NCBI GenBank assembly: GCA_944389495.1
Contig: CALXMN010000003.1
Location: forward strand, 10,862-74,861
Direction of reading: 5' to 3'
DNA from: an uncultured Alphaproteobacteria bacterium
GTDB lineage: Bacteria > Pseudomonadota > Alphaproteobacteria > Rs-D84
Length of the DNA stretch: 64,000 bases
In this document: positions 1 through 64,000 of the stretch, one piece after another
Layout: each line of letters opens with the position of its first letter
How positions within the stretch are numbered: the stretch's first letter is position 1
The notes under the pieces: generated by a model
Databases searched by the model: none
What the model was told of the DNA's origin: nothing
What the model saw: the letters and a program-made list of their open reading frames with translations, nothing else
Made by a program: the position numbers and the translations under genes

Positions 1-285
1 TTCGAAGCGGCGCGGAAAATAATTGTTGATATATGGCGTGACCTGGCCGCCGCGGATTTAACCGCCCCCAAGGACGCCAAAACATCACTGCAAGAATATG
101 TTCAAAAGAATGACGATGGGGCATTGCCGGTTTACGAATATTTACCGGCAACGGGCGCCGCACACAAACCTGTGTTTAATGTTCGTGTGACGGCGATGGG
201 GCATACGGCAACGGGTTGCGGTGCATCAAAAAAGGCCGCCAGTGTTGCTGCCGCCGAAGAGTTGTTGAAAATTCTTGCATTTTAG
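1..285 (+). CDS. rnc: Ribonuclease III, C-terminal dsRNA-binding domain. The gene is 5'-truncated by the window edge.
   Basis: Frame +1 translates as ...HKPVFNVRVTAMGHTATGCGASKKAASVAAAEELLKILAF*, the classic RNase III dsRBD C-terminus. It lies directly upstream of secG. Confidence 0.6.
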   Translation, partial: FEAARKIIVDIWRDLAAADLTAPKDAKTSLQEYVQKNDDGALPVYEYLPATGAAHKPVFNVRVTAMGHTATGCGASKKAASVAAAEELLKILAF

Positions 286-323
286 GGTTTTGGTATATAG
301 AATTAGCGCAAAGTAAAGGATTA

Positions 324-698
324 ATGCGTATGTTTACAATATTATTGGTTTTATTGATAATTGTTGCAATTTTAATGACCGGAATCATTTTGTTACAAAA
401 GTCCGAGGGCAGTGGTATGTCCGGTTCATCTGCGGCATCTATGTTCGGCGGTGCTTTGACCGGTGCGGCGGCGGGCAATTTTTTAACGCGTGCGACGGCG
501 TGGTTGGCAACAATATTTTTTATACTGTGTGCATTGCTGGCGTTGGTTTCGGCCAAGTCTGATATGGCCACACAACAGAGTGATTTGCGCAATGAAATAG
601 AGTACCAGGCAAATGCCCCGACGCAATCGGCAATACCGGGTGCCGCCACCGATGCGGATGTGGCACAAAATCCATCTGATGCAACAGTGGAAAAATAG
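324..698 (+). CDS. secG: Preprotein translocase subunit SecG
   Basis: MRMFTILLVLLIIVAILMTGIILLQKSEGSGMSGSSAASMFGG... is the SecG signature, with two TM segments. An RBS (aaagga) precedes the ATG at 324. The ORF-track start at 216 is an upstream extension. Confidence 0.75.
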   Translation: MRMFTILLVLLIIVAILMTGIILLQKSEGSGMSGSSAASMFGGALTGAAAGNFLTRATAWLATIFFILCALLALVSAKSDMATQQSDLRNEIEYQANAPTQSAIPGAATDADVAQNPSDATVEK

Positions 699-712
699 AA
701 AATGTTTCTATA

Positions 713-742
713 AAAAAATCCCGCAGTCGCGGGATTTTTTTA
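713..742. terminator. Bidirectional intrinsic terminator (aaaaaaatcccgcagtcgcgggattttttt)
   Basis: GC hairpin flanked by an A-tract and a T-tract, sitting between convergent genes. Confidence 0.55.
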
Positions 743-756
743 TAAATAAATTTAAT

Positions 757-1026
757 TTATTTTTTTGATGTTTTCTTTTTTGTGGTTGTTTTCGTGGCCG
801 GTTCTTTTACCGTGGCAGAAACGGTTTTTTTACCAGAAAATTCGTCGCGAAATGCACGATATAATCCCGCACCACAAATATATGCAATTAACGCACTTGC
901 CGCCGTCAACAGTCCCGGAATCAGTCCATCAGAAAAATATGCAAAGAAAATAACCGCCACAACCAGCACGATTGTGTACCCCAGATTCTTGCCGAAAACA
1001 TTCATAATTCTGTCAAAGGTTTTCAT
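757..1026 (-). CDS. Small membrane protein with a lysine-rich C-terminus. Hypothetical.
   Basis: ORF with RBS aaaaggatataaATG. It has two hydrophobic segments and a KKKTSKK tail. No recognisable family. Confidence 0.35.
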   Translation of the reverse strand: MKTFDRIMNVFGKNLGYTIVLVVAVIFFAYFSDGLIPGLLTAASALIAYICGAGLYRAFRDEFSGKKTVSATVKEPATKTTTKKKTSKK

Positions 1027-1143
1027 ATTTATATCCTTTTGTTTGGATGTGCGCATTATATCATATTTTGCGGTAAAAATCCACAAAAAACGGTCGCGAA
1101 AGCCGTGACCGTTCAACAGGGGAAACTGTTATAAATACAGGTA

Positions 1144-1905
1144 TTATAAAATAATCTGGCCACCGATACGTGCGTTGCCCGGAATTGGGCCAAACGAAGA
1201 AGTCGGTGTGACATAGATATTGCCTGTAACCGTAAATTCGCCGGCAAATTGCAACATTCCCATATCGCGCAGGAACAAATTTCCTTCGATACGAATGCCA
1301 CGCGGCAAAACGTATTTGCGCATATTTTGAATGAACAGATTGCCACGAACCACGTCGCCGGCCTTTAACATAGTTGCTGCGCCGCGGCTGTCAATAATAA
1401 CATCGCCATACATCGTACGTCCACAACGTGCGGTTTGACGAATTGCGACCATATCTGGTTTTGTCTGGGCCACATTTACGGGGGCGTTAATTGTTTCGCG
1501 GTAATGATTCTTTTTCAGCGGTAAAGATACTGCGCGTTCGCGTACAATGCGGGGCGCGTTTTGATCTGATATTGTAACCTGTGGTTGCGCCATTTGTTCA
1601 GCATTGTTTTTTGCGATGATTACAACGGGCTTTTTATTGCACCCAACAATATCCATAATCAGCATAGAAAATAAAACAATTATTGCGGATAATAATGTAA
1701 TATTTACCAATCCAATTAAATCAAGTCCGCGAATCCAACGCCACACAGCGCATAAGCCGCGCCATATTGTGCGAAATGGTGCGCATATAATATTCCAAAC
1801 GCGTTTCCAAAATATGGAACGGTTTGTCTTGGTATTTTGTTTGCGACGATTGCTTTTACGTTCCATACGGCGTGCTGCAATTTTCATTTTCAATGCCTTG
1901 AACAT
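1144..1905 (-). CDS. Bactofilin-domain protein with an N-terminal TM segment
   Basis: The C-terminal half shows bactofilin (DUF583)-like beta-helix repeats: GDVVRGNLFIQNMRKYVLPRGIRIEGNLFLRDMGMLQFAGEFTVTGNIYV. Confidence 0.5.
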   Translation of the reverse strand: MFKALKMKIAARRMERKSNRRKQNTKTNRSIFWKRVWNIICAPFRTIWRGLCAVWRWIRGLDLIGLVNITLLSAIIVLFSMLIMDIVGCNKKPVVIIAKNNAEQMAQPQVTISDQNAPRIVRERAVSLPLKKNHYRETINAPVNVAQTKPDMVAIRQTARCGRTMYGDVIIDSRGAATMLKAGDVVRGNLFIQNMRKYVLPRGIRIEGNLFLRDMGMLQFAGEFTVTGNIYVTPTSSFGPIPGNARIGGQIIL

Positions 1906-2014
1906 ATCGGTCCCCTTTTTTTTGTTTTATCTGTACTTATTATGACCCTAAAAATGTATTTGTCAAGCATTTTGTCAATTTTTTTGTCTATAAATATATT
2001 GGCGGTCAATATGT

Positions 2015-2785
2015 TTGACTGGTGTTATGCATTGGGGTATAGTCTTTTATATTATGGCGCGTGGCGTTTGGGTATTTGTTTTAGTATTGATCGGGTGTGT
2101 GTCTGATTGGCGTGCACCGGATGATTTTGTATATCGTTCGATATTGGCGGGGCGCTATGAAATTGCCACGTGGCAGAAAATTAACGATTCCAAATCGCCC
2201 ATACACATTTATCTTGAGGGTGACGGTTATGCATTTAACGGACGTGGCGTTCCAACGGATGATCCAACGCCACGCGGGACATTTTTACGTAATTTGGCGA
2301 CATCAGATAATGCGTTAAACGTTGTTTATATGGCGCGTCCGTGCCAGTATATAATGCCCCCCACGTGCAGCCAATCCGATTGGACCGATGGGCGTTTTTC
2401 GTCTGATATTGTTGATTCTGTATCGTCGGCAATCAAGGCGGTTGCGAATAATCGGCCAATAATTTTAATTGGATATTCGGGTGGCGCAATGTTGTCGGGA
2501 TTGGTTATAAAAAATCATCCGGAAATAAACGTGGCAAAGTGGATTACAATTGCGGGTGTTTTAAATCATTCTGATTGGACCGAATATTTCGGCGACAGTC
2601 CGCTGGTTTCTTCAATGAACTTGGACGAATTGCCACATCTGCCCCAGGTGCATTATGTTGCCCAAGATGACAAAACGGTACCAATTGAATTGACCAAAAA
2701 GTGGACGGGCGGGAAAAATATGATAATTGTGCCAAATTCCACCCACAGTAAATTTGAACAGATAGAACTTGATTTTACATATTGA
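2015..2785 (+). CDS. Alpha/beta-hydrolase fold protein (esterase/lipase-like)
   Basis: GYSGG nucleophile-elbow motif (ILIGYSGGAMLSGL). The start codon is uncertain. Confidence 0.45.
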   Translation: MTGVMHWGIVFYIMARGVWVFVLVLIGCVSDWRAPDDFVYRSILAGRYEIATWQKINDSKSPIHIYLEGDGYAFNGRGVPTDDPTPRGTFLRNLATSDNALNVVYMARPCQYIMPPTCSQSDWTDGRFSSDIVDSVSSAIKAVANNRPIILIGYSGGAMLSGLVIKNHPEINVAKWITIAGVLNHSDWTEYFGDSPLVSSMNLDELPHLPQVHYVAQDDKTVPIELTKKWTGGKNMIIVPNSTHSKFEQIELDFTY

Positions 2786-3582
2786 CAAACGGTATATTTT
2801 GTACTATAAATATATGTGCTATGAATACGATAAAGATAATACCTATTTTTGATCAATCGGCCCCCAAAGTGTGGAACGATTTTTTACAAATACGCGCATC
2901 GGCGATGCGTTACATATATGATTACAAGATGTCATCATCGGAATATATGCTTGCATTTGACGAGATGCGCAATATGTGGCATCGTCGTCGTTTAAACTTT
3001 GCTTTTGGTGCATACCAAGCTGGCCGTATGATTGGTTTTATCCAGGGCTATGGTTCAAGTCAAACGGCAGTTATAGAAAATTTGTATTTGCATCCTGATT
3101 TTATGGGCCAGGGCATTGGTTGGGATCTGTTGTCGCGTGTGGAACGCGCCGTCACGTTCAGTGCAAAGTGGGTGGAATTGGTTGCGCTTGTTCGTGCCCA
3201 ACCTTTTTATGAACGCCACTGGTACATTCCAATCAGCCGGGGCAGCAACCGTTACACTAAAAAGTTGCCTGATAAAGTTTCCAGTGCGTGCGTTTTACCG
3301 GTGTTCCGTTTAACAGATGCGGTTGCGCGTGCCTGTAATGACATTGCAAATAAAAATGGCAATGCCGCAATTTCGCCAAAATTGATAAACCAAGAACACG
3401 TTCCTATGTTTGTATACTTGGATGGTATGTCAAATGTTCGTGGCTATGTCATTGGTGGTGCGGACAAAAATAATTCTGATATTGTTCGAATGGAATTAAC
3501 ACCAAACTATATGACGCAATATATTTCAAACAAATTAATGAATGAATTTGTCGCATTAAACAGTATACAAAAAACAAGATAA
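2782..3582 (+). CDS. GNAT-family N-acetyltransferase domain protein
   Basis: Acetyl-CoA binding motif LHPDFMGQGIGWDLLSRVERAV (Q/RxxGxG/A). Confidence 0.5.
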   Translation: MTNGIFCTINICAMNTIKIIPIFDQSAPKVWNDFLQIRASAMRYIYDYKMSSSEYMLAFDEMRNMWHRRRLNFAFGAYQAGRMIGFIQGYGSSQTAVIENLYLHPDFMGQGIGWDLLSRVERAVTFSAKWVELVALVRAQPFYERHWYIPISRGSNRYTKKLPDKVSSACVLPVFRLTDAVARACNDIANKNGNAAISPKLINQEHVPMFVYLDGMSNVRGYVIGGADKNNSDIVRMELTPNYMTQYISNKLMNEFVALNSIQKTR

Positions 3583-3598
3583 AATAATCGGGATTAAT

Positions 3599-4471
3599 AT
3601 GCCAAAAATAAAAGAAACAAATCGTGGCCTTATGGACATACCGTTGTCGTGCAGTATGTTTCTAGAACCTGCGCTGAACAAGTATGTTCGCAACATAGAA
3701 CCATTATCGCGTGAAACCAAACATTTTGTACACGAATGGAATCTGGCATTGGTTGATATATTAAAAACATCGCGATATTCTGGGGCATTGGGCGAACTTG
3801 GGCGAAAAATTTTATCCCGTACCATCAAATCTGATAATTTCCCGACCAAGTGTGTTGAAACGGCGCAAAATGTACCATTGCATTCATTGCATTATGCAAT
3901 ACGATTTTCCGAAAGTGTTGGATTTTTGGTCAAGAAAATTCGTGCAAATCCTAATATAAAGTTTGTTGATTTTGGGTGTGGTTTATCGCCATTGGCCCCG
4001 ATTATCCAGGCGGAATATGATGTTTCCTATGCATACTGTATTGATATTCATCCCGAAATAATAGATGTGTACAGTCGGGCATCCGAAAAAGTTTCTGGTC
4101 GTGCCCCGTGCAGTATCTCGTGGGAAGAGGCAAAGTCTATGGCGTTATCCAAAGACCTAAATACGATCGTTGCGATGGGTGTATTACCATATATTTCGTT
4201 GGATGACCAGGTTGCGAATTTAAAGTTTATAAACAGCCATTTTGCAAATTTCTTGGTTGAAATAAAGTATAATAACAACGCGGAAACGGCGGGTAAAAAC
4301 GTATTTGATTTAAAACGTTTGCAGAAACTGCGCCTGTCGGTGGAAAACACCCAAACATTGGAAACACGAATGATTCAAAATTCATTACGTTATTTGCATA
4401 AATTTTTGGGTGCTATGCCGGGCAAGCGCTATTTTCTGGATAATGACCGCAGTTTGTTTTTAAGCAGATAA
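3599..4471 (+). CDS. Hypothetical protein, possibly a class I SAM-dependent methyltransferase
   Basis: VDFGCGLSPLAP resembles methyltransferase motif I. The match is weak. Confidence 0.3.
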   Translation: MPKIKETNRGLMDIPLSCSMFLEPALNKYVRNIEPLSRETKHFVHEWNLALVDILKTSRYSGALGELGRKILSRTIKSDNFPTKCVETAQNVPLHSLHYAIRFSESVGFLVKKIRANPNIKFVDFGCGLSPLAPIIQAEYDVSYAYCIDIHPEIIDVYSRASEKVSGRAPCSISWEEAKSMALSKDLNTIVAMGVLPYISLDDQVANLKFINSHFANFLVEIKYNNNAETAGKNVFDLKRLQKLRLSVENTQTLETRMIQNSLRYLHKFLGAMPGKRYFLDNDRSLFLSR

Positions 4472-4477
4472 TATATT

Positions 4478-4759
4478 TTACTGCATTGCACACGCGTTGG
4501 TAAATTCATATGTCCCGGCGTTGTCTGTATACGGTGTGTTTGCCGGTGCGTACATAATGCACACCCCACTGGGGGCGGATACCAGGCAACTGGTTGCCGT
4601 TCCCAGTGACACATACCCGGTGGGACACGATCCATCAAAGATAGTCAGGCTGTAATTGTATTTGGCAATAAAGCCCGTAGGACACGATGTAGACGGCGCG
4701 GCGGCAAATGCGCCCACCGGCATACATATCATAATTAAAATAAATACCAATTTCATCAC
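4478..4759 (-). CDS. Family B small secreted Cys-rich protein (copy 1)
   Basis: Signal peptide, then AAPSTSCPTGF...GSCPTGYVS...CIMYAPANTPYTDNAGTYEFTNAC. It lies 9 bp downstream of family A copy 1. Confidence 0.6.
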   Translation of the reverse strand: MMKLVFILIMICMPVGAFAAAPSTSCPTGFIAKYNYSLTIFDGSCPTGYVSLGTATSCLVSAPSGVCIMYAPANTPYTDNAGTYEFTNACAMQ

Positions 4760-4768
4760 GGATGCCTT

Positions 4769-5194
4769 TTACATTAAACTTGAAAACGCTGCTGTCCGAA
4801 AAGATTCTGAGCTGGCGAATGAATACGCGCAATCATATGCACAGTCACTTGAACAGGTGCTGGCCGATCCGTATGAACCATTGTATAACCAGTAATATGA
4901 TACGGCTGGCCCAATCACTCTGCACCAACAATATTTATTGTTATTTAATGTGCCGCTAAGTTCCAACATATGTGCGGTTTCGCCGATGGTGCCGCCATTT
5001 TGGGATGAACATACGGCAATACCGGAAACATTGCGGCCACGGCACGAGTTTGCCCAATTATAACCACCGAGGCTTCCGTCATCTATCAGACAGGGTGTTT
5101 GTGGAATTTAAATGCATTGGGTAACGCCCTCGTTGGATGGTATTATATGCAGAATACATATTGCGGCGGTCGCGATTAGTATCTTGGATTTCAT
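4769..5194 (-). pseudogene. Family A secreted Cys-rich protein (copy 1), interrupted by one in-frame TAA at 5107-5109
   Basis: The reverse complement translates MKSKILIATAAICILHIIPSNEGVTQCI*IPQT...NNNKYCWCRVIGPAVSYYW...FRTAAFSSL. The stop replaces the Lys of the conserved VTKCVKL. RBS aggag precedes the ATG. Confidence 0.5.
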
Positions 5195-5300
5195 TTTTCT
5201 TATCTCCTGAGTTTCCTTATAAAAAACCACCAAATACATTGGTGGCCAGGAGATTCGAAACAATTACCAGAATTGTGTCACTTATTTGATATTCGTGACC
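5195..5300 (-). promoter_or_regulatory. Structured 5' leader of A copy 1: two hairpins, the second terminator-like (ccaccaatgtatttggtgg + T-tract) just before the RBS
   Basis: Same architecture as the leaders of A copies 3, 4 and 5. Confidence 0.4.
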
Positions 5301-5392
5301 CTCCTGACCAAAAAATCAGGAGTTTATTTATCGTCGTAATAAAAAACAACGCACACGCGCCGTTCAAATATCGACGCTGGTATTCGGGTTTC

Positions 5393-5423
5393 GACACCCC
5401 ATCAATGGAACACCCATTGACAA
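5393..5423. promoter_or_regulatory. Conserved palindromic upstream motif GACACCCCATCAATGGAACACCCATTGACAA (A copy 1)
   Basis: The same motif sits 150-230 bp upstream of A copies 3, 4 and 5. It has an internal inverted repeat, TCAATGG/CCATTGA. Confidence 0.45.
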
Positions 5424-5520
5424 TAATTATACTATCGCATTGCACAATTTAATGCAAGATGAAAAAGTCATAGTTCTTGATATGCTTATTATGTGTTTGC
5501 AAAGAAATTTGAAAACATAC

Positions 5521-5548
5521 AAAAAAAACGGGGCAGGGCCCCGTTTTT
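5521..5548 (-). terminator. Intrinsic terminator downstream of groEL
   Basis: aaaaaaaacggggcagggccccgttttttt. Confidence 0.6.
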
Positions 5549-7165
5549 TTACATCATTCCCGGCATACCGCCACCCATTTGTGGTGCGGGTTTTTCTTCG
5601 GGAATTTCAGACATAACCGCGCCCGTCGTTAACAATACGCCCGCGGTACTGGCCGCCGCCTGAATTGCGGTTTTAACGACCTTGGCCGGGTCAATAATTC
5701 CGGACTTCATCATATCGACATATTCGCCGGTTTGTGCATTATAACCAAAGTTATAATCTTTGGCCTCGGTTACTTTGCCAACAACAATTTCACCGGATAC
5801 GCCCGCATTTTCGGCAATTTGTGCGCACGGCGCAACCAGTGCACGTCGCACAATATCAATACCAACGTTTTGGTCGGCGTTTGTGCCGGTAAGTTTTTCC
5901 AATGCCGTTGTCGCACGAACCAGTGCGATACCACCACCTGCAACGATTCCTTCGGCCACGGCCGCGCGGGTTGCCGCCAACGCATCATCAACGCGATCTT
6001 TCTTTTCTTTAACTTCGACCTCGGTCATACCGCCGACCTTGATAACCGCGACGCCACCAACCAACTTTGCCAAACGTTCGGCCAATTTTTCGCGATCATA
6101 ATCACTGGTTGATGTTGACATCAGTTTACGTATTTCATCGGCGCGTGCATCGATTGCGGTCTTGTCGCCGCCGCCCTGGGCCACCAAAGTGGAATCTTTG
6201 GTAACGACTACTTTCTTTGCGCTGCCCAGTACGTCGGGTGTAATGTTTTCAAATGTCATACCCATATCATCTGATATAACTGTTGCACCGGTAACGGCGG
6301 CAATATCCTTTAACATTTCTTTGCGTCTGTCGCCAAAGCCCGGGGCCTTGACCGCACAAACCTTTAACCCACCGCGCAGTTTGTTCAGAACCAGTGTTGC
6401 CAACGCCTCGGATTCGACGTCTTCGGCGATAATCAGCAATGGACGTCCCGATTGTGCAATCGGTTCCAAAATCGGCAACAGTGCCTGAAGCCCGGTAATT
6501 TTCTTTTCAGAAACCAAGATTTGGGCCCCATCTAATTCAGCCAGCATTTTTTCGCTGTTGGTTACAAAGTATGGCGACATAAAGCCTTGGTCGAATTGCA
6601 TACCTTCAACGACATCAATTTCTGTTTCCAGACCTTTTGCCTCTTCAACGGTAATAACGCCTTCTTTTCCGACTTTTTCCATTGCATCCGCGATTTTTTG
6701 TCCGATATCGGCATCACTGTTTGCAGAAATTGTTGCGACCTGGGCGATTTCTGCGCTGTCCTTGACCGGGCGCGCGTGTTTTTCAATGTCTTTAACAACG
6801 GCGGCGGTTGCTAAATCAATTCCGCGTTTAACGTCCATAGGATTCATTCCTGCGGCAATAACACGTCGTCCTTCGCGAATAATTTTCTGTGCCAAAACGG
6901 TTGCGGTTGTTGTGCCGTCACCGGCGTCATCACCGGCCTTTTTTGCAACTTCTTGTACCATACGGGCGCCGATATTTTCCTGGGGGTCTTTCAGTGATAC
7001 GGCCTTGGCAACGGTAACACCATCCTTGGTGGCAACCGGTGCGCCGTATGATTTGTCAATTACGACCGTTCGACCCTTGGGGCCCATAGTAATTTTGACG
7101 GCATTGGCCAATTTATCAACGCCGGCCGCCAATTTATCTGTATCAAATACGATTTCTTTTGCCAT
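5549..7165 (-). CDS. groEL: Chaperonin GroEL (Hsp60)
   Basis: 538 aa. [10 protein letters not shown]...GGGMPGMM with the GGM-rich C-terminus. Canonical. Confidence 0.97.
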
Positions 7166-7183
7166 AGTTTAAATCCCCCTTGA

Positions 7184-7471
7184 TTATTCCAAGATACCCA
7201 AAATGTCTGATTCTTTGACCAGTACATAATCTTTGCCATCGATTTTTACTTCATTTGCAGATGCGGCCCATTTTGCGAACAGAACGACATCACCGACCTT
7301 GACCGTCATAGGAACCCGGTCGTCGCCATCAAATGCGCCATCGCCAACGGCAATTACCCGCCCGTGCGAAGGTTTTTCTTTTGCATTATCGGGGATGATT
7401 ATTCCGCCGGCCGTTTTATTTTCTTCTTCGATACGTTCCAACAGAACATAGTTATGCAATGGTTTAAACAT
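7184..7471 (-). CDS. groES: Co-chaperonin GroES (Hsp10)
   Basis: 95 aa. [28 protein letters not shown]... Directly upstream of groEL. Confidence 0.95.
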
Positions 7472-7606
7472 ATTTATTTCTCCTTATGTCTAAATGCTTC
7501 TGGGTATGAATATAGTGCACGGGTATTTGATTTCAAGTGCTTGATTTTATATCACCAGTGTACTATGCTTACCCCAACGACACAATGGGAATCAAAGGGG
7601 CGATAT

Positions 7607-7954
7607 ATGTATGACAAGAATAACGTTTTTGCGAAAATAATTCGTGGCGAATTGCCGTCAAACAAAATTTATGAAGATGACTATGCCTTGGCATTCCAGA
7701 ATATTGCACCACGTGCCAAGACGCACGTTTTGGTCATTCCCAAGGGTGAATATACCGATGTTTATGATTTCACGGCAAATGCGCCCGTTGCGGCCCAGGT
7801 TGGTTTTTGGTCTGCGGTTCGCAAGACGGTTGATACATTGGGGTTGTCGCAAAATTTTCGTATGGTTGCGAATACCGGCCCCGGTGCGGGTCAAAGCGTT
7901 TTTCATTTTCACGTACATATTATGAGTGATGAACGATTCAAAACGGACTTTTAA
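7607..7954 (+). CDS. HIT-family (histidine triad) hydrolase
   Basis: Ends with the HIT motif HFHVHIM. The ATG at 7607 follows an RBS. The ORF-track start at 7364 is an extension. Confidence 0.8.
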   Translation: MYDKNNVFAKIIRGELPSNKIYEDDYALAFQNIAPRAKTHVLVIPKGEYTDVYDFTANAPVAAQVGFWSAVRKTVDTLGLSQNFRMVANTGPGAGQSVFHFHVHIMSDERFKTDF

Positions 7955-8159
7955 AATTCGTGTTATGCCGCGTGCGCGTCATAACAAGATAACTGTTGAC
8001 CAAAACGGTACGTTGCGCGTACATACAACGGCCGCCCCGGTTGATGGGGCGGCAAATGCGGCGGTAATAAAAATGCTGGCCGAATACTTTGATGTACCGA
8101 AAACCAGCATAGAAATTATTCGCGGTTCTGCTTCGCGGGACAAAGTAATTTGTGTTTAA
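7926..8159 (+). CDS. DUF167 (YggU-like) protein
   Basis: 77 aa. KIRVMPRARHNKI...GAANAAVIKMLAEYFDVPKTSIEIIRGSASRDK. Overlaps the HIT gene by ~28 bp. Confidence 0.55.
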   Translation: MMNDSKRTFKIRVMPRARHNKITVDQNGTLRVHTTAAPVDGAANAAVIKMLAEYFDVPKTSIEIIRGSASRDKVICV

Positions 8160-8707
8160 TAATCTTTTATCCTTTTTATTAAATCCGCTACTGTATTTGC
8201 GCCAAGAATGTTATAGTCGTGAATGCTTTCTATAAAACCGCACTTTTGCATATGAATAAACAGGCGTACAAACGGAATCCAAAAACCGGCCGTATTCAAA
8301 AAGAACAGGGGTTTTTTTGATTCACCAATTTGCTGCATTGTCATAATGTCCGTTAATTCGTTCAGTGTGCCTATCCCGCCCGGCAGTATAATAAATGCGT
8401 CCGATAATTCGAACATTTTTTGTTTACGGTCATTGACGCCTGTGACAATTTCCACCTGGACCCCGGTATGAACAGGCTCCTGTTTTTCAATAACATTGTT
8501 TGTGGAAACGCCGATAACCTTGCCCCCGGCATCCAATGCCGCCGTTGCCACCGTTCCCATCAGACCAACATCGCCACCACCAAATACCATACGAATATCA
8601 TTTTTTCCCAAAAATTCGCCAATTGATGCCGCATCAACTGCAAACTGGGGGTGTGTGCCGAATTGATGTCCACAATATACAGCAATAGATTTTAACTTAC
8701 CCGTCAT
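8156..8707 (-). CDS. LOG-family cytokinin riboside 5'-monophosphate phosphoribohydrolase-like protein
   Basis: PGGIGTLNEL and GGG..GLMG motifs. Confidence 0.8.
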   Translation of the reverse strand: MTGKLKSIAVYCGHQFGTHPQFAVDAASIGEFLGKNDIRMVFGGGDVGLMGTVATAALDAGGKVIGVSTNNVIEKQEPVHTGVQVEIVTGVNDRKQKMFELSDAFIILPGGIGTLNELTDIMTMQQIGESKKPLFFLNTAGFWIPFVRLFIHMQKCGFIESIHDYNILGANTVADLIKRIKDY

Positions 8708-8757
8708 AACTTCTTTTTCCTTTATTTTTGCGAATTATATCATAAAATGACGGTGTT

Positions 8758-9756
8758 ATGAATCAAAAGTTTTTGGATTTTATGCACAGGTATAAAGGAA
8801 TGCGTCTTGCCGTGGCGGTCAGTGGCGGGGTGGATTCTGTATGTCTGTTGTGTTGGTTGGCGCGTATGGGAATGGATATAACGTGCCTGCACGTGAACCA
8901 CGGGTTGCGCGCAAATGCAGAAACAGAAACCCAATATGTGCGCGATTTATGTAAAAAATTAAACGTGCCGTGCAAAATCTTTTATTGGACGGATACCAAA
9001 CCCGCCACCGGTATCGAGGCCGCCGCCCGCACCGCACGATATAAATTTATGACGAATTTTTGTCGCGAAAATAAAATGGATGCATTGCTTGTCGCGCACC
9101 AGGCCGATGATCAGATTGAAACATTTTTAATGAATCTGGGGCGGGGCAGTGGTTTGTATGGTTTGGCCGCGATGCGGCGCGTTTCATATCGCGATGGCGT
9201 TCAAATTGTTCGTCCATTATTGGATGTTTCGCGTGCCGAACTAAGGCGTTATTGCGATGATAATGGTATCAGGTATTTTATGGATGAAATGAACAGTGAT
9301 CCACACTATACCCGTGTTCGCATTCGTCAAAATCGTCATTTGTTATCAACAGAATTGGGCATCAGTGATGCACGTATTTTGTTGGCAATTAAAAATCTGG
9401 GACGTGTACGAGATGCGCTGGATTCTGAAATTGGTGAAATGGTATCATCGGTTATAAGTAATAATCGTGCGATGTTTTCAGATTCTTTTCTATTTGACCC
9501 GGCACCCGATGTTGGGTTAAAGTTGCTTGGGACATTGATTCAAAAAATTGGGGGGAATGAATATCAACCACGCTTGAATTCTTTATCAAGTGCACTAAGT
9601 AAATTGCAACACGATTGTAAATTTACATTGGGACATTGTACAATTCGACGTCTGGGCCCCAGAATTTTAATCGTGCCCGAAGGGTCAAAAACAAGTTTCA
9701 GGACAAGATATGGAAAATCAAAATCAAATTCAAAAAAATCAGAACAAGAAAAATAA
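8758..9756 (+). CDS. tilS: tRNA(Ile)-lysidine synthetase
   Basis: PP-loop SGGVDS motif. It sits immediately upstream of ftsH, the usual arrangement. Confidence 0.8.
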   Translation: MNQKFLDFMHRYKGMRLAVAVSGGVDSVCLLCWLARMGMDITCLHVNHGLRANAETETQYVRDLCKKLNVPCKIFYWTDTKPATGIEAAARTARYKFMTNFCRENKMDALLVAHQADDQIETFLMNLGRGSGLYGLAAMRRVSYRDGVQIVRPLLDVSRAELRRYCDDNGIRYFMDEMNSDPHYTRVRIRQNRHLLSTELGISDARILLAIKNLGRVRDALDSEIGEMVSSVISNNRAMFSDSFLFDPAPDVGLKLLGTLIQKIGGNEYQPRLNSLSSALSKLQHDCKFTLGHCTIRRLGPRILIVPEGSKTSFRTRYGKSKSNSKKSEQEK

Positions 9757-11626
9757 ATTTTTTCGTCGTGGCGATGGCGGTAATATATTTTTGATAATAT
9801 TTGTCGCATTATTTATTGCGATGATTGCGCGTACATTTACCGGCGGCGTTGCACCAAAGTTCTTGCCGGATGGCACCCCTGCGCCCCAGCCAATAGAATT
9901 AACTTTTTCGGATGTTTTGCGTCGTGCGTCTGAAATCAAGACGATGGATGTGCGTGGCAATGATGCGTCCGGCGTGTTACAAGATGGTACCCCGTACACG
10001 GCAACAATTACATACGATCCCGAATTATTAAGCCAGATTGCCGAAAACGGCGCAACAATTTCGATTGATACGTCTAAGACGTGGGTTGATTATTTGGGAA
10101 CGTGGGTTCCAATCTTGATGGGGCTGTTTTTCATTTGGTGGATATTTCGTGGATTCAAGGGCGGTGCCGCCGGCCTGGGGCGCAGTTTGGCCCAACAAAA
10201 TCCAACAAAAATTACAACCGGAAAAACCAAGACAACATTCAAGGATGTTGCCGGCATAGATTCTGAAAAACAAGAGTTGATGGAAATTGTAGATTTCTTA
10301 AAAGATGGTAAAAAGTTTCGCGATGTTGGGGCGCGCGTGCCACGTGGAATATTGTTGTCGGGCGAACCGGGAACGGGAAAAACATTGCTTGCGCGTGCCA
10401 TCGCAGGCGAGGCAAACGTTCCATTCTTTGCCGCATCAGGCAGTGATTTTTCTGGCATAATCGTTGGTCTTGGTGTTGCCAAAATCAAAGAAATTTTTGA
10501 AATGGCAAAGCGTAATGCACCGTGTATATTGTTTATCGATGAAATTGATGCAATTGGTCAGCGTCGCAGCACCAGTTCATATAATGACCAAGACCGTGAA
10601 CAAACGTTAAACCAGTTATTAATAGAAATGGATGGTTTTGCAAACGATACGGGAATCATAGTTATTGGTGCAACAAACCGCGCAGATATGTTGGATCCGG
10701 CATTGTTGCGTCCGGGGCGTTTTGATCGCCAGGTTTACATAGAATTGCCCGATTTATCTGGGCGACGTGAAATATTAGATTTATACGCCAAAAAGGTGCA
10801 CATTGGTTCTGATGTAAATCTCCAGGATTTGGCGCGTGGTACCACAGGTTTTTCCGGTGCGGATTTAGAAAATTTATTGAACGAGGCGGCTTTACACGCC
10901 GTGCGTAATGGGCGCAAAGAAATATCGTCCGTGGATGTAGAAGAGGCCCGAGATAAAATTATTATGGGCCCGCGCAAGGTTCGCAAAATGCGTCCCGAAG
11001 ATATAAAACTTACCGCTTATCACGAGGCCGGCCACGCATTTGTCAGCATTATGTACGCCGACATTACCGACCCAATACACAAGGCAACAATTATACCGCG
11101 TGGTCGTGCACTGGGGATGGTCCAACATTTACCCATAGATGACAAGGTTTCTATGACCATTGCCGAGGTTCGCGCCAATCTGGCCATTGCATTGGCCGGG
11201 CGCAGTGCCGAAGAAGTTTTCTTTGGGCCCGACAAAATTACCACCGGTGCCGAGAGTGATATTGCAATGGCAACGCGTCTGGCACGATATTCGATAACCA
11301 CGGCGGGTCTGTCGGATAAACTTGGTTTGGCCGCCATTAACCAGGTAAATGTGTTTGGCACGCGCAGCGCATTGGAAAATGCGTCTGAAAAAACGGCCGA
11401 ACTTGTTGATGCCGAGGTTCGTGCCTGGTTGGACGCCGCGCACGCGGATGCAACAAAATTGTTGTCCAAAAACAAAGACACAGTTCGCAAATTGGCCGAA
11501 GAATTATTGGCGCGTGAAACCTTAACGGGCGATGAAATTAAGCAAATCGTCCTGGGGCATAATGCGACCAAGAAAACAACCAAAAAAGAACCCAAGAAAA
11601 AGATAAAAAAAGATGCCACAAAATAA
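9710..11626 (+). CDS. ftsH: ATP-dependent zinc metalloprotease FtsH
   Basis: 638 aa. Walker A GEPGTGKT, zinc-binding HEAGHA and an N-terminal TM segment. Confidence 0.95.
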   Translation: MENQNQIQKNQNKKNKFFRRGDGGNIFLIIFVALFIAMIARTFTGGVAPKFLPDGTPAPQPIELTFSDVLRRASEIKTMDVRGNDASGVLQDGTPYTATITYDPELLSQIAENGATISIDTSKTWVDYLGTWVPILMGLFFIWWIFRGFKGGAAGLGRSLAQQNPTKITTGKTKTTFKDVAGIDSEKQELMEIVDFLKDGKKFRDVGARVPRGILLSGEPGTGKTLLARAIAGEANVPFFAASGSDFSGIIVGLGVAKIKEIFEMAKRNAPCILFIDEIDAIGQRRSTSSYNDQDREQTLNQLLIEMDGFANDTGIIVIGATNRADMLDPALLRPGRFDRQVYIELPDLSGRREILDLYAKKVHIGSDVNLQDLARGTTGFSGADLENLLNEAALHAVRNGRKEISSVDVEEARDKIIMGPRKVRKMRPEDIKLTAYHEAGHAFVSIMYADITDPIHKATIIPRGRALGMVQHLPIDDKVSMTIAEVRANLAIALAGRSAEEVFFGPDKITTGAESDIAMATRLARYSITTAGLSDKLGLAAINQVNVFGTRSALENASEKTAELVDAEVRAWLDAAHADATKLLSKNKDTVRKLAEELLARETLTGDEIKQIVLGHNATKKTTKKEPKKKIKKDATK

Positions 11627-12260
11627 TGATGTGCCCAATTTCGAAGTACTGCATATGCCGCCACAAAACACAAATTCTGTGTTGGTAACGCGTGGCGGCG
11701 ATGCGGTAATTTTTGACGCGTGGGGTAACGCCATTGATTGGGAAAAATTATTGGAATCGCGTGGGCTGCGTTTGCGTGCAATATATTCAACGCACGGACA
11801 CGGTGATCATATTTCGGCCGCACCGATTTTGGCGGAAAAATATAATGTTCCTTGGTTTTTAAACAGCGAAGATAATGATTTAATTTCTTGGTCTAATAAT
11901 TTACTAAACTATTTCGGGTTGCCGCAAATTGAAAATAATTCCAGACGCCCAACGGATCTTGATGCCGGCACGGTTAATATATTGCCGGGGCTGGAAATGG
12001 ATGTTATTGAATCGCCCGGACATACACCCGGTGGACTTATGTATTATTTTCCACATTGGGGCATCTTAATTACGGGCGATACATTATTTCGGGACAGTTT
12101 TGGCCGATACGATTTGCCGGGTGGCGATGCGAATGCGTTGTGGCAATCGATTTCCAAGTTGTATGAAATGAATTTACCGGATGAAACATATGTTGTGCAC
12201 GGTCACGGTGTGGATTCTACTATTGCGATATTAAAGCGCGAAAACCCGTATTTTAAATAA
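11613..12260 (+). CDS. MBL-fold metallo-hydrolase
   Basis: HGHGDH metal-binding motif. Confidence 0.7.
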   Translation: MPQNNDVPNFEVLHMPPQNTNSVLVTRGGDAVIFDAWGNAIDWEKLLESRGLRLRAIYSTHGHGDHISAAPILAEKYNVPWFLNSEDNDLISWSNNLLNYFGLPQIENNSRRPTDLDAGTVNILPGLEMDVIESPGHTPGGLMYYFPHWGILITGDTLFRDSFGRYDLPGGDANALWQSISKLYEMNLPDETYVVHGHGVDSTIAILKRENPYFK

Positions 12261-12262
12261 TG

Positions 12263-13033
12263 TTATTTTTCAAATATTAATACGCGTTGTATGCCGGATA
12301 AATCGTGTTCCACGCGATTAAATTTCCATCCCGCATCTGTAAAGATTTTTTGCACCATTTTTGACATACCATCGCCAATTTCCAGATATATTTTTCCGCC
12401 ACTGCGAATCCATTTGTGTGCGTTTTTTGCGATTGATTCATATGCCGCATATCCGTTGTTTTTTGCATACAGTGCCCGTTTTGGGTCGTGTCGTGCGCCC
12501 GTATTCACACGTAAATCACCACGTGCGATATATGGTGGATTTGAAACGATTACGTCAAATTTTTCTGTAAATGCCCGTGGATTATTAAAATTTCTGTGCA
12601 TAACACGTACCACGTTGTCAAGATTCAGGTTGCGTATATTTCGGCGTGCCACCCGCAACGCGCCGCGTGATACATCCGCCGCCACACCCGACGTGCCGGG
12701 TATGTTTTTTACCAGCGCGGCAATTATACAGCCTGTGCCGGTCCCCAGGTCCAATATATACGGTTTTGCATCTTTACCACAGTCGGCAATTACGGCGGCA
12801 ACCAATGTTTCTGTATCTGGGCGCGGATCCAAGGTATGCCGATTTGTATAAAATTTCAATCCATAAAACCATTTATGATGGATTATTTTCGCAACAGGCA
12901 CCCCGTGCTTTAATGCACGTGCGATATACCAAACTTTTATTCGGGAAAATTTTTGCGTATTTTCAGTAATTACCCGGGCATCGTGTACGTTTCCCACCCG
13001 GGCCAAGATTTCAAACGCTTGATTTATTGTCAT
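12263..13033 (-). CDS. prmC: Release factor glutamine methyltransferase PrmC/HemK
   Basis: NPPY motif (VSNPPYIARGDL) and SAM motif LDLGTGTGCI. Confidence 0.85.
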   Translation of the reverse strand: MTINQAFEILARVGNVHDARVITENTQKFSRIKVWYIARALKHGVPVAKIIHHKWFYGLKFYTNRHTLDPRPDTETLVAAVIADCGKDAKPYILDLGTGTGCIIAALVKNIPGTSGVAADVSRGALRVARRNIRNLNLDNVVRVMHRNFNNPRAFTEKFDVIVSNPPYIARGDLRVNTGARHDPKRALYAKNNGYAAYESIAKNAHKWIRSGGKIYLEIGDGMSKMVQKIFTDAGWKFNRVEHDLSGIQRVLIFEK

Positions 13034-13054
13034 AAAGCAATTATAATCGCCGAT

Positions 13055-14314
13055 ATGAAAAAAGCAAAAGATATTATGAATATAAATAACTTGTCACGTG
13101 TTGTGATTGGGGTGGCACTGGTATTGGTACTGGTTGTATTAATATTGTTATTTGTGCGACGTGACGGGGATGTCCCTGGCATAACCGCGGATGGCGTGCA
13201 TACATCGGTCGTGGTTGTTGCGTCTGGCGATACATTATCAAAGTTATTGACGGACCAGGGGTTTACCAATGCCCAGGTTCTTGAAATTGCCAAGGTATTA
13301 AAGTCGGACGCCGACATAACCAGTTTGCGTGCCACCCGCGACAAATTGGAATTTGTTCGTCCTGATGCGGATTCGCCTGTATCCAAGGTTGTGATTATTC
13401 CGTCCCCCTGGCGTCGTGTAGAGATAACTTGTACACCCGACGGCGTGTGGCAGTGTAATACAATTGATATTCAACCGGACAAGCGTGCGGTTTATCGTGC
13501 GGGTGAAATTTTGGACGGTGACAGTTTTTATTTGGCGGGGGCGCGTGCGGGCATTCCGGATGGCATCCTGGCCGAGGTTTATGATTTATTGGCCTTTGAA
13601 ATGGACTTTGAACGTGACGTGCGCGCGGGCCAGAAATTTTCTGTTTTATACGAAGAAAACTTTGCCGACGGCAAAAAGATTGATAATGGCCGTGTTCTTG
13701 CCATCCAGTTCGAGGCCTTACGTGGTAATGTAAAAATGTATCGTTTTAAAAAGTCGGACGGTAAAACGGGCTACTATGATGAAAATGGAAATGGGGCAAT
13801 TAAATCATTAAAACGTACCCCAATTAATAATGCCAAGGTAACCAGCAGTTTTTCCAACCGGCGCAAGCATCCTGTTTTGGGTTACACGCGTGCGCACAAG
13901 GGTGTTGATTTCCGTGCGTCAACCGGCACACCGATACCGGCCGCCGGGGCGGGGCGTGTTGTTGCACGTGGGTATAACAACGGACACGGTAATTATATAA
14001 AATTGCGCCATAATTCGTCATACGAAACCTTGTACGCTCATATGTCACGCTTTGCCAAGGGGGTCGTTGTTGGTACCACGGTAAAGCAGGGTCAAACAAT
14101 TGGTTATGTTGGTTCAACGGGATTGTCGACGGGACCGCATTTGCATTATGAAATAATCAAGGACGGCAAACACGTTAATCCGATGACGGTAAAATTACCG
14201 GCAATCAGTAATCTGGATGCGGCGGACAAAGAAAAATTCTTGGAATACCGTAAAACACTGGATGCGGGCATAGAACATTTAGCCCAACATCCGAATTGGT
14301 TCATCCAGTTATAA
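13055..14314 (+). CDS. M23 family metallopeptidase with N-terminal TM segment
   Basis: HKGVDFRAS...GHGNYIKLRHN...GSTGLSTGPHLHYEI. The ATG at 13055 (MKKAKDIM) is more plausible than the ORF-track start. Confidence 0.8.
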   Translation: MKKAKDIMNINNLSRVVIGVALVLVLVVLILLFVRRDGDVPGITADGVHTSVVVVASGDTLSKLLTDQGFTNAQVLEIAKVLKSDADITSLRATRDKLEFVRPDADSPVSKVVIIPSPWRRVEITCTPDGVWQCNTIDIQPDKRAVYRAGEILDGDSFYLAGARAGIPDGILAEVYDLLAFEMDFERDVRAGQKFSVLYEENFADGKKIDNGRVLAIQFEALRGNVKMYRFKKSDGKTGYYDENGNGAIKSLKRTPINNAKVTSSFSNRRKHPVLGYTRAHKGVDFRASTGTPIPAAGAGRVVARGYNNGHGNYIKLRHNSSYETLYAHMSRFAKGVVVGTTVKQGQTIGYVGSTGLSTGPHLHYEIIKDGKHVNPMTVKLPAISNLDAADKEKFLEYRKTLDAGIEHLAQHPNWFIQL

Positions 14315-14410
14315 AAAGTATGCGCGGTCATAGTTAACATATGGACAAAAATCGTCGCTTGACTTGAATTATAAAATCACATAAAATATTGCATTGATAA
14401 GCAGTTTTTT

Positions 14411-14519
14411 ATGCCGAATTTAAACGTCCGTTTTATCGGGCGTTTTTATTTTATAAAAAAATCCGATTTTCCGCACTTTTTGCTTTTATGTATATGCCGA
14501 AAAAAAACGGACGTTTGGA
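14411..14519. repeat. GCCGAA palindromic element (degenerate copy)
   Basis: ATGCCGAATTTAAACGTCCG...internal hairpin...ATGCCGAAAAAAAACGGACGTTTGGATTCGGC. Same architecture as the elements at 27885 and 49555. It lies directly upstream of A copy 2. Confidence 0.5.
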
Positions 14520-14545
14520 TTCGGCCAAAAATCAGGGGAAAAATA

Positions 14546-14953
14546 ATGGGTGTTTTAAAGACTTTGTTTTTGCTTGTAATCGCAATTACATTCTGCCAAC
14601 CGGCGTCTGCCGTTACCAAATGCGTAAAATTAAATTCATCAACAACGTGTTCCGATTATTCGGGCGCATTCGGTCAATCAAATTGGTCCGCGACATGCGG
14701 TGGCATATCAATACAGGGTGTTACATTTTGTGGTTCGCAAAACGGCGGTTCAGTTGGTGCAACAACCGACGCCGTTACGACCAGTTCAACCAATAAATAT
14801 TGTTGGTGTAAAATGGTATCACCTGCGGTGTCGCGCTGGGTTTTCGCCGGCGCGGATGATCATTGCGCGTACCGTTGCGCGGACGCCTGTGCGGGCTTCG
14901 CTCCGGCCACTGAGACTTTCCGGTCTGCGTTGTTCTCGGGTCTCGGCGATTGA
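14546..14953 (+). CDS. Family A secreted Cys-rich protein (copy 2)
   Basis: RBS aggggaaaaataATG. MGVLKTLFLLVIAITFCQPASAVTKCVKLNSS...NKYCWCKMVSPAVSRWVF...FRSALFSGLGD. Confidence 0.6.
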   Translation: MGVLKTLFLLVIAITFCQPASAVTKCVKLNSSTTCSDYSGAFGQSNWSATCGGISIQGVTFCGSQNGGSVGATTDAVTTSSTNKYCWCKMVSPAVSRWVFAGADDHCAYRCADACAGFAPATETFRSALFSGLGD

Positions 14954-15136
14954 TATATACGTAAATGCGTATGCGAATGCATACGCCGGTAACAGGTGGG
15001 GGTATGGGGGCGGATTCTCCGCCCCCGTGGAAAACAGATATGATAAAGGGGATTTATATAAAATAACGTAAGTTTTTTACATCAGGTTCCCAGCCACAAC
15101 TGGGAACAGGTTGCATCGCCGTATGCAGTCGTCGCA

Positions 15137-15270
15137 CGTCTTTCTCTGCGGTGTCGCGCTGGGTTTTCAACAACGCGAACACGTCGGCCGGTTCTTGCGC
15201 GAACAACGTTCAGAACAATGCGTCTTTCCGGTCCGCGTTGTTCTCGGGTCTCGGCTCCTTTGACAGGAAT
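15137..15270 (+). pseudogene. Promoter-less 3' fragment of a family A gene (candidate silent cassette)
   Basis: Two conserved boxes, ctgcggtgtcgcgctgggttttc and tttccggtc(c/t)gcgttgttctcgggtctcggc, are shared with the 3' end of A copy 2 at 14815-14950. They bracket a divergent ~80-bp segment encoding VSRWVFNNANTSAGSCANNVQNNASFRSALFSGLG. It has no start codon and no signal peptide. Confidence 0.5.
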
Positions 15271-15498
15271 ATACAGTTTGGCCAACCTGCGGGACGGGTG
15301 CAACAGCACCTTTCAGATGATATTCATCTGTTTTGCCTGTTATCCAAGGCGGGGTGGTGCGACCTTTTTGGACGCGTAAAACGCGGCCTTAAAAATACAA
15401 TGCGCAGGGGACGTCTGGGTTAGTAGTCGTATATGATATGAATATTATGTCTGTTGTGACAGAACGCCCGGGGCGTCCAATGGAATATCGGGGGGAAT

Positions 15499-15825
15499 AT
15501 GACATTGGATGAAATAAATAACCTGAATGGCAATATGTGCCCGAGATTTTCAACGTTTGCTAGGGATAAATTGCCAATGCCCGGCAAGAAAAAACGCCTT
15601 GACGAGATATTAAACCGCGAAATCATCGTGACTGATTTCAGAATTACTAAATCTAAAAAACGTGATGGAACAGATTGTCTGCGATTGCAATTTATTATTG
15701 ATGGTAATGTCTGTGTTGCTTTTACTGGCAGTGCTGTTTTATCAGACCAAATTCAATCGGCCAAAGATAACATACCTTTTCGTGGAACAATTGTAAAAAT
15801 AGACCGATATTACTCTTTCTCTTAA
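15499..15825 (+). CDS. Hypothetical protein (108 aa), inserted between A and B of cassette copy 2
   Basis: ORF only. No recognisable motif. Confidence 0.3.
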   Translation: MTLDEINNLNGNMCPRFSTFARDKLPMPGKKKRLDEILNREIIVTDFRITKSKKRDGTDCLRLQFIIDGNVCVAFTGSAVLSDQIQSAKDNIPFRGTIVKIDRYYSFS

Positions 15826-15847
15826 CACAACAACAGGGGGTTAAATT

Positions 15848-16126
15848 ATGAAATATTTTTATGTTTATCTGCTTTTATTAATACCATCAACTGTATATGC
15901 CGCCGAACCATCAACATCGTGCCCATCGGGTTATGTCGCAATAGAAGAAGAATATATGGATATTGCGGATGGTTCGTGCCCATCTGGATATACATCCGCC
16001 GGTACGGCGGACAGTTGTCTGATTTCGTCACCCGCCGGTTCATGCATAATGTACGCACCGGCAAATACAGAATACAGTGATGATGTCGGTGCGTATAAAT
16101 TTATCGTTGATTGCCCGATGGAATAA
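15848..16126 (+). CDS. Family B small secreted Cys-rich protein (copy 2)
   Basis: RBS caggggg. MKYFYVYLLLLIPSTVYAAEPSTSCPSGYVAIEEEYMDIADGSCPSGYTSAGTADSCLISSPAGSCIMYAPANTEYSDDVGAYKFIVDCPME. Confidence 0.6.
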   Translation: MKYFYVYLLLLIPSTVYAAEPSTSCPSGYVAIEEEYMDIADGSCPSGYTSAGTADSCLISSPAGSCIMYAPANTEYSDDVGAYKFIVDCPME

Positions 16127-16469
16127 ATGTTCGAACCCGTTTGAATGGGCATTTTTGTCGTGCAAATTTTATAAGTTCTATTTTGTTTGGTAAAATTCTT
16201 GTACTATACGGATGTGAATATGCTAAAAACGTGTGGAACTGCGGGTTTATTTCGGTGCACCCAGAAGTTTTCCCTTGGTGTCGGCTACGGGTGTCCTAGA
16301 TAGATATTCGAACGGCGCTTGTGCTTGTTCTTATATATTCGGATTCCCCTGCACGGCACGGTGTGTCGGCTGCGGCGTGGCCACAAGCGTGCCGATTTGC
16401 CGACACCGTCGTTTGGCAAATTTGCTTGTTGCCGCCCCCTTGGGTTCGGGTTCAAATTCTCTGGGATTG

Positions 16470-16507
16470 CACAAAAATTAAACCGCCGTTTCCGGCGGTT
16501 AAATTTC
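16470..16507 (-). terminator. Intrinsic terminator downstream of tRNA-Arg
   Basis: Hairpin ccgccggaaacggcgg followed by a T-tract on the minus strand. Confidence 0.4.
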
Positions 16508-16584
16508 TGGCGCGCCCAGAAGGATTCGAACCCTCAACCTTCTGATCCGTAGTCAGATGCTCTATCCAATTGAGCCATGGGCGC
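16508..16584 (-). tRNA. tRNA-Arg (anticodon ACG)
   Basis: The reverse complement folds as a cloverleaf: GCGCCCA/TGGGCGC acceptor, anticodon loop CTACGGA, T-loop TTCGAAT, 3' CCA. Confidence 0.85.
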
Positions 16585-16639
16585 AACGTTCGTATATTTT
16601 ATATTATTTTATCCAGATTGCAAGAAAAATATCTCTTTT

Positions 16640-17230
16640 TTATCTGCCGTTATTATTATCGTGGCCGATCCCGTGATACAGCATATTAAAATGTTGGCGA
16701 CACACAGATTTATAATTACTGTCCCCAACGGCAATCTGTGCGCCCGCCCGCACCACATTACCCGCCGCGTCATATCGCAAATGATGCGTCGCCAGGCGCA
16801 TACAACCCGGTATCTGGCACGTAGATTCCATACGATGTAATTTTGCGCCAACCTCTATTAATCTGCGCGAGGCGGGAAATATGTGTTCGTTGCTGTCCAC
16901 CATCAGGCCGTAACACATAATTATAATCGGTTTGCTGTCGGCAATGTGAACCAGTCTGTCCACGTCGTCCGGGGTAAAGAACTGGATTTCATCAATTAAA
17001 ACCATTTTAGTGTTTGGGGCCGGTGACCAATTGCGCAAAGATTCCAATACGATCGCGTCCGCTGATATTCCAATTCTGGAATTGACTTTGTTGTCGCTGA
17101 AACGATTATCGATTTTGGGCTTTATAATTTCGGTTTTATTGCCATTTTTATTTTGGTTATATGCGTTTATAACCAGTTGCGCAGACTTGGAACACCCCAT
17201 AGTTCCATAATGAAAATGTAAATTTGCCAT
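16640..17230 (-). CDS. tdk: Thymidine kinase
   Basis: P-loop YGTMGCSKSAQL plus a C-terminal zinc ribbon. Confidence 0.85.
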   Translation of the reverse strand: MANLHFHYGTMGCSKSAQLVINAYNQNKNGNKTEIIKPKIDNRFSDNKVNSRIGISADAIVLESLRNWSPAPNTKMVLIDEIQFFTPDDVDRLVHIADSKPIIIMCYGLMVDSNEHIFPASRRLIEVGAKLHRMESTCQIPGCMRLATHHLRYDAAGNVVRAGAQIAVGDSNYKSVCRQHFNMLYHGIGHDNNNGR

Positions 17231-17246
17231 TTCTTTATAACCCCAC

Positions 17247-18182
17247 TTATGATGCCATAGATTCCAAACGCTCGATCCGTTTTTCCACGGGCGGATGCGT
17301 GGCCATCAGTGAACTGATAAATTCACGTGGGCCGCCTGGGTATGCAATACATACGGCGGACATAGATTTAACCTTGTCCAGGCATTCCACACGTGAATCG
17401 GTCGTAATTTTTCGCAGTGCATTTGCCAATGCCATTGGGTTATGTGTAATTTGTGCGCCTGTTGCATCGGCGGCATATTCGCGATTGCGTGACACGGCCA
17501 TACGTAACAGCGGTGTAATAATCCAGTTAAATACCATAAAGGCCAACCATACCATCAGTAATACCGCCGCGCCGCTGTTTTTATTATCGTTATCACCGCC
17601 AGACCCCACAATTGCCATACGTAAAATCATATCAGCCGCGAACACAGTAACACCAACGCCGGTTATCAACATCATATCCAAGCGTATATCGCGATTCCCG
17701 ATATGTGCCATTTCGTGTGCGATTACCCCCTCTAATTCCAGGCGGTCCAGTTTTTTTATAATTCCGCGGGTCAGTGCAACGGTCGCATCGCGTGGACTGC
17801 GTCCGGTGGCAAAGGCGTTCATAGAATCGTCATCTATGATATACACGCGCGGCCGCGGCAGTCCCGCCGCAATTGCCACATTTTCAACGGCGCGAAAAAC
17901 CTCTCGATTTTGTGGGTCGGTATCCAAGATTTCGTGTGCGTGTGCCGAACTAAGCATCATTGCATCGCCAAATGCCCACGATATAACCAGCCATACCACG
18001 CACGCAATAAATGTTGGTATTGCGACACGAACCGTGGTTTCCAGTGCTTGGTCTGCGGGAACAACAATCCAAGTAAATAAAAATATCAGCGCGATAAATA
18101 TCAGTGGAAACAATATCACCAGCATAATTGTTTTCAAATTATTGATGCGAATATGATCATATACAGTTTTGACTTTGTTCAT
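17247..18182 (-). CDS. htpX: M48 heat-shock protease HtpX
   Basis: HEMAHIGNRD (HEXXH) motif, TM segments, 311 aa. Confidence 0.85.
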   Translation of the reverse strand: MNKVKTVYDHIRINNLKTIMLVILFPLIFIALIFLFTWIVVPADQALETTVRVAIPTFIACVVWLVISWAFGDAMMLSSAHAHEILDTDPQNREVFRAVENVAIAAGLPRPRVYIIDDDSMNAFATGRSPRDATVALTRGIIKKLDRLELEGVIAHEMAHIGNRDIRLDMMLITGVGVTVFAADMILRMAIVGSGGDNDNKNSGAAVLLMVWLAFMVFNWIITPLLRMAVSRNREYAADATGAQITHNPMALANALRKITTDSRVECLDKVKSMSAVCIAYPGGPREFISSLMATHPPVEKRIERLESMAS

Positions 18183-18250
18183 AGCAAATGGTTCCTGTTA
18201 AATTTTTAGTATTCGCCACATATTATAAACAAAAAACGGGGCGCGTCATT

Positions 18251-19411
18251 ATGAAAAATATATTTCGAATATTTATATTTCTGTTTTGTTTTGATGCGGT
18301 TGCGTCACCTGGGGCGTTGAACAATATTTTTTCTGGGATGCCGTCATATCTGATGGATACAGCCCGTGCCTGGGCCGGTGTTTATTCTGATTTTGGTCCC
18401 GGTGCAGAAATATCGTCATATCTGGACGGCACGCGTTCGGATAATATTGCCCAGTATTTGGATGCAATATCATTATTGGGATTTAACAATACGTCGATGG
18501 CGATATTTGATGTTACAACACATCTTAATCGGGTATATGACGTAATAGATGCGCCATTGGTTGCGCGCCGTGGGGATTGCACCCCAAACCTGGGGCGGTG
18601 TGAATATGGACGTCGCACATTGGTTATTGATGGCCACGTATTTGGAACCTTTTCTGAATCCAGTGCGGGAAATAATGGTGACTTTAAAACAAATAATACA
18701 GGTTTTGTTGTAAATGCCAAAAGTTACTTTGCAGACGGATGGTTGTTTGGTGTGGAATACACGCGTACTATGACGGACACGCACGATACGCGAATTTATT
18801 CTGATGCAATTGGTAACAGTGTAATGATGTTTACGCAATACCTGGGGCGACACGGAATATTTTGGAATTTGGGGATAAATGCGGGCCATACCAGTTGGAA
18901 TACAGACAAAATGATTGTGGGAATTGCGGACCCGGGAACGTATGATACCGACTTTTATTCTGCCCAGACTAATTTTGGTATTCGAATGCAGCGCGGACGG
19001 GTATCTTTAACACCTGGATTCGCGGCCAGGTATGTACGAATGGGGGCCGACAAGTATATTGATTCAGCCACCCAGGAATTTGATGATTGGTGGTATAATG
19101 CGATGACAGCAATGGCATCGTTGGATATGGGGTTTGATTTTATCGGCAGTGATTTTGTGTTACGCCCAAGATTACGTATTGGTGGTGGCTATGACGTGAT
19201 AAGTAATGGCACAGATAAAATAAATGTTCGATTGCCCGGCAATCAATCATATGACATACCAATTGATATACCGCATCGTACGATGTTGGTGGCGGGACTG
19301 GGGCTGGATTTTTTTAACCAGTACTTTACCGCGGGGCTTGGGTATAATTTTGATATGCGTTCGGATTTTGTATCGCATACGATTATGGCAAAAATAAAGT
19401 TAGCGTTTTAA
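18251..19411 (+). CDS. Putative outer-membrane beta-barrel protein. Hypothetical.
   Basis: Signal peptide (MKNIFRIFIFLFCFDAVASPGA). The C-terminus ends in an aromatic residue (...AKIKLAF), and the sequence has an alternating amphipathic pattern. Confidence 0.4.
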   Translation: MKNIFRIFIFLFCFDAVASPGALNNIFSGMPSYLMDTARAWAGVYSDFGPGAEISSYLDGTRSDNIAQYLDAISLLGFNNTSMAIFDVTTHLNRVYDVIDAPLVARRGDCTPNLGRCEYGRRTLVIDGHVFGTFSESSAGNNGDFKTNNTGFVVNAKSYFADGWLFGVEYTRTMTDTHDTRIYSDAIGNSVMMFTQYLGRHGIFWNLGINAGHTSWNTDKMIVGIADPGTYDTDFYSAQTNFGIRMQRGRVSLTPGFAARYVRMGADKYIDSATQEFDDWWYNAMTAMASLDMGFDFIGSDFVLRPRLRIGGGYDVISNGTDKINVRLPGNQSYDIPIDIPHRTMLVAGLGLDFFNQYFTAGLGYNFDMRSDFVSHTIMAKIKLAF

Positions 19412-19438
19412 AAATTTAAAGTAATCTGGTATAATAAA

Positions 19439-20254
19439 ATGATTATGAAATATACCAGATTGTATATATTTTTTTCTGTGTTAATGTGTGGTGTTGCACA
19501 CGGTGCGGGCTTGTTGCAACCTGCGTCTTTTCCCAAGACCGCCGATGATTTAACATTTGTTCAAAATATAAATCTGCAAAGTGCGGGGTACGAACCCTGG
19601 GAATCCGAATATGACGCGACGGGGCGTTGTATATCTGGGTGTGCATATAACGGCATAACGATCCAGCGGGAATTACAAAATCTGGAAAACAATACATATA
19701 ATGCCCGGCGTGCGTTGTCAAATTATATATCACATACGTCGTCAAACGCCGCTGTATCGCCAGGCGTCCCGACCAAGCCCGCCACCCCGCAACAAATAAT
19801 TGTTCAAAATACGCCACGGTGTACCCCGTATCATCCTGAAATTCCCGCGGCCCAGTCGATACCCCTGGGGGTGCCATTAACGGGTAATCCACGCATAACG
19901 TCGCCATATGGCGAAAGAATTCATCCGATAACAGGTAACCGTTCTGTGCACAAAGGTGTTGATTTTTCTGCGCCCATTGGCACAAGTGTATTTTCGCCCG
20001 CCGCGGGAACAATTGGTTCGGTATGGCGCGATTCCACCTGTGGCAACGGATTAAAGATTTCACACACGGGTGGGTACGAAACGGTATATTGTCATTTGAA
20101 CAAAGTAACAGTAAAGCAGGGCGATGTCATCGGGGCCGGATGCGTTGTGGCCGAAACGGGTAACACGGGTCGAACAACGGGGCCGCATTTACATTACGGA
20201 ATTAAATACAATGGTGAATATATAAATCCAACCGATTGGTTGGTTGCCCCCTAG
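19439..20254 (+). CDS. M23 family metallopeptidase (secreted or lipoprotein)
   Basis: HKGVDFSAPIGT...GRTTGPHLHYGIKYNGEYINP. Confidence 0.75.
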   Translation: MIMKYTRLYIFFSVLMCGVAHGAGLLQPASFPKTADDLTFVQNINLQSAGYEPWESEYDATGRCISGCAYNGITIQRELQNLENNTYNARRALSNYISHTSSNAAVSPGVPTKPATPQQIIVQNTPRCTPYHPEIPAAQSIPLGVPLTGNPRITSPYGERIHPITGNRSVHKGVDFSAPIGTSVFSPAAGTIGSVWRDSTCGNGLKISHTGGYETVYCHLNKVTVKQGDVIGAGCVVAETGNTGRTTGPHLHYGIKYNGEYINPTDWLVAP

Positions 20255-20634
20255 GTCTTGTGTGCATCGCGTATGCGTCGAAATCTTACATCAAAACTGC
20301 CGTTATTTATGGGGGTCGATGATATTATATATGGTGCAAGAATACTTTCCGTTGCCCATTGTGGAAATTTTTGATGTAATATACCGCTGGCGCCGGTTAT
20401 GATGGTTGCGCGTCGTACACCAGATGTGGCCAAACGCATAATTTCGTCCCAGGCCTGATCTTCGGTTTTATGATGCAGGTCCAATATAAAGCGTTCGGGT
20501 ACCGGTGCGGGCGCATCGGGTATACGTTGCGACAGTTTTAATTCGGCACGCACACATCGACGGATTGCATAATCATCTGGATGAAAATCTTTGTCTTTCA
20601 TTTGTTCAATATCGTTATCACTAAGTTGTTTCAT
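20251..20634 (-). CDS. Smr-domain protein
   Basis: LDLHHKTEDQAWDEI...ATIITGASG resembles the Smr domain motif (LDLHG...ITG.G). Confidence 0.55.
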   Translation of the reverse strand: MKQLSDNDIEQMKDKDFHPDDYAIRRCVRAELKLSQRIPDAPAPVPERFILDLHHKTEDQAWDEIMRLATSGVRRATIITGASGILHQKFPQWATESILAPYIISSTPINNGSFDVRFRRIRDAHKT

Positions 20635-20722
20635 AATAAAAATATTATAAAAATAAATTTTATAAATTTTTATAAAAAAATAAGCATTACATTAATGTGC
20701 CATTGTGCGTTAATATACTTAT

Positions 20723-20750
20723 GTCAATGGGCGTTCCATTGATGGGGTGT
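20723..20750. promoter_or_regulatory. Conserved palindromic upstream motif (A copy 3): TGTCAATGGGCGTTCCATTGATGGGGTGT
   Basis: Same motif as at 5393, 27129 and 38208. Its orientation relative to the downstream A gene is constant. Confidence 0.45.
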
Positions 20751-20759
20751 GAAGACCTC

Positions 20760-20893
20760 TGCCTTAGCGTCGGAAAATAAGAAAACGTGCGGCGCGTGTA
20801 AATGCGCCGGTTTTAATATTCCGACGATAAATAAACTCCTGACCAACAATGTATTTGGTGGTTTTCTTATTCAGAAAAAACAGGAGTTTGAAA
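20760..20893 (+). promoter_or_regulatory. Structured 5' leader of A copy 3 with a hairpin before RBS caggag
   Basis: Contains ctcctgaccaacaatgtatttggtggttttc, related to the copy 1 leader. Confidence 0.35.
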
Positions 20894-21325
20894 ATGAAAT
20901 TAAAAATTTTGATTGCGGGCGTTGCGGTATTCTGTGTTATCGTTGCGCCGGCTGCGGCGGTTGTAAAGTGTGTAAAATTGACACAAAGTTCAACCTGTAC
21001 ATCAACAACTGCTAACAATTCTGGTCCAGAATGGACCGCAACCTGTGGTGGAACACCAATCAAAGGCATCGGTATTTGCAGCGATAAAAAAGGAAGTTCT
21101 GTCGGCTCAAAATCATCCAGTCTGACCATAGATTACTATACAGACTAAAATAAGTATTGTTGGTGTAAAATTATCAGTCCCGCCGTATCATCACAATGGA
21201 CATACGATGATTATAATTACACTTCGGGGGCTGATTGTGCGCGTGATTGTGCCTATGGCTGTGCCGCAGACATAGAAATAAATGCTGCGCTTCGTTCTTC
21301 GTTATTATATGGTTTTTCTGATTAA
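20894..21325 (+). pseudogene. Family A secreted Cys-rich protein (copy 3), interrupted by one in-frame TAA at 21146-21148
   Basis: MKLKILIAGVAVFCVIVAPAAAVVKCVKLTQSS...TIDYYTD*NKYCWCKIISPAVSSQW...AALRSSLLYGFSD. One frame throughout, with conserved motifs on both sides of the stop. Confidence 0.5.
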
Positions 21326-21341
21326 AAACGGGTAATTAAAA

Positions 21342-21617
21342 ATGAAAAAAATAATATTATTTTTGGCAATTGTGCCGTGTGCATCATTTGCGGCCGCGCC
21401 GTCAACATCGTGTCCATCGGGCACAATGGCCATAAACAAACAATATATGATAATTGGTAATACATCGTGTCCGTCGGGGTATTCATATGTTGGGGCGGCA
21501 TATACGTGCCTTTTGACATATCGCGGCAGTTCGTGTCTGATGTATGCGCCGGTAAACACGGAATACACAGATGCCGCCGGCACATACGAATATACCGCCG
21601 CCTGTCCATTGGAATAA
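21342..21617 (+). CDS. Family B small secreted Cys-rich protein (copy 3)
   Basis: MKKIILFLAIVPCASFAAAPSTSCPSGTMAINKQYMIIGNTSCPSGYSYVGAAYTCL...CLMYAPVNTEYTDAAGTYEYTAACPLE. Confidence 0.6.
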   Translation: MKKIILFLAIVPCASFAAAPSTSCPSGTMAINKQYMIIGNTSCPSGYSYVGAAYTCLLTYRGSSCLMYAPVNTEYTDAAGTYEYTAACPLE

Positions 21618-21662
21618 TCCCCGGCATTCCGTGCCGTACGGCCAACAAACTTTGTTCGACAC

Positions 21663-21692
21663 CGCGTAATAAAAAACGGGGCGATGCCCCGT
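21663..21692. terminator. Bidirectional intrinsic terminator between B copy 3 and alaS
   Basis: aaaaaacggggcgatgccccgtttttt. Confidence 0.55.
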
Positions 21693-21695
21693 TTT

Positions 21696-23753
21696 TTACT
21701 CTGCCAATGTACCAACAGACATTGTTATACGGCGAATACCGCTGCTGATAGATTTTTCTTTGTTCACACGTGCGTGCATAATTTCGCCCGTATGATACAC
21801 GTGTGTTCCACCACACAGTTCGCACGAAATGTCACCTGCGGTAATAACTTTGACTACGTCACCATATTTTTCGCCAAACAAAGCCATTGCGCCACGTTTT
21901 TTTGCGTCATCAATGGACATTTCTTCGTGTGCAACCGGCATATCTGCCGCAATCCATTTATTAACCAGATCTTCAACAGCCTGTTTTTCATCCGCCGTCA
22001 TTGCGCGTCCAAACGAGAAATCAAATCGAACGGAATCGGGCGAAACCTTGGAACCGCGCTGTTCTACATCTTCGTTTAATACGTGGCGCAGTGCGGCCTG
22101 TAATAAATGTGTTGCGGTGTGTGCGCGTGCGGTTTGTTGGCGTGTGGCCATATTAATTTTTGTTTTAATCTTATCGCCGACGGATAAATCTGCGGTCAAA
22201 GTGCCTTTGTGTATAACAACATTGTCAACACGCGCGGCCTCGGTTACGGTCATAACGGCATTGCCGTTGGCGATTAATTCGCCGGCATCGCCCACTTGTC
22301 CGCCCTGGGTACCATAGAAGTTTGTTTTATCCAATGCGACCTCTATATTATCGCCGGCATTGGCGCTTTGTACAAATTCGCCATCGCGCAAAATTGCCAA
22401 TACCGTTGATTCCAGATTTTCATCCGGCGCATATTTATAAGAATCGTCTGTTGCTGGCAATTGTGTTTGCGATTCCCACAATGTACGTGTGCCTTTGGTG
22501 TTGGCACGGCTGCGTTCTTTTTGCTCGGCCATTGCGCGTTCAAATTCTGCAACATCAACATCTATGTTTTTTTCGCGCAGAATCATTTGTGTTAAATCCA
22601 GCGGAAATCCATACGTATCAAATAACTTGAACGCCACAGTGCCGGGCAATATACCATTTTGTACCTTGGGGATTTCTGCATCTAATAATTTCATACCGTT
22701 TTGCAACATATCTGCAAAGGCGTTTTCTTCATTTTGAATAATTTCGACAACTCGTTTTTCTTCACGGGCCAGTTCCGGATATGCATCACCCATTTCGGCA
22801 ATCAACACCGGGTACAGTTTTGATAATAATGCGCCACGATGCCCCAGCATTTGTCCGTGTCGCATTGCACGGCGCAGAATTCTGCGAATTACATAACCGC
22901 GATCGGTGTTGCTGGGGATAACGCCATCTGCGATGGCGAACCCAACCGCGCGCAGATGGTCGGCAATAACCTTGAACGAAGGTGTATTTATATCGGTTTT
23001 TTTTACGCCAACGATGTCTTCGGTTGCGCGAATAATATTGGAAAACAAATCTGTGTCATAGTTATCAACTTTGTTTTGTAACAGTGCCGCCCAGCGTTCC
23101 AGTCCGGCGCCCGTATCAACATTTTGTTTCGGCAGCGGGCTTAAATTTCCATTTGCATCACGATCATATTGCATAAATACGTCGTTCCAGATTTCGACCC
23201 AACGATCATCTTCGTTTTCAAATTCTTCACCGAAATCATAGAATATTTCTGTGCACGGTCCGCACGGTCCGGTATCACCCGCCGACCACCAGTTATCTTT
23301 GTCGCCCAGGCGGATTGCATCTTTACCGGCCACCTTGCGCCAGATTTCGGTTGATTCTTCATCGGTAACGTGTGTTGTCACACGCATACGCGCGGGATCC
23401 AACTTTAAAACCTGGGTCAACAGTTCCCAAGACATCTCGATTGCACCGGCCTTGAAATAGTCGCCAAACGACCAATTGCCTAGCATTTCAAAAAAAGTAT
23501 GATGACGCCCGTCAAATCCAACCTCGTCCAAGTCATTGTGTTTGCCCCCGGCACGAATGCATTTTTGTACGTCTGCAACACGTGGGGCAAATGCGGGTTC
23601 GGTTCCCTGCAGAATTCCCTTCCACGGGACCATACCGGCAACTGTAAATAATAATGTTGGATCGTTCGGTATCAGTGACGCAGACGGTACAATTTTATGT
23701 CCGTGTGATTCAAAGAAATCCAAAAAGGTTTTACGAATATCATTATATTTCAT
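21696..23753 (-). CDS. alaS: Alanine--tRNA ligase, short form lacking the C-terminal C-Ala/DHHA1 region
   Basis: N-terminus MKYNDIRKTFLDFFESHGH. Class II catalytic core and editing domain (HTATHLL...CGGTHV) are present. The protein ends at about 685 aa, against about 870-880 for a full-length AlaS. Confidence 0.85.
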   Translation of the reverse strand: MKYNDIRKTFLDFFESHGHKIVPSASLIPNDPTLLFTVAGMVPWKGILQGTEPAFAPRVADVQKCIRAGGKHNDLDEVGFDGRHHTFFEMLGNWSFGDYFKAGAIEMSWELLTQVLKLDPARMRVTTHVTDEESTEIWRKVAGKDAIRLGDKDNWWSAGDTGPCGPCTEIFYDFGEEFENEDDRWVEIWNDVFMQYDRDANGNLSPLPKQNVDTGAGLERWAALLQNKVDNYDTDLFSNIIRATEDIVGVKKTDINTPSFKVIADHLRAVGFAIADGVIPSNTDRGYVIRRILRRAMRHGQMLGHRGALLSKLYPVLIAEMGDAYPELAREEKRVVEIIQNEENAFADMLQNGMKLLDAEIPKVQNGILPGTVAFKLFDTYGFPLDLTQMILREKNIDVDVAEFERAMAEQKERSRANTKGTRTLWESQTQLPATDDSYKYAPDENLESTVLAILRDGEFVQSANAGDNIEVALDKTNFYGTQGGQVGDAGELIANGNAVMTVTEAARVDNVVIHKGTLTADLSVGDKIKTKINMATRQQTARAHTATHLLQAALRHVLNEDVEQRGSKVSPDSVRFDFSFGRAMTADEKQAVEDLVNKWIAADMPVAHEEMSIDDAKKRGAMALFGEKYGDVVKVITAGDISCELCGGTHVYHTGEIMHARVNKEKSISSGIRRITMSVGTLAE

Positions 23754-23856
23754 TTTATGTTTCCCCATTATTTGTCGGTGCAATTCTATACGTATTACAC
23801 CGTCGTTTCAATCAGATATTTTAATTTTTGTAAATCAAGTGTAAAATAAATATGAA

Positions 23857-24675
23857 TCAGCCCCGTGGGGCGCGTGCCGTCAATGCGCCTTGTAATGCGT
23901 CATCGTATTTGGTCAACACGCGTTGATAGTGTTCTTCAACGTTTCTTGCGGGTCGTGCCAAACGTCCGTACTTTATGCGTGGCGTATCGATTTTGTTTTG
24001 GATATAGTTAATTTTATCCATATATATTGGCACTGCATTTGGATTTATATGTCGGGCCAGTGTATTTGTAAAATTCCACATCATTGCATCAACCGGCGGA
24101 CAGAAATCAATCTTGTCATCAATTTTCTGAATTGCGTCATAAATATCCGGCATAATGCGTGCCATTTCATTAAATATCCGTGCCCGAATGGGTACGCCCG
24201 CCAATCCGATATGTGGCCGCACCAGTTCCACATTTTCGCCATCTATATCAATTTCTGATGGTCTTTCCATTGCACACAACAGGTCGCCGACCCGATGACG
24301 CAGCACAACAGAATTTTGTATAATTGCAAAATTATCATTTGCAACATCTGGAATTTCAATATCAGACAAAATATCGTCGTCATCACAAAAAATAATCCAG
24401 TCTGGATTAATCGCGCGTGCCGCATCAACGATTGTCATACGTGCGCGCAGTTCGCCAAGGTTTTCGTCTGTGTTTATAATCAGCAGTTCGCCGCAATACC
24501 CCAGGTGTCGTATTTGCCTGCGCGAAATCGTTGTCATCGGATTATCGTTATAAATAATCAGTGTGAATTTTTGTCGCAGTTTTCCCAATGCGGGCACAGA
24601 AATCCGCAACATTTCATTATGAAACGTCGTCAGACCAACAACCAAATTATTTTTTCTGCGCATCACAGTTAACAA
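23857..24675 (-). CDS. Hypothetical protein, possibly glycosyltransferase-like
   Basis: Weak GT2-like features (IIYNDN...CDDDD). Uncertain. Confidence 0.3.
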   Translation of the reverse strand: MLTVMRRKNNLVVGLTTFHNEMLRISVPALGKLRQKFTLIIYNDNPMTTISRRQIRHLGYCGELLIINTDENLGELRARMTIVDAARAINPDWIIFCDDDDILSDIEIPDVANDNFAIIQNSVVLRHRVGDLLCAMERPSEIDIDGENVELVRPHIGLAGVPIRARIFNEMARIMPDIYDAIQKIDDKIDFCPPVDAMMWNFTNTLARHINPNAVPIYMDKINYIQNKIDTPRIKYGRLARPARNVEEHYQRVLTKYDDALQGALTARAPRG

Positions 24676-24757
24676 TTCTAAATAAAAGTTAATAAAATTG
24701 CAATCAGTTACTTAAATATGCTATAATATAAAACAAAGATTTTAGGGAATCAAATAA

Positions 24758-25237
24758 ATGAAGCCGTTAATGTTATTTGCGATTGTTATTCTGGTGGCAA
24801 TTGTGATTGTCGTGTCATTCGGATTGCAATTGGCGCCAAACGATCCAATTCAATTGGCGGCGGATTCTGCGGCGCACGCGCTTTATGTATGTCCCACGAC
24901 CAGCGGTTTTTTCGATGCTTTTGCGGCGGCGTTGCAACCATTCTATAGATATTTAGTAATTGCATTTTTTGCGGTTGTAATGCTGCTGATGTTCAGTTGG
25001 GGTTGGGCACTGTATCAAAATTTGTTAAGCGATTCATTTAAACGTGACAGTTTCAAAAAACCGTGGCAGTTGACTAAGTTTATATTTTGGATTGTGGTCA
25101 TTGTATTATTGCTTGTTATGACGCCAAACCATTTTCGTATGGTTACGATTGATGGCCAGACAACACCATATGTATTATGTGAATCTGACACGCCGGGGGC
25201 TTTGGCGGTTCGTTCTGATGCGGTTCACGCGGATTAA
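24758..25237 (+). CDS. Hypothetical integral membrane protein
   Basis: 159 aa with about four hydrophobic helices. Confidence 0.4.
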   Translation: MKPLMLFAIVILVAIVIVVSFGLQLAPNDPIQLAADSAAHALYVCPTTSGFFDAFAAALQPFYRYLVIAFFAVVMLLMFSWGWALYQNLLSDSFKRDSFKKPWQLTKFIFWIVVIVLLLVMTPNHFRMVTIDGQTTPYVLCESDTPGALAVRSDAVHAD

Positions 25238-25472
25238 GTAAAAACTGTTTTTTGTCAATATTTATAAAATTTGGCAGAAATTAAATATACTCTTGACTTA
25301 AAGCCCCGAATTCTCTACGATTCGTACAAGCAGCACAGGCAATGTCCGTGGAATACAACAGGTTGCGATATTTAATATACGCAAACGGCCACAAACCCGG
25401 GACGGATTCCACTGACATTGCTTGGGGACTGCCGGACACCTTGTATAAATTTATATGAAAGGAGAAAACACA

Positions 25473-25745
25473 ATGAACAAACAGCAATTGATAGAAGCAA
25501 TCGCAAATGAAGTCGAAGTAACCAAGGCAACAGCGGCTGCGTGCCTGGATGCATTTATCAACACAGTTACAAAAGTTCTGAAAAAGAAGGGCGAAGTTCG
25601 TTTGGTTGGCTTTGGCACATTCACAACTGCTAAGCGCAAAGCAACAACTGGCCGTAATCCTCAGACCGGTGCTGCAATCAAAATTCCTGCATCGACCCAG
25701 CCTAAGTTCAAACCGGGCAAGGCCTTGAAAGATGCTTTGAACTAA
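25473..25745 (+). CDS. hupB: DNA-binding protein HU
   Basis: MNKQQLIEAIANE...GFGTF...RNPQTGAAIKIPA...KPGKALKDALN. RBS aggag. Confidence 0.9.
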   Translation: MNKQQLIEAIANEVEVTKATAAACLDAFINTVTKVLKKKGEVRLVGFGTFTTAKRKATTGRNPQTGAAIKIPASTQPKFKPGKALKDALN

Positions 25746-25767
25746 AATCATTTGATTTTGTTTCAAA

Positions 25768-25796
25768 TAAAAATCCCCCAATTAGGGGATTTTTTA
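25768..25796 (+). terminator. Intrinsic terminator after the HU gene
   Basis: aaaaatcccccaattaggggatttttt. Confidence 0.6.
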
Positions 25797-25839
25797 TGGT
25801 CGCCATTCCCCGTAACAACAAGTTTACCCCCAATCCTTG

Positions 25840-26235
25840 TCATTGCAAGGAAGGGCGCCCGGCAATCTTCTCTTGTCATTGCGAGCCACGTCAGTGGCGT
25901 GGCAATCCAGTAAATAAAAAAGCACTGCGGGCATCGCCCGCAGACATAATAAACCTGAATTGCTTCGTTTCACTCGCAATGACAATGTACTTATGCAGCC
26001 GTTGTTTCCTATAGTTGTACGACTTTTGTCTCCCCATTTGTCATTGCAAGGGAGGAGCACCCGGCAATCTTCTTTTGTCATTGCGAGCCACGTCAGTGGC
26101 GTGGCAATCCATAATACGGTATTTGCCACCGCAAATAAGTTTATAATAACTGGATCGCCACGGTCGTTACACTCCCTCGCGATGACAAGGGTTGGGGACA
26201 CGGGCGCCACCAGTGCGTCACGTTACGGGATGACG
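25840..26235. repeat. Array of MITE-like palindromic elements with terminal inverted repeats TTGTCATTGCGAG / CTCGCAATGACAA
   Basis: Several units, each with an internal hairpin (GCCACGTCAGTGGCGTGGC, CTGCGGGCATCGCCCGCAG). The array is reiterated at 36992-37300 and 52375-52470. Confidence 0.6.
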
Positions 26236-26238
26236 GAA

Positions 26239-26526
26239 TTATTCCAGTGGACAGGCCTGGTCAAATTCATATGTGCCGTATGTGTCTGTGTATTCTGTAT
26301 ATGCCGGTGCATACATAATGCACGCCCCAGACGGTGACGCCACCAAACAACTGTCCGCAGTGCCGACGGATGTGTATCCGGATGGGCACGAACCATCCGA
26401 TATTATTAAATATTCTTCTTCTATTGTTGCATAGTCCGACGGGCACGATGTTGACGGTGCGGCGGCAAATGATGCACACGGCACAATCGCCATAATTAAA
26501 ACCGATATTCGTTTCATATTCGCCAC
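26239..26526 (-). CDS. Family B small secreted Cys-rich protein (copy 4)
   Basis: MANMKRISVLIMAIVPCASFAAAPSTSCPSDYATIEEEYLIISDGSCPSGYTSVGTADSCLVASPSGACIMYAPAYTEYTDTYGTYEFDQACPLE. Confidence 0.6.
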   Translation of the reverse strand: MANMKRISVLIMAIVPCASFAAAPSTSCPSDYATIEEEYLIISDGSCPSGYTSVGTADSCLVASPSGACIMYAPAYTEYTDTYGTYEFDQACPLE

Positions 26527-26532
26527 CCCAAT

Positions 26533-26961
26533 TTAGTCAGACAGATTACTGAACATCGCGGACCGGAAAGACGCATTGTCCGCTGCGCGGTACGCACAGC
26601 TGTACGCGCAACGATAGCCACAATACGACGTCCCGAGGACGTTGTTGTACACCCAAGACGACACGGCCGGAGATACCATTTTGCACCAGCAATATTTGTC
26701 ATCAGTACCGCCACTAATTTCCAAAGCCGTCGCTGTCTGGCCAATTGAACTGCCACTTGTGCTGGAACATTGACTTATGCCCCTTATTGCGATACTTGTT
26801 CCACTGGTGGTACAATTTGATGTCCAGTCAACAACATTATACCCAGGCTCAACAAACGAACACGTTGTTGATGATGACAGTTTTACGCATTTTGTGACGG
26901 CCGCGGCCGGTGGGATTGTGGCCGCACAAATCAGACCCGCGATTAATATTTTTGATTTCAT
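26533..26961 (-). CDS. Family A secreted Cys-rich protein (copy 4)
   Basis: RBS aaggag. MKSKILIAGLICAATIPPAAAVTKCVKLSSSTTC...DDKYCWCKMVSPAVSSWVY...ASFRSAMFSNLSD. Confidence 0.6.
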   Translation of the reverse strand: MKSKILIAGLICAATIPPAAAVTKCVKLSSSTTCSFVEPGYNVVDWTSNCTTSGTSIAIRGISQCSSTSGSSIGQTATALEISGGTDDKYCWCKMVSPAVSSWVYNNVLGTSYCGYRCAYSCAYRAADNASFRSAMFSNLSD

Positions 26962-27078
26962 TGTGAACACTCCTTGTGTTTGGGTAAAACAAAAACCACC
27001 AAATTTAAGGTGGTTGGAGGTTCATAGCTATATCAGGTATAGTGTGCTTATTCTATATATTCGCAGCCCTCCAACCCG
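26962..27078 (-). promoter_or_regulatory. Conserved structured leader of A copy 4: long-range helix GGTTGGAGG/CCTCCAACC, then terminator-like hairpin CCACCTTAAATTTGGTGG + T-tract, then RBS
   Basis: About 100 nt, nearly identical to 38050-38165 upstream of A copy 5. Confidence 0.45.
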
Positions 27079-27128
27079 AAACAGTTGGAGCATTTTTACA
27101 TCTTGGTTTGATGCCTGAAAACGGGCTA

Positions 27129-27160
27129 TGACACCCCATCAATGGAACACCCATTGACAA
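27129..27160. promoter_or_regulatory. Conserved palindromic upstream motif (A copy 4): TGACACCCCATCAATGGAACACCCATTGACAA
   Basis: See 5393, 20723 and 38208. Confidence 0.45.
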
Positions 27161-27270
27161 CAGTTATTATAATCACAACAAAAATTCATTTGCAATATGA
27201 AAAATAAATCCTTTGATTTTAGTACGCGGTGCATATAAAATGTAAAACATAAATAAACAAGGAGTTGTCT

Positions 27271-27810
27271 ATGTGGGTTACAATTGCGGTCATTGCCGTT
27301 GTTTTGTTGTATTTCATTTTGGTATATAACGGTCTGGTTTCACGGCGAAACCAAGTACGCGAGGCGTGGTCCACCATCGACACGCAGTTAAAACGTCGGT
27401 ATGATTTGATTCCGAATCTTATTGAAACGGTGCGTGGCGCGGCCAAGCACGAGCGTGAAACACTGGAATCCGTAACCCGTGCGCGTGATGCGGCAATGGC
27501 CGCAAACGGCGCAGATCGTGCGGATGCAGAAAATAAATTAACAGAAACATTAAAAAATTTATTTGCGATTTCTGAAAATTATCCAACTTTGCGTGCGAAT
27601 GAAAATTTCTTGGAACTCCAGCGCGAATTGACGGACACAGAAACAAAAATCCAGGCCGCGCGCCAGTTTTATAATAATGTTGTAATGGGACTTAACACGC
27701 AAATAGAACAATTTCCATCAAACCTGGTTGCGCGTATGTTTAATATAACACCCGAAAAAATGTTTGAAATGGATGCCGCGGAAAAGGCCGCACCCCGGGT
27801 TAAATTTTAA
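27271..27810 (+). CDS. lemA: LemA family protein
   Basis: N-terminal TM segment then NGLVSRRNQVREAWSTIDTQLKRRYDLIPNL..., typical LemA. RBS ggag. Confidence 0.85.
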   Translation: MWVTIAVIAVVLLYFILVYNGLVSRRNQVREAWSTIDTQLKRRYDLIPNLIETVRGAAKHERETLESVTRARDAAMAANGADRADAENKLTETLKNLFAISENYPTLRANENFLELQRELTDTETKIQAARQFYNNVVMGLNTQIEQFPSNLVARMFNITPEKMFEMDAAEKAAPRVKF

Positions 27811-27814
27811 TAAA

Positions 27815-27842
27815 ATCCCCATTGTTATGGGGATTTTTTATT
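27815..27842 (+). terminator. Intrinsic terminator after lemA
   Basis: aaaatccccattgttatggggatttttt. Confidence 0.6.
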
Positions 27843-27884
27843 TGACCTTGTGCCATATTTTATGTATTATATATTACGAAATAA

Positions 27885-27993
27885 ATGCCGAAAACAAACC
27901 ACCGGTTTATGGTGGCTTTTTTTGTGTTTTAAAAATCCCTGTTTTCTGGGGCTTTTTGTTTTTTTATTGTGCCGAATACAAACGGTGGTTTTG
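27885..27993. repeat. GCCGAA palindromic element
   Basis: ATGCCGAAAACAAACCACCGGTTTATGGTGG...internal hairpin (aaaatccctgttttctggggcttttt)...GCCGAATACAAACGGTGGTTTT. About 110 bp, with inverted termini. Copies at 49555 and 14411. Confidence 0.55.
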
Positions 27994-28015
27994 CACAGAT
28001 TTTGACTAAGGGGGA

Positions 28016-28726
28016 ATGTGTAAAATGAACCGTTCTTGTATAAGATTTTTTGGATATATTTTTGCCGGGATTACGTCGCTGATGGGGCGTATTAATAATG
28101 CCACTGCGGGACAAATAGGTAATACTTACTATGAAACAATTGTAAACCAAGTCCAGGCATATGGTTCAAGGTGTCGCAGCATAATTCAAGAATTATGCCC
28201 CGGCGCATACTGCAACGATTTTTCTGTTGATGGTTATGAATGTCGCGGTGATGGTTCGGGAATAATTTGTAACTCGCAATGGGTTTTTGCATATCGCAAT
28301 GCCGATTATACAGATGATATGGGGGTATATGCTTCTGATTCAAACAGTGACGGATGTCATTATACGGAATATGGAATGTGGAACAATTTTTCGCATTATG
28401 AATTTGATTCGTGTGTATTCGGTTCATATATTACAACGTCATCTATCCCGTCAAGAATTTATAATCTTTCCCAGATGGAACAATATTGCGCCCCGTGTTC
28501 GGGCCTTGATTATCGTGATGGTCAATTTATTACATATGACCCCAGTGGCGCGTTAAGCAGCAACTTTTTTTCTTGGTATTCACTGAATACCAGTAATCCA
28601 AATTCCCAGGTTGGAATAACAACCTGTCGCGCAGACCAAAATTATAGCGCCGGGGAACTTGAATTTTCGGATTCGTCGGGGCACGGAACAATTACAATTC
28701 CTATAAGTTGCACATATGTTGAATAG
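28016..28726 (+). CDS. Large Cys-rich secreted protein (about 236 aa). Hypothetical.
   Basis: Hydrophobic N-terminus with many Cys. Shares the YTDDMGVY...YTEYGMWNNFSHYEFDSC motif with family B. Followed by a glycosyltransferase gene. Confidence 0.5.
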   Translation: MCKMNRSCIRFFGYIFAGITSLMGRINNATAGQIGNTYYETIVNQVQAYGSRCRSIIQELCPGAYCNDFSVDGYECRGDGSGIICNSQWVFAYRNADYTDDMGVYASDSNSDGCHYTEYGMWNNFSHYEFDSCVFGSYITTSSIPSRIYNLSQMEQYCAPCSGLDYRDGQFITYDPSGALSSNFFSWYSLNTSNPNSQVGITTCRADQNYSAGELEFSDSSGHGTITIPISCTYVE

Positions 28727-28735
28727 GGTTTATTT

Positions 28736-29830
28736 ATGTCGTGCAAAATAAATGTTCTGGAAATTGATGCGCGTGATACAAATATGCAAAGTGGTATTGC
28801 GCGCTATATGGATGTTCTGGATGAATGTATGCCGGCATACGTTAATACATATCGCGTAATTTTTTATCGTGATGCAAACACCCAAGATGTGCAAATAAAA
28901 TTTTCTGGTAAAGAATTATCGATACGTCATCCATTAAATTTTCCACATCATACTTTGTTCGAACCCGTATTTGCAATGCTGGCCCCGATGCTGGGAAATA
29001 TGCAAAACATTATTGTAAAGTGCAATTGTTTGGGGCTCGAGTCATTTGTATACCTTGTTCGTAATCGTATTTGTTGCAAGACCATTGGAATTGTACACTG
29101 TATGCCGCCAATGCCAACCGTGTCGAATAATATCAGAACAAAAAATCCATTTTTCAATATGGATTATATAATTTTGGTTGCACCAAATGGGGCGCAATGG
29201 CTTAAATACGTTAACAATACACGGCCGTCCAGGATAATTGCCAATGGCATTCCAAAACCGATAATTTCGAACGCCAACCCCCAGGATGGTGTTTTCAGAT
29301 TTATATTTGCAAACGGATTGTCTGTGAACAAGGGTTTGGCAAAAATCATTCCTGCAATACGTCGGGTTGCCCAAAAACATAAACTGGAAGTAATGGTATT
29401 GGGTGGTGGCGGTACAAAAGACCAGGTTTTCGATGTATCTGATTTACCAATAAAGTTTATGGGGTATATATCCGATAAACAAAAATTAGCAGATATTTAT
29501 GCGAACTCTGATTGTGCATTGTTTGCATCCCGGTCCGAGGCCTGTTCTTTTGCCGGTATCGAGGCATTGGCATATAATCTGCCAATTATATCGGGACGTG
29601 CCACGGGATTAACCGAAATGTTTGATGGCGTTGCCAAGTTAATAGATTTCTTGCCGAATGGCGAAATTAATGTTGAACAATACGCCGATGCGATGATGGC
29701 GGTTATTGAAAATTCGCGTTTACGTAAAAAGATGGCGGTTTTATCATATTCGCGATATGTTTCGCGATATACCGCCGGGCGAATGATTCAAAAAACATTA
29801 AAATTGTACAAACAGGTTCTTGGTATATAA
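28736..29830 (+). CDS. Glycosyltransferase family 4 (GT-B fold)
   Basis: C-terminal GT4 signature ...FASRSEACSFAGIEALAYNLPIISGRATGLTEM. Confidence 0.75.
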   Translation: MSCKINVLEIDARDTNMQSGIARYMDVLDECMPAYVNTYRVIFYRDANTQDVQIKFSGKELSIRHPLNFPHHTLFEPVFAMLAPMLGNMQNIIVKCNCLGLESFVYLVRNRICCKTIGIVHCMPPMPTVSNNIRTKNPFFNMDYIILVAPNGAQWLKYVNNTRPSRIIANGIPKPIISNANPQDGVFRFIFANGLSVNKGLAKIIPAIRRVAQKHKLEVMVLGGGGTKDQVFDVSDLPIKFMGYISDKQKLADIYANSDCALFASRSEACSFAGIEALAYNLPIISGRATGLTEMFDGVAKLIDFLPNGEINVEQYADAMMAVIENSRLRKKMAVLSYSRYVSRYTAGRMIQKTLKLYKQVLGI

Positions 29831-29980
29831 TTTTACTTGATTTTCTGCAAAAAACAATATAAACTGAAGCCCGCTGGATAACCAGAACTGAATAAGCAAT
29901 ATGTATTTTGGTCATATTGTCGATAAGGATTCTGTGAAATGTCTGGCACCAAAAAAACCAAAAACAAAAGGATATTAATT

Positions 29981-30613
29981 ATGGCAAGAGCAGGCGCAAA
30001 ACGCAGCACAAGAAAGTTAAAAATCGGCCGCAGTTTGGGCGTAAACCTGTGGGGTCAGGCAAAGTCCCCATTTAATAAACGTAAATATAAACCGGGCCAG
30101 CACGGTCCAACATCCCGTGGTGGTAATTCGTCTGATTACGCAAAACAGATGCGCGCAAAGCAGACGTTAAAGGGATATTACGGCAATGTCGGCGAAAAGA
30201 AATTCCGTGCATATTATCTCGAGGCATCTAATATGCGTGGCGACACACCGGATAATTTGATTGGCTTGCTGGAACGTCGTTTAGATGCGGTTGTTTATCG
30301 TGCAAAATTGGCGCCGACGGTTTTTTCGGCCCGTCAATTGGTCAGCCACGGTCACATCTTTGTTAACGGTAAACGCGTTAAAATCGCATCTTACCAGGTA
30401 AAGCCGGGCGATGTCATCACGGTCAGTGAAAAGGCAAAGCAAATGCCGTTGGTTGTATTGGCTTTGGAATCTGCCGAACGTCAATGGCCGGACTATATCA
30501 ATGTGGACAGCGCGAACTTTACCGCGACATTTACGCGCGTACCTTTGTTCGAAGATGTTCCATATCCTGTCCAGATGTTTCCGGAATTGGTCGTCGAATT
30601 CTATTCTCGTTAA
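29981..30613 (+). CDS. rpsD: 30S ribosomal protein S4
   Basis: [25 protein letters not shown]...[11 protein letters not shown]... with S4 domain. RBS aaaagga. The ORF-track start at 29939 is an extension. Confidence 0.9.
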
Positions 30614-30619
30614 TAATAA

Positions 30620-30660
30620 ACGTGAAAGATTTAATCCCACCGATTCCGGTGGGATTTCTT
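30620..30660 (+). terminator. Intrinsic terminator after rpsD
   Basis: aatcccaccgattccggtgggatttcttttt. Confidence 0.5.
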
Positions 30661-30715
30661 TTTACTGGTAAAACCCAAACAAACGTTTTATCATACAACG
30701 CAAAGGATTTTTACA

Positions 30716-31771
30716 ATGTCACAATCAAATGATATTATTTTAACCGGTGTTCGTCCGACGGGGCCACTGCATATTGGCCATATGGTTGGCGCACTGATAC
30801 CTAATATTGAAATCCAGAACGCGGGCGGATACAAAAAAATGTATGCGATGATTGCAGATGCCCAGGGGTTAACCGATAACTTTGATAATCCCGAACGTGT
30901 GCGTGAAAATGTTATGGAAATTGCACTGGATATGTTGGCAACGGGATACAATCCGGAAAAGACAACAATGTTTATTCAGTCCGAAGTATCGGAATTAACC
31001 GAATTAACTTTTTATTATATGAATTTGGTAACGGTTGCACGGCTGCAGCGTAACCCGACGGTAAAGACCGAAATTGCCCAAAAAGAAAAATTTAGCGGTG
31101 GTGTTCCGGTTGGATTCTTTACATATCCAATATCGCAAACGGCGGATATAACGGCGTTTGATGCGAACGTTGTGCCCGTGGGTGATGACCAGTTACCTAT
31201 GCTTGAACAGGCGGCTGAAATTGTGCATAAATTTAATAGCATTTATGGTGAAACATTAACAATGCCACGTGCGGTTGTGCCCAAGACGAAATCGGCCGCA
31301 CGGCTGCCGGGGATTGATGGTAACGCGAAAATGAGCAAATCATTGAATAACGGAATTTATCTGAAAGATTCCGCCGATGAAATTGCGGCTAAGGTTATGT
31401 CTATGTACACCGATCCAAATCATTTACGCATAGAAGATGCCGGCAACACAACAGAAAACCCGGTATTTATATATTTATCTGTTTTCGCAAAGCCGGAACA
31501 TTTCACGGCATTTTTACCAGAGTACAAGGATTACGCAGAATTGGCGGCACATTATGAACGTGGCGGCCTGGGCGATGTCAAGGTTAAAAAGTTTTTAAAT
31601 TCGGTTATGCAGGAAACGTTACGGCCAATTCGTGAACGTCGCGAAGCATTGGCGCGTGATACTGCATCCGTTATGGAAATATTGCGTCGTGGCACGGTTG
31701 ATGCGCGTAATGCCGCGGACGAAACGGTAAAACGTGTAAAGCGCGCAATGAAATTAAATTATTTTGATTAA
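30716..31771 (+). CDS. trpS: Tryptophan--tRNA ligase
   Basis: Class I motifs: TGVRPTGPLHIGH (HIGH) and KMSKS. Confidence 0.9.
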   Translation: MSQSNDIILTGVRPTGPLHIGHMVGALIPNIEIQNAGGYKKMYAMIADAQGLTDNFDNPERVRENVMEIALDMLATGYNPEKTTMFIQSEVSELTELTFYYMNLVTVARLQRNPTVKTEIAQKEKFSGGVPVGFFTYPISQTADITAFDANVVPVGDDQLPMLEQAAEIVHKFNSIYGETLTMPRAVVPKTKSAARLPGIDGNAKMSKSLNNGIYLKDSADEIAAKVMSMYTDPNHLRIEDAGNTTENPVFIYLSVFAKPEHFTAFLPEYKDYAELAAHYERGGLGDVKVKKFLNSVMQETLRPIRERREALARDTASVMEILRRGTVDARNAADETVKRVKRAMKLNYFD

Positions 31772-31797
31772 TATATTAACGGGAAAGGAGAGCAAAA

Positions 31798-32541
31798 ATG
31801 AAAAACGCATTAATTTGGACGGGCAGTGTAATTGGTGCCGGTGCCGTATTGGCGTTATTGTTTGGTTGGCTGGAAAGACCGGATACGCCGCGCATAATAT
31901 CTGTTAATGGCGAATGTTTGACATCCGCGCCCAAGGACAGAACGGCAATAACATTACGCGTAACCACACTGGATAAATCAGCCGCCACGTCTATGAAGAT
32001 GGCAACGGCCAAAATTAACGAAATCACAAATTATTTGAAAACCCAAGATGTCCAGATGCAGACCACAGAATTTAATTCGTATGAACGGTCTGAATGGAAT
32101 CGTGAACTGGAAAAGTCTGTTGTATTGGGTACGGAAACAACCATAGCAATAGAGGTTTCAGCCACCAATATTGAAACGATTGAAAAGATATTAACGCAAT
32201 TCGCCGGGCAAGAAGATGTGTATTCTGAAAATCTGCGTATGTACACCAGTGCCGAGGCAATGAAACCAATTCTGGAAGATTGCCTTGGGGCGGCGGTTGA
32301 AAATGCGCGCGAACGTGCAAATGCACTGGCGGCGGGCGATGGCCGTACCGCCGGCAAGATGTTAAGTGCATCGTACAGTTTGGGCGGTTCGTCATCGGTT
32401 CAACCACGTGCGTCGAATTTCTTGACCGCGTCTGCCAAAATGGCCGTTGCCGATGCCGAGGCTTTTTCCGCCGCCGGCAGCATTGTTGCCAAGGATACCG
32501 AGGTTTCTGTTACTGTATCCGCAACATTTGAAATTAAATAG
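31798..32541 (+). CDS. SIMPL-domain (DUF541 / YggE-like) protein
   Basis: N-terminal TM segment. The ...TASAKMAVADAEA...VSATFEIK C-terminus is typical of the SIMPL/BP26 family. Confidence 0.7.
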   Translation: MKNALIWTGSVIGAGAVLALLFGWLERPDTPRIISVNGECLTSAPKDRTAITLRVTTLDKSAATSMKMATAKINEITNYLKTQDVQMQTTEFNSYERSEWNRELEKSVVLGTETTIAIEVSATNIETIEKILTQFAGQEDVYSENLRMYTSAEAMKPILEDCLGAAVENARERANALAAGDGRTAGKMLSASYSLGGSSSVQPRASNFLTASAKMAVADAEAFSAAGSIVAKDTEVSVTVSATFEIK

Positions 32542-32543
32542 TT

Positions 32544-33464
32544 ATGATGAACGAGTACGTTGTCGACTTTGTTAATTATTTGACACAGACGAAAAATTAT
32601 TCTGTGCATACGGCAACGTCGTATGAAATGGACATCTGCGACTTTATAAAGTTTTATAATAATTATATTGGCGCAGATGTTTCGTTATCGGACCTTGCGC
32701 GTGCCGATACAATTTGTTTTCGTGCGTGGTTGGCGGATCGGTCGCGTCGAAATTTGGCGCATAAGTCAACCGCGCGTGCATTATCGTCTTTACGCGGATT
32801 TTATAAATTCTTGGCCAAGCGTTACGGTGTGCAAAATAATGCAATTGGTTTAATTTCTTCGCCCAAGGTTCCGCGTAAATTATCCAAGGCCATCGATGTT
32901 GCCGATGTTAAACAGATGCACGATGCCATTCGTGAAATTGACGAACGTGAACCGTGGATTGCCGCGCGTGATTGGGCGTTGGTTTTATTGATGTTTGGAT
33001 GCGGCCTGCGCATATCCGAGGCATTATCTTTAAAAAATACAGATGTTCGCGGACGTCCCGATTCTTTGCGTATTTTGGGCAAAGGCGCCAAGGAACGAAT
33101 TGTTCCCGTATTGCCGGCCGTATTGGATGCGATTGAAAAATATATTGCTGTGCGTCCATTTGGCAATGCGCCCGAAGACAAGTTGTTTCGCAGTATCCGT
33201 GGTTTGCCTATGTCGCCGCGTATGGCCGAAAAAGTTATCGAAAAATTGCGCCATTATTTACAGTTGCCCGATTATGTAACCCCGCACGCGTTGCGTCATA
33301 CTTTTGCGACGGCTTTGTTGGCGGGTGGGGCGGATTTACGTAGCCTCCAGGAATTATTGGGGCATTCGTCTATATCCACGACCCAATTATATACGCGTGT
33401 AAATATGTCAGAAATAATGAATGTTTACGAACACGCCCACCCATTGGCCGATTCCGATGAATAA
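32544..33464 (+). CDS. xerD: Tyrosine recombinase XerC/XerD
   Basis: HALRHTFATALLAGGADLRSLQELLGHSSISTTQLYTRV, with catalytic R..HxxR..Y. Confidence 0.8.
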   Translation: MMNEYVVDFVNYLTQTKNYSVHTATSYEMDICDFIKFYNNYIGADVSLSDLARADTICFRAWLADRSRRNLAHKSTARALSSLRGFYKFLAKRYGVQNNAIGLISSPKVPRKLSKAIDVADVKQMHDAIREIDEREPWIAARDWALVLLMFGCGLRISEALSLKNTDVRGRPDSLRILGKGAKERIVPVLPAVLDAIEKYIAVRPFGNAPEDKLFRSIRGLPMSPRMAEKVIEKLRHYLQLPDYVTPHALRHTFATALLAGGADLRSLQELLGHSSISTTQLYTRVNMSEIMNVYEHAHPLADSDE

Positions 33465-33520
33465 GGGCGGGTGTCCATATTGAATACCGTGGTAATGCAA
33501 AGATAATGCATCATAGTTTT

Positions 33521-34282
33521 TTATTTTTTACCGGATTCAAAATCAGCCGGTTTTTTATCCAGTTTCTTTGTCCATTCGTTATCCGGGAAATTTAATCGCA
33601 ACATTTCTGCATATCCATATGCCTGTTCTGGCAGGCCAATCGCGGTATAGCATTCGGTCAGCCGATATAAAGCCTCGGGCGTCATAACGGTTTCTTGGGC
33701 CGTCTGAACGACGGATTGCAGACGTGAAATTGCACTGGGCCAATTTTTGCGCGCCATATCCGCGCGTGCGGAATACATTGCCTTGCCTGCGACATAATTT
33801 TTCAAGATGTTTATTTTGTTTTCTGCATTTTTTGCATACTGGGACTTTGGAAAACGGTCAACCAGTTGTTGGAACTGTTGCAGTGCATATGCCGACATTC
33901 CGGGCTCGCGACGAACATCGCTGACCTGGCGATAATAGCACATTCCGCGCAGATACAGCATATACGGCACATCACGGTGTCCCGGATGAAAACGCATAAA
34001 ACGATCAACGGTCATAATTGCACCGGCAAAGTCATCATCCAAATATTGTGAATATGCCGCCATAACCAATGCATCTGCGGCCCACGCACTGGACGGGTAT
34101 TGATTTTCCGCCTGTAAAAATTCTGTGGCGGCGGATTCATAATCTTCGTCATAAAATTCTTCATATGCAGATTTATATATTTCCGCCAAACTGCGTTCAA
34201 TCGTTATATCATTATCGGTTCCGGCGCACGCCCCCAATACGGTCGTTACCCCCAGTAAAGCAAATATTTTTTTTATGTGCAT
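33521..34282 (-). CDS. bamD: Outer membrane protein assembly factor BamD (TPR lipoprotein)
   Basis: Lipobox LGACAG, TPR repeats and a YkuD/ComL-like pattern. Confidence 0.7.
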   Translation of the reverse strand: MHIKKIFALLGVTTVLGACAGTDNDITIERSLAEIYKSAYEEFYDEDYESAATEFLQAENQYPSSAWAADALVMAAYSQYLDDDFAGAIMTVDRFMRFHPGHRDVPYMLYLRGMCYYRQVSDVRREPGMSAYALQQFQQLVDRFPKSQYAKNAENKINILKNYVAGKAMYSARADMARKNWPSAISRLQSVVQTAQETVMTPEALYRLTECYTAIGLPEQAYGYAEMLRLNFPDNEWTKKLDKKPADFESGKK

Positions 34283-34328
34283 ATTCCTGCCTTGATTTTA
34301 TTTCTTAATCAGCAGTATAATCGAAACT

Positions 34329-35789
34329 ATGAAACTAGGCAAACATATTTTCGGGGTCAGTGTTATGACAGGAATCAGTCGTGTTTTTGGATTCCTGCGT
34401 GACTTGTTAATTGCGCACGTGTTTGGTGCGGGGCGCCTGTCGGATATATTTTTGGCGGCATTCAAATTGCCAAATTTGTTTCGTGATTTATTGGGCGAAG
34501 GCGCATTGTCATCAATTTTTATCCCTATGTACACAGATCGTAACAAGGATGAAAATTTTGCCAAGAATGTATTTTCGTGGTTAATGATGATATTGCTTGG
34601 CATTACGCTGCTGTTCGAAGTGTTTATGCCAATCGTTGTGTGGATATTGGCACCGGGTTTTGCCGACGATCCGGGCAAGATGCAGTTAACCGTAACAATA
34701 TCGCGAATAATGTTTTGGTATGTCGTGTTTATATGTGCGTCTGCATTTTTGTCGGCAATATTAAACGCATTTTCACGTTTTTTGTTGGTGGCGTTTATGC
34801 CGGTGTTGTTGAACATAATGCTTATTGGTGCGTTATTAATGGCGGCGTGGTTTGCGCCAGAAACAGTTTTGTACATTATGGCGTTTACGGTGGTGCTGTC
34901 TGGGATTGTTCAGTTATGGATTTTATGGTCGCGCATCCGCCGACATCATTTTGGATTACGGCTGGTGCGGCCGCGATGGACGCCCGCGATACGCAGTATG
35001 TTTCGTCGTCTGGGGATAAGTATTATTGGTAACGGTTTTTATCAGATAACAATCATTGTTGGCACCTTGGTGGCCAGTTTCCAGAACGGTGCGGTATCGT
35101 GGCTGTATTATTCTGACCGAATGATCCAGTTACCATTTGCCTTGATTGGATTGGCGGTTGGAACGGTGTTAATATCATCGATTTCAAATGCGATGGCTGA
35201 AAAAAATATGCGCAGCGTTTATATCCAGCAAAATTCGTCTATGCGACAATCTATGATGTTGATAATTCCGTGTGTTGTTGGGTTGTTCGTTCTTGCGGAA
35301 CCGATTATAAGATGTTTGTTTGAATACGGTGCGTGGACACCCGAATCAACGCACGCGGTCGCGATGGCAATGATGATCCAGGTTCTGGTTCTGCCGGCAA
35401 TGATGATAAGCCAGATTTACAGTAAAACACTTTACGCATCCCAAGATGTTCGCACGCCGGTCAGAACCAGTATTATATCACTGGGGGTGGCGGCATTAAT
35501 TTATATTTCTGCGTTTCACTTTATCGGATATTTGGCCATACCGGTCGGCATAGTGGCCAGTGGTTATTTAAAGAACTATTTATTGCATCGTGCGTGCTAT
35601 CGTCGTGGTTTGATACATATTGAATCGCGTACGCGTCGCGCAATTGCGGCATTTACTGTACTGGCCGTCATAATGGGGTGCGGGCTGTGGTTTGTGCCTG
35701 TTCCGAATATTTGGATGTTGTTCGTTGCGATTGGTGGCTTTGCGGTAATTTATATGCCAATTGCATATTTGATTGACAGAAAAATATAG
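34329..35789 (+). CDS. murJ: Lipid II flippase MurJ
   Basis: 486 aa, polytopic. N-terminus FGFLRDLLIAHVFGAG...DIFLAAFKLPNLFRDLLGEGALSSIFIP. Confidence 0.85.
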   Translation: MKLGKHIFGVSVMTGISRVFGFLRDLLIAHVFGAGRLSDIFLAAFKLPNLFRDLLGEGALSSIFIPMYTDRNKDENFAKNVFSWLMMILLGITLLFEVFMPIVVWILAPGFADDPGKMQLTVTISRIMFWYVVFICASAFLSAILNAFSRFLLVAFMPVLLNIMLIGALLMAAWFAPETVLYIMAFTVVLSGIVQLWILWSRIRRHHFGLRLVRPRWTPAIRSMFRRLGISIIGNGFYQITIIVGTLVASFQNGAVSWLYYSDRMIQLPFALIGLAVGTVLISSISNAMAEKNMRSVYIQQNSSMRQSMMLIIPCVVGLFVLAEPIIRCLFEYGAWTPESTHAVAMAMMIQVLVLPAMMISQIYSKTLYASQDVRTPVRTSIISLGVAALIYISAFHFIGYLAIPVGIVASGYLKNYLLHRACYRRGLIHIESRTRRAIAAFTVLAVIMGCGLWFVPVPNIWMLFVAIGGFAVIYMPIAYLIDRKI

Positions 35790-35860
35790 TCAAAATAAAG
35801 TTGAAAGCGGACTTTTTATATGATAAAATTTAATCATAAATGAATGTAAGGAGTCCCATA

Positions 35861-36784
35861 ATGAAAAAAATAATATCTTTGGCTGTATTGGCGGCTATGT
35901 TTGCGGGGTGCACGGATCTTAGTACTACCACAGATACCAGTGGCGTAAACGGCTATGCGGCCGACGGTTTCGGTGAAGAAACATTAATCACAACGGATGA
36001 ATCGTTAAATAATACATATTTGTTGGCGCCGGCCCCCAAATATTATGTGGGCAGTGCGTACAAGGTCGAAGATGTACAATACATCCCGGTTGAAGATTTA
36101 ACATATAATCAAACCGGTATTGCGGGCATTATCCCGGCGGAATTAAACGGAACAAAAACCAGTAATGGCGAAGTATTTGATATGAACCAAATGGTCGCCA
36201 CCAGCAAGACGTTACCATTACCAACAATTGCGCGTGTAACAAATCTGGACAATGGTCAATCGGTTGTTGTTCGTGTAAATAATCGCGGTCCATTTGTAAA
36301 TACCCGCATTATGGATTTGTCACCGGCCGCGGCCCAGAAAATTGGTATGAATGGTCAAACCAAGGTCCAGGTCCAGGTTATGGCCAACGAATCTGTTGCG
36401 GTTAAAAATGCAACGATTGGTGCGACGGCTCCGGCGCAACAGCCGGCTGTTCAGCCCGCACCGACCCAAACCGTTGAAACAACAACTGTTGTAACGACAA
36501 CCACGGCACCGGATGCCGCCGCCCCGGTGGCCCAGACGGCGGGTGGTGATTACAGTGTCCAGATTGCCGCATTTTATGCCCAGGACAGCGCGGATTCATT
36601 GGCGGCCCGTATGGCAAAATATGGTAATGCCGTTGTTGTGCAAGAGGGGGATATGTACAAAGTACGCATAGTTAATCTGGATGCGGCCCAGGCGCGTGGT
36701 GTAATTGATGCGCTTCGTAACAACGAAGGTATGGCACCCGGTCTGTTGCGAAACGGCCGTTGGGTTAACGCCGACAGCATTTAA
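35861..36784 (+). CDS. rlpA: Septal ring lytic transglycosylase RlpA (DPBB domain + C-terminal SPOR domain)
   Basis: GEVFDMNQMVATSKTLPLPTIARVTNLDNGQSVVVRVNNRGPF and SPOR (YSVQIAAFYAQDSADSLAARMAKYG...). RBS aaggag. Confidence 0.8.
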   Translation: MKKIISLAVLAAMFAGCTDLSTTTDTSGVNGYAADGFGEETLITTDESLNNTYLLAPAPKYYVGSAYKVEDVQYIPVEDLTYNQTGIAGIIPAELNGTKTSNGEVFDMNQMVATSKTLPLPTIARVTNLDNGQSVVVRVNNRGPFVNTRIMDLSPAAAQKIGMNGQTKVQVQVMANESVAVKNATIGATAPAQQPAVQPAPTQTVETTTVVTTTTAPDAAAPVAQTAGGDYSVQIAAFYAQDSADSLAARMAKYGNAVVVQEGDMYKVRIVNLDAAQARGVIDALRNNEGMAPGLLRNGRWVNADSI

Positions 36785-36810
36785 AAACGGGGCTTTGCCC
36801 CGTTTTTGTT
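36784..36810 (+). terminator. Intrinsic terminator after rlpA
   Basis: aaaaacggggctttgccccgtttttg. Confidence 0.55.
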
Positions 36811-36991
36811 AGGGGGCAGAGTATAGAGTACAAATGTTGGCCGCGTCCGAGTGGGTGCGTTTTTTTATTTACTGGATCGTCACATAGTTACTCGTGTTTT
36901 TTTTGTATGCGTGTGTCGCTCGGACGCGTTGCGTCCTGTGCGTATCCTCGGTATTTGTTCAAACTGCGCTATCGCTTGTTTTCACATACTC

Positions 36992-37300
36992 GGATTCATT
37001 GCGAGCCACGTTAGTGGCGCGGCAATCCTGTAAATAAAAAAGTACCGCGGGCATCGCCCGCAGACATAATAAAACTGGATTGCTTCGTTTTACTCGCAAT
37101 GACAATGTACTTATGCAGCCGTTGTTTCCTATAGTTGTACAACTTTTGCCTTTCCTCTTGTTATTGCGAGCCACACAGTGGCGTGGCAATCCATAATACG
37201 GTATTTGCCGCCGCAAATAAGTTTATAATAACTGGATCGCCACGGTCGTTACACTCCCTCGCGATGACAAGGGTGGGGGACACTGGCACCACCAGTGCGT
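36992..37300. repeat. MITE-like TTGTCATTGCGAG-type palindromic element array, part of the segmental duplication
   Basis: Homologous to 25869-26235, with point differences. Some differences are compensatory within hairpins. Confidence 0.6.
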
Positions 37301-37320
37301 CACGTTACGGGATGACGGAA

Positions 37321-37608
37321 TTATTCCAGCGGACAGGCCTGGTCAAATTCATATGTGCCGTATGTGTCTGTGTATTCTGTATATGCCGGTGCATACATAA
37401 TGTACGAACCCGCGGGTGACGAAATCAGACAACTGGTTGCAGTGCCGGCGGATGTGTAACCCGATGGGCACGAACCATCCGCAATATCCATATGTTCTTC
37501 CACCACCGTGACATATCCCGATGGACACGAAGTGGACGGCGCGGCGGCAAATGATGCACACGGCACAATCGCCATAATTAAAACCGATATTCGTTTCATA
37601 TTCGCCAC
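37321..37608 (-). CDS. Family B small secreted Cys-rich protein (copy 5)
   Basis: MANMKRISVLIMAIVPCASFAAAPSTSCPSGYVTVVEEHMDIADGSCPSGYTSAGTATSCLISSPAGSYIMYAPAYTEYTDTYGTYEFDQACPLE. Confidence 0.6.
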   Translation of the reverse strand: MANMKRISVLIMAIVPCASFAAAPSTSCPSGYVTVVEEHMDIADGSCPSGYTSAGTATSCLISSPAGSYIMYAPAYTEYTDTYGTYEFDQACPLE

Positions 37609-37614
37609 TCCAAT

Positions 37615-38040
37615 TTAGTCAGACAGATTACTGAACAACGCGGACCGTGTTGTTTCATTGGCACGGATAATGCTAGCACAATAATTACTACAAGAAGAGC
37701 AAGTCATAGCAGCGGAAACAGGGCCATTTATTACACCAAAGTATACCCATTGCGATACTGCGGGACTAATCATTCTGCACCAACAATACTCATTTGAATC
37801 AATTGAAGAAGCCATAGATAATGAAGTTGCCGTTGCGCCAAGGTCTTCGCCTTTTTGGTTGCTACAAAATGAAACGCCGCTGACAGACACGCCATTACAA
37901 GTCATAGACCAATCTGACCCTTTGCCGGAAACGTTTGAACACGTTGTTGATGACGTTAATTTTACGCATTTGGTAACGGCAAACGCCGGTGGGATTGTGG
38001 CCGCGCACAGCAGGCCGGCAATTAATAAATATTTTTTCAT
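37615..38040 (-). CDS. Family A secreted Cys-rich protein (copy 5)
   Basis: RBS aggagg. MKKYLLIAGLLCAATIPPAFAVTKCVKLTSSTTC...NEYCWCRMISPAVSQWVY...TTRSALFSNLSD. The ORF-track N-terminal extension is spurious. Confidence 0.6.
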   Translation of the reverse strand: MKKYLLIAGLLCAATIPPAFAVTKCVKLTSSTTCSNVSGKGSDWSMTCNGVSVSGVSFCSNQKGEDLGATATSLSMASSIDSNEYCWCRMISPAVSQWVYFGVINGPVSAAMTCSSCSNYCASIIRANETTRSALFSNLSD

Positions 38041-38049
38041 TCTAAACCT

Positions 38050-38165
38050 CCTTGTTTTCATTGCGAATGAAAAAACCACCAAATTTAAGGTGGTTGGAGG
38101 TTCATAGCTATATCAGGTATAGTGTGCTTATTCTATATATTCGCAACCCTCCAACCCGAAAGTGG
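38050..38165 (-). promoter_or_regulatory. Conserved structured leader of A copy 5
   Basis: Near-identical to 26962-27078. Confidence 0.45.
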
Positions 38166-38207
38166 AGGTGATTTTTTATGTCATCTCTGACAATTACAAA
38201 GGGCTAC

Positions 38208-38237
38208 TACACCCCATCAGTGAATACCCACTGACGG
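38208..38237. promoter_or_regulatory. Conserved palindromic upstream motif, variant TACACCCCATCAGTGAATACCCACTGACGG (A copy 5)
   Basis: The inverted repeat changes from CAATGG/CCATTG to CAGTG/CACTG. The palindrome is kept. Confidence 0.45.
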
Positions 38238-38366
38238 TTATTATAATATCGTGTTATGTTTATTAATGCAAGGGGTTAATACTTATACCCGACGTTCACG
38301 ATTACCGCCGAACCACCCCACAAATCATATACGTTGGAATAAAAACGCCGCCCATTTGGGCGGAAT

Positions 38367-39080
38367 TTATCGTTGTTTTATATCCTCTATTGGAATTATT
38401 GCGGCCGGTGTTGGACCCATTTGTCCGTTATAGTGACTGGCGCGGTTTTCATTATATGGTATTCTGTCGCCAATAAATTGTTCGTAATAAATCTGGCCTA
38501 TACGCATATTGGGATATACGACCGTCGGATACAGCACACGTATTTCCAATGTCCATTGACCACAGAATCCATCATCACCACGGCCGGCCGTATGATGATT
38601 TAATATAAAGTTACGTCCCACAGATGATTTACCATCAATATATGGGAACAGGTTATATGTTTCTGTATATTCCATCGTATGTCCCAGATAGCCAACATCA
38701 GGCGATAAAATTAATCCGCCACTTGGAATTTCCAGATCCTGTGTTTCGTGCAATTTTTCATCGCACGGATCCAACAAGTATTTTGGGTTTCGTGGGTCGT
38801 ACTTTTCTGGATGTCGGTAAAAATCCAGGTATGCCCCATAATCTGTAAACCAATCACGCATAGAATACTTTTGACCACGTTTGTATTCGATTGCCGGTCG
38901 CATACCATACGGCAATGTGTGTTTGTAAATCTTTAATTGATTGCCCAGATGCAGGTCATAACTGTTGCTGCCCAAACATTTTTCATCAAATGGTTCAATA
39001 ATAATATCAGGCTTGTGTTCGGGGTTGGACATATTCGGCGTATGCATACGACGTAAAATTTCAGGACCAGTTAATTGCAT
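38367..39080 (-). CDS. dcd: dCTP deaminase family protein (2'-deoxycytidine 5'-triphosphate deaminase-like, long form)
   Basis: KSSVGRNFILNHHTAGRGDDGFCGQWTLEI matches the dCTP deaminase/dUTPase-fold signature. RBS aaagga before MQLTGPEIL. Confidence 0.7.
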   Translation of the reverse strand: MQLTGPEILRRMHTPNMSNPEHKPDIIIEPFDEKCLGSNSYDLHLGNQLKIYKHTLPYGMRPAIEYKRGQKYSMRDWFTDYGAYLDFYRHPEKYDPRNPKYLLDPCDEKLHETQDLEIPSGGLILSPDVGYLGHTMEYTETYNLFPYIDGKSSVGRNFILNHHTAGRGDDGFCGQWTLEIRVLYPTVVYPNMRIGQIYYEQFIGDRIPYNENRASHYNGQMGPTPAAIIPIEDIKQR

Positions 39081-39185
39081 AAAAAATCCTTTATACGGCT
39101 GCCTCTCCGTGCTGGATTTTACAATACCATTTAATGTTTGCAAGATTTTTATTCACTTTTGCAATTGGTGTGCTATGGTTGCGGT

Positions 39186-40078
39186 ATGACAAATACATAT
39201 TCTGGATTTATTGCAATCGTTGGTCCGACTAATGCGGGTAAAAGTACCCTGATTAACCAAATTATGGGACGCAAGGTATCAATTGTATCGCACAAGGTGC
39301 AAACCACACGCACAAATCTGCGCGCGGTAAAAATGGTTGGCAATCGCCAGTTGATATTTGTTGATACCCCCGGAATTTTTCGTCCGTCGCGTCGTTTGGA
39401 TCGTGCTATGGTTGGGGCGGCAATGGATGCGACTGGTGACGCAGACGCCGTATTGTTGGTTATTGATGCGCAAAAGGGTATAACCGATACAGTGCGCGTG
39501 TTGGTTGAAAAAATCCGCAACCATAAAAATTTGTTTGTTGCATTGAACAAGGTTGATGCTGTATCCAAGCCTGATTTATTGCCAATAACCGCCGAAATAA
39601 ATGAATTGGCGCATCCGCGTGATATATTTATGATTTCTGCGTTAAAGAACGACGGTGTGGATGAAATGTTGCGTGCCTTGGCGGACGTTATGCCAGCCGG
39701 CCCGTATTTGTTTGAAGCGCACGACGCAACGGATGTACCGGATAATTTATATTTATCGGAATTAACACGGGAAAAGATTTATAAATATATTCACCAAGAA
39801 TTGCCTTATCATATAAATGTGGTGACTGAACGTGTTGATGTTGCGGATGACGGCGTTTTGGAAATATATCAAAAAATCGCTGTACGCAGTGATGCGCATA
39901 AAAAGATTGTAATCGGACGCGCGGGTACGCAATTAAAGAAAATCGGAACCGCCGCCCGCCACGATATTCAAGACCAGTGGGGGGTAAATGCGCGCCTGCA
40001 TTTGTTTGTGCGTGTTGAACCGAATTGGGAAGATACGGCTGAAAATTATGAAGACCAGGGGCTGGAATTTAAAAAATA

Positions 40079-40079
<1 letters not shown>
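39186..40079 (+). CDS. era: GTPase Era
   Basis: GPTNAGKSTL (G1), DTPG (G3), NKVD (G4) and a C-terminal KH domain. Start at MTNTYSGF. Confidence 0.9.
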
Positions 40080-42239
<2,160 letters not shown>

Positions 42240-42240
<1 letters not shown>

Positions 42241-42599
42241 TGAGCAAAAGCACAACAGATAAAACGCAACAGATAATCATAAACAAGAATACAAGCCCGG
42301 TGGCCGGTGCACCAAAACTGGTATTGAACAATATTGACAGATTGTATTTGGCCACTGCGGTAAAGTCTGTGCGGAATTTAACATTTATATATACTCTTGT
42401 ATGTCGTAATACCGGCAATCGTCAATACGAGATATTTCCAGTAACAGAGGTTGCCACCTTTGATAACGCGCACGACGCGGCGATATATCATCAAACAGTT
42501 AACCAGGTTATGGCATATCAACAAAAAATGCAGGGCCCACAACAAATAGCAGAAATGTTAAATCAGGAAATCATAACATTTAAACAATTAATGCGATAA
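42240..42599 (+). CDS. Hypothetical protein (119 aa)
   Basis: ORF translationally coupled to tgt. No motif. Confidence 0.35.
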
Positions 42600-42664
42600 A
42601 AAACGGTTGAAATAAAATCCCAAAGTTTATTAAACTGATTCTGTCAGGATTCAAGGAGATTAAA

Positions 42665-43696
42665 ATGCCAAAAAAGAAAAAAGAAATAGAAGTAATTGAT
42701 ATGGGCGGCGCAAAAACGGTTAAAAAGAAAAAATCGTTTGTAACGCGTATCAAGATTGTGTTTGCGGTAATATCTGTTATATGGATTGCATTGGTAATCA
42801 GTTTACCGCTTTGGGTCAAAAATACATATTCCCAACCGATTAAGAAATCCATTGTTGTATCAATGTTTTTCGATCTTCAACGCAATATAGTAGAACAGTA
42901 TGAAAAACTGCTTGATGGCATCAAAGACGCGATTAATCTTGAAGAACCGGTTGCCTTTGCCGTGGACAAGGTTCGTATGGTTGGTGATGCGGTCGATGTT
43001 GTAACTGATACCACAGACAAGGCCAAAGATGTTACCGCCGACGCACAACAGGCCACCGACAAGGTCAGTGAAACAACATCCAAGGTTGGAAAACTGGCGG
43101 GACTGGTTGGTCGTTTTGGTATCGATACCAGTGGCGTGACCGATGCGCTGGACGAAGTAAACAAGGGCGTTGACCAGGTGAACCAGGGGATAGACAAGGC
43201 CAATGAAACGATTGCCAAGGTTGATGATACCGCGGAAATGGTAAATCAAAAATTGGATGAAATAGAAACACAATTAACCGGTTTATTACAGGTTCAAATT
43301 GACGAGATGATTGACGGTGTTATCAAATCGCAACTGGATAAAAGTACGGGCGGTTTGGGAACAACACTGTTAACCAATTATGGCATAGAACACGTATATC
43401 CGTGGCGTCCGTCATCTTGGCCGGTTGCAACCCAGATATATGATGATTTGTCTGCGTCCGATGTCCAGGTTATAACTGTGATTACGGATACGGTTGATAA
43501 ATACTTTAATTATGTTGCGTGGGGATTGGTGATTGCGGTCTGGGTATTGGGACTGTGGATATGGCACGCGATGTTCAAGAAAACAAAATCTGTAATCGCG
43601 CCGTTCATAGTATGCCCACGTTGTGGTCACACATTTGCGGATAAACGCACGGCATACGGATTCCTGCAAATCCTGCAACCGTGGAAGTGGTTGTAA
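42665..43696 (+). CDS. Hypothetical membrane protein with repetitive coiled-coil-like Asp/Lys/Thr-rich region and C-terminal CxxC zinc ribbon
   Basis: TM segment near the N-terminus. Repeats (DKAKDVTADAQQATDKVSETTSKVG...). A second TM segment, then CPRCGHTF. Confidence 0.4.
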   Translation: MPKKKKEIEVIDMGGAKTVKKKKSFVTRIKIVFAVISVIWIALVISLPLWVKNTYSQPIKKSIVVSMFFDLQRNIVEQYEKLLDGIKDAINLEEPVAFAVDKVRMVGDAVDVVTDTTDKAKDVTADAQQATDKVSETTSKVGKLAGLVGRFGIDTSGVTDALDEVNKGVDQVNQGIDKANETIAKVDDTAEMVNQKLDEIETQLTGLLQVQIDEMIDGVIKSQLDKSTGGLGTTLLTNYGIEHVYPWRPSSWPVATQIYDDLSASDVQVITVITDTVDKYFNYVAWGLVIAVWVLGLWIWHAMFKKTKSVIAPFIVCPRCGHTFADKRTAYGFLQILQPWKWL

Positions 43697-43956
43697 ATAT
43701 GGTGGAAAAACGCGAGGTTTCCGGTAATGATTTCGGCGCCCCAGTCAAAGTAAAATTGACTGGGGGCCGATATTTCTTTATTGCGCTGGGGGCAATGATG
43801 ATAATGTTTGCGGCATACGGTGTGGTGGATGCATTAAATGACGCAAATGAATTAAAACGCACTGAATTGGATATTTTGCGGCAAAGATTGGATGTGGCCA
43901 AACGCCAATATACTTTGGATTCACTGAAATATTTCAGCAATCAAAAAATCAGATAA
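43681..43956 (+). CDS. Hypothetical small membrane protein
   Basis: ORF overlapping the previous stop. One TM segment. Confidence 0.3.
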   Translation: MEVVVNMVEKREVSGNDFGAPVKVKLTGGRYFFIALGAMMIMFAAYGVVDALNDANELKRTELDILRQRLDVAKRQYTLDSLKYFSNQKIR

Positions 43957-44005
43957 AAAATTACTTGCAATACAAAAAAAGATATGTCAAAATATGCCAC
44001 ACAGT

Positions 44006-44082
44006 GCGAGCGTAGCTCAGTTGGCTAGAGCGCAACCTTGCCAAGGTTGAGGTCGAGGGTTCGAGCCCCTTTGCTCGCACCA
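44006..44082 (+). tRNA. tRNA-Gly (anticodon GCC)
   Basis: GCGAGCG acceptor, D-loop AGTTGGCTA, anticodon loop TTGCCAA, T-loop TTCGAGC, 3' ACCA. Confidence 0.85.
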
Positions 44083-44300
44083 AAGTTTTGTAAAAATCCG
44101 CCGAATGGTGGATTTTTTTGTTGCTATTTTAATGCAAAGGGGCTCGAACCCGCAGGGTTGCGAGGCGAGCCGCAGGCGAAGTACTTTGCTCGCACCAAAG
44201 TTTTATAAAAATCCGCCGAATGGTGGATTTTTTTGTTGCTATTTTAATGCAAAGGGGCTCGAACCCGCAGGGGGTATGTCACACAACGTAAATCCTGTGC
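44083..44300 (+). repeat. Tandem ~110-bp duplication downstream of tRNA-Gly, containing tRNA 3'-end-like fragments
   Basis: Two near-identical units (aagttttgtaaaaatccgccgaatggtggatttttttgttgctattttaatgcaaaggggctcgaacccgcagg...) and a third partial unit. Each carries a terminator hairpin and a GGGGCTCGAACCCGCAGG T-arm-like segment. One also has ...tttgctcgcacca. Confidence 0.55.
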
Positions 44301-44449
44301 TTTTATTCTTAATTTATATTTACATTTTCTTGTTAATGCTTTATAATAACTGCGAATCCAAGAGATTGGGTTCGGGTTATCTCAAGCCCAGAACATTCGG
44401 TGCGAAGGCATCGTTAATATGATATTATCGGTGTTTTTTTTGCGCCGTT

Positions 44450-44572
44450 ATATCCCTGACCTGTGGTCGGGGAGCTGTTGGTTATAAAATACGCGCAACC
44501 GGAAAGCCAACAGAATCATCAATGTTCTGATTTGAGAACTCCCCGACCGCTCTTGCTTGGGCGGTTGTTTTT
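44450..44572 (+). ncRNA. Candidate structured small RNA with intrinsic terminator. Possibly SRP-RNA-like (weak).
   Basis: Long-range complementarity (gtggtcggggag / ctccccgaccgc; gctgttgg / ccaacag) around a CCGGAAAGCCAACAG segment loosely resembling the SRP RNA domain IV GGAA motif. Terminator accgctcttgcttgggcggt + T-tract. Confidence 0.25.
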
Positions 44573-44592
44573 TATAAAAAAGGATGGTCTAT

Positions 44593-45681
44593 ATGAAAAA
44601 ACTAGCACTATTAACTTCTGTATTGGCTTTGGCCGCGTGTGGTGGGGGTTCCGGCGGCGGTTCTAATGGCGGCGTTCCGGGCACTGTTCCCGGTGGCGAT
44701 GTTCCTGGTACAAATCCGCCCCAGGCCGGCAATGTCGATAAAATAACATCTTTGTTGCCGGAAATCACGGTTGATGGCCCAGATGGACAAAAAACTTATA
44801 CTTTAGAAGATGTAAAATTTTTTGACCCTTCCATAGGTTCAGAAGAAGGTTACTTGACATTCGGGCTTGATGACAATGGTGAAATAGACAGCATAAAAAT
44901 TATGGCTGGTGACACAATAGCAGGAAATGCCACCCGTGGTGATAATGGTTTGTTTAGTCTGACCACAGGCTTTAAATACAAAGTGTCGGGTATCGAAGGG
45001 GGCCAGGATTATTATACGACCGATATTATGTTGCCTGGGGATTATACCACAGAAGCCATCATTAATGCGTTCGAATCTGTGTGGGCGGACAAGGTCAGTC
45101 CAGAAATTATGGACGCAATCAAAGCAAAGGTCGCCAATAACGACATAGAACGCGAAGAAATCGATTATGACTTAGCCGTTGAGTTATACGGTAAAAGTGT
45201 CGGATTAAAATATTCTGACTTTGGGTACAATACAATGTCGTCACCAGACGACCCAAATGATAGTTCGGCTATGTTCGGCGGATACGAGGTTAAAAGAATC
45301 GATAATCCGGTGTTCACAGACAAAATGACCTTTACCGGCAAGGCGATTGCCGCATTGTCCCGGAATGGTAAAAATGCCGAAAAAATAATCGCAACCGATG
45401 ATAATGCGACAACATTGAACTTTGACAATGGCAAGGCAACGTTAACTATGCCGTTCAATGATTGGTATTCCATCATTGTCGAAAATCCAAACAGTCAAAA
45501 ATATATGTTTCGCTATGATGGCGAAACAAAAATTGGCTATGACCTGAATGGCATAGACAACGCCAATATAAATGTTATTTATTATGGCGACAACAACGCC
45601 CCGACCGAGGCCGTTGGTGGCATAAGCTTTGACAACAATGGGGTCGAATTCAAAGGCGCCTTTGGCGTGGCGAAAAAATAA
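44593..45681 (+). CDS. Lipoprotein with Gly/Ser-rich linker. Hypothetical surface protein.
   Basis: Lipobox LALAAC followed by GGGSGGGSNGG. About 360 aa. No recognised domain. Confidence 0.45.
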   Translation: MKKLALLTSVLALAACGGGSGGGSNGGVPGTVPGGDVPGTNPPQAGNVDKITSLLPEITVDGPDGQKTYTLEDVKFFDPSIGSEEGYLTFGLDDNGEIDSIKIMAGDTIAGNATRGDNGLFSLTTGFKYKVSGIEGGQDYYTTDIMLPGDYTTEAIINAFESVWADKVSPEIMDAIKAKVANNDIEREEIDYDLAVELYGKSVGLKYSDFGYNTMSSPDDPNDSSAMFGGYEVKRIDNPVFTDKMTFTGKAIAALSRNGKNAEKIIATDDNATTLNFDNGKATLTMPFNDWYSIIVENPNSQKYMFRYDGETKIGYDLNGIDNANINVIYYGDNNAPTEAVGGISFDNNGVEFKGAFGVAKK

Positions 45682-45951
45682 TGGCAATACGCCCGCTGGG
45701 TCGATGTATAAAATTCATCGACCCATTAAAAATATGTTTACATTTTCAAAAAAGTGTTTATAATTCGACCTTGAAAGTGTGACAGGTTTTGGTGCGACGG
45801 ATCAAGTGCCAGAATTTCATCGGATGGGGACATACGAAAAATGAAATTGGTTTTGAAATTCTTTTATTGATACGGTGCGACCATCAACAAAATTGACGGA
45901 CGCACTTTTTATGCGTCCGTTTTTTAACATCAAAATCCAAGGGATATAAAA

Positions 45952-47427
45952 ATGTCAGAAAACACGAACAACACAAAAATATCAACCAACGAATTACAGG
46001 CGCGTTTGCAAAAGGCCGAAAATATTCGTGCCCGTGACGGTGTTGTTTGGAAAGATAAATATGACCGTACACATACGATTTGTAATGCCCGGGATTTTGC
46101 GGATGGCACACACGTTCGTTTGGCGGGACGTGTAACGGCGTTGCGTTGGCTGGGGAAATTAATGTTTGGTCGCATTTATGACATTGATGGTGAAATTCAA
46201 TTTTCTATGTCGCGCGAAGAACTTGGCGAAGAGCAATATAAATTTATGAAATCCAATGTTGATTTGGGTGATTTTATTGGAATTGATGGCGAATTATATC
46301 ATACAACGGCGGGTGAATTGACCGTACGCGTGGCGAAATATGAAATTTTGTCCAAGGCACTGCGACCATTGCCGGAAAAGTTTCACGGTTTGACGGATAT
46401 GGAAACCCGTTATCGCCAGCGTTATTTGGATATTATATCCAACGAAGACACACGACGCACAATGAAGATGCGTTTCAAGATGTTGCGCCTGATTCGCGAA
46501 TATTTAAATAATAATGGATTTATAGAGGTCGAAACCCCAATTATGCAGGTCGTTGCCAGTGGTGCCGCCGCCCGCCCATTTATTACACATCATAATGCAC
46601 TGGATGCAGATTTTTATCTGCGTATTGCGCCTGAATTGTTTTTAAAGCAGACAATTGCCGCCGGATTTGATCGCGTATATGAATTGGGCAAGAATTTCCG
46701 GAACGAAGGTATGGATGCAATGCATCTCCAGGAATTTACGATGCTGGAATGGTATGCGGCATATTGGAACTATCGCGATAATATAAAATTTTCGTGGGAT
46801 ATGATTCAAAAATTATTGATGGAATTGCGCGGTACATTACAAATTGAATACCAGGGCACAAAACTGGATTTCAGCAAATATGACGAAATTGATTATACCG
46901 CCCGTATGAACGAATTGCTGGGGGTTGATATTCTTGAATTCAAGGATACAGACGCATTAAAACAGCAACTGGTTGCAAATCAGATGTTTACGGCCGACGA
47001 ACTTGAACCGCTGAAATCGGTTCCTGCGATTGTTGACTATGTGTTTAAGCATAAAATCCGTGAACAAATTATTCAACCAACAATTGTATATAATTATCCG
47101 GCGTATTTAATCCCATTGGCACGCAGAAATGATGCGGATAATCGTCGTATTGATATATTCCAGTTAATTGTTTGTGGCGCAGAATTGATAAAGGCTTATT
47201 CCGAATTGGTCGACCCAATTGTCCAGCGTGCCGCCTTTGAAGACCAGGCAAAAAACAAAGCCGCCGGCGATGACGAGGCTTTTGATTTGGACGAAGATTT
47301 CTTGCGCGCGATGGAGCACGGTATGCCACCAATTTCCGGATTGGGTTTGGGAATAGATCGGTTCTTTTCAATTATTGCGGATGCGCCGACATTGCGCGAC
47401 GTGATATTATTCCCAATAATGAAATAG
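45952..47427 (+). CDS. lysS: Lysine--tRNA ligase (class II)
   Basis: OB-fold N-terminus and class II motifs (FRNEG..., GLGLGIDR). Confidence 0.9.
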   Translation: MSENTNNTKISTNELQARLQKAENIRARDGVVWKDKYDRTHTICNARDFADGTHVRLAGRVTALRWLGKLMFGRIYDIDGEIQFSMSREELGEEQYKFMKSNVDLGDFIGIDGELYHTTAGELTVRVAKYEILSKALRPLPEKFHGLTDMETRYRQRYLDIISNEDTRRTMKMRFKMLRLIREYLNNNGFIEVETPIMQVVASGAAARPFITHHNALDADFYLRIAPELFLKQTIAAGFDRVYELGKNFRNEGMDAMHLQEFTMLEWYAAYWNYRDNIKFSWDMIQKLLMELRGTLQIEYQGTKLDFSKYDEIDYTARMNELLGVDILEFKDTDALKQQLVANQMFTADELEPLKSVPAIVDYVFKHKIREQIIQPTIVYNYPAYLIPLARRNDADNRRIDIFQLIVCGAELIKAYSELVDPIVQRAAFEDQAKNKAAGDDEAFDLDEDFLRAMEHGMPPISGLGLGIDRFFSIIADAPTLRDVILFPIMK

Positions 47428-47436
47428 GGGGGCACA

Positions 47437-48864
47437 ATGACATCTTTGTATTCCGAGGGGCTTTCTGCCGACATTGCGGCGGAACACGACCGGAAAAATC
47501 AGGCCGCCATAGAAGATGCCCGTAAGTCTGGGCGTATAAATGACGAAGCCGCTGCTTATTTATCTGAACTGTATTCAGACAGTTTGCAATGGTTTCGCGA
47601 GGTGTTTTATTTCCTTGGCAAATGTTTTGGTGCACCCAAGGCGCCGGTTATGCGTTATGATTATGCAACCGACAGTGCAATTGATGAACCGATTAAGGTT
47701 TCTGATATAAACCCATTATCACCGTATATCGTGCATCATCGTTTGGATGCCGATCCAATGCGTAATCAATTTTTTACCAGTGGCGCGGGACATAAAATTG
47801 ATTTGGCCGTGTCGTCAATTGTAACGGTTATTGTCGGCGCACAAAAAAGCATTAATCGCGCATTGGACAAGGTAACCGGTAAATATTATGCCGCCTATGT
47901 TGATGAAGTTGCCGCCACAGTATATCGTGTAATCGCGGCGCACGAGCGTTTGGCATCGGCCCGTGCGATTGCGGACAAAATTCGCGCCAAATTAAATGAA
48001 AAGTATATATCCACACCATCGGAAACGGTGCTGTCTATTATTGGTTCTGGGCACGAAAAAATCGCGGTGGAATTGGTGCGTGCATTGGACAAAGTGCCAC
48101 GTCCACGTATGCGCCTGCAGGATGTTTGGCGTGTAAAATGCCTGTTTGATTTAATCCCCCAGGCGCGTACGTTCATAGAGCGTGTTTGTGATATGATGCC
48201 GGACAGAATATTATCAGTGCGCGATAATTTTTATGATATGAAAAATCCGCGTAATTATCGCGACGCAAAATTGATAATAGATATTGGCAAAGACGGTCGT
48301 ATTGTTCCGATGGAAATTATATGCCAGGTTCGTACATTCTTTGAATTTGAACGTCAAACGCACGGAAATTATGAAATATCGCGCCGTGCAGAAAATAAAA
48401 AAACGCGCCAAACCGCCCAGACCAGTGCAAACATAGAACGTAAATTGGCCGATTTTATGGAATGCGGTGTCAAAGAATATAATTTAATGATTTGTCAGTG
48501 TCTTGAGGATTTGTTTGACCGTGTCGGTTGGAACATTTTGTACAGCCAGGGTGCGGATGTGTCTATGTTCGATGGCTTTCCAAAGCCGTGCAAACTGTAT
48601 TATCCGTTAAAAATCTTGGATATAATTGTTGACAAATTGGATAACGCAATCGAGAACGAGGTTTTTCGTATCAAGGACGCCCCGGCCAAATTGACCCAGG
48701 CCCAAGAAAGCGAGATTTTTCATTTTATGGCGCGCTTTGTATTGGTTTCTGCAATGCCGTATTTCCAGCACGATTGGACGGTTCCGTCTGATACGATGGC
48801 GGGTAAACTGTTCAACTTTGTAATGACCGAGGTTCAACGTTATTATAAAAAAACAAGTAAATAA
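47437..48864 (+). CDS. Hypothetical protein (475 aa)
   Basis: Long ORF with coding-like composition. No motif recognised. Confidence 0.4.
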   Translation: MTSLYSEGLSADIAAEHDRKNQAAIEDARKSGRINDEAAAYLSELYSDSLQWFREVFYFLGKCFGAPKAPVMRYDYATDSAIDEPIKVSDINPLSPYIVHHRLDADPMRNQFFTSGAGHKIDLAVSSIVTVIVGAQKSINRALDKVTGKYYAAYVDEVAATVYRVIAAHERLASARAIADKIRAKLNEKYISTPSETVLSIIGSGHEKIAVELVRALDKVPRPRMRLQDVWRVKCLFDLIPQARTFIERVCDMMPDRILSVRDNFYDMKNPRNYRDAKLIIDIGKDGRIVPMEIICQVRTFFEFERQTHGNYEISRRAENKKTRQTAQTSANIERKLADFMECGVKEYNLMICQCLEDLFDRVGWNILYSQGADVSMFDGFPKPCKLYYPLKILDIIVDKLDNAIENEVFRIKDAPAKLTQAQESEIFHFMARFVLVSAMPYFQHDWTVPSDTMAGKLFNFVMTEVQRYYKKTSK

Positions 48865-49003
48865 AATGTCTTATTGCCCCAGGAAATCAAACCATAATTT
48901 TCTGGGGTGTTTTTTCTTGCTTTCATAAATTTTATCGGCAACAATTATTACAGGTTCACAGTACTTTGGGAACCATAACAAGCATAAGAAAGGAAGGCAC
49001 ATT

Positions 49004-49348
49004 ATGCGTCAAGGTAAAGTTAAATGGTATAATGGTAAAAAGTGCTTTGGCTTTATTACGCCGGACACACCAAATGAAAATGGCAATATGGATGATGTAT
49101 TTGTTCATTCCAGTGCATTAAAGGCCGCGGGTATCCGATTTTTAAATGAAAATGATATTGTCGAATTTGATGAAGAGGTCCGCAATGATAAACTCTCGGT
49201 AACAACGTTGAAATTGATACAACGTGATGAAGAATCGGCACGTCGATTCCAAGAACGTCGTGCAGAACGTCGTCGCGCCATAGAAGATCGTAAACAGCGC
49301 GCTGAAAAAACAGAACGTCGTACCGGATTTGCGTTTTGGAAAAAATAA
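49004..49348 (+). CDS. cspA: Cold-shock domain protein with basic C-terminal extension
   Basis: GKVKWYNGKKCFGFITPD...VFVHSSAL (RNP1 and RNP2) plus an Arg/Glu-rich tail. Confidence 0.85.
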   Translation: MRQGKVKWYNGKKCFGFITPDTPNENGNMDDVFVHSSALKAAGIRFLNENDIVEFDEEVRNDKLSVTTLKLIQRDEESARRFQERRAERRRAIEDRKQRAEKTERRTGFAFWKK

Positions 49349-49361
49349 ATTTTTATAAAAT

Positions 49362-49392
49362 AACAAAATCAACCGCCCATTTCTGGGCGGTT
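49362..49392 (+). terminator. Intrinsic terminator after csp
   Basis: aaaatcaaccgcccatttctgggcggtttttg. Confidence 0.55.
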
Positions 49393-49554
49393 TTTGTATG
49401 TCGGCCCAGTAAAGTAATTTGATAAAATAAAATATCCACACGGTGGTGTAATATATTTTGCCCGCGATAATAAAAATGCGTCATATTAATTCCCAAATGA
49501 ATAAATTTTAGTTGACTGTACAATGAATTTTTTGATAACATATGCATAAGTGAG

Positions 49555-49663
49555 ATGCCGAAAACAAACCACCGTTTGGATTCGGCGTTTTTATTTTTGC
49601 CAAAATCCCGAAATTTCGGGATTTTTTTATTTCTTGGTATGCCGAATCCAAACGGTGGTTTTT
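49555..49663. repeat. GCCGAA palindromic element
   Basis: ATGCCGAAAACAAACCACCGTTTGGATTCGGC...aaaatcccgaaatttcgggattttttt...ATGCCGAATCCAAACGGTGGTTTTT. Directly upstream of the Cys-rich gene at 49684. Confidence 0.55.
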
Positions 49664-49683
49664 ATGAAAGCAAAGGAAAGAAA

Positions 49684-50391
49684 ATGAAAATTTTATTAAA
49701 AAGACATACGACTGCAAATGAATACAAGTATTCGCGCGGGGTAAAATTTCCTTTTTTTCATTGGTTTTTGGTTCTTGCCATCAGTGTGTGTGACTGGATA
49801 ATCAAGACAAATGATGCGATGGCGGCAACCTGTACCAGCACCCAGGCGGCGTCTTGTTCGGCCCAATGCCCCAGTCCGCTGTTTGGTTCTTGTGTCGCCA
49901 GTTATAATACATTCAGTTGCAGTTGTTACATTTCAAACGAGGCGTATTCCGGCGTATGCTCAGAATTTTCGGTACATCGTAATGCGTGTTTATTAGCTGT
50001 GAACAGTGCAATTAATTGCGGCAACGGGCGCAAGATTCATTGTATATCATATAATTTGAACAGTTATAATTGTACAACGGCCGGCGTTAATTCGGCCCAG
50101 GCCATTTGTGGTCGTGTATTTCCAATAAATCTTAATGCGACCAGTACGCAATGTTCCTGTATTTATTCTACGGTGGCAAATGGTGTTTGTAACTGTTTTG
50201 CGTGCAAGACATATTATTATGGGGTTGGTTGTTATAATTCGTGCCCATCATATTATGTGTCTGGATACGGCACAATATACGGTACCAGTGGTAAGTGGGG
50301 CGGAAACATAGGCAGTTGCACGGTTTCGGTCCCCGAAGGATGTGATACAACGGGTTGTTACAATGCACACACTTGTCCGTATAAAATCTAA
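49684..50391 (+). CDS. Large Cys-rich secreted protein (about 235 aa). Hypothetical.
   Basis: N-terminal TM or signal segment. About 40 Cys in C..C / CxC patterns. Followed by two glycosyltransferase genes. Confidence 0.5.
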   Translation: MKILLKRHTTANEYKYSRGVKFPFFHWFLVLAISVCDWIIKTNDAMAATCTSTQAASCSAQCPSPLFGSCVASYNTFSCSCYISNEAYSGVCSEFSVHRNACLLAVNSAINCGNGRKIHCISYNLNSYNCTTAGVNSAQAICGRVFPINLNATSTQCSCIYSTVANGVCNCFACKTYYYGVGCYNSCPSYYVSGYGTIYGTSGKWGGNIGSCTVSVPEGCDTTGCYNAHTCPYKI

Positions 50392-50399
50392 GGGTAAAT

Positions 50400-51362
50400 A
50401 TGCCAGAAATATCGATTATTATACCAAATAAAAATAATGCCTGTTTTTTGGACGATTGTTTAAATTCAGTATTAACCCAAACATTCCGGGATTGGGAATG
50501 TATCATAATCGACGACGGCAGCACGGATGATTCTGTTAAAATAATCAAGCGCTTTTGCAAGAAAGATAAACGTTTCAGATTAATAGAGCAAAAGTCACGC
50601 GGTGTTTCTGTGGCGCGAAATGTTGGCCTGGATAATATCAGTGGCAAATGGTGTTGCTTTTTGGATTCGGACGATGTTTTATTACACGAAGCATTTGAAA
50701 CAATGCTGTACGGTGTATCCGTAATGAACTATGATATAATCGAGGCGGATTCGGTTTTTGTTCACAAAGATTTTGTTTCGCATAAATACAATCCGTCATT
50801 TAGCCCGGCAAATATCGAGATATTTAATTTCGATGACATATACGAAGGAATTTCTAAGTACAGTAATAATATTGCCTGGGTCTGGCGCAGATTGTACAGA
50901 ACCGATTTGGCCAAGATGGCCCGCTTTCCCGAAAATATTCAAATTAATGAAGATTTATTGTGGTTTATGGATATTTTGTCTTTCAGACCACGTATCGCCA
51001 AAGTCAAAGCAACTGTTCTTTGGCATCGTATATGGGATAATTCTTTGACGCGTGCGGCGGGCGCGCCCGGGCGTCTGGAAGAATTAACAACGGTGATTGA
51101 TCGTATCGCAAAAAATGATAAAATACCGAAACATTTTTGTGACTATGTCATTCATAATTTGTTGTTCTGTATGATTCAATATGATTGCCACGAAGTCCAG
51201 TTATCAAAAAAAATAATTTCACCCAAATTGCGGAAAAAACTGTGGACGTATCGTAAACGGTACCGCAGGTTTTCGCGTGCATTTCGTCGATTTATTTATG
51301 CATTTTTAATAAAACAATTTTTCTTATATATGGCATACGGGAAAGATAAAAATGAAAATTAA
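50400..51362 (+). CDS. Glycosyltransferase family 2
   Basis: ISIIIPNKNNACFLDDCLNSVLTQTF..ECIIIDDGSTDDS and DSDD motifs. Confidence 0.8.
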   Translation: MPEISIIIPNKNNACFLDDCLNSVLTQTFRDWECIIIDDGSTDDSVKIIKRFCKKDKRFRLIEQKSRGVSVARNVGLDNISGKWCCFLDSDDVLLHEAFETMLYGVSVMNYDIIEADSVFVHKDFVSHKYNPSFSPANIEIFNFDDIYEGISKYSNNIAWVWRRLYRTDLAKMARFPENIQINEDLLWFMDILSFRPRIAKVKATVLWHRIWDNSLTRAAGAPGRLEELTTVIDRIAKNDKIPKHFCDYVIHNLLFCMIQYDCHEVQLSKKIISPKLRKKLWTYRKRYRRFSRAFRRFIYAFLIKQFFLYMAYGKDKNEN

Positions 51363-52215
51363 TGTTGCATTTGCATTTGATGGTAAATTGTGGCTGCAGT
51401 CAGCGGTAAGTATTTATTCTTTGTCATTACACACGGGCGGCGACAGATACAATATATATTGTTTAATTGATACATCTGTTCATAATGCTATGTGCGATGT
51501 GATACGTAATGTTGTTAAACATAATCGTCGGATAAAGATACATTTCTTGCGGTTTGATGCCGATATATTAAAGAACAATTGCTATGACGATGGTACAGCC
51601 CGATTTCCACGTGTGGCAATGGCGCGATTGTTTTTACCGAATATGTTGCCGCATCAGAAAAAAATTCTGTGGCTGGATTCGGATATAATTGTGTGTGATA
51701 ACTTATCAGGTTTATATAAAACGAATTTAACGGGTAATTTTATTGCGGCAATTCGTGATACGGGAATGGATGAAGTAATTAAAATGTATCCCAAAGAATT
51801 TAAACACTATGATGAATATGGTTTGACTGAAATGGTTCAAAGGTGTGAATATGTAAACAGCGGTGTTTTGTTAATGAATTTGCGGGAAATGCGTGCATAC
51901 GGATGGACAGAACGTTGCCTTGAACGAATATCATCTGAAAAACGTAATATATGGTACTTTGACCAAGATGTTATAAATTCGGTCAGTCGCGGTCATATTA
52001 AATATGTTTCGCCGCGTTATAATCGTATGACGAAAATCAATTTACAAAACGCAGTCAGTGCATATCAGCGGGCCGGATTGCCGACCGAGTCAATAATAGA
52101 CGGCTTTTTTGATTGTGCGATTTTACATTATGCCGGCACACAAAAACCTTGGCGACACGAAGGGCCATATTGGGATGTTTGGACGGCCTATGGCCAATTA
52201 AGCGGATTGTTCTAA
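51352..52215 (+). CDS. Glycosyltransferase family 8 (LPS glycosyltransferase-like)
   Basis: ILWLDSDIIV (DxD) and the typical GT8 C-terminus. Confidence 0.7.
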   Translation: MKINVAFAFDGKLWLQSAVSIYSLSLHTGGDRYNIYCLIDTSVHNAMCDVIRNVVKHNRRIKIHFLRFDADILKNNCYDDGTARFPRVAMARLFLPNMLPHQKKILWLDSDIIVCDNLSGLYKTNLTGNFIAAIRDTGMDEVIKMYPKEFKHYDEYGLTEMVQRCEYVNSGVLLMNLREMRAYGWTERCLERISSEKRNIWYFDQDVINSVSRGHIKYVSPRYNRMTKINLQNAVSAYQRAGLPTESIIDGFFDCAILHYAGTQKPWRHEGPYWDVWTAYGQLSGLF

Positions 52216-52261
52216 GGCGTTTTAATTTAAAAATATATGGATATTGTGTTGTCTGATTCCA

Positions 52262-52360
52262 TTACCCGTGGGTTCGTGCATTATGTTTGCGCCGCCATAT
52301 ACAGAATACAGTGACAGCACCGGCACATATGAATTTACGGCCGCCTGTCCGCTGGAATAA
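52262..52360 (+). pseudogene. Promoter-less 3' fragment of a family B gene (...MFAPPYTEYSDSTGTYEFTAACPLE*)
   Basis: Homologous to B C-termini. No N-terminus or signal peptide. Confidence 0.5.
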
Positions 52361-52374
52361 CCATATCATACTGT

Positions 52375-52470
52375 GCCCCCATCTTTGTCATTGCGAGGGG
52401 GGGGCAGCCGGCATTTTCTCTTGTCATTGCGAGCCATCGCAGATGGCGTGGCAATCCAGTTGTCTGATTC
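52375..52470. repeat. MITE-like TTGTCATTGCGAG elements (two units) between the two B 3' fragments
   Basis: ttgtcattgcgagggg... and ttgtcattgcgagccatcgcagatggcgtggcaatcc, the second with hairpin GCCATC-GCA-GATGGC. Confidence 0.55.
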
Positions 52471-52489
52471 CATCATCCGCGGTATGCCC

Positions 52490-52558
52490 CGGCAAATACA
52501 GAATACACGGAAGTATCCAGCATATATGAATATACCGCCGCCTGCCCACTGGAATAGA
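52490..52558 (+). pseudogene. Second promoter-less family B 3' fragment (...PANTEYTEVSSIYEYTAACPLE*)
   Basis: Reading-frame match to the B C-terminal motif. Confidence 0.45.
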
Positions 52559-52587
52559 TAAACAATCTCTGTTCTCCGTTCTCTGAA

Positions 52588-52612
52588 CAAACGGGGCAAA
52601 AGCCCCGTTTTT
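52588..52612 (-). terminator. Intrinsic terminator downstream of the RNase J gene
   Basis: aaacggggcaaaagccccgttttta. Confidence 0.5.
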
Positions 52613-54413
52613 ATTTCTGCACAAAGTGTACGCTGTATTGCGGTTTTTTGTCCGCACCCAACGATGCGCGCACAACGCGATTTGATGCCGCCTGGACCGC
52701 GCGAATAAGGTTGGATTTATCCTTGCGCTCGCTCTTGGTCAGATTATCAATTGCACGTGTTATTTCGATTTGAATTTGACGTTTCATAAAACCTGTGTCG
52801 TCGGTTTCAAATATACCGGCGCTGGACACTTCGGGGGTTCCCTTTAAGAACCCGCGTTTATCCACCGGCAATGTCACAAAGATTGCGCCATTCGTTGCAA
52901 TTTTCTTGCGTGTTTTGTATACAGGGTCATCGGTACTGCGTTCTGTTTCACCTTCCATAACGACGAATCCCGTTTCGATGGTTTCGGAAATATATGGCGC
53001 CTCGCCATCGGCCAGTGCAATCATTTCACCATTATGTACAACCATCATATATTTTGCGCCGCCGCGTTCCATCGCCATTTTCCCATTCAGCATTTCGTTA
53101 ATATAGTCACCGTGCATAGGAACAGAAACCTGGGGGTGCACCATATCATAGAAACGTTCAAATTCCGGACGTCCTGCGTGACCACTGGCGTGCAAATGAT
53201 CGGTGTCATAAATTGTATGCGTTTTGATTCCCATCCGCGCCAGTTTGTTATACAGATACGAAACGTCCTGTTCGCGTCCCGGAATGATAATAGAACTGAA
53301 CAAAACCGTATCTGTTGGCTGCAGTTTCATTTCCTTTACGTGTCCGCGGCACAGACGCGTAAGCATAGCAAACTGTTCCCCCTGGGACCCGGTCAGGAAT
53401 ATTGCCTGTTTTTCTGCGGGTAAATCTTTGATTTCGCTGTGCAGATAAATATCGTCTTTATCAAGATAGCCGAATTCAATACCCATTTCACGAAATTCCG
53501 GCAATCCCACGAACGGCACAGGATTTGGATTGCTGCGTTCTTTGATTGCGGCAACGCGACCGGCGGCACGGGCGGCCTGGGCGAACATTTTCATACGTGC
53601 GATTGAACGCGAGTATCCGGTAACCAGCACGCGTCCCGGTGCATTTTTCATAATTTCGGCCAATGTATCGCGAACCTGGATTTCGGTTGTTTGCGGTTGC
53701 TGGCGTGATGCAGATGTGGAATCAGACATACACGCCAACAGTTTTGGATCAGAACCGATTTCACGCAGTCGTGCATAATCGGTCGGATCTTCAATCGGAT
53801 TATCATCATTAAATGTCCAGTCGCCCGTATGCAGAACTTTGCCCGCCGGTGTTTTTATGATTAACATTTGTGCCTCGGGCACGGAATGCGAAACGTGGAA
53901 CGTTTCGACCTCGAACGGATCAAGATGTAATGTCGCGCCGTGATGATCGATTTCTATGATGTCCTTTTTCGGATCAAAGTCCAATTCAATACCACGGAAT
54001 GTCTGGCGCAGAATTTCCGCCGGAAAACGTGTACAATAAATTGGCTTTCTGAATTTCGGCCATACGAATTTTAATGCGCCGATATGATCTTCGTGCCCGT
54101 GGGTTAAAACGAAACCAACAACGTCCTTTTTACGTTTTTCCAGCCACGTTGTATCACAGTATTGCACATCACCGGCACCAATTTCTTCTTCCAGAAATCC
54201 CATACCGCAATCGACGACCAGATATTTTCCTTTGTACTTGTAAACATACATATTTTGGCCGACGTGTTCCAATCCGCCCAACGCCATAAAGTACAATTTT
54301 TCATCATTTTTATCGTTTTCAAATTTATTCATACCAGAAATTTTTGCTGGTTTTTGTTGCGCCGGTCCCGCAATTGTTTCTGGTGCCGTTTGTTTTTCAC
54401 GTACTTTTACCAT
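52611..54413 (-). CDS. rnj: Ribonuclease J (MBL / beta-CASP RNase)
   Basis: 600 aa. HGHEDHIG motif and beta-CASP region. Confidence 0.85.
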   Translation of the reverse strand: MVKVREKQTAPETIAGPAQQKPAKISGMNKFENDKNDEKLYFMALGGLEHVGQNMYVYKYKGKYLVVDCGMGFLEEEIGAGDVQYCDTTWLEKRKKDVVGFVLTHGHEDHIGALKFVWPKFRKPIYCTRFPAEILRQTFRGIELDFDPKKDIIEIDHHGATLHLDPFEVETFHVSHSVPEAQMLIIKTPAGKVLHTGDWTFNDDNPIEDPTDYARLREIGSDPKLLACMSDSTSASRQQPQTTEIQVRDTLAEIMKNAPGRVLVTGYSRSIARMKMFAQAARAAGRVAAIKERSNPNPVPFVGLPEFREMGIEFGYLDKDDIYLHSEIKDLPAEKQAIFLTGSQGEQFAMLTRLCRGHVKEMKLQPTDTVLFSSIIIPGREQDVSYLYNKLARMGIKTHTIYDTDHLHASGHAGRPEFERFYDMVHPQVSVPMHGDYINEMLNGKMAMERGGAKYMMVVHNGEMIALADGEAPYISETIETGFVVMEGETERSTDDPVYKTRKKIATNGAIFVTLPVDKRGFLKGTPEVSSAGIFETDDTGFMKRQIQIEITRAIDNLTKSERKDKSNLIRAVQAASNRVVRASLGADKKPQYSVHFVQK

Positions 54414-54727
54414 AATAAATCCTTTTATATGTGTTATACATTTGTGTCACCACAAAATACATTGCCAATAAAGAAAATTTCTTTATTTGTAGTGAATCTG
54501 TGGCGACGCGGCTTTTGTCCCCGCGTAATCATCCATTAAATAATTAAATCAACGGGGATAAGTGTTCGGAATACTTTAAAGTTCCGAAAATCTCTCTGAC
54601 CCCATTAATATTATTATATTTTTTAATAAATGCAAGGGGTAATATATTTGCGGACAATTTTATTCTTTACATATTTTACGAAAATGAATACAATCATACC
54701 GTAAAACAAATAAAAGGAAGGAATAAA

Positions 54728-55237
54728 ATGCCAACAAAACCAGTTAAAAAAACAACTGCAAAAACAACCACTGCCAAGAAACCGGCGGCTAAAAAGGCCA
54801 CAATTAAAAAGCCGGTCGCAAAAAAGACCGCAAAGCCCGTGACCGCACCAGAAACAATCATAACCGCACCGGTGCCGGAAACGCCAAAATGTAAGTGTGG
54901 GGCGGATTGTGCCTGTGGCGCAGAATGCAAATGTGCGCGCGGTGGTTCCAAGTTTGGTCGTTTTGTGATGCGTCTGATTGTTGTCTTGATTGTATTTGCG
55001 TTGGGCTTTGCTGCGGCCAAATTAATTGATGGCGGTCGCGATTTTCGTGGCCCACGTGTTGATTTTGACAATGGCTGTCTGAAAGAATCATCGGTCAAAT
55101 GTCCCCAGATTCGGGATGCATTACCGGTTATGGATGTTAATGGCGATGGCTGCATAAGTCGTGATGAGTATCGTGCAATTATGCGCGAAATGCATCGCCA
55201 GATGCGCGCGACCAATGCACCAACGGTATCGGAATAA
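54728..55237 (+). CDS. Chimeric membrane protein: histone H1-like Lys/Ala/Pro-rich N-terminus, CxC cluster, TM helix, C-terminal EF-hand
   Basis: KKPAAKKATIKKPVAKKTAKP; CKCGADCACGAECKCARGG; hydrophobic LIVVLIVFALGFAAA; DVNGDGCISRDEY. Confidence 0.5.
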   Translation: MPTKPVKKTTAKTTTAKKPAAKKATIKKPVAKKTAKPVTAPETIITAPVPETPKCKCGADCACGAECKCARGGSKFGRFVMRLIVVLIVFALGFAAAKLIDGGRDFRGPRVDFDNGCLKESSVKCPQIRDALPVMDVNGDGCISRDEYRAIMREMHRQMRATNAPTVSE

Positions 55238-55242
55238 TATAA

Positions 55243-55270
55243 AAAATCCGCGAAATGCGGATTTTTTATT
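55243..55270. terminator. Bidirectional intrinsic terminator
   Basis: aaaaaatccgcgaaatgcggatttttt. Confidence 0.55.
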
Positions 55271-55602
55271 TATCGACCGGGATTTTGTTTCAAGTATGCC
55301 CGAACATAGGCAAACACCGCACGGCGCCAGTATGGAATTGACGCCTTTAACATACGTGCCGTAAATTTATCATCAACATATTCGGACATTTTATCAAATG
55401 TATAATTTGGCATATTATAGTTTGTAATAATATGATTTGCGCATTGTTCTATTTCTGCGTTGTCATAGAATTGGAATATGTTTTTTCGTACTCGCAAAGA
55501 TTTATCCATATTACGCAACACAAATAATGCGCGATTATAATCGAATATAGAAATGTGTTTTAATACCAGCGAATATTTTTGATCGTATCGCATTTCGTTC
55601 AT
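55270..55602 (-). CDS. Hypothetical protein (110 aa)
   Basis: ORF upstream of smpB on the same strand. Confidence 0.35.
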   Translation of the reverse strand: MNEMRYDQKYSLVLKHISIFDYNRALFVLRNMDKSLRVRKNIFQFYDNAEIEQCANHIITNYNMPNYTFDKMSEYVDDKFTARMLKASIPYWRRAVFAYVRAYLKQNPGR

Positions 55603-55605
55603 TTT

Positions 55606-56073
55606 TTATCCCTTAAGTATGCGGGCCTTGCTCTTGACCCATTCGCGTTGTTTTATTGTTTCACGTTTATCAACTTTATTTTTACCATATCCAACGCCCA
55701 ATAATACCTTTAATTTTCCGTGGTTATTAAAATATAACTTTAACGGCACGATTGTTGCACCGCGCTCTTGCAGTTTTCCGATCAATCGATTAATTTGCGC
55801 CCGATGCAGTAACAATTGGCGTGGACGACGTTCGTCAAAGTTAACAATACGTGCGGCTGTGGGCAATTTTTGAATTTCGATGCCCGCCAAATACAGGTCA
55901 CGTCCGCGTCGCTGAACAAAGCCATCGACAATTGTGACCAATCCGTATCTAATAGATTTTATTTCTGCCCCGGTCAGCGAAATGCCGGCCTCTATTGTAT
56001 CTTCAATAGAATAATTGTATCGCGCCTTGCGATTTTCAGAAACCTGACCAAATTTTATTATTTGACGTGGCAT
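55606..56073 (-). CDS. smpB: SsrA-binding protein SmpB
   Basis: ...NRKARYNYSIEDTIEAGISLTGAEIKS... Confidence 0.9.
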   Translation of the reverse strand: MPRQIIKFGQVSENRKARYNYSIEDTIEAGISLTGAEIKSIRYGLVTIVDGFVQRRGRDLYLAGIEIQKLPTAARIVNFDERRPRQLLLHRAQINRLIGKLQERGATIVPLKLYFNNHGKLKVLLGVGYGKNKVDKRETIKQREWVKSKARILKG

Positions 56074-56816
56074 TTTGGATACAGTCCCATTGTGTTCTGG
56101 TACAATATAGTTTCTAAATCGTCTAATTTCAAGCCTTTTACATCCGCCAACACACGTGCGGTTTCAACCACCAAGGCAGGTTCGCATATTTTTCCGCGAT
56201 ATGGCACGGGCGCACAATATGGACTGTCTGTTTCAATAACAATGCGGTCGACGGGTATTTTTGCAAAGGTTTCACGAATCTCGCTCGCATTTTTGAATGT
56301 TAAAATACCACTGGCGGAAAAGTAAAAGCCGCGATCCAGCATAATTTTTGCCAACCCCCAAGAACTGGTAAAGCAATGCATAACCCCGCGCACATCCCCG
56401 CCCAGAATGGCGGCGGTGTCTTCTTCGGCGTCGCGTGTATGTATGGCCACGGGCAGGGCGTGCTTTTTCGCCAGTTCCAATTGTTGCTCAAACAATTTTA
56501 TTTGTGCCGTGCGATTATCGGTGCGCTCGTGATAATCCAGCCCGATTTCACCAATTCCGACAACGCGTGGATGTGATAGTACCGCATCGGTCATAAATTG
56601 TGCGGCGTCCACGCCGGCGTATTCCGGATGGATGCCAATTGTTGCAAATATATTTGAATATGTATCAGTTATTTTCAGTGCGTTTTCGATGTCGGCCGGG
56701 TCTGCGGTTGGACATATCATCATACCAACGCCTGCATTTGTGGCGCGTGTAATAACATCGCGCAAATCGCCCGAAATATAATTATCAGTTAAGTGACAGT
56801 GTGTATCTATAAACAT
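56058..56816 (-). CDS. tatD: TatD-family metal-dependent DNase/hydrolase
   Basis: MFIDTHCHLTD N-terminus and conserved His/Glu/Asp pattern. Confidence 0.85.
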   Translation of the reverse strand: MFIDTHCHLTDNYISGDLRDVITRATNAGVGMMICPTADPADIENALKITDTYSNIFATIGIHPEYAGVDAAQFMTDAVLSHPRVVGIGEIGLDYHERTDNRTAQIKLFEQQLELAKKHALPVAIHTRDAEEDTAAILGGDVRGVMHCFTSSWGLAKIMLDRGFYFSASGILTFKNASEIRETFAKIPVDRIVIETDSPYCAPVPYRGKICEPALVVETARVLADVKGLKLDDLETILYQNTMGLYPKCHVK

Positions 56817-57724
56817 TTTTTTATTTGTGTAATAATTTTAAACAGACCGGTTTCAGGTTCCAAATTAACGCGCGCAATATCCGCAATCGCGTGTGTTGCC
56901 GCCGGATATAAATCGGCCAATCCAAATGCCGCAATCGCGTCCAGTAAAATTCCGTGTAACGCAGGATCTGACGCAATTTTTTTTGCGATTGCCATCATAT
57001 CTGCACTGGTGCTGCGCGGGTTGCGCAGACAATTGATTAAATCATCATATATTGCGTCGCCGCCCGATTTTTTAAGATTTGCAATTCGGCCAAAACTGCC
57101 GTTGGCAAGTCGCAGTGTTTCATCACTGACATTTGCGTCCGGCATAAATCGATTACACAGTTCGCGTAATTGTGCAATTGTTAACGGGCGCATTTTTTCA
57201 ACACGTGCGCGTGACCGTACCGTTGGCAGAACGTTTGCCAATTGATGCACAATTAACAAGAATAATGTTTTTGCGGGCGGTTCTTCCAGTAATTTCAGCA
57301 GTGCATTTGATGCCGCGATATTTAATTCATCAACAGAATCAATTAAAATAACGCGCCAATCACCCGACATAGACGACATCTGCATTTTTTCAATCATTGC
57401 GCGCACAGTATATACAGAAATACTTTTTCCATCGGGTTTTGGTTTGCCATCTTTGTCGATGTTTCTTGCCATATCGATAATAAAGAAATCGCCAACATTA
57501 CCGTAAACCATTTTGGCAATTTTATACGCCAATGTGGCCTTGCCAATGCCACGTGGCCCGGTCAACATCCACACAGGATGTATCGGATGTGCATCACGTC
57601 CCTGCCACGCGGTTACAAAATCGCCCAATACATCATTGTGCCCGACCAGTTCCGGGTTATCAATTGGATTTGGAAAATTGTATGTGTTTGCTGACTTGCG
57701 CGGTGCCATTTTAATCGATTCCAA
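56807..57724 (-). CDS. holB: DNA polymerase III subunit delta'
   Basis: AAA+ clamp-loader-like LTGPRGIGKATLAYKIA. Confidence 0.7.
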   Translation of the reverse strand: MESIKMAPRKSANTYNFPNPIDNPELVGHNDVLGDFVTAWQGRDAHPIHPVWMLTGPRGIGKATLAYKIAKMVYGNVGDFFIIDMARNIDKDGKPKPDGKSISVYTVRAMIEKMQMSSMSGDWRVILIDSVDELNIAASNALLKLLEEPPAKTLFLLIVHQLANVLPTVRSRARVEKMRPLTIAQLRELCNRFMPDANVSDETLRLANGSFGRIANLKKSGGDAIYDDLINCLRNPRSTSADMMAIAKKIASDPALHGILLDAIAAFGLADLYPAATHAIADIARVNLEPETGLFKIITQIKKCL

Positions 57725-58886
57725 ATATTACGCGAATATTTTTGATTACACGACCAAAGAACAGGGTCTTTTTAACTGTGTTTTGCGCGACCAGTGGCGC
57801 CCGTGCAATTTCACGTCCGTCCCGTTGCGCAATTATTTCGCCAATTTTGTCGCCTGTACGAACCGGTGCCGGTAATGGGTCGTTATATCGTGCCAGTACG
57901 CGCACACCGTCCAAACCTGCGTCTTTGGGAACGGTAACTGTAAACGGTTTCTCGATTGTGGCGATAACATCTGGTTGGCGCCCATACCAGACGGGGATTT
58001 TCGCGATTTTATCGCCGGGGTTATAGAACGTATGATTCTTTGTCGCAGAATATCCATATTCCAGCAATTTTTTCATTTCGGCCGCCAATGCGTCGTGACT
58101 TTTTCCGTTAAAGCCGTTAATTACGCCGATTAAACGTCGGCCGCCAACCTTGGCGCTGGCCACCATACCATAGCCGCCATCATCTGTGTGTCCGGTTTTT
58201 AAACCGTCCGCCCCCGGCATAGTAAACAATAATTTATTATAGTTCATTGTATGCGTGCGTCCCCAATCACGACACCAATCGCTTTGGTATTCGTTGAACT
58301 TAAAGCGTTTTGTTGCGAACAAAGGATATAAATCCGGATAATCAGAAATAATGTGTTGTGCCAAAATGGCCAATTCACGACTGGTCATCAGGTTGTTTGG
58401 ATTCGGCAATCCACTTGCATTTCCAAACGTAGATTGTGTCATCCCCAGTGCACGTGCCTTTTGTTGCATTTTTTCGGTAAACGCGGCCTCGGACCCGGCC
58501 AGTTTTTCGGCCACAACCACGGATGCGTCACCCCCCGACAAAACAATCAGTCCCAAAATCGCATCGCGCACAGAAATTGTTTGGCCGGCAACAAGGCATA
58601 TTTTACTGGCCGGGTACCATAGCGGATTTTCATAATCCGCATTTTCACTTACCACCAGACGGTCATCCATTGTCAGGTTCCCGGCCTTGATTTCATCGAA
58701 CAGCACGGCCAACGTCATTAATTTAATCATCGAAGATGGCGGCATTAATATATCGGCGTCCTTGGCCACAATTTCGGCCCCAGAATCATAATCAATTAAA
58801 AATGCAGATTTTGCGCGCGTAGAAAAATCTGCGTGCGCAGTGGTTGTCAGTAATGATAACAACAGAATAAAAATTTTCTTTTTCAT
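57711..58886 (-). CDS. dacC: D-alanyl-D-alanine carboxypeptidase (PBP5/6 family, S11)
   Basis: Signal peptide, active-site SMIK (SxxK), SGGD (SxN-like region) and a C-terminal domain. Confidence 0.8.
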   Translation of the reverse strand: MKKKIFILLLSLLTTTAHADFSTRAKSAFLIDYDSGAEIVAKDADILMPPSSMIKLMTLAVLFDEIKAGNLTMDDRLVVSENADYENPLWYPASKICLVAGQTISVRDAILGLIVLSGGDASVVVAEKLAGSEAAFTEKMQQKARALGMTQSTFGNASGLPNPNNLMTSRELAILAQHIISDYPDLYPLFATKRFKFNEYQSDWCRDWGRTHTMNYNKLLFTMPGADGLKTGHTDDGGYGMVASAKVGGRRLIGVINGFNGKSHDALAAEMKKLLEYGYSATKNHTFYNPGDKIAKIPVWYGRQPDVIATIEKPFTVTVPKDAGLDGVRVLARYNDPLPAPVRTGDKIGEIIAQRDGREIARAPLVAQNTVKKTLFFGRVIKNIRVIFGID

Positions 58887-58932
58887 AGTACCCCGATATT
58901 AGCAATTATAAACCATAATTCCAACAGATTTT

Positions 58933-60159
58933 TTACACCCGTACACCAATATATTTATCATCTATAATAGATGTCAATTTTACATTGCATATTGTGCGTG
59001 CCGGAATTTTTGCACCATCAATTTTTACATCCATATCGTGCGGTGTACGCGCGATATTATTTTCTTCAACCAGAACAGAAACGACATCCCCAATATGTGC
59101 CGCCATAAATTGCGCGCGCGCATCATTTGCAATATCAGATATTTCGTGCACACGTTTTTTTGCAATCGGGCGACTTACTTGGTTTTGCATATCAAATGCC
59201 ACCGTTCCGGGTCGTGCAGAAAAAGGAAATGCGTGAATTCGTATTGGATGCGTTTCGTGTGCCAGTTCTATTGTTTCATCAAACAATTCATCGGTTTCGC
59301 CCGGAAATCCACAAATTATATCCCATCCAAATGTTATATTGTTGCCCGCATATTGAACAATACGTCGTACCGTATCGGCCGTGTGTCGCCGTCCCATTGC
59401 GTCCAGTATCGTGTTTGACCCCGATTGCATAGATAAATGTAAATGTGGCATCATTCGCGCATCACTGTGAATCAAATCAATAATTTTGAATATTTCGGGC
59501 GATGCCGGATCCAATGAAGATATTCGTAATCGTTGTATTTCCGGTACGTCCCGCAACAAAGATTTGCATACGTCTGAAATCAGCATTCCATCACGTGCAT
59601 AACTGGCTGTGTCCACCCCCGTAAGAACAATTTCATAAAAACCGTTTCGTGTTGCCGCGTGTGCATCGTTCAAAATGTCTGCATATGCGAATGAAATTGC
59701 CGGTCCACGTAACAGGCGTGTTACACAATATGTGCATTGATGATTACATCCATTTTGCACCTGGATAAACTGTTTGGACATACGTGGTGCGTGGTGATTA
59801 AACTTTATAATTTGTGGATTGGTCAAATTGCACGGTGCGTTGGCCAATGCGTCTATATATGCCGTCGGTCGCATTTTATCACAATTTGGTACAACGATTG
59901 CATTTGGAATTTGATAAAATAAATCAGAATTACGTGTTGCGGCGCATCCGGTAACAAAAACAGGTGCATCCGGATTTTCCCGACTAAGTTTTCGCACAAT
60001 CTGTCCGGATTGACGTTCGGCCTCGGCCGTGACGGCACAGGTGTTTACCAAAATCGCAGCGTTCACCAGCGGGGCCAGATTTTTCCGAATTTTTTCCACC
60101 TCAAGCGCGTTTAATCGACATCCCAAAGACAAAGTTTTTATATTATTTGTTTCAGACAT
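58933..60159 (-). CDS. mtaB: MiaB/RimO-family radical-SAM tRNA methylthiotransferase (MtaB-like)
   Basis: MTTase N-terminal domain. Radical SAM CNHQCTYCV. TRAM-like C-terminus. Confidence 0.75.
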   Translation of the reverse strand: MSETNNIKTLSLGCRLNALEVEKIRKNLAPLVNAAILVNTCAVTAEAERQSGQIVRKLSRENPDAPVFVTGCAATRNSDLFYQIPNAIVVPNCDKMRPTAYIDALANAPCNLTNPQIIKFNHHAPRMSKQFIQVQNGCNHQCTYCVTRLLRGPAISFAYADILNDAHAATRNGFYEIVLTGVDTASYARDGMLISDVCKSLLRDVPEIQRLRISSLDPASPEIFKIIDLIHSDARMMPHLHLSMQSGSNTILDAMGRRHTADTVRRIVQYAGNNITFGWDIICGFPGETDELFDETIELAHETHPIRIHAFPFSARPGTVAFDMQNQVSRPIAKKRVHEISDIANDARAQFMAAHIGDVVSVLVEENNIARTPHDMDVKIDGAKIPARTICNVKLTSIIDDKYIGVRV

Positions 60160-60475
60160 AATTATATTCCTGGCCTGGATTATAGCGCACACATTGCCCG
60201 TTTCAATAAAAGATTCCCGATAATAAAAACTTGTTAACGAAACACATTTGTGTTAACCTGTGCAACGACGTGGGGAATTCCCGCGTTGGGGCATCTAAAC
60301 CTCTATGCTGTGTGTCCGTGGGGACATAAAATACCCTCCAACTCTTTTGGTTGGGGGACGGTGAATATATTGAATAAACCGTGCTATCTCACAGTATATA
60401 GTTTAGAACCTCCAACCACCTGATTTTTATCTGGTGGTTTTTTCGTTAACAAAATCGAAAAAAGGGTTCTAAAAA

Positions 60476-61237
60476 ATGAAGAAATCACTAATGTTCATCG
60501 TGGTGTGTGGACTGACAGGGCGGGCACTTGCCGGGTCTTTAAGTTGCACATCTACATATAATTCTTTACCATCGGGCTATTCTGCCGGCGGATCTGGCAC
60601 GTCGCCCAGTCATTGTTTAAGTTCTTATACTGGTTACCAATGTAACAGCAGTACACGCCAATGCGACACGGTGCAAAATTGTACCTCGTGTACATCGGGA
60701 TATTACCCCAGCCAGATTACCGTCCCCAGCAGTGGTGTTTGTTCTACTGTTACGTTTTCTTCGTGTTGTACCCAGTGCTATGATTGCACCAGCGATACCG
60801 ATTACCAATATTACAGTCCCGGCTATCTGCGCAAAGCAAATCGTTGGTGTAATTGTGGTGTTTGTGAAACATCGTACGTCTATAAGTGCGCCGACGGATA
60901 CTATGGCAACCCCGGCGATCAGCCAACCGGATGCGAACCGTGCAAAGAATGCGAAAACTGTGAATCAGACACCGAATGGAAACCCCAACAAATAGAAGGA
61001 TGGGTTGTTAAAGTAACCAGAACTTGTGAATGTGATGGCAGCTGTGTGATAGATAAAATTAGCAATGCGTGTGCTGCAGGGTATTATATGTCGTCTGGTT
61101 GCACCCGATGTCCGGGCGACGGTGATTCGGCCGTGGCCAGCTGGAATATAACAGACTGTTTTATTCCGGGGGGACAAACTCTTTCAGATGAAACTGGATC
61201 TTACGAGTATATATCGGACTGCTATTACAGTTTTTAA
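60476..61237 (+). CDS. Large Cys-rich secreted protein (253 aa). Hypothetical.
   Basis: Signal peptide. Many CxxC / GYY repeats. The C-terminal ETGSYEYISDCYYSF is related to the family B TEY..GTYEF..C motif. Confidence 0.5.
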   Translation: MKKSLMFIVVCGLTGRALAGSLSCTSTYNSLPSGYSAGGSGTSPSHCLSSYTGYQCNSSTRQCDTVQNCTSCTSGYYPSQITVPSSGVCSTVTFSSCCTQCYDCTSDTDYQYYSPGYLRKANRWCNCGVCETSYVYKCADGYYGNPGDQPTGCEPCKECENCESDTEWKPQQIEGWVVKVTRTCECDGSCVIDKISNACAAGYYMSSGCTRCPGDGDSAVASWNITDCFIPGGQTLSDETGSYEYISDCYYSF

Positions 61238-61239
61238 AC

Positions 61240-61262
61240 AAAATCCCCATTTTGGGGATTTT
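61240..61262 (+). terminator. Intrinsic terminator after the Cys-rich gene
   Basis: aaaatccccattttggggatttt. Confidence 0.5.
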
Positions 61263-61349
61263 AAATATATTGTAAAAATTACTTGATTTTTTATCGGCCT
61301 TGGGGCATCATATCGTGGCTAGAAACGTTTCAACAAAGGATTTTATAAA

Positions 61350-61724
61350 ATGGCCCGTATAACAAATTCAGATACTTTACCGTATGTAGAAAGTCGTTAT
61401 GAATTGGGGATGTTGGCGTCCCAGCGTGTTCGCGACTTGAATGGTGGTGCCGAACCGGTTGTCGACAAAGAAGATGATAAATTAACGGTTGTTGCACTGC
61501 GTGAAATAGCCACGGGCAAGTTGGATATTGAAAACCTGCGTCACGAATTTATTCAATCGTATAAGGAAAGTCCTGTTGCGGTTGATAGTGATGAGTCATT
61601 GGAAATCGCCTCGGCCGAGGATCCAAAACTGCGCGAAATAGACGCTGAATTGGAAAATGTTTTGGTTGAAGAACCTGTTGAGCCGTCTGAAACCGAAGAA
61701 ACGGCGGATATATCCGCAGAATAA
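61350..61724 (+). CDS. rpoZ: DNA-directed RNA polymerase subunit omega
   Basis: MARITNSDTLPYVESRYELGMLASQRVRDLNGGAEP... with an acidic C-terminal tail. Confidence 0.85.
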   Translation: MARITNSDTLPYVESRYELGMLASQRVRDLNGGAEPVVDKEDDKLTVVALREIATGKLDIENLRHEFIQSYKESPVAVDSDESLEIASAEDPKLREIDAELENVLVEEPVEPSETEETADISAE

Positions 61725-61731
61725 AAAATCC

Positions 61732-61822
61732 GGAGACGTCGCATAGTTGGTCTAGTGCGCTACATTGGAAATGTAGTATACGGGCAACCGTATCAAGGGT
61801 TCGAATCCCTTCGTCTCCGCCA
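61732..61822 (+). tRNA. tRNA-Ser (anticodon GGA)
   Basis: GGAGACG acceptor, anticodon loop TTGGAAA, long variable arm, T-loop TTCGAAT, 3' GCCA. Confidence 0.8.
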
Positions 61823-61825
61823 GGA

Positions 61826-61860
61826 ATAATAAAATGCCCCGTGGGGGCATTTTATTATTC
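61826..61860 (+). terminator. Intrinsic terminator after tRNA-Ser
   Basis: aataataaaatgccccgtgggggcattttattatt. Confidence 0.5.
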
Positions 61861-61991
61861 CCAGTGAAACGAAACGGTGCGAACACATCGCAATCGCAGA
61901 TTGCCGGTTCGACAACAAGTAGATTTGCCAAACGTCAGTGCGGGCAAATCGTTACGGTTGCCCCGCAGCCGGCACACTTGTGCCGTGCAAG

Positions 61992-62012
61992 GAAATCCCT
62001 TCGTCTCCGCCA
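61992..62012 (+). repeat. Direct repeat of the tRNA-Ser 3' end (AATCCCTTCGTCTCCGCCA), about 170 bp downstream of the tRNA
   Basis: Exact 19-bp copy of 61804-61822. Followed by another terminator hairpin at 62020-62050. Confidence 0.55.
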
Positions 62013-62237
62013 CAATAAAAAAAACACGCCCATCGGGCGCGTTTTTTATAAATGCACAATGTCGATGTCGGGAAATTACGATGCGATATATTCCGCGGCC
62101 AACCTACGGTGGCATTGCAGTGTGGATTTTTCAGCGCATAACAGGCAAATGCGGTCAATATCGACCGGGTTCGGTCCGTAGTATCAAATCCAGCAATACA
62201 GAATTTTTCTTTCATACACGTTATGTTAGGAATAATT

Positions 62238-62636
62238 CTATATTTGCTGGCTTGCACGTATGGCGGTATGTTTTCCATTCCCCACCAGTTCATAACTTTT
62301 ATCAATCAATGCAAAAATTTGTGATGGTTTTACTGTGCCGTCCAGTAAAATTGAAATCCAATTACCGCCCATATGGTATCCATGTAAAAATCCCGATGCG
62401 CCACGTAAAAAATCGTACAGGCCCGCGTCACATTTTACATTCAAAATATCAACGGATTCCACGCCGCTTAAACCCAATTTGCTGCGTGACACGTCCATCA
62501 CAACCCCATACCATTTGTTATTATCACTGCGGCGCAATACGGCATAGTTTGGATGCCGGCGCCATAAATATTCAGGCATTGTGCCATATTGTTTTTTGGC
62601 ATATTTAAAAATATCACTGCGGTATGATTCAGACAT
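62238..62636 (-). CDS. MmcQ/YjbR-family protein
   Basis: MSESYRSDIFKYAKKQYGTMPEYLWRRHPNYAVLRRSDNNKWYGVVMDV... matches the YjbR family. Confidence 0.55.
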   Translation of the reverse strand: MSESYRSDIFKYAKKQYGTMPEYLWRRHPNYAVLRRSDNNKWYGVVMDVSRSKLGLSGVESVDILNVKCDAGLYDFLRGASGFLHGYHMGGNWISILLDGTVKPSQIFALIDKSYELVGNGKHTAIRASQQI

Positions 62637-62733
62637 TTTTATCCAGATAATTTGTTTGTATAAATTATAGTCACAAATCGCGCAAAAGTAAATATTGATT
62701 GTTGATTCTGTTGGCGATATATTAATTATCGCT

Positions 62734-63213
62734 ATGGAAACCAAAACAAATGTTATGCGAATTTTAACGGCGCATCACGTGCCGTATACCTCATACTCAT
62801 ATATTGGAACGGGCGCGTTAAATGGTGTTGATGTTGCCCGTGTGCTGAATCAGAATCCGGCCCAGGTATTTAAAACCTTGGTAACGGTTGCGCGTTCTGG
62901 CAATCACTATGTTTTTATGATACCTGTATGTGCTGAATTGGACTTAAAGCGTGCGGCGGCATCGGTTGGCGAAAAATCGATTGAGATGTTAAAGATGCGC
63001 GATTTATTGGGATTAACGGGCTATGTTCACGGCGGCTGCAGTCCAATTGGTATGAAGAAACAGTTTAAAACGGTTGCCGACATATCTGCACGTAATTTTG
63101 ATACAATAATTTTCAGCGCCGGCCGCATCGGATACCAGGTCCAGGTTGCCCCCACAGATATAGAGAAAATTATTCCTTTATCTTTTTCGGACGTTTGTGT
63201 ATCGCGGAATTAA
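62734..63213 (+). CDS. ybaK: Cys-tRNA(Pro)/Cys-tRNA(Cys) deacylase YbaK
   Basis: YVHGGCSPIGMKK motif. Confidence 0.8.
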   Translation: METKTNVMRILTAHHVPYTSYSYIGTGALNGVDVARVLNQNPAQVFKTLVTVARSGNHYVFMIPVCAELDLKRAAASVGEKSIEMLKMRDLLGLTGYVHGGCSPIGMKKQFKTVADISARNFDTIIFSAGRIGYQVQVAPTDIEKIIPLSFSDVCVSRN

Positions 63214-64000
63214 AGAACCTTAATATATCACGTTGAACCTGGGCATAATTTGTTTCCATTAACAATTCGTGTCGTGCCCCCGGATAGATTATCAGTGTCA
63301 GATTTTTCATATTTTCTGATTTATACATACGATATAAAGATGTTGCCAATCGGCCATTCATCCCAACCAAGTCGCATTCGCCACTGATAATCAACAGTGG
63401 TATTTCCGGATTTGTGTATCCGGTCAGTTTAATAAGATTTTTAAACAACGAATAATAAAAGCCATATGAAAAGTACTTGGCGCGCATCGGATCCGCATCG
63501 TGCATTGCGGCCTGTTTTTTATCGCGGGTCAGTTTGCTGGGGCCGCCTGTTTTATTCCTGATTGGTGAAAAATATTCGATAAAGCGTGCAGGTGCATCTG
63601 GGCCAAACAATTTTTGCCCGATAAAGGCCACCGCTTTTGCGATCATCAAAAATCCCATTGGATATTTTGCCGAGCCAGACAAACAAACGCCCGCGGCGAT
63701 TAAGTCGGGTTCTTCCATTACGCGCTGTGTAATAAAACTGCCATAACTGTGGCCGAATATTAATACAGGTAATTTATATTTTTTCTTAAGGTATTTTGTT
63801 ATCGCCAATTCATCTGATACTGTGGACGCGAACAGATCTGGATCACCATCGGGCTGTCCGATTTTTTCGATGCTTGCGGCGGTGCGCCCGTGCGCGCGAT
63901 GATCATCGCCAAACACGATATATCCATTTTGATTAAGAAATTGTGCAAATCGATTATAACGTCCGACGTGTTCATCCATTCCGTGAATAATTTGAACGAC
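63170..64000 (-). CDS. Alpha/beta hydrolase (lysophospholipase / monoacylglycerol lipase-like). The N-terminus lies beyond the window.
   Basis: GHSYGS nucleophile elbow. The frame stays open to the window edge (...VVQIIHGMDEHVGRYN). Confidence 0.6.
   Translation of the reverse strand, partial: VVQIIHGMDEHVGRYNRFAQFLNQNGYIVFGDDHRAHGRTAASIEKIGQPDGDPDLFASTVSDELAITKYLKKKYKLPVLIFGHSYGSFITQRVMEEPDLIAAGVCLSGSAKYPMGFLMIAKAVAFIGQKLFGPDAPARFIEYFSPIRNKTGGPSKLTRDKKQAAMHDADPMRAKYFSYGFYYSLFKNLIKLTGYTNPEIPLLIISGECDLVGMNGRLATSLYRMYKSENMKNLTLIIYPGARHELLMETNYAQVQRDILRFFNSAIHKRPKKIKE

Follow-up and report, generated by a model that had tools for sequence, protein, structure and literature searches.

A 64,000-nucleotide stretch of alphaproteobacterial DNA (hereafter the window) contains three copies of an element that, in each case, is probably a small switch working by DNA inversion, placed in the 5′ leader of a gene for a Cys-rich secreted protein and setting that gene to an OFF or an ON phase. 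At two of the three loci, both orientations of the inner segment are found in nature with otherwise identical flanks.

In the mechanism we propose, two inverted lox-like sites 84 bp apart would recombine within their centres and so flip the intervening 54-78 bp, with the promoter remaining stationary upstream. Each site would have an asymmetric 4-bp centre, required to match that of its partner, between a conserved arm (TGCCGAAnnnAAAC) and a variable mirror arm. With the segment oriented as in the window, the left site or core would form a hairpin followed by a T-tract carried on the invertible segment, and, with a second hairpin and T-tract behind it, most transcripts would end before the gene (OFF). 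After inversion, the T-tracts would lie on the other strand, the hairpin would be followed by A-rich sequence and transcription would read through (ON). Under this predicted polarity, all three window copies would be in the OFF state. The flipping would be carried out by a dedicated site-specific recombinase, probably of the tyrosine type, and its purpose would be phase variation of surface or secreted proteins.

Architecture of the elements

Copies 1 and 2 (27885-27992 and 49555-49662) form a 108-nt direct-repeat family with 73% identity, and copy 3 (14411-14526) can be aligned to both. An earlier, sequence-only reading of the window had located the three copies at 27885, 49555 and 14411, immediately upstream of genes for secreted Cys-rich proteins, and we find them there, ahead of genes starting at 28016/28025, 49684 and 14546 that encode signal-like N-termini. 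The inverted termini that it had drawn around each element need redrawing. The GCCGAA..CAAAC blocks recur in direct orientation, at distances of 84, 84 and 83 nt in copies 1, 2 and 3; only the core, around AAAC-CACC-G / C-GGTG-GTTT, is inverted; and the proposed terminus CGGTGGTTTGT.TTCGGC is absent from the right ends. As in known invertons, a segment bounded by inverted repeats is present in all three copies, the repeat measuring 12 nt at 92% identity in copy 1, 21 nt without mismatch in copy 2 and 28 nt at 86% identity in copy 3. Within the window, the exact 14-mer TGCCGAANNCAAAC occurs only at 27886, 27970, 49556 and 49640 and at one intragenic position (58395). With up to two mismatches allowed, it has 31 matches against 10.7 expected, a number reached in 0 of 100 shuffles.

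Each copy contains two lox-like units of ~32 bp, in which the arm TGCCGAAnnnAAAC and a variable mirror arm enclose an asymmetric 4-bp centre, with the two unit centres 83-84 bp apart and in inverted orientation. The unit consensus, TGCCGAAnnnAAAC-NNNN-GTTTnnnTTCGGCA, has the inverted arms around a short asymmetric centre that characterize tyrosine-recombinase core sites, and full palindromes of this form occur in many related loci, such as L001, L012, L078 and L154 (L numbers denote loci and contigs from other assemblies). The left centre is CACC in copies 1 and 2 and GTCC in copy 3, and the right centre is its complement, GGTG in copies 1 and 2 and GGAC in copy 3.

All units are given here on the + strand. 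In copy 1, the left unit (27886..27917) has arm TGCCGAAAACAAAC, centre CACC (27900-27903) and a degenerate right arm that pairs with the core to form a hairpin (T1, below); the right unit (27970..28001) has arm TGCCGAATACAAAC and centre GGTG (27984-27987). The left unit of copy 2 (49556..49587) is a near-complete palindrome, GCCGAAAACAAAC-CACC-GTTTGGATTCGGC, followed in the window orientation by GTTTTTATTTTTG, and its partner (49640..49671) has arm TGCCGAATCCAAAC and centre GGTG. Copy 3 has a left unit (14412..14443) with centre GTCC, within CGTCCG, and a right unit (14495..14526) whose centre GGAC covaries with it and whose right arm is derived from another unit. Between the units, a T-tract lies directly 3′ of the left unit, followed by a second hairpin with its own T-tract. 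The gap from the right unit to the ribosome-binding site and start codon is 14-25 nt in all three copies. With a promoter-like site upstream and a ribosome-binding site and ATG after the right unit, the element thus takes the place of a leader between promoter-like site and gene.

Inversion of the inner segment in natural strains

Same-species contigs were obtained from public assemblies via exact copies of neighbouring window proteins. An ENA contig of a gut metagenome from Brazil (BRZ_D NODE_592) has the same sequence as the window itself. At copy 2, contig L126 equals the window with 49587-49640 reverse-complemented and 0 other differences in 200 bp, and L125 carries the same inversion plus 2 SNPs. 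The invertible segment of copy 2 is therefore at minimum 49587..49640 (54 bp) and at maximum 49566-49661 (96 bp), the latter including the perfect 21-nt inverted repeats at 49566-49586 and 49641-49661. Among 15 distinct sample contigs, nine are forward and six flipped (L125, L126, L155, L157, L158 and L159). Flipped L125 is nearest to forward L117, from which it has 10+2 = 12 differences over ~6 kb, versus 36+8 = 44 from flipped L126, and a SNP at the junction is common to forward L123 and flipped L155. Copy 2 therefore seems to have flipped repeatedly on very similar backgrounds: one haplotype is found in either state, and the nearest relative of a flipped strain need not be flipped, which suggests recurrent inversion.

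At copy 1, 19 of 20 contigs are forward and one (L169) is flipped. L169 is the window with 27905-27982 reverse-complemented and no other change in 200 bp, from which the invertible segment of copy 1 spans at least 27905..27982 and at most 27896-27991 (96 bp). Owing to a single mismatch in the repeat, the crossover here is confined to the 9-bp core AAACCACCG / CGGTGGTTT. A crossover in the central region of the unit, as in core sites, is found both at copy 1 (AAACCACCG) and in a deletion at copy 3 described below (CGTTT, at the edge of the centre). The flipped form of copy 3 was seen in none of 8 or more contigs; this count, together with the single flipped contig at copy 1, speaks against a switch.

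These orientation differences lie between samples and come from assembled contigs. An assembly artefact is unlikely, given that reads span the 96-bp segment and that the flipped form appears in independent assemblies from different pipelines. The feature that varies among strains, the orientation of the inner segment, had no place in the sequence-only account.

Promoter-like sites and predicted terminators

All three copies have a sigma-70-like site (TTGACy, 17-18 nt, TAnnAT) 13-22 nt upstream of their left unit and no such site inside the element. On the + strand, it reads TTGACC-17-TATTAT in copy 1 (predicted at 27842..27870, outside the invertible segment), TTGACT-18-TAACAT with a TG extension in copy 2 (49512..49541) and TTGACT-17-TAAAAT in copy 3 (14359..14387). 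These sites are putative promoters of the leaders. The element had been proposed to act as a portable promoter or as a regulatory module in front of this gene class. The first proposal does not suit the window copies, where the promoter-like site is upstream of and outside the element; a promoter between units is found only in related modules elsewhere. The second agrees with the arrangement of all three copies, each of which sits between a promoter-like site and a gene for a Cys-rich secreted protein.

In the window orientation, copy 1 has two terminator-like hairpins on the + strand: T1 at 27899..27925 (27899-27915 in the tool scan), formed by CCACCGGTTTATGGTGG and followed by CTTTTTTTGT, and T2 at 27937..27961 (tool scan, 27937-27951), formed by CCCTGTTTTCTGGGG and followed by CTTTTTGTTT. 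Also on the + strand are T2 of copy 2 (49602..49635; tool scan, 49602-49625), a hairpin with a 10-bp stem, AAAATCCCGAAATTTCGGGATTTT, followed by TTTATTTCTT, and T1 of copy 3 (14422..14455; tool scan, 14422-14445), a hairpin with a T-tract. Of the internal terminator-like hairpins attributed earlier to every copy, those of copies 1 and 2 are present, and that of copy 3 is degenerate.

With the same tool criteria throughout, the forward state of copy 1 shows two terminator-like sites on the sense strand after the promoter-like site, against zero in flipped L169, as T1 and T2 both fall on the minus strand after inversion. Similarly, the tool scan places T2 of copy 2 on the sense strand in the window and on the antisense strand in flipped L126. 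With a looser script, the T2 hairpin of copy 2 retains a UUUUGG tail after inversion, so the ON state of this copy may be partial. The 5′ hairpin folds in both orientations (-12 to -20 kcal/mol), and a U-run follows it in the forward state only. Of 26 elements from many genomes, about 21-23 as found have a hairpin with a U-tract at the left-unit junction, and about 3 do so after in-silico inversion. A left-junction hairpin and U-tract in one orientation only, the hallmark of the cwpV switch of Clostridioides difficile, is thus also predicted in silico here. Orthologous copies (copy 3 of the window and its counterpart in L014) keep the left-junction hairpin through different pairing partners. 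A search of the element against Rfam returned no family at gathering score or E ≤ 1, the sole match being a sub-threshold plant hairpin family over copy 3.

Genes downstream of the elements

Copy 1 precedes a gene for a 233-aa Cys-rich protein with a signal-like N-terminus (28025..28726, + strand; alternative ATG at 28016), followed by a glycosyltransferase gene. The gene after copy 2 (49684..50391, +) encodes 235 aa with 24 Cys (10%) and is followed by two glycosyltransferase genes, and the one after copy 3 (14546..14953, +) encodes a 135-aa Cys-rich secreted protein with the signal peptide ...CQPASA/VTKC. Cys contents of 7.4, 5.5 and 10.2% are found for the three window genes. A tabulation of downstream genes in related genomes, as had been suggested with the first description of the element, bears out the bias: among the matches listed (at least 23 assemblies), wherever a downstream ORF could be identified, the element mostly stands before a protein of 4-10% Cys with a signal-like N-terminus. 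Exceptions are a lysS homologue in L063, the element in L042 and large secreted proteins in L004 and L109. The remaining Cys-rich genes of the window are without this element and have a different structured leader instead.

Two further readings were considered and rejected. Co-duplication of the element with paralogous genes would connect the three downstream proteins, which are without evident similarity when their translations are compared by inspection. A coding or leader-peptide function is contradicted by copy 1, where the frame closes after 15 codons, and by copies 2 and 3, which read the second unit in different frames.

Gene callers use the ATG of ATGCCGAA, which in copies 2 and 3 shares its frame with the ORF that follows. 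In L137, a 180-aa gene call (3857-4399) starts at this ATG and spans the whole putative switch. The ORF starts at this position (14411-14953, 49555-50391 and L137) are an annotation artefact, and annotators should be aware that this ATG produces false N-terminal extensions of downstream genes.

Matched centres and spacing across related genomes

Rs-D84 alphaproteobacteria have genomes of <1 Mb, live in animal and human guts and are uncultured, with an unknown lifestyle (PMC12306168). In conserved genes, the window is 76-85% identical to MAGs labelled Candidatus Enterousia or uncultured Alphaproteobacteria. We scanned one genome per species with a pattern that favours the forward form, so that orientation frequencies across species are biased. 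Unit pairs were found in at least 23 Enterousia/Rs-D84 assemblies, the other listed matches being unrelated coding sequence or other repeats. A closed genome of 958 kb has at least three strict-pattern matches, and the 64-kb window has three copies.

The spacing from centre to centre is 84-85 bp in 44 of 59 unit pairs. Partner centres are complementary in 39 of the 59, compared with a shuffle mean of 22.4, and 39 was reached in 0 of 10,000 shuffles; the matched variants include CTCC/GGAG, GTCC/GGAC and CAGC/GCTG. A recurrent mismatch of one base between the centres of partner units (CACC vs GACC), found in 11 of the 59 pairs, counts against a switch. Such pairs occur in L003, L009, L023, L034, L074, L077, L083, L087, L096 and L101, and they may be locked switches or reflect directional bias. 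The arm TGCCGAAnnnAAAC and the spacing are conserved across loci, and the sequence between units diverges. Synapsis would be very tight with crossover points only 84 bp apart, which counts against a switch; the constancy of this distance may itself reflect a constraint from synapsis.

We put forward tentatively, as a plausible extension that falls somewhat short of probable, that one recombinase serves a genome-wide set of minimal (84-bp) lox-like switches in Enterousia/Rs-D84. The arms would provide shared recognition and the 4-bp centres locus-specific, private addresses, and the sites would flip terminator or promoter cassettes that are sometimes stacked at one gene or placed between divergent genes.

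A deletion at copy 3 and promoter-type modules

Another species (L014) retains copy 3 at the orthologous site. Three same-species contigs, L138-L140, are identical to the window up to ...AAAACGGACGTTT and then continue into a gene for a 218-aa protein and a glycosyltransferase-9/DUF4254 gene, in an order also found in that other species (L014). L141 displays the full order: the copy-3 element, the 218-aa gene, the glycosyltransferase-9 gene, a 94-aa gene, a second unit pair flanking a promoter, and the 135-aa gene. Compared with L141, the window arrangement amounts to the deletion of ~3 kb from the right unit of copy 3 to that of the second pair. The join falls at equivalent positions of these two units, within only 5 shared bases (CGTTT; ~14512-14516), and the right unit of copy 3 in the window is a hybrid of both, which in L141 are separated by ~3 kb. 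Units thus behave like sites of recombination even when they lie in direct orientation.

Units of this kind enclose a TTGACA-17/18-(G)ATAAAAT promoter in other genomes and strains. In L003 and L115, arrays of three units join a promoter module to a terminator module, and in L031 and L045 a promoter module lies between two divergent Cys-rich genes. In many loci (L011, L062, L069, L089, L103 and L141), the promoter is directed away from the adjacent gene, into a unit and T-run. At the one locus that could be sampled, flipping of the promoter module was not seen, with one orientation in 7 of 7 contigs. A metagenome scan with the MAEQIRSFW protein family led to a single locus, L154, in which a homologous collinear module has the opposite orientation relative to the gene; a VirB11-based look-up for promoter modules reached a species without units.

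The locus sampled in these seven contigs is that of the 135-aa gene (14546 in the window), which a unit-promoter-unit module precedes in L141 (2860-2985), L142-L144, L172, L174 and L175, from other strains of the window species. In these strains, the module has a palindromic centre, GGCC, and a promoter facing away from the gene. In L142-L144, a structured leader and a truncated signal-peptide ORF come before the module, and the whole is a mosaic.

Candidate recombinase

The only recombinase gene in the window encodes a XerC-like tyrosine recombinase (32544..33464, + strand), which scores 289 bits against a XerC cutoff of 335 and is a candidate for the enzyme. We searched 20 window proteins against Pfam and NCBIfam and compared the XerC-like protein with all loci by tblastn. 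No recombinase besides the XerC-like protein was found among the 20 window proteins, and none was found in about 50 related loci, which counts against a switch.

Alternative explanations

Several other readings account for part of these observations. The inversions could be real and yet non-adaptive, arising without a recombinase through replication template switching or hairpin processing at short repeats and persisting as neutral polymorphism. Such a process is consistent with the failure to find an invertase and with flips being commoner where the repeat is longer (6 of 15 contigs with the 21-nt perfect repeat, 1 of 20 with the 12-nt imperfect one). We nevertheless consider it unlikely. Copy 3 has the longest repeat of all (28 nt at 86%) and is not flipped, copy 1 flips with an exact core of only 9 bp, and the copy 3 deletion joins equivalent unit positions that share only 5 nt. 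Nor would this process explain the matched centres, the retention of terminator hairpins through different pairing partners in copy 3 and L014, or the conservation of the arm and the 84-85 bp spacing across loci and at least 23 assemblies while the inner sequence has diverged.

A function at the RNA level seems very unlikely. The element might be an attenuator leader controlled by a protein or ligand, or might encode a small hairpin RNA (promoter, left unit and U-run) whose loop would base-pair with the mRNA at the complementary right unit. The tandem arrangement of two terminator-like hairpins within the leader invites such a view, as do the complementary, covarying loops of the two units and the recurrence of promoter-unit-T-run cassettes even where the promoter points away from any gene. 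Covariation extends, however, to units upstream of promoters, which are not co-transcribed (L062 and L089), and the inversion of the inner sequence in many strains would destroy a fixed aptamer. No Rfam family matches the element, and no antiterminator able to form before the terminators is evident.

Still less probable is a mobile miniature element of the MITE, REPIN or Correia type, possibly carrying regulatory signals and inserting preferentially upstream of Cys-rich genes. This is a palindromic, intergenic repeat family with outward promoters in related copies and, in copies 2 and 3, a long hairpin fold (z-scores of -4.7 to -7.3), and insertion in front of this gene class had been entertained in the sequence-only reading. 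Against mobility, we sought empty sites at the three loci and found the element present in all 15-20 strains, and copy 3 is orthologous between species (L014). The features expected of such elements, presence/absence polymorphism, target-site duplication and high copy number, do not appear: copy number is low (three in 64 kb, and at least three strict-pattern matches in the closed 958-kb genome), there is no evident target-site duplication and no transposase was found near the copies.

Least probable of all is that the units are operators of a dimeric transcription factor, two in-phase sites 84 bp apart (8 helical turns) looping the DNA to repress the promoter; palindromic sites, a constant spacing near 8 x 10.5 bp and the overlap of one site with about +8 to +40 would suit such a scheme, which predicts neither inversion with breakpoints in the site centre nor covarying centres and a unit-joined deletion.

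Comparison with known switches

The inversion switch that we favour would work like cwpV of C. difficile, also termed Cdi1, which is operated by the tyrosine recombinase RecV. There, too, the promoter lies outside the invertible region, upstream of the left repeat, and the inverting segment contains neither promoter nor ORF (PMC2784873). In the cwpV OFF state, a hairpin with a poly-U tract forms a terminator at the junction of left repeat and inversion, controlling a surface protein (PMC2784873). The window elements share with cwpV a predicted left-junction terminator in one orientation and a gene for a secreted or surface-type protein, and their promoter-like site may correspond to its fixed upstream promoter. 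They differ in size, with cwpV inverting 195 bp and the segments here 54-78 bp (96 bp with repeats), and the repeats are unrelated. They also differ in forming a conserved multi-locus site family with matched variable centres and a second terminator-like hairpin, and in their host, an alphaproteobacterium with a genome of <1 Mb.

The flagellar switch of C. difficile (Cdi4) is an invertible element in a 5′ UTR with 21-bp inverted repeats, recognised when one strain matched only after reverse-complementing (PMC5386303). At 154 bp, it is larger than the window segments, and its OFF state is reported to be Rho-dependent and not due to an intrinsic terminator (PMC7446863). In gut Bacteroides, one recombinase operates many promoter invertons, as cited in PMC5386303. 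The elements described here resemble these invertons and fimS of E. coli as multi-locus switch families with a shared repeat consensus before surface-structure genes, and related modules here also have a promoter between units. Unlike in those systems, the moving part of the window copies carries predicted terminators and not a promoter, and it is much smaller.

Sites such as loxP, FRT, dif and the sfx sites of the R64 shufflon consist of two inverted protein-binding arms around a short asymmetric centre that sets the orientation and must match that of the partner. In sfx sites, often only one arm is well conserved, and neighbouring sites alternate in orientation. The units here share this design but have no sequence similarity to any of these, and their apparent centre is 4 bp, within AAAC-NNNN-GTTT. 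In Mycoplasma, whose genomes are also reduced, the vsa, vsp and vpma lipoprotein switches use Xer-like recombinases and sites in the conserved 5′ regions of variable surface-protein families, and large inversions move one promoter among genes. As in those systems, rearrangement can reconnect an expression site to a different gene, as seen at copy 3; unlike in them, each locus here has its own promoter and a local 84-bp flip.

Implications

What is new here is that a gut alphaproteobacterial lineage with reduced genomes probably has minimal switches of this kind as a conserved family spread over several loci, in which terminators (and promoters) would be flipped. The rare terminator-flipping design of cwpV would thereby extend to another phylum, in a smaller and more regular form. 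A conserved switch family before Cys-rich secreted proteins points to phase or antigenic variation, which in turn suggests an intimate lifestyle with exposure to an immune system or partner. If our reading is correct, a genome of <1 Mb would hold a combinatorial repertoire of surface proteins, and the modules would be among the smallest natural inversion modules, offering a compact, ready-made part for synthetic recombinase logic. Among the papers searched, none links Rs-D84/RF32 with invertons.

Other structured and variable regions

The other Cys-rich gene clusters of the window are preceded by an unrelated leader of ~200 nt, at 5195-5450 (-), 26975-27185 (-), 38045-38265 (-) and 60255-60476 (+). 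It has a conserved multi-stem fold, with a CCTCCAACCACC..GGTGGTTTTT terminator at its end and possible alternative pairing with an upstream GTTGGAGG; RNAalifold gives 35 pairs, 12 of them with compensatory changes. No Rfam family matches this leader, which is a candidate for a new riboswitch or attenuator. Blocks of ~1.2 kb at 25876-27144 and 36996-38222, 79-93% identical over aligned repeat segments, contain family-A Cys-rich genes together with the structured leader, and further partial copies of this block lie at 4672-5407.

A paralogous Cys-rich family with the invariant N-terminus MAEQIRSFWSHLCGIFGAI is found in L062 (3276-4304) and also in L011, L069, L089 and L154; the C-terminus of the L062 member shows a possible resemblance to the ribosomal L7/L12 C-terminal domain (VIKIVQSVTGLGLKEAKAIVDSAP). 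The spacer at 52216-52610, from a glycosyltransferase-8 gene to an RNase J gene, is several hundred bp longer in some strains than in others (positions 7212-8259 of L117-L126) and holds fragments of a Cys-rich gene repeat family (repeats at 52285 and 52482).

On the 3′ side of the thymidine kinase gene, L146 (5777-9561) and the window (from 16500 onward) have wholly different content: one has a block of PEGA/OMP and Chlam_PMP-like genes and the other a block of Cys-rich genes, and several contigs break there. Finally, positions 44069-44157 and 44184-44272 form a 99% tandem repeat that includes the 3′ end of the tRNA at 44006-44079 and a terminator hairpin, which may be a remnant of integration at the tRNA.

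Follow-up and report, generated by a model that had tools for sequence, protein, structure and literature searches.

The window, by which we mean the whole stretch of 64,000 nucleotides that was analysed, holds two loci at which a gene for a secreted Cys-rich protein is followed by glycosyltransferase (GT) genes, together with a larger set of Cys-rich genes and two kinds of structured leader (Table 1). At locus 1, lemA lies upstream, rpsD and its promoter lie downstream, and trpS is also in the neighbourhood. The encoded TrpRS is 88–92% identical to proteins of Ca. Enterousia and of uncultured Alphaproteobacteria metagenome-assembled genomes (MAGs), and the lemA-rpsD-trpS-SIMPL synteny is kept between the window and these relatives; judged from its sequence, the source of the window is a gut Candidatus Enterousia of the order Rs-D84, Alphaproteobacteria. 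Members of Rs-D84 have genomes smaller than 1 Mb. The Ca. Enterousia lineage has been described as genome-reduced and dependent on a partner (PMC12306168). The gap between lemA and rpsD in the relatives is empty, or contains a PHP phosphatase gene, or (L107) a leader element with a Cys-rich remnant, and the pair of 28016 and GT4 genes is absent from this gap in every relative examined. A GC content of 39%, lower than the ~44% of the whole window, also speaks for an insertion. In the window species, the 28016–GT4 unit would have entered the interval that separates lemA from the rpsD promoter.

Table 1. Coordinates of the genes and leader elements in the window
Feature	Position	Strand	Remarks
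A/B cassette	4478–5416	−	
Type-1 leader, copy 3	14410–14530	+	Core GTCC/GGAC; followed by A-family Cys-rich gene 14546–14953
A/B cassette	14546–16126	+	
A/B cassette	20727–21617	+	
A/B cassette	26239–27153	−	Type-2 leader 26971–27153, A gene 26533–26961, B gene 26239–26526
Sigma-70-like promoter, TTGACC-17-TATTAT	27842–27870	+	Consensus scan, 10/12; consensus match only
Type-1 leader, copy 1	27884–27995	+	Box 1 27887–27904, box 2 27971–27988
Secreted Cys-rich protein (28016), 233 aa, 13 Cys	28025–28726	+	ATG at 28025
GT4 glycosyltransferase, predicted cytoplasmic, retaining GT-B	28736–29830	+	Pfam PF13692/PF00534
A/B cassette	37321–38231	−	
Sigma-70-like promoter, TTGACT-18-TAACAT with TG	49512–49541	+	Consensus match only
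Type-1 leader, copy 2	49554–49665	+	Box 2 49641–49661
Orphan secreted Cys-rich protein (49684), 235 aa, 24 Cys	49684–50391	+	Species-specific
GT2 glycosyltransferase	50400–51362	+	PF00535, E 1.5e-30
GT8 glycosyltransferase	51352–52215	+	PF01501, E 1.8e-35
Two B-family Cys-rich remnants and a short palindromic repeat	52248–52556	+	Between GT8 and RNase J; tblastn; repeat families D2, D3, D7
Type-2 structured leader, ~190 nt	60271–60465	+	Ends in terminator-like hairpin CCACC...GGTGG and T-run
Secreted Cys-rich protein (60476), 253 aa, 28 Cys	60476–61237	+	Homologues in related species

The 28016 protein, which like the 49684 and 60476 proteins has a signal-peptide-like N-terminus, belongs to a rare family of ~210–360 aa (~230 aa in the window), whose alignment contains 17 invariant columns and the motifs F..C..G.Y, C.PCSG, SCRA and a C-terminal G.F.....C.Y. 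A word-index homology search with this protein returned the same species only, and the weak relatives P0005–P0008 were recovered by exhaustive phmmer. No Pfam or NCBIfam model matched it, and AlphaFold2 gave no usable model (pLDDT 30 from a 5-sequence alignment). A twin-arginine signal in the conserved family N-terminus MxRxFIRxxG was ruled out, as the RR motif is absent. The gene start at 28016 given in a preliminary description of this DNA yields a protein 3 aa longer (236 aa). Sites comparable to the promoter of locus 1 precede leader elements in L103, L104 and L107.

The downstream gene lies 9 nt from the 28016 gene in an operon-like arrangement, and its product belongs to CAZy GT4 and Pfam Glycos_transf_1 by profile score, GT-B fold and E-x7-E motif. 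With the Glycos_transf_1/Glyco_trans_1_4 profiles it scores 55.8 bits (PF13692, cut-off 27) and 52.6 bits (PF00534, cut-off 26.4), its AlphaFold2 model (pLDDT 90.1, pTM 0.87) shows two Rossmann domains, and in the motif E268-x7-E276 the first glutamate is invariant and the second nearly invariant among 38 sequences. Neither a signal peptide nor a transmembrane segment can be read from the sequence. The subfamily comprises ~80 orthologue clusters of 43–55% identity from gut Alphaproteobacteria MAGs. The best PDB fold matches of the model are MshA (TM-score 0.77), BshA, sucrose-phosphate synthase (SPS), PglA and SdgB, and the best of the matches listed are GT-B glycosyltransferases; these matches are generic, with no acceptor type readable from the predicted structure, and PDB sequence searches with all three GTs of the window likewise gave generic matches only. 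An assignment to the GTs of Bacteroidetes radical-SAM/GG-peptide loci (TIGR04157) was rejected, since the protein scores 80.9 bits where the cut-off is 400 and the match covers the C-terminal half only.

Locus 2 is compact, with an 8-nt gap between the 49684 gene and GT2, an 11-nt overlap of GT2 and GT8, and no internal terminator found within the locus. The arrangement is stable within the species, and the spacer between GT8 and RNase J varies from 396 to 763 nt among strain contigs. A word-index homology search with the 49684 protein returned the same species only. Its gene (c49684) has 12 nucleotide differences, in 9 non-synonymous and 3 synonymous codons, compared to 3 each in GT2 and GT8 (together 1 non-synonymous and 5 synonymous). 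The c49684 gene evolves about five times faster than the adjacent GT genes, with an excess of non-synonymous change, and such rapid evolution would be typical of an exposed protein. The best NCBIfam match of GT2 is PRK10073, far below its cut-off; among PDB entries it is related to chondroitin synthase and GalT1, and TuaG is also near. GT8 belongs to the Pfam GT8 family (123 bits), with LgtC (LOS) and WbbM (O-antigen) as PDB relatives, LgtC matching with E 1e-14 over residues 89–276 only, and reaches 65.7 bits with the NCBIfam model for LPS 3-alpha-galactosyltransferase (RfaI/WaaI, NF011718; cut-off 461). An identity as such a galactosyltransferase or an LgtC-type enzyme was rejected on this sub-equivalog score and on the neighbours, which are the Cys-rich gene, GT2 and RNase J and no core-oligosaccharide cluster. 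A SunS-type peptide S-glycosyltransferase (TIGR04195) was rejected for GT2, with 22.1 bits against 350 over the generic GT2 N-domain only. The neighbour of GT2 is a 235-aa protein with a Sec signal and no short glycocin precursor. The closest resemblance of GT2 and GT8 is to enzymes for LOS, O-antigen or polysaccharide (LgtC, WbbM, PRK10073). Locus 2 has the layout of locus 1 with unrelated parts, and may be an analogous unit or merely an adjacent surface-glycan operon.

Both loci are preceded by a type-1 leader element of ~110 bp, in which two GCCGAA boxes lie 83–86 nt apart around terminator-like hairpins, with promoter-like sites 12–25 nt upstream of the element. Copies 1 and 2 align over 108 nt with no gap and 73% identity (27885–27992 and 49555–49662). 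Copy 1 contains a terminator-like hairpin with a T-run (27899–27925) and a second hairpin with a T-run (27937–27960). In copy 2, box 2 repeats 49566–49586 in inverted orientation, perfectly over 21 bp; this copy forms a long-form hairpin, GCCGAAAACAAAC-CACC-GTTTGGATTCGGC, with a T-run, and a central hairpin (49602–49625) that is also followed by a T-run. No GT gene lies near copy 3 and its A-family gene (14410–14953). Across 20 distinct elements, the two boxes are strictly Watson–Crick complementary (95.6% of cells paired, with 22 double changes, 0 G-U and 0 one-sided changes), a score reached by 0 of 500 shuffles, whereas the local hairpin tolerates G-U. The cores vary between elements and match within them (CACC/GGTG, GTCC/GGAC, GGCC/GGCC, CAGC/GCTG). 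The 'GGTG-first' elements could be whole elements reversed, which fits L019 and does not fit L015.

A two-box scan of metagenomes gave 52 matches, of which about three quarters were discarded as high-GC chance matches or tandem repeats on the basis of composition and absent core complementarity. At least 10 of the 13 true elements lie no more than 34 nt upstream of ORFs with 6.5–11% Cys; in L107 and L120 the downstream Cys-rich sequence has no clear start, and L115 is cut by the contig end. The element stands 5' of a Cys-rich gene in all three window copies and in both related loci, and no GT homologues were found beside the metagenomic elements. The GCCGAA element is a mark of the Cys-rich genes and not of the GTs. 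Rfam models recovered only three tRNAs in the window at gathering score, and E-value scans of 26900–28100 and 60150–60500 gave sub-threshold matches only. A match to sRNA-Xcc1 was rejected (28 bits, where the gathering score is 53), and so was a MITE or Correia-like mobile element, since nearly all readable copies are directly 5' of Cys-rich genes. The type-1 element may act as a leader that attenuates transcription, or else as an invertible switch like that of cwpV. Its presence before both units and before many GT-less Cys-rich genes would imply common regulation, by attenuation or by on/off switching.

The Cys-rich repertoire extends well beyond the two loci, with at least 11 intact secreted-protein genes as well as pseudogenes in the window; about one gene in six encodes such a protein, and most have no GT nearby. 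Two A genes of the A/B cassettes, at 5203 and 20888, are disrupted. The type-2 leader, which is unrelated to type 1 and matched no Rfam family, precedes the 60476 gene and A-family genes; RNAalifold predicts 34 pairs, 18 of them with compensatory changes. The C-terminal ~55 aa of the 60476 protein resemble the B family, and its homologues have 45% (L007) and 30% (L012) identity. The Enterousia lineage, which depends on a partner or host, would invest heavily in lineage-specific, fast-evolving, small Sec-exported Cys-rich proteins.

Several points of the preliminary description are altered by these observations. Its three Cys-rich ORFs (28016/28025–28726, 49684–50391 and 60476–61237) are real and its assignments of GT4, GT2 and GT8 hold, but the proteins it called large measure ~235–250 aa, and about ten further Cys-rich genes, in five A/B cassettes and fragments, had been missed. 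The GCCGAA palindrome stands as a shared ~110-bp upstream element, with 3 two-box patterns in the window against 0 expected, but not as a bare hexamer, which is barely enriched (61 observed, 47 expected). The proposed repeated module has to be abandoned, as the Cys-rich proteins are dissimilar (BLASTP E>1), the GT families differ and only the leader is repeated. The emphasis on a link between the element and a module of Cys-rich and GT genes is misplaced, as the element accompanies Cys-rich genes with or without a GT, copy 3 being GT-less.

The evidence for coupling comes from relatives of locus 1. A 28016-family gene lies directly upstream of GT4, on the same strand, in six of the eight independent GT4 contexts examined, in which the flanking genes differ and the GT4 proteins, from divergent relatives, have 45–55% identity. 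In L100, L101, L103 and L104 a family member stands immediately 5' of GT4 (family HMM E-values 4e-24 in L103 and 2e-29 in L104), and in L098 a GT4 orthologue (47% over 359 aa) follows four tandem 28016-family paralogues; the gaps range from −11 to +123 nt and the strand is always identical. L105 carries a GT2-GT4 fusion downstream of a different Cys-rich secreted protein, the GT4 context of L102 has no 28016-family member upstream, and the family member P0008 has no GT4 downstream on its short contig (L158). This recurrent pairing amid differing flanks supports functional coupling at locus 1, and the comparative signature supports the view that the 28016-family protein and GT4 form a functional pair. 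The coupling claimed in the preliminary description is thereby upheld for locus 1 as a pairing, and direct glycosylation of the 28016 protein by GT4 is what we infer from it. The comparison of GT structures and homologies proposed there gave no acceptor type for GT4 and placed GT2 and GT8 nearest to LOS, O-antigen and polysaccharide enzymes.

In the mechanism we propose, the promoter and structured leader would drive a 28016-family secreted protein and then a dedicated cytoplasmic GT4, which most likely supplies a sugar modification for its neighbour. GT4 could attach sugar to Ser/Thr-rich stretches while the precursor is still unfolded, prior to export, or could provide the first sugar of a glycan that the 28016 protein finally carries. 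Thr/Pro/Ser-rich inserts occur in some family members (L100, L104, L101) and are a hint of the substrate; a long Ser/Thr tract is absent from the window's own 28016 protein. Together, the two gene products may form a variable surface or secreted glycoprotein for cell–cell or host contact. Glycosylation would not be a general requirement of the repertoire, because the GT-adjacent Cys-rich proteins are unrelated and most Cys-rich genes lack a GT. Taken together, these observations suggest a repertoire of variable, possibly sugar-decorated surface proteins. That 28016–29830 is a conserved relocatable two-gene unit, with GT4 likely modifying its neighbour and with shared regulation of the repertoire, is a reading to which we attach about as much belief as doubt.

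A rather unlikely, though serious, alternative, which the preliminary description had also raised, is that the GTs are ordinary envelope glycan enzymes (LOS core, capsule or glycolipid) in variable, horizontally exchanged islands, their adjacency reflecting co-location or co-regulation of surface determinants and no enzyme–substrate relation. This applies mainly to locus 2, where the nearest structures of GT8 (LgtC, WbbM), its nearest NCBIfam model (LPS 3-alpha-galactosyltransferase) and the nearest relatives of GT2 (PRK10073, TuaG, chondroitin synthase) all fit, and where c49684 has no homologues for a linkage comparison; the organism is a diderm, with BamD, an autotransporter and MurJ, and low GC and the strain-variable downstream spacer are marks of an island. 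However, every NCBIfam match is far under its equivalog cut-off, the tight spacing of locus 2 is operon-like, and chance co-location is hard to invoke for a GT4 that is recurrently paired with one rare protein family across contexts. It is far less probable that the cell secretes the Cys-rich proteins as toxins or as bacteriocin-like effectors resembling glycocins, with the GT as maturation or self-protection enzyme. Such a role would suit small, disulfide-rich, secreted, fast-evolving and multi-copy proteins, and agrees with a weak GT4 match to PF20706, 'GT4 in conflict systems' (28 bits, cut-off 26), with TIGR04157, a GT tied to peptide-modification loci, as top NCBIfam match of GT4, and with the weak SunS-type match of GT2. 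The latter two matches (80.9 against 400 and 22 against 350 bits) nevertheless cover generic GT domains only, none of the adjacent genes is for immunity, export or a protease, and glycocins, at ~40 aa, differ from these proteins of 230–250 aa, whose Sec signal peptides are ordinary.

For the leader, we doubt that the GCCGAA element, in place of a static RNA leader, is a switch that works by DNA inversion (phase variation), its boxes being recombination sites with conserved arms and a matched variable core. Inversion of the ~55–70-bp centre would take the terminators away, in the manner of cwpV, or turn an internal promoter round, in the manner of fimS and hin, and would thereby switch single Cys-rich genes, with their GTs, on or off. 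Inverted repeats of the switch type are present, perfect over 9–21 bp and placed between a promoter-like site and the gene (in L142 such a site is inside the element). Their Watson–Crick-only pairing with co-varying cores in the 20 elements, in contrast to a G-U-tolerant local hairpin, and a core that differs across elements yet matches inside each, speak for this reading, as does the order of promoter, left repeat, hairpin with U-run, right repeat and RBS, which is the cwpV design (PMC2784873). In L142, L147 and L151, two divergent A-A-B operons flank the element, whose centre carries the only strong promoter (TTGACA-18-TATTAT, 11/12 match), and the window encodes a tyrosine recombinase at 32544–33464. 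This recombinase, however, looks like a housekeeping XerC/D, conserved in position in the strain contigs; the repeat-to-repeat distance is very short for inversion; the GCCGAA arm is on the 5' side of both boxes, unlike a simple inverted site pair; and no flipped copy occurs in 17 same-species contigs or three L142-type contigs, assemblies that show the majority state only. We are similarly sceptical of the wider scheme of an antigenic or phase-variation system in this partner-dependent bacterium, in which more than ten Cys-rich surface proteins, paralogous or unrelated and some with dedicated GTs, are each gated by a miniature invertible switch (~85 bp, inverted repeats, a variable crossover core that matches) or by a ~190-nt riboswitch-like leader, with few expressed at once.

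Rs-D84 and Enterousia are widespread gut bacteria with minimal genomes, and to our knowledge their means of partner or host contact are not known. The secreted Cys-rich proteins are obvious candidates for this interface, and the dedicated pair preferred here for locus 1, a conserved Cys-rich protein with its GT4, offers a specific instance in which dedicated protein glycosylation can be tested for this lineage. Furthermore, the two conserved leaders, neither of which is in Rfam, define a regulon; a new attenuator or riboswitch is one candidate for their nature, an invertible switch of unusually small size another.

Known pairs of a GT and a secreted adhesin include GtfA/GtfB with serine-rich-repeat adhesins, SdgA/SdgB with SD-repeat proteins, Aah/TibC with AIDA-I/TibA and HMW1C with HMW1. 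As in locus 1, the GT in such dedicated pairs is cytoplasmic, adjacent to one exported family and conserved with it; GtfA and SdgB are also GT4 enzymes, and SdgB is among the structural matches of the GT4 described here. However, the partner at locus 1 is a Cys-rich protein of ~230 aa and neither an autotransporter nor a long adhesin of the Ser-rich or SD-repeat kind, the neighbourhood lacks a GtfB-like chaperone and accessory Sec genes, and the similarity to adhesin GTs is at family level only. A GtfA/GtfB serine-rich-repeat system was rejected for locus 1, where the neighbours are lemA, rpsD and trpS and the candidate substrate is Cys-rich without a Ser repeat. Locus 2 shares its GT8 and GT2 families and overlapping tandem genes with Neisseria LgtC, enterobacterial RfaI/RfaJ and WaaH/PRK10073, but differs from LOS/LPS outer-core GTs in scoring under the equivalog cut-offs and in lying behind a Cys-rich gene and leader. 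In Clostridioides difficile cwpV, a hairpin with a ~9-bp stem and a U-tract forms at the junction and the repeats are 195 bp apart (Emerson et al. 2009, PMC2784873). The type-1 element resembles cwpV in having a promoter upstream of the left repeat, such a hairpin with its U-tract, and a right repeat a few tens of nucleotides before the start of a surface protein, and differs in that its repeats are ~84 nt apart, that it precedes many genes and that one orientation is seen in the assemblies. With short intergenic palindromes that bear promoters or terminators, namely Neisseria Correia elements, REP/BIME and Rickettsia palindromic elements, it shares a length of ~110 bp, terminal inverted repeats, multiple copies and hairpins with T-runs. 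Unlike these palindromes, it has a fixed spacing of 83–86 nt that is kept across species together with the Cys-rich class, and its readable copies all stand immediately 5' of Cys-rich genes.

The window holds a large, fast-evolving Cys-rich secretome of a minimal gut symbiont, in which one family has a dedicated GT4 partner and the genes stand behind two conserved, uncharacterised leaders, termed type 1 and type 2; the biology is new in parts and familiar in kind. The preliminary description had proposed a repeated module of Cys-rich and glycosyltransferase (GT) genes, an observation that is real but misframed. The Cys-rich open reading frames near 28016, 49684 and 60476 are confirmed, all with signal-peptide-like N-termini on sequence reading, and Pfam and NCBIfam searches support the downstream GT4, GT2 and GT8 calls, while the same databases gave no match for any of the three Cys-rich proteins. 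Locus 1 (28016-29830) and locus 2 (49684-52215) are spaced like operons: the gaps measure 9 and 8 nt, and the overlap 11 nt. However, the two GT-linked Cys-rich proteins, 28016 and 49684, have no detectable relationship, and layout and leader alone recur. Otherwise unrelated Cys-rich families end in C-x-Y plus two or three residues (CTYVE, CPYKI, CYYSF, CPYVE, CSYTE), as noted in the products of 28025-28726, 49684-50391 and 60476-61237 and in proteins of the related contigs L098, L100, L101, L103 and L104. G-[ST]-[FY]-x-[FIL] often stands before this end, which could be a common domain end or a sorting signal.

Coordinates of Cys-rich genes, glycosyltransferase genes and leaders in the window
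Feature	Position	Strand	Remarks
Cys-rich protein gene	28016/28025-28726	+	233-236 aa, 13 Cys
Cys-rich protein gene	49684-50391	+	235 aa, 24 Cys
Cys-rich protein gene	60476-61237	+	253 aa, 28 Cys
GT4 gene	28736-29830	+	locus 1
GT2 gene	50400-51362	+	locus 2
GT8 gene	51352-52215	+	locus 2
Type-1 element, third copy	14410-14530	+	5' of Cys-rich gene without GT
Type-2 leader	60271-60465	+	
Type-2 leader	26971-27153	-	
Type-2 leader	38048-38231	-	
Type-2 leader	5204-5416	-	
Type-2 leader, partial copy	20727-20886	+	
A/B cassette	4478-5203	-	
A/B cassette	14546-16126	+	
A/B cassette	20849-21617	+	
A/B cassette	26239-26970	-	
A/B cassette	37321-38082	-	

The upstream element reported to be shared by the two loci is confirmed: 27885-27992 and 49555-49662 align gap-free over 108 nt at 73% identity, whereas the hexamer GCCGAA alone is unremarkable (61 matches against 47 expected). 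Every copy of this type-1 element contains a pair of GCCGAAnnnAAAC-XXXX-G boxes whose starts are separated by 83-86 nt. Sigma-70-like sites are situated 12-25 nt 5' of box 1; downstream of box 1 come a terminator-like hairpin and T-run, the hairpin having either a long form (GCCGAAnnCAAAC-XXXX-GTTTGnnTTCGGC) or a short form (AAAC-XXXX-G...C-X'X'X'X'-GTTT). The centre is semi-conserved (AAAATCCCtGaTTTCtGCAT), some copies have a second hairpin and T-run, and box 2 is 10-90 nt from the start codon. The box 2 tetranucleotide is the reverse complement of that of box 1, and its identity varies among elements (CACC/GGTG, GTCC/GGAC, GGCC/GGCC, CAGC/GCTG, GGTG/CACC). In a comparison of 20 distinct elements, drawn from the window, from related genomes and from metagenomes, 95.6% of cells kept the 9-bp complementarity between the boxes, with 22 double changes and neither G-U pairs nor one-sided changes, a score reached by none of 500 shuffles; the local hairpin was kept in 70.6% of cells, with G-U pairs present.

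All three type-1 copies in the window lie 5' of Cys-rich genes, as do both interpretable copies at related-genome loci, which precede a 676-aa protein with 50 Cys (L015) and a 206-aa protein with 20 Cys (L019). A metagenome scan for the two-box pattern matched 52 stretches, 13 of which were low-GC elements whose cores are complementary or nearly so. An open reading frame with 6.5-11% Cys starts no more than 34 nt downstream of at least 10 of these 13, and homologues of GT4, GT2 or GT8 were found at none of the 13 loci. The element therefore marks out Cys-rich genes, belonging to several families, rather than GT modules. The earlier tie between element and GTs is wrong; the third window copy precedes a Cys-rich gene without a GT.

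The suggested coupling of Cys-rich proteins to GTs is supported, by conserved linkage, for the 28016 family and GT4. A word-index search matched the 28016 protein to its own species only; exhaustive phmmer searching returned weak but genuine relatives (P0005-P0008, E 1e-6 to 6e-4) that match it in length and Cys pattern and likewise have a signal peptide. The family alignment is marked by F..C..G.Y, C.PCSG, W, SCRA and, near the C-terminus, G.F.....C.Y. GT4 has about 80 full-length orthologue clusters at 43-55% identity; where a source is named, it is a MAG of gut Alphaproteobacteria or 'Rickettsiales', or a mis-binned genome. Among eight GT4 contexts compared, there are six in which a same-strand member of the 28016 family directly precedes GT4, the gap measuring -11 to +123 nt: the window, L100, L101, L103 and L104 (HMM E 4e-24 and 2e-29 for the latter two), and L098/L099, where four tandem paralogues precede a GT4 of 47% identity over 359 aa. 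In L102, GT4 follows an unrelated 160-aa Cys-containing membrane protein, and in L105 a GT2-GT4 fusion follows a different Cys-rich secreted protein with a type-2 leader; no GT4 follows the family member on the short contig L158. Flanking genes vary by context (lemA/rpsD, accA.../cysS, comM/OMP, uvrD.../rpoD, M23/APH). The comparison is good evidence that the 28016 family and GT4 would form a functional pair. Thr/Pro/Ser-rich inserts in some family members (L100, L101, L104) and the absence of an export signal from GT4 are weak hints that the family protein is the acceptor. The GT4 structure model is confident (pLDDT 90), and the structures closest to it belong to generic retaining enzymes of family GT4 (MshA, BshA, sucrose-phosphate synthase, PglA, SdgB). 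In two relatives, P0077 (L105 5001-6857) and P0080, the orthologue and a GT2 domain are fused in one protein of 618-627 aa, which suggests a GT4 role in multi-step glycan assembly; these fusions recall the GT2 and GT8 genes at locus 2.

The window TrpRS is 88-92% identical to those of Candidatus Enterousia and uncultured gut Alphaproteobacteria MAGs, and lemA-rpsD-trpS-SIMPL synteny is kept between window and relatives. Enterousia belongs to the order Rs-D84, has genomes below 1 Mb without amino-acid, nucleotide or lipid biosynthesis, and its lineage is regarded as partner-dependent (PMC12306168). In related species the lemA-rpsD gap spans about 110-170 nt or is occupied by a PHP-phosphatase gene, and in the metagenomic relative L107 it holds the element and a Cys-rich remnant, with no GT. 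The window species carries there a block of promoter-like site, element, Cys-rich gene and GT4, which stops 6 nt short of the conserved rpsD promoter region and has a GC content of 39% against about 44% for the window; locus 1 is an insertion.

Two more secreted, Cys-rich families, A (about 140 aa) and B (about 92 aa), form five cassettes in the order A then B, and neither has Pfam matches. Their landmarks are VTKCVKL...KYCWCKMVSPAVS...FRSALFSGL for A and PSTSCPSGY...DGSCPSGYTS for B. Two A copies (5203 and 20888) are frame-disrupted, additional Cys-rich gene fragments lie at 15148-15255 and 52248-52556, and a segmental duplication of about 1.3 kb (25876-27170 versus 36996-38250) has 79-93% identity. 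Copies of a palindromic repeat of about 60 nt (TTGTCATTGCGAGCC...GGCGTGGCAATCC) border Cys-rich cassettes, at 25849-25909, 26051-26111 and 52397-52457 and also in L100 (about 3574-3830). When translated, the repeat gives spurious '...LAMT/...RNDN' reading frames, which are common to many bacterial genomes. An 89-nt tandem duplication at 44069-44272 (99% identical, 115 nt apart) takes in the 3' end of tRNA-Gly(GCC) and its terminator, and could be a scar of integration at the tRNA.

The 60476 gene and its family, and the A genes, are preceded by the type-2 leader, which is about 190 nt long, unlike the type-1 element, and occurs also in L007, L012, L016 and L105; most copies sit 5' of Cys-rich secreted genes. 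For ten copies from the window and these four contigs, RNAalifold predicts 34 pairs, 18 with compensatory changes, in a fold that includes a long-range helix closing the structure, three hairpins in its interior and, at the end, a CCACC...GGTGG hairpin followed by a U-run. In the alignments CCUCCAAC is present in duplicate, each copy being complementary to GUUGGAGG, so that alternative pairings are permitted. No Rfam family matches the leader, which is a candidate new cis-regulatory RNA, either riboswitch or attenuator.

At locus 2, the 49684 protein is known from the window species only, and its gene is followed by GT2 and GT8 in all strain contigs seen. Between strains, this gene has 12 nucleotide differences (nine non-synonymous and three synonymous codons) and the two GT genes three each, mostly synonymous; the pattern of the 49684 protein fits diversifying or relaxed selection on an exposed protein. 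The nearest matches are LgtC, WbbM and an LPS 3-alpha-galactosyltransferase model for GT8, and PRK10073, TuaG and chondroitin synthase for GT2, all far under equivalog cut-offs. Both may simply be envelope GTs that happen to neighbour the Cys-rich gene. Downstream, GT8 and the convergent gene for RNase J are separated by a spacer (window 52216-52610; L092-L097 8864-9627) that measures 396-763 nt across strains of the same species and, being length-variable and built of B-gene remnants and short repeats, is a recombination-prone spot.

As to how the type-1 element might work, the layout of promoter, hairpin and U-run fits a static 5' leader that acts by attenuation through intrinsic terminators in tandem. 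An invertible DNA switch is unlikely, given that no flipped copy occurs in any assembly examined, that the inverted repeats are very close together and that both boxes bear the GCCGAA arm on the same side, although a matched-but-variable, strictly Watson-Crick core between conserved arms is expected of paired recombination sites. Inversion also draws on L142, L147 and L151, where the element is the entire intergenic region between two divergent A-A-B operons and has at its centre the sole strong promoter there (TTGACA-18-TATTAT, 11/12 match). The operons flanking the element (L142 1304-1406; also L147 and L151) are mirror images, and the central sigma-70 promoter lies between the inverted repeats, aimed at one operon only. 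A toggle working by promoter inversion would need just this arrangement. A further point for inversion is that the type-1 layout of promoter, inverted repeats and left-junction terminator equals that of the C. difficile cwpV switch, in which the promoter lies outside the inverted repeats and, in the OFF state, a terminator occupies the left junction (PMC2784873).

Follow-up and report, generated by a model that had tools for sequence, protein, structure and literature searches.

Probable pseudogene remnants of a recombining gene family beside REP-like repeat arrays in an uncultured alphaproteobacterium

The 64,000-nucleotide stretch of DNA from an uncultured alphaproteobacterium analysed here (the window) contains two partial genes, F1 and F2, which are homologous to the last third of the approximately 92-residue secreted proteins of family B. 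Both belong to a familiar class of feature, of which they are new cases: scars left as pseudogenes by a multigene family that recombines, located beside REP-like arrays. They are probably remnants of B genes that became involved in ectopic gene conversion, for which the repeat tails of the genes would provide the homology. Taken alone, F1 and F2 are ordinary pseudogene scars and are useful as markers of a process: the gain, replacement, erosion, and partial homogenisation of A-B cassettes on the time scale of strain divergence, with the arrays behind the B genes as hot spots. The surrounding A-B cassette system has no earlier description and is of greater interest than the two fragments.

Fragment locus and A-B cassettes

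Family B is represented in the window by four genes of 91–92 codons, which end in ...YAPxxTEYxDxxGTYE[FY]xxAC[PA][LM][EQ] followed by the stop codon, and by a fifth full-length gene detected by tblastn (Table 1). Each B protein has a signal peptide and a PSTSCP motif, and each B gene is preceded by an A gene encoding a Cys-rich secreted protein of 140–150 residues. Together with one gene at the recG-frr locus, the five full-length B genes of the 64 kb each have their preceding A gene and their own upstream region. The A and B genes vary more than any others in this region, which otherwise consists of housekeeping genes. Tandem A-B-A arrangements are present in related species (L018, L023, L029). 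The protein database contains 266 homologues of B, all of them unnamed. Searches of Pfam and NCBIfam gave no match for A, B, or the Cys-rich protein of the island that includes the fragments, a B profile had no match among PDB sequences, and papers on Enterousia do not mention the A-B genes or the repeats. The structure of B predicted from an 84-sequence alignment is poor, with a pLDDT of 56.7 and a pTM of 0.36.

A tblastn search of the 64-kb window with four full B proteins matches F1 at 52250–52357 (B residues ~56/60 to the end, 56–69% identity, E 5e-13 to 3e-10) and F2 at 52444/52483–52554 (E 4e-8 to 1e-4). The significant homology is to the C-terminal block C-L-x-S-P-x-G-S-C-I-M-Y-A-P...Y-E-[FY]-x-x-A-C-P-L-E, which assigns both fragments to family B. 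F1 and F2 share the 5′ boundary GTTGTCTGATTCC and are 77–88% identical, at a spacing of 211 versus 197 nt. F1 is preceded by a collinear relic of more central codons of a B gene, which was placed at the EEYMDI codons by local alignment to five full B genes. The 12-mer ATATGGATATTG has three copies in the 64 kb, against 0.03 expected, and these are located inside B15, inside B37, and at 52235–52246. Upstream of 52231 there is no B homology, and the fragment locus contains no A gene; the start, signal peptide, PSTSCP motif, and preceding A gene of a complete B gene are absent.

The sequence-only reading of this DNA had described two tandem, promoter-less 3′ fragments of family B between the GT8 gene and the RNase J terminator, far from any full cassette. 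This description is confirmed, and the translations given for the fragments are correct. The + strand of 52100–52700 has no promoter-like site, and the closest full A-B cassette, at 37321–38082, is 14 kb distant. The coordinates had to be adjusted, as F1 is wider than was proposed, F2 spans the interval given in Table 1, and the earlier end of F2 at 52558 is one base too far.

The window was compared with 13 contigs from independent metagenome assemblies, which gives 14 strain-level assemblies. F2 is present in all 13 other contigs, and F1 in all 12 that span the spacer between the GT8 and RNase J genes; the remaining contig, L133, ends within the repeat array. Two independent assemblies, L003 and L009, have a 396-nt spacer identical to that of the window. 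Because this spacer recurs and the fragments recur across the strain contigs, the F1/F2 locus is not an assembly artefact.

The window derives from a gut alphaproteobacterium resembling Candidatus Enterousia. Its RNase J is 82–94% identical to those of 80 species representatives, which are assigned to Candidatus Enterousia or to uncultured Alphaproteobacteria/Rickettsiales. Candidatus Enterousia belongs to the order Rs-D84 and has genomes under 1 Mb (PMC12306168). The G+C content of the window is 44%. The CSD and RNase J genes of other Enterousia species converge directly, with about 50 nt and a single hairpin terminator between them. None of the 80 species representatives has a GT8 gene or B fragments adjoining RNase J.

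Table 1 Features of the fragment locus and of the full-length B genes (window coordinates).
Feature	Position	Strand	Description
Island	49349..52610	+	3.2 kb between the CSD and RNase J genes; Cys-rich secreted protein, GT2, GT8, F1, repeats, F2
GT8 gene	51352-52215		Pfam Glyco_transf_8, 1.8e-35; left flank of the fragments
Upstream relic of F1	52231..52247	+	Central E-Y-M-D-I codons of a B gene; collinear with F1, out of frame
F1	52248..52360	+	B gene 3′ remnant, last 36 codons and TAA; mosaic
Minimal repeat array	52361..52458	.	24 nt B-type downstream flank, half unit 52385-52420, hairpin unit 52421-52459
F2	52459..52557	+	Older, more decayed B gene 3′ remnant; TAG stop 52555-52557
Terminator hairpin	52589..52610	.	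Bidirectional, common to RNase J; right edge of the locus
RNase J gene	52611-54413	-	Right flank of the fragments
Fifth full-length B gene	15848-16126		Found by tblastn
B21	21342..21617	+	Full-length, decaying cassette; A21 with TAA nonsense codon in the window
B26	26239..26526	-	Full-length; A26 at 26533-26970; repeat tail 25828-26197
B37	37321..37608	-	Nearest full-length B, family reference; A37 at 37615-38082; repeat tail about 36950-37320

Repeat array between the fragments

The array between F1 and F2 contains exact copies of the core TTGTCATTGCGAG at 52385–52397 and 52421–52433. Both had been read as palindromic elements; the two copies are indeed present, but only the second belongs to a hairpin unit, and the first lies in a half unit without the hairpin. 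The window contains 12 matches to TTGTCATTGCGAG with at most two mismatches, versus 2.5 expected. Eleven of them come shortly after a B stop codon, that of B26, B37, or F1, and the twelfth (38055–38067, two mismatches) is within the extended open reading frame of A37. Repeat clusters are located at 25.8–26.2 kb, 36.9–37.3 kb, and 52.38–52.46 kb. Single units form hairpins of −8.2 kcal/mol, as at 52421–52459, and −8.4 kcal/mol (z −2.5 and −2.7, respectively).

The array has the properties of REP/REPIN units: short units that combine a conserved core with an imperfect hairpin, inverted doublets, and clustering between genes. REP and BIME arrays, REPINs, and MITE-like palindromes such as the Correia elements of Neisseria and the RPEs of Rickettsia are established classes of bacterial repeats. 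The array resembles them in its 36–39-nt units with a conserved core and hairpin, in inverted doublets that fold into long hairpins (−29.3 kcal/mol and z −6.1 for the doublet 25873–25985), in its clusters after stop codons, in a copy number that varies between strains, and in the occurrence of units at rearrangement junctions. It differs in that neither a RAYT nor an IS200-type transposase was seen in the window, and in that each of the four arrays seen in the species immediately follows a B gene or B fragment. The search for a RAYT (Y1 transposase) covered the open reading frames of the window, which belongs to a genome of roughly 1 Mb. The repeat has no Rfam match at gathering thresholds, a literature search with the core sequence returned unrelated primer matches only, and the core is absent from the related Enterousia loci L093–L102.

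The spacer between the GT8 and RNase J genes occurs in nine lengths (396, 563, 587, 613, 647, 666, 763, 933, and 1047 nt), with the 396-nt and the 763-nt forms each found in three assemblies. The differences in length come entirely from the array between F1 and F2, through how many repeat units it has and of which type, and the array reaches about 14 cores in other strains. F2 starts at the exact end of a repeat unit, and in L004 a unit core is fused to F2. The earlier note had asked whether these elements mark recombination breakpoints, and by these observations the TTGTCATTGCGAG units fall at breakpoints of rearrangement. Since the right-hand junction (…GGCAATCCA / GTTGTCTG), at the end of the repeat unit, has a microhomology of only 1–3 nt, it suggests an illegitimate join.

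A contig arrangement in L115/L125, in which the B37 array is joined directly to F2 and RNase J, has the appearance of a 15-kb deletion. It was treated as possibly chimeric in assembly rather than as evidence for such a deletion, since essential genes lie in the segment that is missing and L111/L132, on one contig, keeps the order of the window.

Decay of the fragments and turnover of the cassettes

F2 has a frameshifting 14-nt deletion after base 24, which puts the C-L-I-P-S-S and Y-A-P-A-N-T-E-Y codons into different frames. The relic upstream of F1 is out of frame, and approximately 54 nt of the gene are missing between the relic and F1. The displayed frame of F1 is still open in most strains. 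Nonsynonymous or nonsense changes account for 8 of the 11 polymorphic sites of F1, and its alleles include a serine-to-stop change (TAG) in L130, a proline-to-serine change, and the loss of conserved cysteines by C-to-Y changes, one in L004, L005, and L132 and the other in L008. F2 has TGC-to-TGA alleles in L008, L130, and L133, and an additional 1-nt deletion in L132. The F2 residues TEVSSIY are absent from the 167 full-length family proteins that were retrieved.

The nucleotide diversity is 0.027 in F1 and 0.019 in F2. The diversity of four-fold sites is 0.0146 in RNase J, 0.0087 in GT8, and 0.0072 in GT2, and that of codon positions 1+2 of RNase J is 0.0003. The fragments are thus as diverse as, or more diverse than, synonymous sites, and are under no constraint as coding or structured elements. 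It is therefore most unlikely that the locus is a functional non-coding or small-ORF element, that is, a 3′ UTR or terminator structure of GT8, or a peptide of 25–38 residues encoded in F1. Such a function could be suggested by the position of the fragments within the 3′ region of GT8, and by in-frame TTG and ATG codons in F1. In addition to the diversity at or above the synonymous rate, the stop inside F1 in one strain and the absence of a signal peptide speak against it, and the RNase J hairpin is the sole terminator-like structure of the fragment locus. Short open reading frames should not be annotated across 52.2–52.6 kb or across the repeat arrays.

The formation of fragments can be followed at other cassettes of the species. 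The B21, B26, and B37 loci of other strains were examined on contigs anchored on ribosomal protein S4. At the B21 locus, a deletion of ~800 nt in L112 and L116 has removed A21 completely, along with the first three quarters of B21, and the last 22 codons are left. The junction of this deletion falls in ATGCGCCGGT, a direct repeat of 10 nt with one copy upstream of A21 and another inside B21. The B21 cassette is frameshifted in L110, and in L108 it has an in-frame deletion of 57 nt. At the B26 locus of some strains, the A protein best matches another paralog, A14, with 57–59% amino acid identity, and the B proteins are 67–91% identical. At the B37 locus, the identity across strains is only 72–74% for A and 87–92% for B. 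The genes neighboring the replaced cassettes are nearly identical between strains, and three strains have a 28-codon 5′ fragment of A37 beside the replaced cassette. The erosion and replacement of cassettes, with fragments left at the edges, is an observed process in the species, as documented by the B21 deletion, the allele replacement at B26 and B37, and the leftover A37 fragment.

The features of F1 and F2 correspond to those of gene remnants of multigene families in reduced genomes, where genes are deleted between microhomologies. Like such remnants, they are truncated, promoter-less, frameshifted, and neutral, and the transition from an intact to a deleted gene is likewise visible between strains, here at the B21 locus. 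Unlike typical remnants, F1 has stayed nearly identical to an intact paralog over 130–450 nt, by recombination reaching into the repeat array at its flank.

Exchange between F1 and full-length B genes

From base 25 (GGTTCGTGCAT) onward, F1 is collinear with full-length genes in L118–L123, L011, and L012, with 0–6 mismatches over 118–450 nt. The segment from base 25 through the stop codon (the last 89 nt of F1), together with 130–450 nt of the repeat tail, is ~99% identical to the full-length B gene at the recG-frr locus of the same species, with 1–6 mismatches over 129–450 collinear nt. The 24-nt head of F1 has mismatches to the recG-locus gene at 9 of 24 positions (Fisher p 2e-9). Bases 1–24 of F1 and the upstream relic resemble F2, B37, and B15 rather than the recG type, as the relic has EYMDI codons in place of KSMTI codons. 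Because the head and the relic resemble F2, B37, and B15 while the remainder is of the recG type, F1 is, from its sequence, a mosaic. The F1-type C-terminus is present in the full-length B genes P0030, P0079, and P0168. P0168 is located between recG and two tRNA genes followed by frr, on contigs that come from the same samples as the contigs of the window species and have similar coverage (L118 and L110 are both from BRZ_IT). Several polymorphisms, namely ATT/ATA, a T/I codon, and several repeat-array variants, occur at both the F1 and the recG loci, although mis-phasing by short-read assemblers could account for these in part, as the near-identical repeats exceed 300 nt.

The mosaic structure of F1 bears on the question of whether exchange has to be assumed. 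F1 and F2 could be two independent in-situ deletion relics of two tandem A-B cassettes, formerly located between GT8 and RNase J, that underwent no later exchange, and the identity of F1 to the recG gene could stem from a recent duplication of that cassette into the site before its truncation. The tandem A-B-A arrangements of related species, the documented deletion that leaves 3′ ends behind, and the collinearity of the F1 tail with the tail of its paralog are in line with this. A simple truncated copy, however, would not have a diverged head and an EYMDI relic, the polymorphisms common to the two loci suggest more than one exchange, and F1 and F2 would share their exact 5′ boundary by coincidence only. 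We regard such independent relics as quite unlikely.

Mosaic B genes are not restricted to F1. The sequence-only reading had proposed a search for mosaic B 3′ ends in other isolates, and one such gene is present in L011: it is 92% identical to the B gene of another lineage over the first 195 nt and 68% over the last 84 nt, and these last 84 nt are 98.8% identical to F1. The 3′ ends and repeat tails of B26 and B37 are 88–100% identical; the protein identity of A26 versus A37 is 47%. In L110, the B37-locus allele includes a micro-tract of 8 nt that matches F2 and B21 exactly. The conserved G-S-C-I-M codons are the site at which the breakpoint recurs. A scan of JGI metagenome contigs gave no exact match to the F1-type 23-mer. 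Judged from these alignments, the recombination of B genes is real.

The earlier note had taken the promoter-less fragments as support for cassette storage or recombination. Recombination is borne out by the identity of F1 to the recG type, by the L011 mosaic, and by the wholesale replacement of alleles. A storage function, in which F1 and F2 would be silent donor cassettes whose C-terminal variants are copied by segmental gene conversion into expressed B genes and thereby vary a surface or secreted antigen, is unlikely. Full-length genes with the F1-type module do exist, in at least two backgrounds and at a second locus of the species, the B mosaics have a recurrent breakpoint, the L110 micro-tract is identical to F2, and the F1 frame is open in most strains. 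Against these points, the fragments evolve neutrally and have acquired stops, frameshifts (F2 itself and the relic of F1), and cysteine losses, and the variant residues of F2 are found in 0 of 167 family proteins. The 5′ homology of F1 is only about 24 nt long and non-identical. The donor of the micro-tract is ambiguous, as B21 has the same tract, and deletion of the kind seen at the B21 locus demonstrably forms such fragments. There are two fragments versus at least six full-length genes with their own upstream regions, and the full-length paralogs suffice as donors. As a sign against its model, the earlier note had named decay beyond the displayed frames combined with a lack of exchange with full-length genes; the decay is present in F2 and in the F1 relic, but F1 does share sequence with full-length B genes.

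Silent-cassette antigenic variation is known from the msp2/p44 functional pseudogenes of Anaplasma, pilE/pilS of Neisseria, vlsE of Borrelia, and MgPar of Mycoplasma genitalium. The A-B genes resemble these systems as a secreted family with conserved ends and variable cores, with promoter-less partial copies, and with mosaic genes that have recurrent breakpoints, in a host-associated bacterium with a small genome. In contrast to them, there are many full-length copies with their own upstream regions, two partial copies, and no single site of expression; selection does not keep the partial copies open, and the documented variation is between strains rather than within a clone. The many full-length copies with their own upstream regions oppose storage, because they are the opposite of one expression site served by many silent donors.

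Alternative 3′ ends beside repeats also have a superficial resemblance to systems of site-specific or templated diversification, such as a shufflon-like 3′ inversion, the duplication of an att site at the B 3′ end, or the template repeat of a DGR. Such a system is highly improbable here. Both fragments are on the + strand, no 5′ constant part is nearby, and the gene upstream is the unrelated GT8. The window encodes no reverse transcriptase, transposase, or invertase, and apart from housekeeping genes it contains a XerD-type integrase of the housekeeping kind at 32.5 kb, 19 kb away from the fragments. The mismatches are of all types and not adenine-specific as for a DGR, and the one fixed difference in the tail is G in F1 versus A in the gene. 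The region 52200–52620 contains no inverted repeats of a shufflon, and the fragments flank only the repeat array, not the island of glycosyltransferase genes.

We return to F1 and F2 as probable scars within a recombining family, and propose the following course of events. The starting point is observed: nonsense mutations, frameshifts, internal deletions, and deletions between microhomologies erode the cassettes, and a deletion can spare the B 3′ end alone. The repeat tails after the B stop codons may provide hundreds of bases of homology between loci, and ectopic recombination or gene conversion, with a breakpoint at the G-S-C-I-M codons, would homogenise and shuffle the 3′ modules of B genes. 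F1 would be an old relic, the 3′ part and tail of which were overwritten from a recG-type gene; the role of recipient is the simplest for F1, and transfer in either direction is possible. With the same overwriting, the array may also have been inserted and the 24-nt head of F1 and F2 duplicated, and the start of both fragments at the same base is accounted for solely by this putative duplication and insertion. The fragments would recombine passively and would not be kept as a store of variants.

It is also possible, but unlikely, that the hairpin-repeat tails serve as mobile homology arms by which 3′ modules pass between many A-B loci, with F1-like fragments as an auxiliary reservoir of modules for copying back into expressed genes. 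The open frame of F1 in most strains and the use of its 3′ module in at least two full-length gene backgrounds count against reading the fragments solely as scars, and a role of F1 as donor is possible. If this were the case, the cassettes would constitute a decentralised analogue of the functional-pseudogene mechanism of Anaplasma in a gut symbiont, a variation system that is so far undescribed. Should A and B function in the contact with a host or a partner organism, the turnover of their cassettes would be the genomic signature of the interaction.

The exchange between F1 and the recG-type gene is similar to concerted evolution by ectopic gene conversion, as in tuf genes, rRNA operons, and PE/PPE-type families. 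The similarity includes the sharp boundary between a diverged head and a ~99% identical tail, and polymorphisms common to the loci. Here, however, one of the partners is a defunct fragment, and the tract of homology consists mostly of non-coding repeat array.

Cassettes and their variation between strains

Five two-gene A-B cassettes, whose products are orphan secreted cysteine-rich proteins, are scattered among the housekeeping genes of the 64-kb window (Table). Alleles of a cassette at the same locus are strongly divergent between strains, and the sequences flanking them are nearly identical. In the strain comparison of the B26 locus, A is closest to another paralog (57-59% amino acid identity), and at the B37 locus the A identity is 72-74%. 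The strongly divergent alleles within near-identical flanks look like the result of cassette replacement.

An intact cassette of the same species, encoding an A protein of 151 and a B protein of 94 amino acids, is located at the recG-tRNA-frr locus (L118 5531-6700; L119 1-1300; contigs of other assemblies). Its B gene ends in a 3' module of the type found in F1, one of the two decayed B remnants, F1 and F2, located between the GT8 and RNase J genes. The cassette is followed by a repeat array of about 400 nt with a terminator at its end, and no F2-like fragment was found after it in either contig.

Rearrangement and decay of cassettes

The A21-B21 cassette is decaying. In the window, A21 contains a TAA nonsense codon, and in contigs of other strains the cassette carries a frameshift (L110) or a B21 gene with a 57-nt in-frame deletion (L108). 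A deletion of about 800 nt at the direct repeat ATGCGCCGGT (L112 and L116, around 1330-1700) reduced B21 to its last 22 codons. The A-gene fragment and the unrelated ORF between A14 and B15 indicate that the A14-B15 cassette has been rearranged too.

Features in the window and related contigs
Feature	Position	Strand	Description
A-B cassette	4478-5230	-	
A-B cassette (A14, B15)	14411-16126	+	
A-B cassette (A21, B21)	20849-21617	+	
A-B cassette (A26, B26)	26239-26970	-	
A-B cassette (A37, B37)	37321-38082	-	
C-terminal A-gene fragment	15148-15252		between A14 and B15; 42 codons, 55% identical to A26
Unrelated ORF	15499-15825		between A14 and B15; 108 aa, no family match
3.2-kb island	49349-52610		Cys-rich secreted protein (49684-50391), GT2, GT8, B relics
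~108-nt palindromic element	49555-49662; 27885-27992; 14411-14516; about 710-750		
Third hairpin element, window	5189-5310; 20833-20899; 38035-38152		
Third hairpin element, other contigs	L111 around 700-780; L118 5401-5480		

Repeat arrays behind B genes

In the window, arrays of the hairpin core TTGTCATTGCGAG (25828-26197 and 36950-37320) are found only immediately downstream of B stop codons. Other Enterousia lineages (L093-L102) lack this core at their equivalent HU-LemA loci, suggesting that the arrays are a recent expansion specific to the species. In L115 (9001-10520, equal to L125), the array downstream of B37 runs straight into the F1-F2 array, which is followed by F2 and RNase J, so that window positions 36722-37270 are joined to 52381-52666. 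The junction, which omits 15 kb containing essential genes, reflects either a genuine rearrangement or an assembly chimera formed via the repeats; on a single contig (L111/L132), a different strain retains the window gene order.

The island and elements upstream of secreted-protein genes

The 3.2-kb island separates the CSD gene from the RNase J gene and has a terminator hairpin at each end; in other Enterousia species the two genes are directly convergent and about 50 nt apart. A second repeat family, the palindromic element, lies immediately upstream of secreted-protein genes and spuriously lengthens the mechanical ORFs 49555-50391, for which gene callers place the start at 49684, and 14411-14953. 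The third hairpin element (CTCCTGACC...GGTCAGGAG) occurs upstream of A genes and seems to be unstable or mobile as well, since its copy at the A21 locus in strain L111 is 70 nt longer. ORF 60476-61237 encodes 253 amino acids without a Pfam match; its upstream region (60349-60514) and signal-peptide start resemble those of A genes, and the 5' module that they have in common may serve several genes for secreted proteins.
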